Part shown: positions 1-34,790 of the stretch, piece after piece | How the letters are laid out: each line of letters starts with the position of its first letter | Position numbering within the stretch: position 1 is the first letter of the stretch | Assembly: GCF_001194135.2 (NCBI RefSeq) | Contig: NC_068987.1 | Location: 39,474,096-39,508,885, forward strand | DNA: 34,790 nucleotides | From: Octopus bimaculoides | Taxonomy: Eukaryota | Reading direction: 5' to 3' | The notes under the pieces: model-generated | Told to the model about the DNA's origin: nothing | Databases searched by the model: none | The model's input: only the letters and a program-made list of their open reading frames with translations | Translations under genes and position numbers: made by a program

Positions 1-383
1 AATACGGGTGACTAGGCTATAGCCAACACTGCCAGATATTTTGAGCATCTCTGCAGTGATTCCTGATGGGCCGTGGGCTTTCCCGGTCTTCATACTCTTA
101 ATTGCTTTATCTACCCTGGTACTATCAACTCGGATAGCTGGTCCCTCTATTGGGTCGACATACGGCAGGCTCTCTTTCTCCCATTCATTCTCTTTATTAA
201 GCAATCTATCGTAGTGGCATCTCCAGACCTCTTTCTTTGCATCCTCATTTAATGCAAGCGTACCATCATCCATGCGAACACATTTCTCTCCTACAACATC
301 ACTATTCTCTCTCCTACACTGTCTTGCAACACGAAATACCTCGAGTCTTTGGTCCTCACGGCGCAGAACATTGGCAAATCTTT
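1..383 (-). mobile_element. RTE-clade LINE fragment (EN-RT linker of ORF2)
   Basis: Minus strand reads FANVLRREDQRLEVFRVARQ...VWRCHYDRLLNKENEWEKESLP...KAHGPSGITAEMLKISG. Clearly homologous at DNA level to 31010-31410. Confidence 0.85.
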
Positions 384-510
384 CCTATGGAGGGAAATTA
401 AGATGGGCACTGCAGTTGAGGTTGCACAAATCCTGAATGAGGTATTCTTGGAGTGGGGCCCTGTGGACAAATTTCTGATGGACGGCAGTACTGCATTTCA
501 CTCGATGGTG
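384..510 (+). mobile_element. Probable Gypsy-type LTR retrotransposon integrase core fragment
   Basis: WREIKMGTAVEVAQILNEVFLEWGPVDKFLMDGSTAFHS resembles the rve segment around the second catalytic Asp (F..xGP..(I/L)xxD(N)G..F.S). Short, and recognised by eye only. Confidence 0.5.
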
Positions 511-799
511 GGTGTAGGGAGGTGGAGATGAGGTGAACCGGGAGGAAAGTGTCAGTGATGTCAATGGCTGAGAAAACCCTACCAGAAAAGGAGGAGTGAG
601 GAGGTTATGTGAGCAGAAGTAGGACCAGTGTGGCCCTCTTTTGCTTTGGGAAGTGGCAGCGGACAGATGTGAGTGGACATATGAGCTAGAGAGGGGATTT
701 GCTATTAGATTCCACCGATAGGATAGACAGGTAGGGTGCTTTTTGGATGTAACCCAGTTGCAAGGAAACATGAGAGGTAGGTGAATCACACTTTGTTCA

Positions 800-1151
800 T
801 ACTACAGTCATATCTCTTGATTTTTGTAGTTTTAGCTCTTCGAGGAATACGTTAAGCCCCTTTCTTTGATCCTGTACCTATCTTCCAGTTCCTGATATTT
901 CTCCTTCCTGGTTTTATCTTGGTTTTTTTCTTTTCAAGGTATTGATATGTTTTCATTGATTATTTTATCCTTCTTTTCCATCAAGGTTCTTTTTATACAT
1001 TTCCTCTTTTATGGTTTGGCTCAAGACCTACTTTCCTTCCTATGTAGATGATACATGCTTTAATCAATCTATTTGTTCCAGTTATATTATCTATCTTAAA
1101 TTCTTTCAGCTTCTGAGCCCATCCCCTCAGCAAAATTCTACTCACTTTCCT
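800..1151 (-). mobile_element. R4/Dong-like non-LTR retrotransposon fragment (downstream part)
   Basis: Minus strand gives KIDNITGTNRLIKA...KEP*WKRRIK...KYQELEDRYRIKERGLNVFLEELK...AKTTKIKRYD with stops and frameshifts, typical of the pre-RT region of R4/Dong ORFs. Confidence 0.65.
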
Positions 1152-1309
1152 AAGAGCGGCTGTGTGGTAAGTAGCTTGCTTACCAACCACATGGTTCCGG
1201 GTTCAGTCCCACTGCATAGCACCTTTGGCAAGTGTCTTCTACTATAGCTTCGGGCCGACCAAAGCCTTGTGAGCGGATTTGGTAGACGGAAACTGAAAGA
1301 AGCCCATCG

Positions 1310-1378
<69 letters not shown>

Positions 1379-1580
1379 TTGTGTGTTTGTGTTTGTCCTC
1401 GCAACATTGCTTGACAACCGATGCTGGTGTGTTTACATCCCCGTAATCTAGAGGTTTGGCAAAAGAGACTGATACAATAAGTACTAGGATTACAAAGAAT
1501 AAGTCCTGGGGTCGATTTGCTCGACTAAAGGCGGTGCTCCAGCATGACCGCAGTCGAATGACTGAAACAAGTAAAAGAGA
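1152..1580 (+). mobile_element. tRNA-derived SINE with internal (GT)n (octopus-type)
   Basis: A-box/B-box-like head (gctgtgtggtaagtagc...ggttccgggttcagtccc), internal GT microsatellite, tail ...gactgaaacaagtaaaaga. Homologous to 8625-8794 and 10368-10678. Confidence 0.9.
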
Positions 1581-1585
1581 GTAGT

Positions 1586-1691
1586 ATGGTTGATGAAGCA
1601 ATCACCACCTAAGACAGCAGTAGTATTAATAAAAATTACCTCTACCGAATCACAAGTGTTGGGCTGCTGGCAACTAAATTAGCAACCCCAC
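1586..1691. repeat. 106-bp inverted repeat, left copy (partner 2866-2971)
   Basis: Reverse complement matches 2866-2971 with 6 mismatches and no gaps (~94%). Confidence 0.9.
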
Positions 1692-1699
1692 TAAAGAGT

Positions 1700-2070
1700 A
1701 ATTCTATGTCCAAATTTTCTCAGTCCTTCTATATTCTCAAGACTTAAACCAGTATAATTCTGTGAACTTTCATTAACTACAATCTTGTAGATATTCTCTG
1801 TAGCCACCTCAACTTCACTCCCTGTGTTTTTGATTGTCACCCTTAATCTCATCAACCTCTAATGCTGTTAGCCATCCTTCTTTCTTATGGTCCTTGCCTG
1901 GTCACAGAATCTCTGTTCTGTAATATCTAAGCCCTGCATCTCCATCCAAATGTCATGCATTCTCTTTCTATATCCTCTTATGGACTTCCCTTCATCATCA
2001 ACAGGTCTACTCAAAAAATAACATTCCATGACCGCTTGTTCATTGCTTTAGTTCATTTTGTTCTGACAGC
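1700..2070 (-). mobile_element. R4/Dong-like non-LTR retrotransposon fragment (ORF N-terminus)
   Basis: Minus strand: CYFLSRPVDDEGKSIRGYRKRMHDIWMEMQGLDITEQRFCDQARTIRKKGWLTALEVDEIK. Collinear with 800-1151. Confidence 0.75.
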
Positions 2071-2085
2071 TGTATAATGACGACT

Positions 2086-2398
2086 GTGAAGGTGTGTGGC
2101 TTAGTGGTTGGGGCATTCAACTCACGATTGTAAGATCATGAGTTCAATTCCCGGCAACGCATTGTGTCCTTGAGCAAGACACTTTATTTCATGTTGCTCT
2201 GGTCCACTCAGCTGGCAAAAATGAGTTGTACTTGTATTTCAAAGGGCCAGCCTTGTCACACTGAATCTCCCTGAGAACTACGTTAAGGGTACATGTGTCT
2301 GTGGAGTGCTCAGCCACTTGCACGTTAATTTCACGAACAAGCTGTTTTGTTGATTGTTTCAGCTGGGACTCTCATCGTTGTAACCGACAGAGTGCTCC
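2086..2398 (+). mobile_element. tRNA-derived SINE (second family)
   Basis: A box TGGCTTAGTGG and B box GAGTTCAATTCC. The 3' body (aaagggccagccttgtcacac...gtggagtgctcagccacttgcac) is shared with the SINE at 32925. Confidence 0.85.
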
Positions 2399-2865
2399 TT
2401 AGATAATGATGACTGGGTTTGTGCTGCTCACCTCCTGGACAAGTGCCCATTACCTGCAGTTCCATCCTCATTTATGCCATTGTTTATTTTAAATCTTTTA
2501 TCCATTACCTAATATTTTTATCAAGACACCATCTCTAGAGGAGTTTGTCTAAAAAGACTCCAAGGGGTCCCTCTAACCTTAAAAGTTTAAGTGAGCCATT
2601 CTGCGCTGGACACCAACCCAGTACTCTGACCTCTGCAGCTGGTGAAGTATATACATATACATACTCATATCTACACATGCATATGTACACACACACAAAT
2701 ATAATTATTATTCATCATTGTTATTATAACTGCTGTGGTAAAAGCTTAATTGGCAGCACAACTAATAAAAATTTGCTGTTTGGAAGGTTGTTGACTCCTC
2801 AAAGTCTGTCCACCTTTAGACAGGCCTTGTATTTCATCCTGCAGAGTGACCAAATAGCAAGCTCT

Positions 2866-2971
2866 GTGGGGTTGCTGATTTAGTTGCCAGCAGCCCAACA
2901 CTTGTGATTCAGTAAAGATAATTTTTATTAATACTATTGCTGTTTTAGGTGGTGATTGCTTCATCAACCAT
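2866..2971. repeat. 106-bp inverted repeat, right copy
   Basis: Reverse complement of 1586-1691, ~94% identical. Confidence 0.9.
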
Positions 2972-3620
2972 GCTACCACTAAAAAAATTGGTGGGGAGGG
3001 AGAGAAATGATGAAGAAACAAAACAAAAAGAAAATGTGCCTGAGAGAGAGTAAACCCAACAGAATTTAGTAATCTAAATATAGAAGCTTAAAAATTTTGT
3101 AGAACTGCTGGAGATGTTGCTGCTGCTTATTATTATTACTGTTATTACTATTACTGTCAGCATAATTATCATTGTCACCACTACCAAGCCATTATCCCTC
3201 TTTTAATATTAAAATAATTGCTGGAGCAGTTTGGTTTACTTGAGTTTCTGCTTGGACATAAAGTCACAAGGGTAGGGATTATTACTTATTGCTACTACTA
3301 CTACCACTCCTATTATCATTAGAGCTGGCTTCATTGGCAGTATTACTAATAAAAGAACAATATTATTTGGGATTGGGGACACCTATTTTATAGAGCATGC
3401 ACAGTGGGGTTTGCGGTATAGTTTCATGGTTATAGTCAAGGTGTTAGGAATATCACATGACCGAGAAAAAAAAGCATAGGGACCAAGGGTAGAGAAGAGG
3501 ATGTGTCTCACAGCACAACTGTATACATGATATTGTGGTTGAAGTGTGGGTAGTTCAGGTGCATCACACACAAGCAAAATGGGTGTGTTGCTGCTGTGTT
3601 GAGGAAGATAAACAAAAATA

Positions 3621-4770
3621 TCATCATTTAACATCTGTTGTCCATGTTAGCATGGGTTGGACAGTTTAACCAGGGCTAGCAAGCTGGAAGGCTGCACCAG
3701 ACTCATGTCTGATTTGGCATGGTTTCTACTGCTGGATGCTTTTACGTGCCACCAGCATGGGTGCCATTTGCGTGACACCAGTATCTGCCACAACTGTGAT
3801 TTTGCTTGCTTCTCCTCAAGCATGGCATAATGCCAAAGGTCTCGCTTGTTGTCTCTGTGCCACTGGCATCAGCCCAATGCTCAAAAGGTGCTTTTTAGGT
3901 GCCACTGGCATGGGTGCCAGTTACGGGATACCAACATCAACCACGACTACTATTTCACTTGGCTTGACAGGTTTTCTCAAGCACAGCATATCGCCAAAGG
4001 TCTCAGTCACTAGTCATTGCCTCTGTGAGACCCAAAGTTCAAAGACAATGCTTAACCACTTCATCCCATGTCTTCCTGGCTCCCTCCAGTTAGAGATCGA
4101 CACTTTTTACACAGTTGTCCTTGTCCATATGCATCACATGACCATACCAGTGCAGTCGTTTCCCTTGCACACCACATCTGATGCCTCTTATGCCTAACTT
4201 TTCTCTCAAGAGCTTACACTCTGTCAAACATGCACACTGACATTGCACATCCAGTAAAACATACTGGCTTCATTTCTTTTAAGCTTACGTATGTCCTCAG
4301 CTGTCACAGCCCATGATTCACTGCCGTGTAGCATAGCTGTTCACACACAGACATCATACAATCTACTTTTCACTCTGAGGGAGAGGTCCTTTGTTGCCAA
4401 CAGAGGTAAGAGCTCTCAGAACTTTGTCCAGCCTAATCATATTCTCACAGCTATGTTCTCATGCATACACCTCTGCTACTAACTTGGTCATCTATCTAAC
4501 TTGGAAACTATCTACTACTTCTAGCTTACCCCAATGGCAGTTGATGGAGTCTATTTTCTGTACATTTTCGGTGTTTATTGTATTTGTGCATCTTCCACAC
4601 ACACAAAAGCTCCTCTCCACCTTACTTCTTGGATGCAACACACATCAACATGCCTCCATTCAAGCATCTCAACTATCTCGTGAGACCTACCTTTCAATGT
4701 GCCCACACTGACAGTGCCAACTCTGAAAACTGGGAAAGGGATGTGGGAGGGAAAAGAAAGTTTCAATGAT
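3621..4770 (-). mobile_element. Heavily deleted RTE-clade LINE remnant (EN N-terminus, RT C-terminus, 3' tail)
   Basis: TVSVGTLKGRSHEIVEMLEWRHVDVCCIQEVRWRG (APE endonuclease start) at ~4600-4720, RT-end-like sequence at 4020-4560, and a (gat)n-type tail near 3621. Confidence 0.75.
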
Positions 4771-4955
4771 AGTTTTATAATACACATGTCACATCAGTTG
4801 TTCTTGCTTTAACCTACCATCATTCAAACATATTAAAATTGTTGCCCCTATTGGGGTGAGTGTAATGTAAGCATTGTAAATATGTGTTATAAGCATTGCA
4901 AATATAAGCATTATTGCTGCAAACATAAATAGGTCAATAATTAAATTAAGTAAAT

Positions 4956-5343
4956 GAGCTGCTATTGGTTAGTCCATTACATATAGAAAGAGGTAGGTGG
5001 TTTGTTAATTTACTAAGTAACATATCTTTTGGCGTATACAGAGAGAGAGAGACTTGAAAGATTTTATCAGTGGACGAAATCATGGCAAGTATGAGAAAGA
5101 CACAAGTTATAAAACAAGGCAAGAATGTTTACAAATTTTAGAGAGGGAGGGAGATATTGCTGAGGAAATCACAGCAAAGTATGGGAACACATGGATTATG
5201 AAACAGGGAGAGAATATGGCAAAGAATTTAAAGAATTACAAGTTTTGAAAGTTATTTGAATAATTAAAGAATTGCAAATTTTTTAGGTTATTTTAAATCA
5301 AAGTACAGCATGTTAGTATTACAAGTTAGATGAATGAATGATG
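4956..5343 (+). repeat. ~390-bp direct repeat, copy 1 (copy 2 at 7989-8366; diverged partial copy ~5530-5720)
   Basis: Near-identical text from gagctgctattggttagtcc to gttagatgaatgaatgat. Both copies carry the same short ORF (KDFISG...NY(K/E)F*). Confidence 0.9.
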
Positions 5344-5752
5344 AGTGATTAAAACTAGAGAAATTTCTTAGCTTAGCTGATCATTTCATGTGATATAATA
5401 GTGGAGCAAGCAATGTGAAAGTTTGGAAAACCATATGGGAAGGATTCTTTATAAAATCTATAGCCGGAAGTGGTCAAATAAGTGACCAGATTCACCTCAG
5501 GAAATAGCAGTAAGAAGACACTAGTGAAGCAGGCAGAGAGAGACTTGAAAGACTTTATAGCTGACAGAAATCATGATAAGTATGAGAAAAACAAGTTATA
5601 AAACAAAATGAGAATGTTTGCGAATTTTAGAGAGAGAGGAAAAGATCGCTGGTAAAGTATGGGAACACATGGGTTATGAAACAGGGTGAGAATATTGCAA
5701 AGAATTGAAAGCATTATGAGTTATGAAGGTTATCTAAAGAAAAAGAAAAAGA

Positions 5753-6365
5753 AAACAGCAACATTATCACTAAGAGAGGGGTTGTGAGCGAGAGGCAGAA
5801 GGATACAATGTAGGATACATTTTGAAAAACAGTGCTATTCTTATGGAAAAAAACATTGGTTAATTTGCACGGTGGAGCCAATATTGTTATCAACATTCAA
5901 GGCTGACAGATTTTAAGTCAGCATGGAGATTCAGAAGTTGCAAGAACTATCACATATAGATGTTGCTACAGTTGATGTTAAACAAAGGTAGGCAAAGAAA
6001 GAGAAAGAAAAAATGACAGAAATATCACTAAGAGGGGAAGTGAGAGAGAGGGAGAGGGAAGGAGATGGTCAGTGTGTCACAGCTGTGTTGAGGAAGAAAA
6101 TAAACAAAAATACAACCGAGAGAGAGAGAGAAACGAGAAAACAGCAACCTTACCACTAAGGGAGGGTTCATGAGAGATAGGAAGAAGGTTACAGAATAGG
6201 ATACATTTCAAAAAACAGTGCTATTCTTATGGAGAAAACATTGGTTAATTTACATGGAAGAGCCAATACTGATTTTAAGTCAACATTGAGATTCAGAAGT
6301 CGCAAGAACTATTACCTATAGATGGGGCTGCAGTTGAAGTTAAACAAGGGTGGGCAAAGAGAGAG
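5753..6365 (+). repeat. Diverged tandem duplication (5753-6003 vs 6137-6365)
   Basis: Shared blocks aaaacagcaac...aaaacagtgctattcttatgg...gagattcagaagt(t/c)gcaagaactat...gttaaacaa. Confidence 0.8.
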
Positions 6366-7778
6366 TGATTGCTCAAAACAACGCAGTTCAAAATTATGAA
6401 AACAAGGGAGTGATAGAACAGCAACTGAGAAAGACACAGATGGAAATGACAAAAATAAGGTAGTACAACAAACGTTCAGAAAATAGGCACTTGTCAAAGA
6501 CAAAAGACAGATAAAGATAATACATGTGCTTGGATTTTTAAGCAGACTATACCTTGGCTTGTTACTAAGGAAACAGACACCAATATGTATGTGCATTCGA
6601 TTGGCTAAAATTATCCAAAACTTGCAAACTTTAAAGGCTATTAACTTTTTATTTATTAATTTATGGCAAAAAGGAATTTCCATAATTAGCATACAAAACA
6701 GCATCAATACACAAAATTTGAAAACAATTGGAACAAAGTCAAAAGAATTAAAAACTGTGAACGAAACAGAAAGGATTTGAATGAACTTTCAAATACAAAA
6801 GACAAACAGATTGATTAAGTAGAGACACTGCTATAGCAAGAGAATAGAAATGCTATTGAATAATTCAGAAAACTATTTCAGAATGACACCAGCTCATTTT
6901 GAATGATTTAGAAAGTAAAAATCTTATCAATTGAACAAATTTAACAGCTTCAAATGCTAAAGAGTTACTCACAAAAACACAAAAAAAATACATACAGATA
7001 CATAGCTTATTATATATATTGATGTTATTAGGACGTTTGCATGATGCTGTCATTTTAGTAAAATATGCATAAAATCATACATCACAACTCACTTCTGTTC
7101 TAAAATCTAGCACATATTCAGACTCTAAGATTAAAATATTCCCAGTACTATTTATTCAAGCTGCAACATTTTTTATGGTTGATAGAGTGTATGGGATATC
7201 ACAGCTTAAAGTTATATTTTTGTCAGAGTATTGAGGTATTTCTTGAAGTTGCTGATATCATTGGGACTCCATCTGAAGTGGTAATGACCCTTACATAGTT
7301 CTCTGGAGAACTCTACTCTGTATTGGTGACTGCAACAACTTGACTCCAGGTTAGCTGGAGGAGAACAATTCTGAGCTATTTTTCTCTAAGAATTGAATAG
7401 TTTATTTGTGTCTAGGGAGAATCATTACGCTCTTATTAACATACACTGCTTCAATTCCACTCCTGTATTATTAGTCAATTGGTTAAATATCCAACTAACT
7501 AATTGATTGTTTGTTTAACATGGTTAAACAGTTGGTCATTTGTTTTGTTACCCTGTGTGCATAAGTGAAAGCAGGGCATTGTAATCACTTGTCTTTGTTT
7601 GTTTGTCTGTGTGTTTGCAAATTTACTGGAAAACAGTTGAACAGATTTTCACTGAATTTGGCAGAAACACTCATTGTATGAGTGGCTTGAAATGATGAAA
7701 ATTTGGTTTGATTAACTTCATACATAAATATATACATAGATATGCGACTCTGTGTGTGTGTGTGTGTGTGTGTATGTG

Positions 7779-7816
<38 letters not shown>

Positions 7817-7988
7817 GATGGATTCAAGGGCTTTGTTTATTTACGAGTTGATTTCTTAATTTCACCAGAGTATAACTACCTATAATGGTGAAACACTTCT
7901 CAAACTCTAAGCAATATTTTCTATAAGTATTTCATTTTGCTCACATTTTTTCATATGAATTTACCCTTATCTGCATGGTGTTTCGATG

Positions 7989-8366
7989 AGCTGCTATTGG
8001 TTAGTCCATTATATATATAGAGAAAGGTGGTTTATTAATTTACTAAGTAACATATCTTTTGGCGTATACAGAGAGAGAGAGAGACTTGAAAGATTTTATC
8101 AGTGGAGGAAATCATGGCAAGTATGAGAAAGACACAAGTTATAAAACAAAGCAAGAATGTCTACAAATTTTAGAGAGGGAGGGAGAGATTGCTGAGGAAA
8201 TCACAGCAAAGTATGGGAACACATGGATTATGAAACAGGGAGAGAATATGGCAAAGAATTTAAGGAATTACGAGTTTTGAAAGTGAATTGAAGAATTACA
8301 AATTTTGAAGGTTATTTTAAATCAGAGTACATCATGTTAGTATTACAAGTTAGATGAATGAATGAT
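7989..8366 (+). repeat. ~390-bp direct repeat, copy 2
   Basis: Matches 4956-5343. It is flanked by another duplicated unit with (GT)n (7730-7875 vs 8490-8620). Confidence 0.9.
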
Positions 8367-8502
8367 TGGACACTGCACAAGTGCATGCAGAACAGTTCTG
8401 TCACTCTGACCGCATCTCAGGCAAGTTGGTCCGGTGTGTCTTGAACAGTGCCTGTAGACACATGTGGGTACATACATGCATAAATACATACATGGATATG
8501 AG

Positions 8503-8545
<43 letters not shown>

Positions 8546-8624
8546 AGTGATATATTCGATGGTTTTGTTTATTTAAGAGTTAATTTATTAATTTTACCGG
8601 AGTATAAAAACCTATTCTTTTATT

Positions 8625-8794
8625 CTTTTACTTGTTTCAGTCATTTGACTGTGGCCATGCTGGAGCACCTCTTTTAGTCAAGCAAATCGACCCCAGCACT
8701 TATTCTTTGTAAGCCTAGTACTTATTCTATCAGTTCCTTTTGCCAAACTGCTAAGTTACAGAGATGTAAACACACCAGCATCGGTTGTCAAGTG
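8625..8794 (-). mobile_element. 3' part of tRNA-derived SINE (same family as 1152), truncated by gap
   Basis: Reverse complement of the 1410-1580 tail (cttttacttgtttcagtc...caccagcatcggttgtcaag). Confidence 0.85.
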
Positions 8795-9728
8795 NNNNNN
8801 NNNNNNNNNNNNNNNNNNNNNNNNNNNNNNNNNNNNNNNNNNNNNNNNNNNNNNNNNNNNNNNNNNNNNNNNNNNNNNNNNNNNNNNNNNNNNNNNNNNN
8901 NNNNNNNNNNNNNNNNNNNNNNNNNNNNNNNNNNNNNNNNNNNNNNNNNNNNNNNNNNNNNNNNNNNNNNNNNNNNNNNNNNNNNNNNNNNNNNNNNNNN
9001 NNNNNNNNNNNNNNNNNNNNNNNNNNNNNNNNNNNNNNNNNNNNNNNNNNNNNNNNNNNNNNNNNNNNNNNNNNNNNNNNNNNNNNNNNNNNNNNNNNNN
9101 NNNNNNNNNNNNNNNNNNNNNNNNNNNNNNNNNNNNNNNNNNNNNNNNNNNNNNNNNNNNNNNNNNNNNNNNNNNNNNNNNNNNNNNNNNNNNNNNNNNN
9201 NNNNNNNNNNNNNNNNNNNNNNNNNNNNNNNNNNNNNNNNNNNNNNNNNNNNNNNNNNNNNNNNNNNNNNNNNNNNNNNNNNNNNNNNNNNNNNNNNNNN
9301 NNNNNNNNNNNNNNNNNNNNNNNNNNNNNNNNNNNNNNNNNNNNNNNNNNNNNNNNNNNNNNNNNNNNNNNNNNNNNNNNNNNNNNNNNNNNNNNNNNNN
9401 NNNNNNNNNNNNNNNNNNNNNNNNNNNNNNNNNNNNNNNNNNNNNNNNNNNNNNNNNNNNNNNNNNNNNNNNNNNNNNNNNNNNNNNNNNNNNNNNNNNN
9501 NNNNNNNNNNNNNNNNNNNNNNNNNNNNNNNNNNNNNNNNNNNNNNNNNNNNNNNNNNNNNNNNNNNNNNNNNNNNNNNNNNNNNNNNNNNNNNNNNNNN
9601 NNNNNNNNNNNNNNNNNNNNNNNNNNNNNNNNNNNNNNNNNNNNNNNNNNNNNNNNNNNNNNNNNNNNNNNNNNNNNNNNNNNNNNNNNNNNNNNNNNNN
9701 NNNNNNNNNNNNNNNNNNNNNNNNNNNN
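8795..9728. other. Assembly gap (N run)
   Basis: N bases. Confidence 1.
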
Positions 9729-10367
9729 TACGTACATGTATGTACATACTTACGTCTACCTGTATATATATAGATGCATATCTGGGTACAGGACATTGTA
9801 AACAAAGCGTAGACAAAATGATAAACGAGTACAGAAAACACACAGGCCACATAGAGAACATCTCCTTCATCAGCTGCCCCCATTCTAACACAGGCGTTTC
9901 GAAGAGTAGGGCAGGACGCATCGTTAAAACGGCTCTTCCCACGGACTACAAATTAAATTTAAATTAAAATTAATTCAAATTAAATTTGTAACATGGAGGA
10001 ATGTAGTGGCGGACAAAACCAAACAGGAAAGCGAAACAGAAAGAACAAAAATAGAAAGAACAAACAAGAAGGCTATACGGCCAGATGTGAAAAAAATATA
10101 TGTGCTGAATGCTGTGAAGCAACGAACTGGAAAGGAGACGAATATTTGTTTGTGCTGGCTTCGCGAAAGCGAAGATATAAAAGAAAGATAAGTAGTCAGA
10201 CACATGACCAGGGAAGGGTAGGAGAAAGAGTGGTAGAGGGAGAAGAGAGGGGAGGAAGTAGAAGATAGGTGAGCAAAGAGAGACAGGGAGAAAGAAAGAG
10301 ATACATATATATATATGTAAATATACATACATATATGCACACATGTGTACACATACATATGGTGGAG

Positions 10368-10495
10368 GCATCGCTGTGTGGGTCCAGGTTCAGTCCCGCT
10401 GTGTAACACCTTGGGCAAGTGTCTTCTACTATAGACTCAGGCCAACCAAACTCTTGTGAGTAGATTTGGTAGGTGGAAGCTGAAAGAAACCCACC

Positions 10496-10533
<38 letters not shown>

Positions 10534-10678
10534 TTGTGTGTGTCTTTGTGTCTGTGCCTGCACCATCGCTTGACTACTGCTGTTGGTGTATTTATGTCCC
10601 CATAACTTTGCAGTAAAATTGACTGATAGAATAAGTACTCCAGCATGGCCACAGTCAAATGACTGAAACAAGTGAATG
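10368..10678 (+). mobile_element. tRNA-derived SINE (same family as 1152), head partly deleted
   Basis: ggttcagtccc...gggcaagtgtcttctactatag...gactgaaacaagt, with an internal GT/AT microsatellite. Confidence 0.85.
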
Positions 10679-10699
10679 TACATATACATATATATATAT

Positions 10700-10936
10700 C
10701 ATTTCGAGCATGGCCGTTGCCAGTACCCCCTGACTGGCCTCCGTGCCGGTCGCACATAAAAGCACCCACTACACTCTCTGAGTGGTTGGCATTAGGAAGG
10801 GCATCCAGCTGTAGAAACTCTGTCAAATCAGATTGGAGCCTGGTGTAGCCATCTGGTTTCACCGGTCCTCAGTCAAATCATCCAACCCATGCTAGCATGG
10901 AAAGCAGGCGTTAAACGATGATGATGATGATGATGA
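10700..10936 (+). mobile_element. RTE-related non-autonomous repeat / SINE 3' end with (gat)n tail
   Basis: ggcattaggaagggcatccagctgtagaaact...cgttaaacgatgatgatg. Near-identical to 15450-15667. Confidence 0.8.
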
Positions 10937-10959
10937 TATATATATATATAAATGTACAA

Positions 10960-10993
<34 letters not shown>

Positions 10994-10998
10994 TATAC

Positions 10999-11056
<58 letters not shown>

Positions 11057-11078
11057 CATACATATACATATATATATA

Positions 11079-11336
11079 TTGGGTCATCCCATAAATAATG
11101 TGGCTTTCTCAATTGCATCAAAAGTCGGAGAGGGATGGGATAAACCTGCATCAACTTGCTATAAAAGCAGGTACTAATTTTACCTTGTACTTATTTGTAG
11201 TGAAAGTTTTGAAGAGTGCAGTTTGATTTTAAGTTATTTTTTCAAAGCTATAATGGAAGCGACAAAGGAGCATATTTTGCTTTATGGGTTCAGTAAAGGC
11301 AACAATGCAATGGAAAGTGCTAGGAATATTAATGCA
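11079..11336 (+). mobile_element. Mariner 5' fragment (left TIR plus start of transposase)
   Basis: TA followed by ttgggtcatcccataaataa. Aligns with the first ~260 bp of the mariner at 13331 and ends abruptly at a LINE. Confidence 0.85.
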
Positions 11337-13270
11337 CAGATTCCATCAGACCCTGGAGACTATTTGTTATTCAGCTTATTCACAGCTAAATAGATGTCAT
11401 TTAGAGTTGGTTCAAATGCAATCTCTTCTATAACTGCAAGATGTTCAATTTTCTCTATCCTCCTCATGTCAGCAGATGATAGTCTATTGAAAAGTGCAGC
11501 GCTTATGAAAGGAAGCAGTGTCAGTCAGAAGCAAATGTTCATTTGCTGTTCTCTGAAGAAGATTTTGGGCCATCCATATACCTCCTTAACATAAGAGTAC
11601 AAACCCATGGCATCATTTCTATTAGCTACTTCTTGTGGCCCTTTTGCTTTACCATTCCTGTTTAATTTTCCTCAGAGCGGTCTGCACTTTCCTTTTCATC
11701 TTTCTGTAAGTTTCGTTTGAGTTGGGGTTCAAGGACTGAGAAAGAAGTGTATTGCCTAAGTTGTTTTTCTAAAAGTAGATCATGAATTTCTGCTGATCTA
11801 TCTGAGAACTAGTCACTGGACTTACGTGATCTAAATCCCACTGATGAACTTGCAGCCTGAAACACTTTTGTTTTGAAATCTTCCCATAGATTGTTCGGGT
11901 CAAGATTGAAATATTCTATAGCACCAAGGAATCTTTGAAAGTTGCTTGATAATTTAAAGTTTTCAACATTTAACTTTTTGGGTACCTTAGAACCAGACTG
12001 TTGATTTTTAGGCATTATCGAAAAATCTATTTTTCCACGCACTAGATGATGGTCAGTCCAGCTCTCTGCCCCTCTCATGGTCTGAATGCTAGAAACGTCT
12101 TTCATATGTTTTCTGATCAGAATGTAATCTATGAGATGCCAGTGCTTAGATCTTGGGTGCATCCAGGTGGTTTTATATTTATTTTTCTGCTTATTCTCAG
12201 TATAAAAAGCTACTCCATTTTTATTACATTTTCCAATCCCATGTCAACCAAAGGCCATGAAACATAGTCCTTTCCAACTCTTGCATTGAAATCTCCCAAT
12301 ATGACCAGCTTGTCAGATATTGGTACTTTCCTCAATAATTGTGCTAGATCATCATAAAATTGTCCTACAGTTTCATCAGAATGGGACACTGTTGGTGCAT
12401 AAATACTGACAACAGCAAGAAACCTACCTTTTGTCAGTTTAATACAGCATGACATGATCCGTTGATATACCACTTGGAAGCTCTGCAATGGTGGATACTA
12501 ATTTAGTATTCTTGAGAGTAAACCCAACACCAGATTCTCTACACTGACCCTTAGGTAGGCCTCTCCAAAAGATAGTATATCCATAAGTAGGTTCATTTAC
12601 TTGACCCTCACCAGAGAGATGAGTTTCAGAGAGCGCAACTACAAGGGAATATTTCTTAAGCTCACATGCAATAAGTGCAGTACGTCTTTCTGGTCTCTTG
12701 TTGAAATTATCATCAAAAGTGTGTGCACATTCCAACAGCCAAAATTCAGATGTTTATTTTTACTTTTTCTTGAAGATTGTTTGACTACAGTGGCAGGATG
12801 ACGATCGGACCCAGCCTGTGATACACTGGGACACCTGCCAGACCTGTTCCCTTGACATTCCCAAACCTTTTTAGCCATTTACTGAATCTGCTTGAGACAT
12901 TTTAGATTAAGTTACAAGTGCATTTTTAGGTTTCTGCCAACCAACCAACCAATTCAATGATTTCACTAAGATTTGGTATACAGGAAGTACCTGTACAGAT
13001 GAATAGTTTCCAGTGGGTGTAGCTTGCACTGCACTACCCTCACCTATTGGCCCAAGAAGACTTTCACCAGTGTGACATGAAAATTGATAAAACCAGGAAC
13101 TTCCAAGGCCTCAGGTTTTATTTCAGAGATTTCCTTCTCCTAGGTAGATTAACAACCAAGGTTAAAGAGCTTCTACTTGCCCATGAGGTAAGCTATCTTA
13201 TTCCAGACACCAAACTGACCCTCAAATACTCTATAAAGTGATATCACTTCAGTGACCTACGTGGAGTAGT
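11337..13270 (-). mobile_element. RTE (BovB-like) LINE, 5' UTR + APE endonuclease + linker, truncated just before RT
   Basis: NFGCWNVHTL...RPERRTALIACELKKYSLVVALSETHLSGEG; SIYAPT...LVILGDFNARVG; HPRSKHWHLIDYIL; ends at NK*SPGSDGI. Multiple frameshifts. Confidence 0.9.
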
Positions 13271-13285
13271 TCATTCATACAGGTG

Positions 13286-13327
<42 letters not shown>

Positions 13328-13330
13328 TTA

Positions 13331-14498
13331 TTGGATCATTCTATAAATAAAGTGGTTTCTTTTTCAATTGTATGAACTAAAAGTCAGAGGGGGGACAGGA
13401 TAAACTACCTGCATCAACTTGCTATAAAAGCTGGTAGTAATTTTACCTTGAACTTATTCGTAGTGAAAGTTTTGAAGAGTGCAGTTCGATTTTAAGTTAT
13501 TTTTTCAAAGCTATAATGGAAGTGACAAAGGAGCATATTTTGCTTTATGTATTTAATAAAGACAACAACACAATGGAAAGTGTGGGGAATATTAATGCAG
13601 TATATGAAGATTGAACAATAAGCGTAACCCAGTATCAACTGTGGTTCTAGCAACTCTGAGTCGGAAACTACAGCCTAGAAGACGAGCCACATCCTGGAAG
13701 ACCTGTAGAGCTTGACAAAGATGTCCTGCAATCCTTGGTGGAACAAAATCCCATCGTGACTTGAGGAACTAGCAGAGAAGCTTGGATTTGGTTGTTCAAC
13801 CATTCAGCGACACCTGTGTGCCATCAGAAAAGTCAGTAAATTGGGTCAATGGGTTCCTCATAAACTTTCTGAGTCTAATTGTGCACAAGTAAATGTGTGC
13901 TTTTCTTTGCTGTCACGTCTCACAAATGAACCTTTTTTGGACCAAATAGCGACTGGTGACGAGAAATGGGTTCTCTCTAAAAATGTCAAATGCCAAAGAC
14001 AGTCAGTGGGAAAGGAGAAACACCAGCACCCCAAGCTAAAGAAGGTTTTCACCCACATCAGGTATTGTTATCTGTTTGCTGGGATATGAAAGGTTTAGTC
14101 CAGTTTGAACTTTTAAACCCAAACCTCACAATAACAAAGAAGATAAACAACCATCTTTGCTTTCAAAACAAAAGGTGTTCTTCCATCAGGATAATGCCCG
14201 CCCACACACAGCAAGGATGACATTTGAAAGGCTGGAGCAGTTTGAATGGAAAACGATGCCCCACCTACCATATTTGCTGGACATTGCCCTATCTGATTAT
14301 CATTTATTCTACATTCTTCAAAATCATTTGGATGGAAAAACTATAAATTCTGTACATGAGGTCAGAACGGTACTGGAGGAGTATTTTTCGTCATGGACAA
14401 GTGAATTTTGCAAGAGGGGCCTTGCAAGTCTAACAGATAGATGGAAGAGCATTGTAGAAAATGAAGGGGAGTATATTTTAGATTATAGAATGACCCAA
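13331..14498 (+). mobile_element. Full-length degenerate mariner transposon (D,D34D type)
   Basis: TIRs ttggatcattctataa / ttatagaatgacccaa, with TA on both sides. TGDEKW, HQDNARPH and ALSDYHLF motifs in broken frames. Confidence 0.95.
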
Positions 14499-15108
14499 TA
14501 TATATATATACATACTCGAAAGACAGAGAGAGGGTTTACTGTTTGACAGTGGCCTACAGCCATCCTTTCAGGTATAATCAATTATACTGGCCTCAGTATT
14601 ATATCAGAAAAGTGAAAAGGTTTGGATGGAATTTGAATTCACAGCATAAATACAAGAAAATATTTAATCCACTAATACTGACTGTGGCATCATAAATTAA
14701 GAATCTGGGCAAATAAAATGGACAATTATATAACCCTGAAATAAATAAATTCAGTAGTATACCATGATAAAAAAAATGAACAATGTTTTTGACCTCATAT
14801 TCATGGGTTTTTACCAAAGAAAATATTTATATTGCTAGATGTCCTTTTCATGATACATCTGCCACATCCACCTTTATGTTTCTCTGAATGGGTTCATGTT
14901 GATACAGACAATATGAATATGTTGTTTGTTTTACTACATCAAGCTACTTGTTAACATTAAATCAGCACAAATAGTTTTTATCTTTAGGTGAACTACTAAA
15001 TGCTGATACAAAAGTGATTGGACTCCAAATAGGGGTATTTTTATCAACTTATACTCCAAATTAAAAACTTGTACATATTTGTGTGCATGCATGCATATAT
15101 ATATATAC

Positions 15109-15147
<39 letters not shown>

Positions 15148-15205
15148 AAGGTACGAGCATTAAAGTATTTAATACACACTTGTAGCGATTTCATACATCT
15201 TTTTT

Positions 15206-15667
15206 TGAGCAAGATCGTTGCCGGTGCCCCTGGACTGGCTCATGTGCGGGCGACACATGAAATTTTTCGAGCGAGATCGTTGCCGGTACCCCTGGACTGG
15301 CTCTTGTGTGGGTGACACATGAAATGCACCACTTGAGCGGGACCGTTGCCAGTGCCACCTGGCTGGACTTTGTGGGATTTTCGAGCGAGATCGTTGCTAG
15401 TGCCCCTGGACAGGCTCTTGTGCGGGTGGCACATGAAATGCACCATTTTGAGCGTGGCCGTTGCCAGTGCCGCCTGACTGGCCTCCGTGCGGGTGACACG
15501 TAAAAGCACCCACTACACTCTCAGTGGTTGGCGTTAGGAAGGGCATCCAGCTGTAGAAACTCTGCCAAATCAGATTGGAGCCTGGTGTAGCCATCTGGTT
15601 TCACCAGTCCTCAGTCAAATCGTCCAACCCATGCTAGCATGGACAGCGGACGTCAAACGACGATGTT
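15206..15667 (+). mobile_element. RTE-related SINE-like element with five internal ~50-68-bp tandem units
   Basis: Repeated gagc(g)agatcgttgcc...ctggactggctc...cacatgaaat units, then the aagggcatccagc body and gat-type tail. Confidence 0.8.
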
Positions 15668-15672
15668 ACATA

Positions 15673-16839
15673 CAGGAGTTGGACAAAATAATGGAAACAC
15701 CAAGCATCATAATTTTGAAATATCTATAAAACAGTCAAAAGCTTGTTTATTTTTATGTTTTTAGATTTATTATTAGTGTTGTTTAATATGTCTTGCTAAA
15801 ATTGCTGTTTCTTTTCAGATACCATCAGAAAAAAGTAATTAAAATTCATTAAAATGATAGATTTATTGGACTTTCAAAGAGGTCAAATTGTTGGTGCTCG
15901 TACGGCAAGCACTAGCGTAATGAAAACAGCTGAAATGTTTGGTGTATCAAGAAGTACTGTCTCAAAAGTAATGACAGCCTTTGAGAAAGAGGGAAAAACC
16001 TCCTCGTCGAAACAGAACTCCAGAAGAAAGACAAAACTTTCAGATAGGGACTTTCGGACTCTTACTCAAATTGCTAGAAAAGATCACAAAAACTGTGCAC
16101 CAGGAGCTGCACAAAGCCGGATTTCATGGGAGGGCTGCAATCAGAAAACCACTAGTTTCAAAAACAAACATTGCAAAGCATTTAGAGTGGAATAAAGACC
16201 TACTGAATTGATCCCTAGAGCAGTGGAAGAATGTTATTTTCTCGGACAAGTCATCCTTTACCTTATTTCTGAATCCTTTACCTTATTTCTGACCACTGAC
16301 CCAGACTGCCTTCTTCCAAATGTTGAACATGGAGGAGAATCTGTGATGATCTGGGGGTCTATATCTTGGAAATCTGCCAGCCCAATGGTTTCCCTTCATG
16401 GTAGAATTAATAGTCAAGACTATTTAAGCATTTTATCTGATCAAATGGTTGCAGAACTGTTTCCAGAGGGAAACGCAGTCTTTCAGAATGATAATGCACC
16501 AATTCACACAGCTAAAGTTGTTACTGAATGACACGAGGAACATTCTAGTTGAACATCTTATCTGGCTACCACAGTCTCCAGATCTCAATATTATTGAACA
16601 TTTATGGTGCATTTTAGAAAAACAAGTAAGGAGTCGATATCCTCTACCATCACTACAAGAATTGGAGACTGTTTCAGCTGAAGAATGGATAAAAATTCTT
16701 TTGGAAACAATTCAAACTTTGTATGAGTCCATACCTTGTAGAATTCAGGCTGTAATTACTGCGAAAGGCAGTCCTACTCCATATTAAAATAAATTTGTTT
16801 GAAAATTTAAGGTGTTTCCATTATTTTGTTCAACCCCTG
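15673..16839 (+). mobile_element. Tc1-like transposon, degenerate
   Basis: 29-bp TIRs cagg(a/g)gttg(g/a)acaaaataatggaaacacc flanked by TA. DFQRGQIVGAR paired-like N-terminus; FSDKSS, FQNDNAPIH and SPDLNIIEHLW motifs; frameshifts. Confidence 0.95.
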
Positions 16840-18321
16840 TATATATAAATACACACACACAGAGTTGACATGAACAGGTGTCTCAATAATTAAATCTATG
16901 CAATGCTATCATACAGATATATGAATAGACAGCAGGCAAGTAGAGAAATACATCTACCTCCATTCTTTATTCCTATTTAGGCCTCACTACTAGTAATTTA
17001 GACACCTGTGCAAAACCACAGTAGAGATATACTCATTTATACACACACATACATTTTAAACTAAGTATGAAATGAAGTCTAAAAATAAAATCTCAATTTT
17101 TATTTATTTACTTTTTAGCATATATATATATCTGTTTTAGCCAATCAAGTGTAGAATCATAGCCTTATCAGGCATGGCTTTGTTATGCAAAACAATATCT
17201 GATTGATATGTGGCTTTATCATATCTCCAGATATCGACAGATGCAGCAGTTTGTCCATTTAGAGAGAAAATAAAATTCACTCATAGTTGTACAAAAAATA
17301 CTTTCTAAAAGTGGTGTTTGAAACTTCATAGTAACTGCATGACTAAGAAGCCAGTTGGTGTGATATCAGCTGCCAATTTGTTGTTTACAACAATGAAAAC
17401 TGCCTGAAAAAGAACTGGAACAAAAATAATTACACACACACAATATGTTGGAACCAGTAGAGATGATGAAGAGCTGAATTCAATAGATCCAGTTCTTGGT
17501 TCCAATATGGCTTGCTGTTGGATAAATTAAAGGAAAACAAATTAAAGAAGAAATAAATAGAACATTTAACTGAGATCAAATACAAAGACCTATTTATGTT
17601 GTATGTTTAATGTTGTTACATCAACGAGAAATTGCAAATAAAGGATCGAACTTGCTTCTTAACAAGTTAACTATAAAAATACATGGATGTATACAAATAT
17701 TTGTGGGAATGCATGTGTATGTATACAAGGACACTGAAAATGATGTCTCTACAAAGAGCTCACACTGAGAGCTCAACTTCTGGATTTTGGCAGTGAATTA
17801 ATTAAATGAGAAGTATGTCATTGGACAAAAAGACAGCCTACTGCAAGTAATGCATGAAGTGGCACATCTTCAAAAGTTGAATGAAGAAAGGCTTGCAGAA
17901 TGCACCCTAAATAGAAGTATCAACAATTAAACTACTATAAGTGATTCATTTAGTTCTAAGAGAGAAAGAGAGCTTTTCATTTTCCTAGCTCTTTTCCCAT
18001 TTAACAGCATACCATATATTCAGAGGTAACAAACAACTTGGTACTCTTCTTAAAGATATCAATGCACCAATTATTTTGTCCTAAAAAAACTGATGAAGAA
18101 AATAATAAAAATGATTTAATTACAGTGTTGTGATGATGAAGTCAAACAATGAGAAGAGAGGTTCTGAGAAAACATTCAATAAAGTCTAAAACATCACATT
18201 CAGAGGAGCATTTATATACAAACACACATACCTTCTTACAGAAATATATTTACATACCTATACTCTCTCACACACACACATACACATATACATACACACA
18301 CTCGTACAATACTTCAAACAA

Positions 18322-20697
18322 CTAATCACTCTCATCAGCATCTTCACATTCCATTTCTTCGTCTTCTTCCTCTTCCTCCTCTTCCTCTTCTTCTTCATCA
18401 TCATCCTCCTCTTCTTCTTCTTCTTCTTCTTCCTCCTCCTCCTCTTCTTCCTCCACTTCCTCATCATCTTCTACTTCAACTTCCTCCTCAACTTCCACCT
18501 CTTCTCCTGCATCTCCTTCTTCCTCCTCTTCATCTTCAACTTCTACTTTGACATCTTGGCTATCTTCATCATCCTCTACTTCAACAGTCTCTACTTCCTC
18601 CTCCTCCTCATCATCATCATCCTCCTCCTCCTCCTCTTCTTCTTCCTCCTCCTCCTCCTCCTCCTCTTCTTCATCCTCCTCCTCCTCCTCCTCTTCCTCT
18701 TCCTCACCAGATTTGGCAGAGTCTCCTTCCACAGTATGCTGTAGACGAAGAGGCGGAGTAGAAGGAACAGCTTGCTCTTCATCTTCATCTTCTTCTTCAC
18801 CAGCATCCACTTCTCCCTCTTCCTCTTCATCTTCCTCTTCTTCTTCCTCAATCTCTGCTGCAGCAGCTGCTTCAATGACCATTTGTTGTTGCTGTTGTTC
18901 CAACATCTGTCGCTCCAGTTCTTNNNNNNNNNNNNNNNNNNNNNNNNNNNNNNNNNNNNNNNNNNNNNNNNNNNNNNNNNNNNNNNNNNNNNNNNNNNNN
19001 NNNNNNNNNNNNNNNNNNNNNNNNNNNNNNNNNNNNNNNNNNNNNNNNNNNNNNNNNNNNNNNNNNNNNNNNNNNNNNNNNNNNNNNNNNNNNNNNNNNN
19101 NNNNNNNNNNNNNNNNNNNNNNNNNNNNNNNNNNNNNNNNNNNNNNNNNNNNNNNNNNNNNNNNNNNNNNNNNNNNNNNNNNNNNNNNNNNNNNNNNNNN
19201 NNNNNNNNNNNNNNNNNNNNNNNNNNNNNNNNNNNNNNNNNNNNNNNNNNNNNNNNNNNNNNNNNNNNNNNNNNNNNNNNNNNNNNNNNNNNNNNNNNNN
19301 NNNNNNNNNNNNNNNNNNNNNNNNNNNNNNNNNNNNNNNNNNNNNNNNNNNNNNNNNNNNNNNNNNNNNNNNNNNNNNNNNNNNNNNNNNNNNNNNNNNN
19401 NNNNNNNNNNNNNNNNNNNNNNNNNNNNNNNNNNNNNNNNNNNNNNNNNNNNNNNNNNNNNNNNNNNNNNNNNNNNNNNNNNNNNNNNNNNNNNNNNNNN
19501 NNNNNNNNNNNNNNNNNNNNCGTTCTAACTCTTGTTGGCGCTCCAGCTCTGCCTGTTGTCGTTCTAACTCTTGTTGGCGCTCTAGCTCTGCCTGTTGTCG
19601 TTCTAACTCTTGTTGGCGCTCCAGCTCTGCCTGTTGTCGTTCTAACTCTTGTTGGCGCTCTAGCTCTGCCTGTTGTCGTTCTAACTCTTGTTGGCGCTCT
19701 AGCTCTGCCTGTTGTCGTTCCAGCTCTTGTTGGTGCTCTCGCTCTGCCTGTTGTCGTTCCAGCTCTTGTTGTCGTTCCAGTTCTTTTTGGCGCTCCAACT
19801 CTGCCTGTTGTTCCAGTTCTTGTTGGCATTCTAGCTCTGCCTGTTGTTGTTCTAACTCTTGGCGCTTCAGCTCTGCCTGTTGTCGTTCTAACTCTTGGCG
19901 CTTCAGCTCTGCCTGTTGTCGTTCTAACTCTTGGCACTTTAGCTCTGCCTGTTGTTCCAGTTTCTGTTGGTGCTCTAGCTCTTCCTGTTGACGTTCCAGT
20001 TCTTGTTGGCGTTCAAACTCTGCCTGTTGTTTTTCTAACTCGTGTTGGCGCTTTAGCTCTGCTTGTCGTTCTAACTCTTGTTGGTGCTCTCGCTCTGCCT
20101 GTTGTTCTAATTTTTGTTGGCGCTCAAGCTCAGCCTGTTGTTGTTCCAGTGCTTGTTGGCGCTCCAACTCTGCCTGCTGTCGTTCTAATTTTTGCTGGCG
20201 TTCAATTTCCTTCTTCCTCTCTATCTCCTGGCGTTCAAATTCTTTCTGCCTCTCTAACTCTTTTTGTCTTTCTAATTCTTTCTGCCTCTCTATCTCTTTT
20301 TGTCGTTCTAATTCCTTCTGCTTCTCTACTTCTTTTTGTCTTTCTAAATCCCTCTGCCTCTCTATCTCCTTCTGACGTTCCTTTTGTCGTTCAACCTCTT
20401 TCTGTTTTTCAAGTTCCATCTGCTTATCAAGCTCCTTTTGTTTTTCAATTTCTTTCTTACGTTCAAACTCTTTTTTGCGTTCTTGTTCAAGGTCCTGTTT
20501 ACGTTGGGTCTTTTGCTGCTGCACTTGTTTGTCTTGATTTTCTTTCTTTCTTTTTGCTTCACTTTCCTGCCACCTATCATCATCTTGGTGCTCCCTTTTT
20601 CGGTTTTGCTCTTTCTGATGTATATCTTTCCGCAAAGTTTCTCGTGGCAAACTCTCCTTTCTGCTAACTTCTTCCTCTTCTGCATCCTCTTCTGACC
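18322..20697 (-). CDS. SNRPA1: Predicted terminal exon of the U2 snRNP A'-like gene: long E/K/R/Q repeat plus polyacidic extension
   Basis: Acceptor gtttctttgtAG|GG TCA GAA GAG is phase 1, matching the phase-1 donor at 25970. The frame is open for ~390 codons up to the gap. Left of the gap the same repeat continues (xELERQMLEQQQQQ) for ~200 codons to TAG at 18322-18324. The splice link to SNRPA1 is inferred. Confidence 0.7.
18924..19520. other. Assembly gap inside the coding tandem repeat
   Basis: 597 N. Both flanks are the ELERQ repeat, so the frame offset across the gap is not informative. Confidence 1.
19521..20440 (-). repeat. Coding minisatellite: 39-bp (QQAELERQQELER), 21-bp and 18-bp (QKELER) units
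   Basis: Near-perfect 39-bp units cgttctaactcttgttggcgctc(c/t)agctctgcctgttgt from 19521, becoming more diverged toward 20440. Confidence 0.95.
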
Positions 20698-20749
20698 CTA
20701 CAAAGAAACATATATATATTATAAATATATGCACACACACACACATTGA

Positions 20750-20900
20750 TTTTTATATAATGTTGAATGTACTGGTATGGTTATGTGATGCATATGATTA
20801 AGAAGAGCTGTATAACAAAAGCTGCTAAATGTGAATGAAACTTGTGGAAGAAGGAGACCCAGAAAGACATGGTATGAAATAGTGGAAGTTGATCTGACTA
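20750..20900 (+). mobile_element. RTE LINE 3'-end coding fragment
   Basis: Degenerate WYGYV...NETCGRRRPRKTWYEIVEVDL, matching the C-terminal GRGRPRKTW motif. Confidence 0.6.
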
Positions 20901-21539
20901 CAACAGTATTCAGTTGCTGCAATCATGAGCAAAATCTGCAAGAATTTCACCACTACTTTGTGCTACAGTTACATCCCTTCCTCTTTGGAACTACTTCCGT
21001 TTAAAATCCAACCATCATTTTCAATATCATACCTTTCCAATTTATTTTACTCCAATCATCCCTTCCTATGCCACAGTTATCTCTCCCTCTCCTGAGCCAA
21101 TCTTAGGACTGCCATACCTCATCCTTCCTGAACTATCACTTATCACTCCTCCTTCCTGATTTCCTCATTCCTATTTCTTTCTCTTCCCCTTATCTTACTG
21201 AAATTTTCCATTGACTACACATCCACTTTTGTTCCATGCATTCATCTCTACTCTCAACACTAACTCTGACACTCTCTTTTCATACTCTGTTCAATTTACC
21301 CACCCATCTTTCCCAATCCTGTTTGTATTTTCTCCTATTCTCACTTTGAGTATACAGACATCTTGTTGCCATCATCGTCTTCTTATTAGCTACTTATTTT
21401 TGCCCTTATATAATGTGAGATAGCCATATATCTCCTCTACAAGACACTTGTGCCTCTCCCTCAATCATACCCTCTAAACACCTGACATATAGCCATCTCC
21501 CTCTCTACTACAACCCCATTTAGTTGAGTTAGTTGGTGA

Positions 21540-21705
21540 CATTTATTCATAATGGTGTAAGGAAAAAAAACCACCCAGCACACTTTATAAAGTGGTTTAA
21601 GGAAGGACACCCAGCCATAGAAACTGGCTTGTTGGATCATCCTGTTGAACCATCCAAACAATGCCAGCATGGGAGACAGACGTCACATAGTGATAATGAT
21701 GATGC
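21540..21705 (+). mobile_element. Old RTE-related SINE 3' remnant
   Basis: aaggacacccagccatagaaact...ccatccaaacaatgccagcatgg...gatgatg resembles the 10700-10936 tail. Confidence 0.55.
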
Positions 21706-21948
21706 ACTTGGAGATATAATTATACACATACACACACGTAACATGAAATCCTAAAATATATATCATATGAAGCTTGTATTCTAATTTTCTGTTGGTTGTC
21801 AGATTAGGCCACAAATTGTAATTGCATCAACCTTAGTATTTAAATGCAAACTGGACACTAGAGTGAGGGAGATACATCAGTCTGACATGAACACAATCAA
21901 GTGTTTTTGTTCGAATGTAGTTTTTAGCCCCACAGTAATATAAACATA

Positions 21949-22951
21949 TAGGGTGTTAGGGCTAAATTTGACAATTGTTGTCTCCTTTTTTCAAGAACAG
22001 CTTGATATATGGTAAACAAACAGCTAACAACATTGGAGAACATAAAAATTAAAGTTGCATTTGAGAAAAAGATAGCTGGCACAAAGAGTTGGGAGCCATC
22101 TGAATATTGGAAAAAAGTTACCTCATTATGATGATTCATATTGGGTATCAAAAATGCTGACACCATGACTGCTGCTCAAAGCTCCATGAACAATGTAAAG
22201 ATTGTAAGACTATGAAGCTATGACCAGCAGGAGTTCCAACTGTGTTTGCAGGCCAGGATTCATCCAACAACTATGGGACTAGGTGATGGAAGATCCAGGC
22301 TTTAGCGAGAGAGATGGGTCTTGTAATAGCTACCATGAAACTGGCCCTGAATGAGGACCTTCGCAATCACTCATACAAAAAGTGCAAGGGACACATTCTG
22401 TCAGTTAGGGCCAAGGAGAACCACTTGATGAAGGCAAAGAAGATCCTGAACAAACTGAGGTAGCCTATTGAGCTGGGAATGATCTGATTCTTCTCAGATG
22501 AAAAGAAATTCTGTCAGGACCAGTTGCACAACACTGAGAACAACCAGTGACTTACCTACAACCCATGTTAGAAGTGATTGTCAGAGAATTTCTATGATTT
22601 TGCCAGTCCCAATTTCTGGCCTCCTAATTCCTTTGATTGTAATCCCATGGATATGTAGGTTGCAGTTGAGAAAGATACAAACCGCATTATCCGCAACATT
22701 AGTGCCAAGCTGGTGGCCAAGCTCAAGAATGGGTTTGAAGATCTTTCCAGGAACATATTGGCGAATGCATGTACCAAGTTCCAGAGCCATCTTGAAACTG
22801 TGGTGGAAACTGAGGGCAGCTAATTTGAGTAAACTGTTATCTCCCAGTCATAATCTAGTTGATATGTTACTATTTTTAAAAATACTTTTATTTTTGGAGG
22901 GAATATTGTGTTTTCCTTTTATGAAAACTCAAATTTAGCCTGTAAATCCTG
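21949..22951 (+). mobile_element. Internally deleted IS630-Tc1-mariner element, maT (DD37D)-like
   Basis: Degenerate TIRs sharing ggctaaatttga / tcaaatttagcc, with TA flanks. FFSDEKKFCQDQLHN and FWPPNSFDCNPMD motifs; the middle of the catalytic domain is missing. Confidence 0.75.
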
Positions 22952-23117
22952 TAAGATAGCACCATTATCATGGGCTGAACAACAAATCTCTAGCACTCTT
23001 GCTGCTTAGTGCTGCTTTTGTAATCTTAGTTTAGCAACTTTATCAACTTACACTACCTGATTATGGAAGGCATCATAATAAAATGTATCCAGTACCCTCT
23101 GTAAAGCAGCTGATGGA

Positions 23118-23330
23118 TCATCAACATCATTCAACATCCACTCTCCATGCTGGCATGAGTAGGACAGTTTAACAGAGAATCTGCAAGTTGCAGGGCTGCG
23201 TTGAGCTCCAAAGTCATCTTTGGATGCTTTCTAAGATAGATGCTCTTCCTACAGAGGGTACTGGGTGCTTTTTTATGCCATGAAACTTGCAACACAGAAA
23301 AGAACAGGGAAAAAGAAGAAAGGAAAAAAA
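23118..23330 (-). mobile_element. Old RTE-related SINE remnant
   Basis: catcattcaacatccactctccatgctggcatgagtaggacagtttaac is the reverse complement of the (gat)n tail family. Confidence 0.55.
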
Positions 23331-23349
23331 ATTCTCACTACTAAGCTTT

Positions 23350-24930
23350 ATTCTTCTCTAATCTTTCATGTCATCAGTATTCTGAGCCCACACCACACTA
23401 CCATGTAGCATAGCTGTAATGTACACAAGCATCATACAATCTGCCTTCCTCTTGAAAAGGGAGAAACTTTTCATTGCTAATAAAGCTAACGGCTCTCTGA
23501 ACTTTCTCCATCCTATTCTTATTCTAATGACTACATTTTCAGAACATCCTCCCCCATAGCTAATTAGGTCACCTAGCTAACAGAAACTTTCTATCTAGGG
23601 AACCTCCAAAGCATTCGAGAAAATCAATTTCCCATGTGACCTCAAACTGTATGGTACGTGTGCATCTTCCACAAAAACAGTTTTCTCTTGCAACCTTTCA
23701 GTAATTCCTCAGCACATCTTGTGTGCCCATAGCTTGCACTGGGTATACCATGTGGAATTACTGTCTATACCTTTCCTACATATCAAGTAGAGCCATTTAT
23801 CTGAGGTGGGTAGGGTCCTGCCTGTTTTCTTGCTTACTAGATCTTTAAGACAATGATTCAAGGTTTTGCTTTTACACCTGCAATTTCTTTTTTACAATGA
23901 GAGTAAGATCATCAGTATATAGCAGTTCCTAGGGACAGCAGGTCTTGAATTTGACTGTAATGGCCTTGGAAGACAATGATGAATAGGATGGGACTGAGAA
24001 CTGAGTCCTGGTGAATGCCTACCTGTACATTAAATTCATCACTGTACTCCTGGTTAACTATCACTTTACTGACAGCAGTCCTGTATGTAAATTGCACAAC
24101 TTTCACAAGTCATCCATCTATACCTAGCTTCCTCAGAGATCACCATTTCAAAGAGCAAGACACTCTGCCAAAGGCTTTCTCCAGGTCAACAAATGTCAAG
24201 TATAATACTTCTGCAGTTGTCTAAGATATCATCAGTAGTACTTCTACTCAACACAAAATCAAACTGCATCTATATTTCTAATTAATTAGGCTATAACTCT
24301 CTCTGTAACTTTAATTTGGTATCTCTATTACTTCTAAGGCATCTTCTTTACCCTTGTAGCAGCTGACTATAAAACAGCTACACCAGTCATTGGGAATGAC
24401 ACTTTCCTGAATTACCTGATTAACTATACAAACGACCAGATTGTATCCTACTCCATCAAATATTTTAAGTATCTCAGCAGTAATTCCCAATGGATCATTA
24501 ATTAGTTTTTTTTTGTTTTTTTTTTCATATCTTTAACTGCTCTGCCTATCATACTACTGTCAATTCTGATGGCTGGCCCATATTAGGAGGATTCTCCTTC
24601 TCCCCACATTTAGCAACCTTTCATAGTGACACTTCCATGCCGCTTTCTTCTTAGAATCAGTAAGTGCAAGCAAACCATTATCTGTATGTACAAAGTTCTC
24701 AACCACAACATCTAGATTCTCTCTAATACACTGTCTAGTATCCCAGAATACCACTTCTCTCTGATTTGCATGCTAGTCATGTCTATGACACCCTGAACAA
24801 GGCTGGCAACAGGAGGGAGATCTAGCAATATAAACTGCTCCAAAAAGTAACATATGAGCGAGAAATGATTCTCTAATCTGGATAGGAAACTCAGACAGTG
24901 ATGACCTATCTGACATATGCAAGCATGGAA
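23350..24930 (-). mobile_element. Degenerate RTE-clade LINE, RT region
   Basis: ALTDSKKKAAWKCHYERLLNV; FVDLEKAF-like; EFNVQVGIHQDSVLSPILFIIV. Many stops. Confidence 0.85.
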
Positions 24931-24974
24931 AGTGGGCATAAAATGATGATGACATTATATGTGCATATGTGTCA

Positions 24975-25215
24975 CCATCACCATTTTAATGATCACTTTT
25001 CCAGATGGCTCAGATGGAATTTACTGAGGTAGATTTTTAATGGCTGGAATTTACTGAGGTAGATTTTTGATGTTGCTATCTCTCACTTGTTTCCAAGCAA
25101 GGTAATATTTCCTCAGGGCCAGAAATGTTTTCATGGAAGATTGAAAATGAATGACGATGATTGTATTATATAGACACTAGTTTTACAACCACCATGTAAT
25201 GTCAAGATTAGAAGA
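24975..25215 (-). mobile_element. SINE 3' half (family of 26437), with an internal ~24-bp tandem duplication
   Basis: Reverse complement ggaaatattaccttgcttggaaac...aaaaatctacctcagtaaattccatctga aligns to 26698-26828. Confidence 0.7.
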
Positions 25216-25577
25216 CGCAAAAATTGGTAGATCAAGAATGTTACTATATTTTTATCCTTTTGAGAGCCAAAATTACTGACTTTGTCATTCATTTAACCAG
25301 GGTCAATAATGTCAGTCAATGTCAACGATATTATTTAACAAATCAGCTGATTCTATTAACTACATCACCTTCCCTCCAAAAAATGGTCTCTGTATGTTGA
25401 GAAAAGTAGTGAATTATGCAAAGCAACACATTATTCAGCTTTCTTGACAAAAGTGAATCAAAGAAAAGACAGCATGAAATAGAGTTATATATTTAGTGTC
25501 ACAGGTGAAAGAATACAGTGTGCACAAAAAATACAGCAGTCCATACCAACTTATCTTCATAGAAGAATAAACCATAA

Positions 25578-25781
25578 CCCTTTAGCATTTAAACCAGTCA
25601 TATCCTGCCTGAATATTCTAAAACCAGCCAGATCTGGCCTCTTGCACCTACTCTACAATGTTATTCTAAAAATAAACAATCACATCTTCAAAGTCTGGAA
25701 GCTACAAGATAAGCCATGACTAATTCAAAACAATGTGAATAAATAAGCATTACATCTGACAGTAATTTCAATGCTAAAGGG
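25578..25781. mobile_element. piggyBac-type MITE (~204 bp)
   Basis: TIRs ccctttagcatt / aatgctaaaggg; ATAA on the left and TTAA on the right (TTAA target site duplication with one mutation); no ORF. Confidence 0.8.
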
Positions 25782-25969
25782 TTAAAATAAAACTGAAGTT
25801 TAAGTAGGTAGTGCACTATTAAGAACCTTATCAGTGAAGTAAATGTACATAGTATTTGATTGGCAATTAGTTTTGTTCTTTCTTCAGAATTGAGTGATCA
25901 GAAATTTTCTTAACATAGAAAAATAAACATACATAATAAAAAAGTAAAGAAAAAAAAAATTATCCTCAC

Positions 25970-26063
25970 TTCCTTTAATTTCAAAGCCAGGAATGTTTCC
26001 AGACCGTAGCATCTGGTTCAAGTGCTCCACTTCCTGCAAAGTCTTTGCCATTGATATTGCTTT
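25970..26063 (-). CDS. SNRPA1: U2 snRNP A'-like internal exon (94 nt, phase 0 to 1): KAISMAKTLQEVEHLNQMLRSGNIPGFEIKG
   Basis: Acceptor ttttgatctacAG, donor A|GTGAGG. The peptide matches the conserved U2A' C-terminal helix (human, from memory: NAIANASTLAEVERLKGLLQSGQIPGRE). Confidence 0.9.
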
Positions 26064-26436
26064 CTGTAGATCAAAAGAAAATTTGAAAATTAATACTAAA
26101 GATATGAGCAAATAAATACATATTGAGGCACCTGAAAAAAAAATTGACAAAAATATATTTTTCAAATCAATTATCAGAAATTATTATATTGCAGTTGCCA
26201 TGAGTTCAGATTTAAATATTGCTATTTGCTATGCCTCAGGACAAAACAGGGGATTCTTTTTTTTTTTTCATAGTTGAATAATTGGTGTTGAGGAACATGA
26301 TGGAATACAAACAGAAAACAAACAAAAAGAAATAGATAAAAGGAAATGAAATTAAAACTTTGAGTATAAAAAAAAATAATAACCACTATATTAATAATAT
26401 AAAGCTTCCTTAAATCATCTTAAATTGTCTTTAAAA

Positions 26437-26828
26437 GTGGCTGCACAGTTAAGAAGTTTGCTTCCCAACCACATGGTCTTGGGTTCAAACCTATTGGGCA
26501 ACACTTTGGGCAAGTGTCTTTTACTGTAGTCTCAGACTGACCAAAGCTTTGTGAATAGATCTGGTAAATGGAATGTAAAAGGCAGTCATGTGTTGTGTGT
26601 GTGTGTGTACATGCATTTGCGGGTACCCTTGTCTTGAGGTCATGTGATTGTTGGAAACAAGTAAGGTTGTTTATTCCCAGTCTTCTATGCTGTCACAGGG
26701 AAATATTACCTTGCATGGAAACAGATGAGAGTTGGTAACAGGAAGGGCATTTGATTGTAAAAAATCTGCCTCAACAAATTCCATCTGATCCATGCAAGTA
26801 TAGAAAAGTGGATGCTAAATGATGATGA
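26437..26828 (+). mobile_element. tRNA-derived SINE with RTE-like (gat)n tail
   Basis: Head like the 1152 SINE (gcttcccaaccacatgg...gggttcaaacc...gggcaagtgtc), but the tail is aggaagggcat...gatgatga. Confidence 0.8.
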
Positions 26829-27289
26829 ACATGCTTAATTGTTCAGTGATTAAAAATAATGTCTACAATATTTAATAATCTATTGATAATAGCTAAAATA
26901 TTGCAATACCAAACCAAAGTAACCAAGAAGGAAATAAAGTAACTTAATGAAGGAAAAAGTAAAATAGTGTTGGTTGCTTAGTTGAAAACGAAGTCATGAG
27001 AAAGAAATAACGCCTTTCCCAGTCATACAACATTGAGTTGTGTCTAAAATTTATTGTTTTGTACATAATTATACCACTGTTTTCTTGATGAGAGAAATTT
27101 AAAATATACCTTACAAGAATTTTAACAAAAAAAAAAACTTTTTCTCTTCCATGCATCACAGAATTAATATGACAAGACTTGTCAACTATCAGTGTTTTCG
27201 TAATCAATTTGAAAATCCATTGCATGGGTGATTAGCCCATTCAACTTCACCTGTTTCAGTTTTACCTGTTTCTATCTCTCACGACGAGG

Positions 27290-27555
27290 ACGATTAGGGA
27301 GCAAATATTTAAGAAAAAGTGGAAGTGGATTGATAGCACAATTAGAAAAGACACATCAAATGTAGCGAAAAGTGCTTTACAGTGGAATCCAGATGGATAT
27401 AGAAAGAGGGGTAGGCCTAAGAACTTGTGGTGTAGATCAACGCAAAAGGAACTAGAGAAAGGGGGACATTCATGGCAGAGTATAAGTACAGAAGCAAAAA
27501 ATTATGCGACATGGAATTCAATTATAAGTGGCCTATACTCCGTGTTGGAGGGTTA
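27290..27555 (+). mobile_element. 3' end of a second RTE-like LINE family
   Basis: KKKWKWIDSTIRK...ALQWNPDGYRKRGRPKNLWCRSTQKEL is a typical RT C-terminal motif. Confidence 0.7.
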
Positions 27556-28330
27556 AAGGCAAGAAAGAAAGAAAATACATCACAGAAAAATAATAAAAGC
27601 AAGATGATAAAATATTATTACTTAAAAGACTTGACTACTGCAGAGCTTTATGTCAGAAATATACATAGGATCTTTAGCTTTCCATAGCTGAATCCACTTA
27701 GCTATAAATAGGTACTATGAGGAGACATTGTCACTACTGCTTGTAATAAGTGAAAATATTGTATATTTAGCATTTTGTAAATTTGCAGTAGTTACTTCAA
27801 ATACTCTTTTGACATTAGGAAGATTGATGACAATGAAACAACTCCAGAAAATTCAGCTTCAGAGATTATGAAATCAGTAATCAGCAGTTTAATCTCAGCT
27901 TCATATCATCTAAATCATATAAAGCAGTTGAAAGCAGCAACAAAAAATTAATAAAGAAACAAAAACAATAAAATAAGAGTACTATCATTTCACATATACT
28001 TAGTCTACAAGATCAGTGTTTAACTCTTTATTTTGGTATAAAGGATAAGAAACCAGTTGTCTGTAGAAGGACACAAATTCAGTAAAGAAAACCAACAAAT
28101 CACTTGTCAGGTGTACAGCTGCAGTGCTGTGACTTGTTTCAATGAATGAGAGCACCACGTTGTACCTACACTGTACATCTGGACCCAATAGCTGTGGTAC
28201 CTACAGAGTAAATGGAGCCAACAGCTGTTTTGCATGTTAATAGAATATGAACCATTAACATTAGAATAAGAATTAGTGACCTGAAGTACAAGAAACCACA
28301 TTCATTGTCTAACATAATCAACAAGAGTAC

Positions 28331-28513
28331 CTTAATGGCTTCAATTTCTTCTTTTGAAGATCCAGCAGGTAGACTTGAACCCGCCATGGATGCAGCTGTT
28401 GATAGTTTAGCACCAGGAACAAATGTCTTTGGTTTTTTAACAGCACCAATGCCATTTGTAGTGGAAGCCTGAGGTTTTTTACACTTGTAAAGCTTTTCTG
28501 ATTTTAGACGATC
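28331..28513 (-). CDS. SNRPA1: U2 snRNP A'-like exon (183 nt, phase 0 to 0): DRLKSEKLYKCK...KPKTFVPGAKL...SKEEIEAIK
   Basis: Acceptor ttttttttcAG|GAT, donor AAG|GTACTC, open 61 codons. KTFVPGA and EEIEAIK match U2A' (human, from memory: SKTFNPGA...DVEAIK), and it joins the 94-nt exon in frame. Confidence 0.9.
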
Positions 28514-28579
28514 CTGAAAAAAAATAAATTGGACACTTTTTCATTTCATTCTTTTTGTTATATATATATATATATATAT

Positions 28580-29181
28580 NNNNNNNNNNNNNNNNNNNNN
28601 NNNNNNNNNNNNNNNNNNNNNNNNNNNNNNNNNNNNNNNNNNNNNNNNNNNNNNNNNNNNNNNNNNNNNNNNNNNNNNNNNNNNNNNNNNNNNNNNNNNN
28701 NNNNNNNNNNNNNNNNNNNNNNNNNNNNNNNNNNNNNNNNNNNNNNNNNNNNNNNNNNNNNNNNNNNNNNNNNNNNNNNNNNNNNNNNNNNNNNNNNNNN
28801 NNNNNNNNNNNNNNNNNNNNNNNNNNNNNNNNNNNNNNNNNNNNNNNNNNNNNNNNNNNNNNNNNNNNNNNNNNNNNNNNNNNNNNNNNNNNNNNNNNNN
28901 NNNNNNNNNNNNNNNNNNNNNNNNNNNNNNNNNNNNNNNNNNNNNNNNNNNNNNNNNNNNNNNNNNNNNNNNNNNNNNNNNNNNNNNNNNNNNNNNNNNN
29001 NNNNNNNNNNNNNNNNNNNNNNNNNNNNNNNNNNNNNNNNNNNNNNNNNNNNNNNNNNNNNNNNNNNNNNNNNNNNNNNNNNNNNNNNNNNNNNNNNNNN
29101 NNNNNNNNNNNNNNNNNNNNNNNNNNNNNNNNNNNNNNNNNNNNNNNNNNNNNNNNNNNNNNNNNNNNNNNNNNNNNNNNN
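28580..29181. other. Assembly gap (could hide an upstream SNRPA1 exon)
   Basis: N run. No LRR-coding exons were recognised elsewhere in the window. Confidence 1.
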
Positions 29182-29219
29182 TTATTCCCAAGGCTTTGGT
29201 CGGCCTATGCTGTAACATG

Positions 29220-30274
29220 TATCATTATCACTGTCGTTTAACGTCCGTCTTCAATGCTGGCATGAGTTGGATGGTTTTGACAGGAGCTGGCCAGGCAGGA
29301 GCCTGCACCAAACATGTGTGTCAGTTTTGGCAGGGTTTTTATGGCTGGATGCCCATCAACCACCCAGGAGAATGAACTAAGTGCTTTTTACATGGCACAA
29401 ACACAGATGAGTTCAGTTTGGTATGGTTTTTACACCTGGATGCACTTCCAAATGCCAACCACTTTATTAAGTAACACCAACACTGTCTGGGTCATACAGT
29501 AACTTACATGACAAAGATCCTTTGAGAGGTGAGAGGGAATTGGAGGAGGAGATCTTGTGTCAAATGATGAAAGGCTATAGTAAGACAGATATCTTGCTGT
29601 TGGGGACATACAAGGCCATCCAGCCTGAGAGGAGAAAGTCTAGTGGGTGCTTTTACGTGCTACTGGCACAAGGGCCAGTGACACGGTATTGGCAACGACC
29701 ACGCTCAACATGGTGTTTTTTACGTGCCACCTGCACAGGAGCCAGTCCAGCGGCACTGGCAACAACCTCGCTCGAATGATTTTCTAAAGTGCCACTGGCA
29801 CAAGTCCCAGTGGGTGATGCTGGTAACGCACAAATGGTGCTATTTACGTACCACTAGCACGGAAGCCAGACAGCTGCTCTGGTAATGATCACACTTGGAC
29901 GGTGCTGTTAGTGCTCCACTGGCACAGGTGCCGGTCATCGAATATGGTTCATTTACGATTTCGATTTCACTTGCCCCAACAGGTTTGGCAAGCAGAGTTT
30001 AGTGTCCAATGAAGGAGAGGTTGGCATGGGTGCCAGTCATCAAATTTGGTTCAATTTCGATTTAAATTCACTTGCCTCAACAGGTCTTTGCAAGCAGAGT
30101 TTAGTGTCCAATGAAGTAAAGATACGAATAAGTGAGCTGGCTACACTTCTGGCTCACATACTACATATTTCCAAAGGTCCTGGTCACTAATCATTGCCTC
30201 AGTGAGGCCTAAGGTTTGAAGGTCGTGCTTCACTACCTCATCCCAGGTCTTCCTGGGTCTACCTCTTCCACAGG

Positions 30275-30275
<1 letters not shown>
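29220..30275 (-). mobile_element. RTE LINE 3' end and repetitive 3' region
   Basis: [35 protein letters not shown] at 30170-30275, (gat)n-type tail at ~29220, and an internal duplication (29950-30015 vs 30053-30116). Confidence 0.8.
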
Positions 30276-30315
<40 letters not shown>

Positions 30316-30626
30316 TACACATACATGCATACACATATATTCATATATATATATACATACATATATATATATACATATATATATACATAAATATATATAC
30401 ATATATACATACATATATATATCTATTTGCATATATATTCACATATACATATATATATATGTACATGTATACATATATACACATATATATTCATATATAC
30501 ATAAATATACATATATATATATACACATATACATATATATATATACATGTATACACATATATATTCATTAATACATATATACACACATATATATGTACAT
30601 ATATATTCACATATACATATATATGA

Positions 30627-30677
<51 letters not shown>
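30276..30677. repeat. (TA)n/(TACA)n compound microsatellite
   Basis: Directly visible. Confidence 0.95.
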
Positions 30678-30823
30678 NNNNNNNNNNTGTGGCTGACCCC
30701 TAAGGGTGGATGTTACTGTTGCTTTTAGCCCCAGGAGAACATCTCCTCCAGCTGGCTTAGCGACACATATCTGTGTCCTGTCTATTTTTGCCAAGGGAAG
30801 TTATCCCTCCCATCTTGATCTGC

Positions 30824-30875
30824 TATACGTACGGACCCGAGTTTCAGGGTTATTTCCCTTCTTCAGCGTACGATA
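30824..30875 (-). ncRNA. Minimal type I hammerhead ribozyme motif
   Basis: UAUCGUACG-CUGAAGA-AGGG aaauaa CCCU-GAAA-C ucgg G-UC/CGUACGUAUA. Complete catalytic core, 4-bp stem II, short stem III, GUC cleavage triplet, and a 6-bp (+3) stem I. Confidence 0.8.
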
Positions 30876-30896
30876 ATCGCCGACCTTCGATTATCT

Positions 30897-32325
30897 AACA
30901 TAATTATTTGTATCTAAAGCGTCACCTTTACCTTTGTAGCAGTTGACCATGGTGATGCTACACCAGTCATTGGGTATGACTCCTTCATGTATCACCTGGT
31001 TAACTATATGGGTGACTAGGCTATAGCCAACACTTCCAGATACTTTAAGCATTTCTGCAGTGATTCCTGATGAGGCNNNNNNNNNNNNNNNNNNGGGGGG
31101 GGGGCTTTCCCTGTCTTCATACCCTTGACTGCTTTAGCTGCCATGGTACTGTCAATTCAGATATCTGGTCCCTCTGCTAGGTCGACATTTGGCAGACTCT
31201 CTTTCTCCCATTCATTCTCTTTATTGAGCAACCTTTCATAGTGGCGTCTCCAAACCTCTCTCTTTGCAGCCTCGTTTAGTGCAAGTGAACTATCATCCAT
31301 GCGGACACATTTCTCTGCTACGACATCACGATTCTCTCTCCCACACTGTCTTGCAACACGAAATACTTCAAGTCTTTGGTCCTCACGGCACAGAACATAG
31401 GCAAATTTTTTCTTCTCTGCTTCCCCTCTGGCTAAGTAAACCTGTCTCCTAGCTTCCCTGTTGGCAGTCACATACAATTCCCTGCTACCTCTATTCTTCC
31501 AGTCCTTCCAAGCCTGTTTCTTTTGTCTAATAACCCTGTTAACCACATTGTTCCACCACCACGCTACCTTGGGTCAAGAGGGAACTTTGCACCATCCACA
31601 GATCTGGTCAGTGACTCTCAGCAGGTTGTCCTGTAGCAACCTCCAGTTGTCTTCTACATTATGTGATGCTATATCCCCTTCTATTTCATTGAAGGCTTCG
31701 AGTAATATGTCTCTAAATCTCTGTCCATTTGCAGGATCCTTAAGTTTCCACACCCTTCTCCTCCAAGCTGCTCGTCTTCTTCTGGGCATCCATTTAGCCC
31801 TGATCCCGAAGTCGCTAACTACTAATCTATGTTGAGGGGTACATTCTTCGCCTGGGAAGGTTTTGGCATTTATAAGCAGCCCTCTTTCCCTTTTTCTAGT
31901 GAGGATGTAGTCAATTTGGCTAGTGTGTCTGCCAAAACGGTAGGTGACTAGGTGACAGGCGGGTTTCCTGAAGTTGGTACTGCAAATCCTAAGATCATTT
32001 GCATCACAGAACTCCAGCAGTCTGGTTCCCTCAATGCGGGAACCAAAACTATAGCCTCCAAGTACACCATGGAAGCCCCCTGCATGTTGTCCAATATGTC
32101 CATTGAAATTACTAGCCACAAAGAGAAGGTCCCTGTCATTCGTCAACAAGGTAGTCTGCAATAGGGTATCATAAATCGGTCTTTCTGCCGATCCGGTAGC
32201 CCCGGTTGAGGGGCATAGGCCGAGATAATGGTAGCCAACATATGGTGAAGCACTAATCTAATCTTAAGAACTCTGTCACATACTCTGACCACCTCAATTA
32301 CCTTATCAACCCATTTCTCCGCAAG
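30897..32325 (-). mobile_element. RTE-clade LINE fragment (EN C-half, linker, start of RT), truncated at both ends
   Basis: ISAYAPQ, NFNGHIG, SQIDYIL, PQHRLVVSDF, VWRRHYERLLN, KGKGDALDTNNY. Contains a small gap at 31077-31093. Confidence 0.92.
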
Positions 32326-34336
32326 TCAGATCTAGGCAAATTAAGTAAGATAATTTTAGATAAATACATCAATAGATTTAATGATATTAATTACGTTACA
32401 TTATCGAATAGTACTATTGATACTTTAAAATGGTTTAATAATATTAAAGATAAAAATAGATACAAATTTATTCAAATAGATATTGATAATTATTATTCTT
32501 CTATTAATGAGATTGTACTTAATAAGGCCCTAATTTATGCCATGAAGAGGGTAGGTATGACTTATGATGAAGTCAATGTAGTTAAAATGGCTAGGAAATC
32601 GTTGATTAAATATAATAAGATGTGGGCTAGGAAAGATACTAGGGACTATTTTGATATACCAATGGGAGCACCCGATTCAGCACAGGTAACTGATTTAGTA
32701 GGTATATATTTATTATCAGAACTTCAACTTGAAAACTTAAAATTGAAGGGTGGTTTATATAGGGATGACTTTTTATTACTAAGAATTTCACCAACACTAG
32801 AATTATATAAGAAGATAATATATAGTCTTTTTAAAAGAAATGGATTAAAGATTACTATTTATAATGAGAACTATAATATATATTATTTAGATGCTAATTT
32901 TAACTTATCTACAAGTAATACCCAGTGGAGGCGCAATGGCCCAGTGGTTAGGGCAGCGGACTCGTGGTCATAGGATCGCGGCTTCGATTCCCAGACCGGG
33001 TGTTGAGAGTGTTTATTGAGCGAAACATCTAAAGCTCCACGAGGCTCCGGCAGGAGATGTACTCTTTCACCACAACTTTCTCTCACTCTTTCTTCCTGTT
33101 TCTGTTGTACCTGTAATTCAAAGGGCCAGCCTTGTCACACTGTGTCACGCTAAATATCTCCGAGAACTACGTTAAGGGTACACATGTCTGTGGAGTGCTC
33201 AGCCACTTGCACATTAATTTCACGAACAGGCTGTTCTGTTGATCGGATCAACTGGAACCCTTGACGTCGTAAGCGACGGAGTGCCAACAACAACAACAAC
33301 AGGTAATACCCAACCTTACCATAAGATTAATGAAAATATTAAATGCATTCATGCGAAAAGTAATCACCCACCCTCAATTAAAAAAAATCATTAACATTTA
33401 CTATAGGTAAGAGAATATCATTACTTTCATCTAATTTAGAGATCTTTGAAAAACATGCACCTTATTACAATAAAGCCCTTCGCAAGGCGGGATATACTAA
33501 TGATATTCAATTTTTTAATAATCCGAAGTATAATTATAATTTTATTAGTAATGATTATAATAGTAATGATTTATTTAATAAACATAACCTTTATATTTAT
33601 GATAATGTCTACTTAAGTATTTATGATAAGAATAATAGGTATTATGATAAATTACATAAACATAATAGTAATGGAGACAATAATAGATTTAAATTTAATT
33701 TTTTTAATGATAATAATAAATTTAATATAAATAATAAATACAATAATACCTATAATAAGAACAAACTTTGGCTAATCATTCCATACGGCGCTCAAGTTAA
33801 AACTAACATTAATAAAGAAACTTTGAAAGTTATTGATATATTCCTAAGTATTATAAATATAAATTAAATACTTATTCTAATAATAATAATAATAATGTGG
33901 ACCAGGATATAATTAATTATACATGTATAGATAAGACTAAATGTAAATTTAATAATAAATGCAATTTGAAGGATGGATGTCTTGTATAAATGCATAGTGA
34001 CTTTAATGGACGGGAATAAACATAATGGTTATAATTTATATAAGATTTATATAGGATTGACTTCTAATAAAATTAAATTACGAGTGGCTCAACATATGCA
34101 CTCATTTAAGAATAGAAATCTGATTAATTCTATAGGCCTAAGTAAATTGGGAACTTAAATCTAAAAATATTAACTACATTTTACAATGGGAGATAGTTTG
34201 TAAGGCGAAATCCTATCGTATAGGTAATGAATTTAAGGAGATATTATTTAAAAATTATAATATTTTGATTAATTCTTTTGATGAACGAAAAATTAAGTGT
34301 AGACATAAATTACTTTATTTATATAAGTTTAGCTAA
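32326..34336 (+). mobile_element. 5'-truncated Penelope-like retroelement (RT + C-terminal GIY-YIG), probably Naiad-type
   Basis: IDIDNYYSSI, MGAPDSAQVTDLVG, GLYRDD, YYLDANFNL, SNHPPSI, Cys-rich linker CIDKTKCKFNNKC, VLYKC...IYIGLT...KLRVAQH, C-terminal KCRHK*. Several frameshifts and a SINE insertion. Confidence 0.9.
32925..33298 (+). mobile_element. tRNA-derived SINE inserted in the Penelope-like RT, with (caa)n tail and 14-bp target site duplication
   Basis: A box tggcccagtgg, B box gcttcgattcc. Target site duplication aca(a/g)gtaataccca at 32911-32924 and 33299-33312. Confidence 0.9.
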
Positions 34337-34363
34337 CTGTGTTTATAGATATATTTATATATA

Positions 34364-34416
<53 letters not shown>

Positions 34417-34790
34417 TTCTCCGCTGACATACTACGACGAAGTCTCCAAGATGCAGATAAGATTAGAGATTTTTATTTATTTACGGCCTCAAACATCTCA
34501 TACCTTCGCGCTTTAGTCTGCCCTCTATTATTTATCTTGTTTCTCTCCATGAAATTCAATTGAATTCAGTTGTTGTCTTAAATTCATACTTATTCATTTT
34601 CTAAGCTTCCTAAATTCATGCTACGTTATATTCTATTCACCTAGAATTCATTGCTCTTTTAAAAATTACGATTTATGCATTGTTGTCTCTCAAATATTTA
34701 AAATCTACAATTAAGAGCCCTATCTACTCGCTGACGGTACCTACCCACCCCTACCCATTTTCCTTTATTCAAAAATTCTTATCGCTCCTT

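Follow-up and report, generated by a model that had tools for sequence, protein, structure and literature searches.

The window analyzed here, a 34,790-nucleotide stretch of the Octopus bimaculoides genome, contains two exons of the gene for U2A′ (SNRPA1), both on the minus strand; the exons for the LRR part lie outside it. The first exon, at positions 28513 to 28331 (183 nt; acceptor ttttttcag/GAT, donor AAG/gtactc, with the slash at the splice point), is in phase 0 at both ends and encodes residues 154 to 214 (DRLKSEKLYK...KTFVPGAKL...SKEEIEAIK). The penultimate exon of the gene, at 26063 to 25970 (94 nt; acceptor tctacag/AAA, donor GGA A/gtgagg), encodes residues 215 to 245 (KAISMAKTLQEVEHLNQMLRSGNIPGFEIKG) plus one base and ends in phase 1. 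Both are 100% identical to residues 154 to 245 of P0001, the UniRef model of O. bimaculoides U2A′, and they match residues 155 to 245 of human U2A′ (SNRPA1) with an E value of 4e-10. The C-terminal U2A′ pattern KTFxPG ... EAIK.AI..A.TL.EVE.L..L...G.IPG is present, with 16 columns invariant in eight species. The original prediction had described two exons with canonical splice sites that carry the U2A′ C-terminal signature, the second ending in phase 1; the sequence reads exactly so.

P0001, which includes both window exons, carries the LRR domains PF14580/PF12799 (Pfam LRR_9), and mapping placed LRR exons of U2A′ in the loci of O. vulgaris, O. sinensis, and cuttlefish. The identity of the LRR part to characterized orthologues (60 to 68%) suggests that octopus U2A′ binds U2B″ and U2 snRNA stem-loop IV. 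In O. vulgaris and in O. sinensis, the exact N-terminal product has a single recorded location. Judged from sequence, the locus appears to be the 3′ part of an ordinary single U2A′ gene, with no obvious extra paralogue. The protein is a known one, U2A′; what appears to be new is its giant last exon.

Downstream of the penultimate exon lies an intron of 5,272 nt (25969 to 20698) without similarity to the corresponding cuttlefish intron (1,981 nt). It ends at a strong phase-1 acceptor, gtttctttgtag/GG TCA GAA GAG GAT, with the exon beginning at 20697. Splicing from 25970 to 20697 would create the junction codon A+GG (Arg), followed by SEEDAEEEEVSRKE. The first part of the long exon (20697 to 20450) reads R-SEEDAEEEEVSRKESLPRE..., an acidic start followed by a nonrepetitive stretch rich in K, E, Q, and R. 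The frame stays open for the Arg codon and 391 further codons (392 in all) up to position 19521, where an assembly gap begins; beyond it, a frame from 18921 reads ELERQMLEQQQQQMVIEAAAAAEIEEEE...ECEDADESD for 199 codons and closes with a TAG at 18324 to 18322. These lengths agree with the approximately 390 and 200 codons originally reported behind a good phase-1 acceptor. Stop codons in the three frames number 29, 19, and 0 before the gap and 4, 29, and 1 after it, the last being the terminal stop. In 1,000 shuffles, the longest open frame was 236 codons for the pregap piece (391 observed) and 147 for the postgap piece (199 observed); the openness of the frame therefore goes beyond an effect of composition. 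Including the gap, the exon spans 2,376 bp and is thus about 2.4 kb or more. A candidate polyadenylation signal, ATTAAA, judged by sequence match only, lies on the same strand 201 nt after the stop (18120 to 18115). We found no other acidic phase-1 exon in the last intron of either octopus or cuttlefish.

Much of the exon is repetitive. Coding repeats of 18, 36, and 72 nt (20473 to 20207) specify (K/R)QKE(L/I/V)E hexapeptides of balanced charge, and a 39-nt (13-residue) array, QQAELERQQELER, runs for 17.5 copies from 20200 to 19521, where it enters the gap; its product is Q rich and net negative. The ELERQ motif is spelled with five different Leu codons and five different Arg codons. The gap itself (18924 to 19520) consists of 597 N, a nominal length that is only an estimate. 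Taken literally, it offsets the frames of the two halves by one base, so that the upstream frame would read ...RTGATDVG...NGH and stop. Its edges encode ...RQQELE(R) before and, read in the acidic-tail frame, (K)ELERQ after; since both carry ELERQ repeats, the gap lies inside the repeat array. Because its length is an estimate, continuity of frame across it cannot be proven from the window. After the gap come the end of the repeats and a hinge shared with cuttlefish, ELERQMLEQQQQQMVIEAAAAAEIEE (18923 to 18850), and then a polyacidic tail (18849 to 18322, stop included) ending in ...DEEMECEDADESD. The 199-residue postgap piece contains 54% Glu and 13% Asp and has a net charge of −129.

AlphaFold2 modeled the 391-residue pregap piece as helical at residues 18 to 243 and 257 to 390, with a mean pLDDT of 82. 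The helix lacks a 3.5-residue hydrophobic periodicity (resultant, 0.04 to 0.10). Its composition is approximately 30% E+D and 15 to 30% Q; K+R is 29 to 34% through residue 172, and the 13-mer array has 15%. Opposite-charge pairs at i/i+3 are dense (0.55 per residue) only in the hexapeptide part, residues 80 to 172, and those at i/i+4 are rare throughout (0.04 to 0.07 per residue).

The same arrangement is found in a second cephalopod order. At the U2A′ locus of the cuttlefish Acanthosepion pharaonis, a phase-1 donor (AAA A/gtaagt) follows position 29002, at the same place as in octopus, and 2 kb downstream an acceptor, ttttacag/GG, opens a long frame at 30984. This frame continues to 33150, ending ...IEAAAAAEIEED...EEEEMEVEDSD before the stop, with an AATAAA 237 nt farther on, and its product would comprise approximately 976 residues. 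The order of parts is that of octopus: acidic start, E/R/K/Q repeats, an IEAAAAAEIEE hinge, a polyacidic tail of approximately 170 residues, and a stop at the matching place. The cuttlefish locus has no assembly gap, and array, hinge, and tail are contiguous in its DNA, which, together with the ELERQ repeats at both edges of the octopus gap, favors continuity across that gap. Local alignment of the two tails as proteins scored 568, and the octopus tail has a collinear DNA match of 601 nt with cuttlefish positions 32567 to 33140 (72% identity, E = 1e-89) that reaches almost to the stop; the 23 nt at octopus positions 18876 to 18854 are identical in both species. For the first 45 residues of the exon the likeness is compositional only, as 105 of 500 shuffles attained the observed score. 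Repeat periods and units differ (18/36/39 nt in octopus versus 24/48 nt in cuttlefish), and the amino acid character is kept. All units are multiples of 3 nt in both species except two in the cuttlefish array, which introduce frameshifts, one through 46 nt at 31922 and one through 25 nt near 32328; should they be genuine, translation in cuttlefish would end at 32014. Comparison of last exons in other cephalopods had been proposed as a check on the original prediction, and cuttlefish has the same layout and intron phase. As the extension occurs in both octopus and a decapodiform cuttlefish, it is at least coleoid-wide. A specialized paralog had originally been offered as one form that a lineage-specific innovation could take; the locus looks like the ordinary U2A′ locus and not an obvious extra paralogue, and the feature is not confined to octopus.

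Other molluscs lack the extension. Scallop and chiton genes have a phase-1 intron at the octopus position, followed by a last exon of 16 to 22 codons that is the acidic tail, and the U2A′ proteins of scallop, oyster, chiton, abalone, and Lingula end 16 to 22 residues past this point, close to the normal tail of about 20 residues assumed at the outset. The 120 best U2A′ homologues measure 236 to 352 residues. At its start, the cephalopod exon can be aligned to this ancestral tail (EEVEEEMDI against EVEDEEEMDT). That it opens with the ancestral acidic motif behind the ancestral intron argues for an expanded last exon and not a neighboring gene.

None of the four public cephalopod models of this locus (246, 157, 157, and 303 residues) contains the full extension, and all four appear to be truncated or mis-spliced. 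The deposited cuttlefish SNRPA1 model, P0002, uses the acceptor described above and extends 34 codons into the long frame; apart from these codons, no sequence in a set of 5.8 billion proteins spans the junction or contains the extension. A similarity search with the extension returned only weak, low-complexity matches of a compositional kind. P0001 (246 residues) ends ...FEIKGK through a different terminal exon. Its Lys-stop ending most likely derives from the acceptor tttatttttag/AA TAA at 25665, which sits 304 nt downstream of the donor in a MITE-like insertion (25575 to 25784) with 19-nt terminal inverted repeats.

This model raises the question of whether the gene has two alternative last exons, the 246-residue product being the main form and the long exon a minor or tissue-specific one. 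P0001 exists as a public model, and the acceptor at 25665 is the best fit to its ending. That acceptor, however, adds two coding bases and a stop, comes from the MITE-like element, has no counterpart in cuttlefish, and resembles a gene-predictor solution, and its use would remove the acidic tail found in nearly all U2A′ relatives that we read. Moreover, the retention of hinge, tail, and stop in octopus and cuttlefish points to translation of the long exon in amounts visible to selection. We therefore regard a predominant short form as unlikely. That octopus and cuttlefish have conserved the hinge, the entire tail, and the position of the stop, while their introns are dissimilar, also speaks against a frame left open by chance in an untranslated purine-rich minisatellite of the 3′ UTR or downstream DNA. 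Biased composition before the gap (45% A, 28% G, 9% T) does make stops rarer, and an exhaustive HMMER search gave no homologues; yet the other two frames of the same DNA hold 19 to 29 stops, shuffles never attained the observed length, and repeat units that differ between lineages are, all but two, multiples of 3 nt. This makes an untranslated frame very improbable.

The long frame might instead belong to a separate “trichohyalin-like” gene on the same strand, with U2A′ ending elsewhere. No annotated protein links the whole frame to U2A′, an in-frame ATG occurs in octopus at 20746, 16 codons upstream of the acceptor, and the name of the O. vulgaris gene merges “small nuclear ribonucleoprotein A” with “trichohyalin-like,” which could denote two neighbors. 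The octopus ATG, however, is part of a (TG)n/(TA)n microsatellite, and an ATG ahead of the acceptor is lacking in cuttlefish. Within the frame, Met first appears at codon 10 in cuttlefish and at about codon 108 in octopus. No start codon from which an independent gene could be translated is common to the two species. Both frames start right behind a strong acceptor and in the phase needed by the upstream exon, and both occupy the place of the ancestral last exon and open with its acidic motif; a separate gene would leave U2A′ without any acidic-tail exon. We consider two neighboring genes quite unlikely.

The reading that we prefer, and hold to be probable, is that the last exon of U2A′ was expanded in coleoids and that the long frame is spliced to the gene as a charged rod with a polyacidic tail, for which we propose a role below. 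The cuttlefish layout, the position and acidic motif of the ancestral exon, the lack of an alternative exon, the lack of a shared start codon, and the use of the long-frame acceptor by P0002 support the original view of this frame as the last U2A′ coding exon. The sequences establish how the gene is laid out, that a second cephalopod order keeps this layout, that other molluscs lack it, and that the frame has coding character; the splice, full translation of the exon, and any function are inferred. An acidic exon of 16 to 22 residues would have grown approximately 40-fold in coleoids, to 700 to 800 codons in octopus and cuttlefish, by in-frame slippage and duplication of purine-rich coding repeats. 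The predicted mRNA joins exon 26063 to 25970 to position 20697, and its product would have four parts: the normal LRR region and C-terminal helix, which would bind U2B″ and U2 snRNA stem-loop IV; the ancestral acidic motif; an E/R/K/Q-rich helix of approximately 400 to 600 residues without a hydrophobic seam, a rod resembling a charged single alpha-helix and perhaps 55 to 90 nm long if fully helical; and the conserved Ala-rich hinge, behind which comes a D/E tail of approximately 170 residues. The octopus product, with peptides such as SEEDAEEEEVSR, would total 836 residues plus the gap, about 1,000, in keeping with the size and the rod-and-tail form first proposed and with the comparative evidence.

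Because the C terminus of U2A′ lies at the periphery of the U2 snRNP, such an appendage could be tolerated while U2A′ keeps its core role. The rod may hold the strongly anionic, ANP32-like tail away from the snRNP, where histones, RS/basic-rich proteins, or other basic partners could attach to it; alternatively, the tail could change partitioning into nuclear bodies. The condensate-scaffold and chromatin-tether roles suggested earlier are speculation. In its boldest form, the proposal is that coleoids permanently fused a helical spacer of approximately 55 to 90 nm and an ANP32-like module of approximately 170 residues to a core U2 snRNP protein, placing a histone- or basic-protein-binding arm on every U2 snRNP; we think this rather unlikely. 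If it holds, splicing could become coupled to chromatin through the arm, or nuclear-body partitioning could be reshaped, and the arm would represent a lineage-specific rewiring of the spliceosome periphery. Unusual RNA processing is already a known trait of coleoids. Few spliceosomal proteins are as conserved in length as U2A′, and a conserved extension of approximately 750 residues in octopus and cuttlefish would be unusual for the U2 snRNP periphery; it would also exemplify a coding minisatellite growing in frame within the terminal exon of an essential gene. Proteomics or transcriptomics based on the public models, which appear to be truncated or mis-spliced, would miss or misassign the product.

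Canonical U2A′ is SNRPA1 in humans (255 residues), Lea1 in yeast, and mog-2 in Caenorhabditis elegans. The octopus gene shares the position and phase of the last intron with other molluscs and the acidic motif after the IPG helix, but its last exon has approximately 2.4 kb or more in place of about 50 to 70 coding nucleotides and would add approximately 600 to 800 residues, whereas 352 is the maximum among the 120 closest homologues. An N-terminal LRR region of the U2A′/phosphoprotein-32 type followed by a long D/E tail recalls ANP32/pp32, in which a low-complexity acidic region lies behind the LRR domain; a Pfam name on P0001 is “U2A′/phosphoprotein 32 family A C-terminal domain.” The likeness does not go beyond architecture: all top matches of the LRR part are U2A′, ANP32 has no helical spacer where the octopus protein has several hundred residues between LRR and tail, and the octopus tail arose independently. 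Likeness to trichohyalin-like E/R/Q-rich repeat proteins is compositional only; trichohyalin was rejected, as the S100 EF-hand domain is lacking and the N terminus of the gene is the U2A′ LRR part. The long predicted helix, charged, with hydrophobic residues not gathered on one face and with dense i/i+3 pairs in the hexapeptides, resembles an ER/K single alpha-helix, but classic ER/K helices typically have i/i+4 pairs, which are rare here, and the 13-mer part is Q rich and net negative. Parallels within the family are the moderately extended U2A′ tails of teleosts and caenogastropods (whole proteins of 278 to 327 residues; Pomacea, 289), in which low-complexity sequence rich in D and E has lengthened the acidic tail. 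These gains amount to tens of residues, not hundreds, without a helical repeat array or conserved hinge, and such lengthening indicates that the C terminus of U2A′ tolerates changes in length.

Two exons with canonical splice sites on the minus strand of the window (28513-28331 and 26063-25970, the latter of 94 nt) encode the C-terminal part of U2A', the core LRR protein of the U2 snRNP, as the original prediction had proposed. Their translation is 100% identical to residues 154 to 245 of P0001, the public Octopus bimaculoides U2A' model in UniRef, and matches residues 155 to 245 of human U2A' in solved spliceosome structures (E=4e-10). Exon mapping over the window found no LRR exons of U2A' in it. 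The second exon ends in phase 1 (GGA A/gtgagg, with the slash marking the splice site), and the strong acceptor at position 20697 of the same strand (gtttctttgtag/GG TCA GAA GAG GAT) fits this phase, as predicted: the donor A and the acceptor GG form an Arg codon, which is followed by 391 open codons as far as an assembly gap of 597 N (18924-19520). Past the gap, the frame from 18921 reads ELERQMLEQQQQQMVIEAAAAAEIEEEE... and remains open for 199 codons, up to a TAG at 18324-18322 (minus strand). These counts agree with the approximately 390 and 200 codons announced originally. Such an ORF is not a chance effect, since the remaining two frames contain 19 to 29 stops across the same DNA, and since the longest ORFs in 1000 composition-preserving shuffles had 236 codons for the segment before the gap and 147 for the segment after it, versus the 391 and 199 observed. 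An Rfam scan of window positions 17000-29000 gave no match.

At its nominal length the gap puts the two halves of the ORF one base out of frame, and the upstream frame meets a stop past it. As the length of the gap is an estimate, this offset argues neither for nor against continuity. The gap sits within a tandem coding array of a 39-nt unit encoding QQAELERQQELER, present in 17.5 copies and reaching the gap, and the first bases after it encode (K)ELERQ in the same frame as the acidic tail. In the cuttlefish locus, which has no gap, the array passes straight into the matching hinge and tail. To spell the ELERQ motif, the DNA draws on five Leu codons and five Arg codons. The 13-residue units show no synonymous bias (19 synonymous versus 41 nonsynonymous differences, equal per codon position), a count that is unusable as a test of selection because the copies are few and some are identical.

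The comparison of last exons with cuttlefish provided independent evidence that the long ORF is part of the U2A' gene. The locus (L001, CAHIKZ030002600.1), reached through the Acanthosepion pharaonis SNRPA1 model P0002, has the same layout as that of octopus. The orthologous cuttlefish exon (KAIARAKTLQEVERLNQMLRSGQIPGFDAIKQAK) ends in phase 1 after position 29002 (AAA A/gtaagt), and a long ORF opens 1981 nt downstream of this donor (ttttacag/GG ATT AAT AAT GAA GAA GTT GAA...). It crosses 24/48-nt repeats encoding R(K/Q)RQEELE, continues with ...ELERQLQEQQQQLMIEAAAAAEIEEDEEEE... and a D/E tail of approximately 170 residues, and finishes with ...EEEEMEVEDSD and a stop at 33150, the same place as in octopus. 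The octopus piece that follows the gap aligns locally with the cuttlefish protein with a score of 568, and the underlying DNA is collinear over 601 nt (window 18923-18341 with L001 32567-33140; 72% identity, E=1e-89). Comparison of the two loci at the DNA level detected no similarity between their introns. Within the Ala-rich hinge, a 23-nt stretch (ATTGAAGCAGCTGCTGCAGCAGA; window 18854-18876, minus strand, and L001 32611-32633) is identical in the two animals, including all five Ala third positions, and contains the palindrome CAGCTG; the RNA or the DNA itself might be constrained there, besides the protein.

The repeat units differ between the lineages (18, 36, and 39 nt in octopus versus 24 and 48 nt in cuttlefish), and all are multiples of three except two cuttlefish units; the amino acid character is kept in both lineages. 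To judge from the units themselves, this pattern is that expected of a translated, slippage-prone coding region. The two exceptions, a 46-nt unit (31922-31967, instead of 48 nt) and a 25-nt unit (approximately 32328-32352, instead of 24 nt) in an array of otherwise approximately 35 units of 24, 48, 57, or 72 nt, shift the frame of the cuttlefish ORF. They are likely to be consensus errors of the assembly or very recent changes, because the frames past them still encode the same repeats, the conserved hinge, and the tail.

Comparison with other animals bears on the origin of the long ORF. The U2A' proteins of scallop, oyster, chiton, abalone, Lingula, and human end 16 to 22 residues past the IPG helix, the C-terminal helix before the last exon, in an acidic tail (e.g., RGDAVEEEEEEMEVTNGT followed by the stop), and the best 120 U2A' homologues measure 236 to 352 residues. 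In scallop (L004, CGA G/gtagga) and chiton (L005, AAA G/gtatgc), a phase-1 intron lies at the same residue position, and the last exon that follows it encodes the acidic tail only. In a multiple alignment, the start of the cephalopod long exon aligns with this ancestral tail (EEVEEEMDI in cuttlefish, EVEDEEEMDT in chiton, VEEEEEEMEV in scallop). A scan of the last intron revealed no other acidic phase-1 exon in octopus or cuttlefish, and no relative of the extension was found beside SNRPA1 in scallop or chiton. The long ORF thus appears to be the ancestral last exon, enlarged, as it occupies the same place and has the same phase and the same first motif. The similarity between the first 45 exon residues of octopus and cuttlefish does not exceed that of composition shuffles, so that the case relies instead on where the exon lies, on its phase, and on the short acidic motif. 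Moderate and apparently independent growth of the acidic tail is also seen in caenogastropods (P0102, Pomacea, 289 residues) and teleosts (278 to 327 residues), which makes the cephalopod case the extreme of a recurrent tendency.

The public models end differently. P0001 has 246 residues and terminates with ...FEIKGK. As this model was not located on a contig, its terminal exon was deduced from a pattern scan, in which the best-fitting acceptor for a Lys followed by a stop is tttatttttag/AA TAA at 25665. That exon would contribute two coding bases, lacks a cuttlefish counterpart, and loses the acidic tail kept by nearly all U2A' relatives read. The acceptor, which probably created the end of P0001, is located in a MITE-like element of approximately 210 bp (25575-25784) whose inverted termini of 19 nt (TAACCCTTTAGCATTTAAA) are 95% complementary. 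The 15-nt terminus of this element recurs with one mismatch at window 6953-6967. P0002 (303 residues) joins the long exon and includes the initial 34 codons of it before excising a 91-nt GT-AG "intron" (L001 31084-31174) from within the ORF; the excision causes a frameshift and a stop, and looks like a predictor forcing a U2A' of normal size. P0025, the 157-residue model shared by O. sinensis RefSeq and O. vulgaris (XP_029639546.1 / CAI9726212.1), reads into the intron after the fifth exon (K/VSST and a stop). The next intron in these species exceeds 10 kb, placing the C-terminal exons more than 10 kb beyond the end of P0025. Their gap-free loci (positions 10001-39096; L002 for O. vulgaris, on OX597820.1, and L003 for O. 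sinensis, on CM016865.1) were covered to a 10-kb flank; the models end five exons upstream, and the C-terminal exons lie beyond, expected past 110,489,009 of OX597820.1 and below 100,417,542 of CM016865.1 (reverse orientation). The entry for O. vulgaris carries the name "small nuclear ribonucleoprotein A trichohyalin-like" although its product is a pure LRR protein, which hints that some annotation linked U2A' with a trichohyalin-like part.

In the protein collections searched for a product that spans the junction or includes the extension, P0001 and P0002 were the only matches, and neither contains the extension apart from the 34 codons in P0002. Among the matches listed (at most 8000 candidates), a search with the extension yielded only weak low-complexity ones, and HMMER run exhaustively with the tail as query returned none, the composition filter being probably responsible. 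Protein databases neither support nor contradict the extension. Literature searches on cephalopod SNRPA1/U2A' and on "trichohyalin-like" in octopus retrieved nothing relevant and no paper on the extension.

The window also contains putative mobile elements and further assembly gaps. Broken Tc1/mariner transposase ORFs lie on the plus strand at 13841-16787; ORF 14157-14546 is similar to the catalytic domain of the Mos1 mariner transposase (E=1e-18), and a second, Tc1-like set (15854-16787, plus strand) was recognized from its translation only. ORFs resembling non-LTR retrotransposon endonuclease/reverse transcriptase (...SIYAPT...LGDFNARVG...) are present on the minus strand at 11809-12735 and 31157-32161; for ORF 31574-32161, which had no PDB match, this label comes from reading the translation alone. 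Four further gaps are found at 8795-9728, 28580-29181, 30678-30687, and 31077-31094, with (TA)n or (TG)n microsatellites at the edges of several; the second begins 67 nt upstream of U2A' exon 28513-28331. Both O. vulgaris (L002) and O. sinensis (L003) have a single-exon ORF of 888 residues that matches Pfam SCP-1 (synaptonemal complex protein 1) and is arranged head-to-head with U2A', approximately 340 bp upstream of its start codon (6992-9658 of each locus, minus strand); it may be an intronless copy. It was ruled out as a relative of the extension, as the 19% identity is compositional only.

The predicted octopus protein, from which peptide SEEDAEEEEVSR would derive, is made up of 245 residues of U2A', an Arg, the 391 and 199 residues on the two sides of the gap, and the gap itself, i.e., 836 residues plus the gap or approximately 1000 in all, with approximately 976 predicted for cuttlefish. 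The 391-residue piece contains 28% E, 24% Q, 12% R, 11% L, and 10% K. AlphaFold2, run with no alignment, modeled helices at its residues 18 to 243 and 257 to 390 (mean pLDDT 82). A canonical coiled coil is unlikely for this rod, as its hydrophobic residues are spaced 6 or 6.5 positions apart with no 3.5-residue (heptad) signal and are spread around the helix (resultant 0.04 to 0.10). The rod would more probably be a charged single helix or an extended polyampholyte. With respect to the ER/K class, opposite-charge pairs at i/i+3 are dense in the octopus hexapeptide part, and those at i/i+4 are rare. Glu makes up 54% and Asp 13% of the piece after the gap, whose net charge is -129.

Gene anatomy, conservation, and coding character are matters of observation, and there is good reason to expect the long exon to be translated within the U2A' protein. 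From the comparison of the loci, the enlarged exon occurs in octopus and cuttlefish at least. Its expansion may be largely neutral and merely tolerated, but the hinge, the tail, and the position of the stop are kept in both animals, which counts against pure neutrality. Spliceosome structures place the C terminus of U2A' in the flexible outer region of the U2 snRNP. An appendage there could be tolerated with retention of the core function, and the rod would keep the polyanionic tail tens of nanometers off the particle. The tail might then bind histones or other basic proteins, or alter partitioning into nuclear bodies, by analogy with ANP32, a related protein that likewise combines LRRs with an acidic tail.
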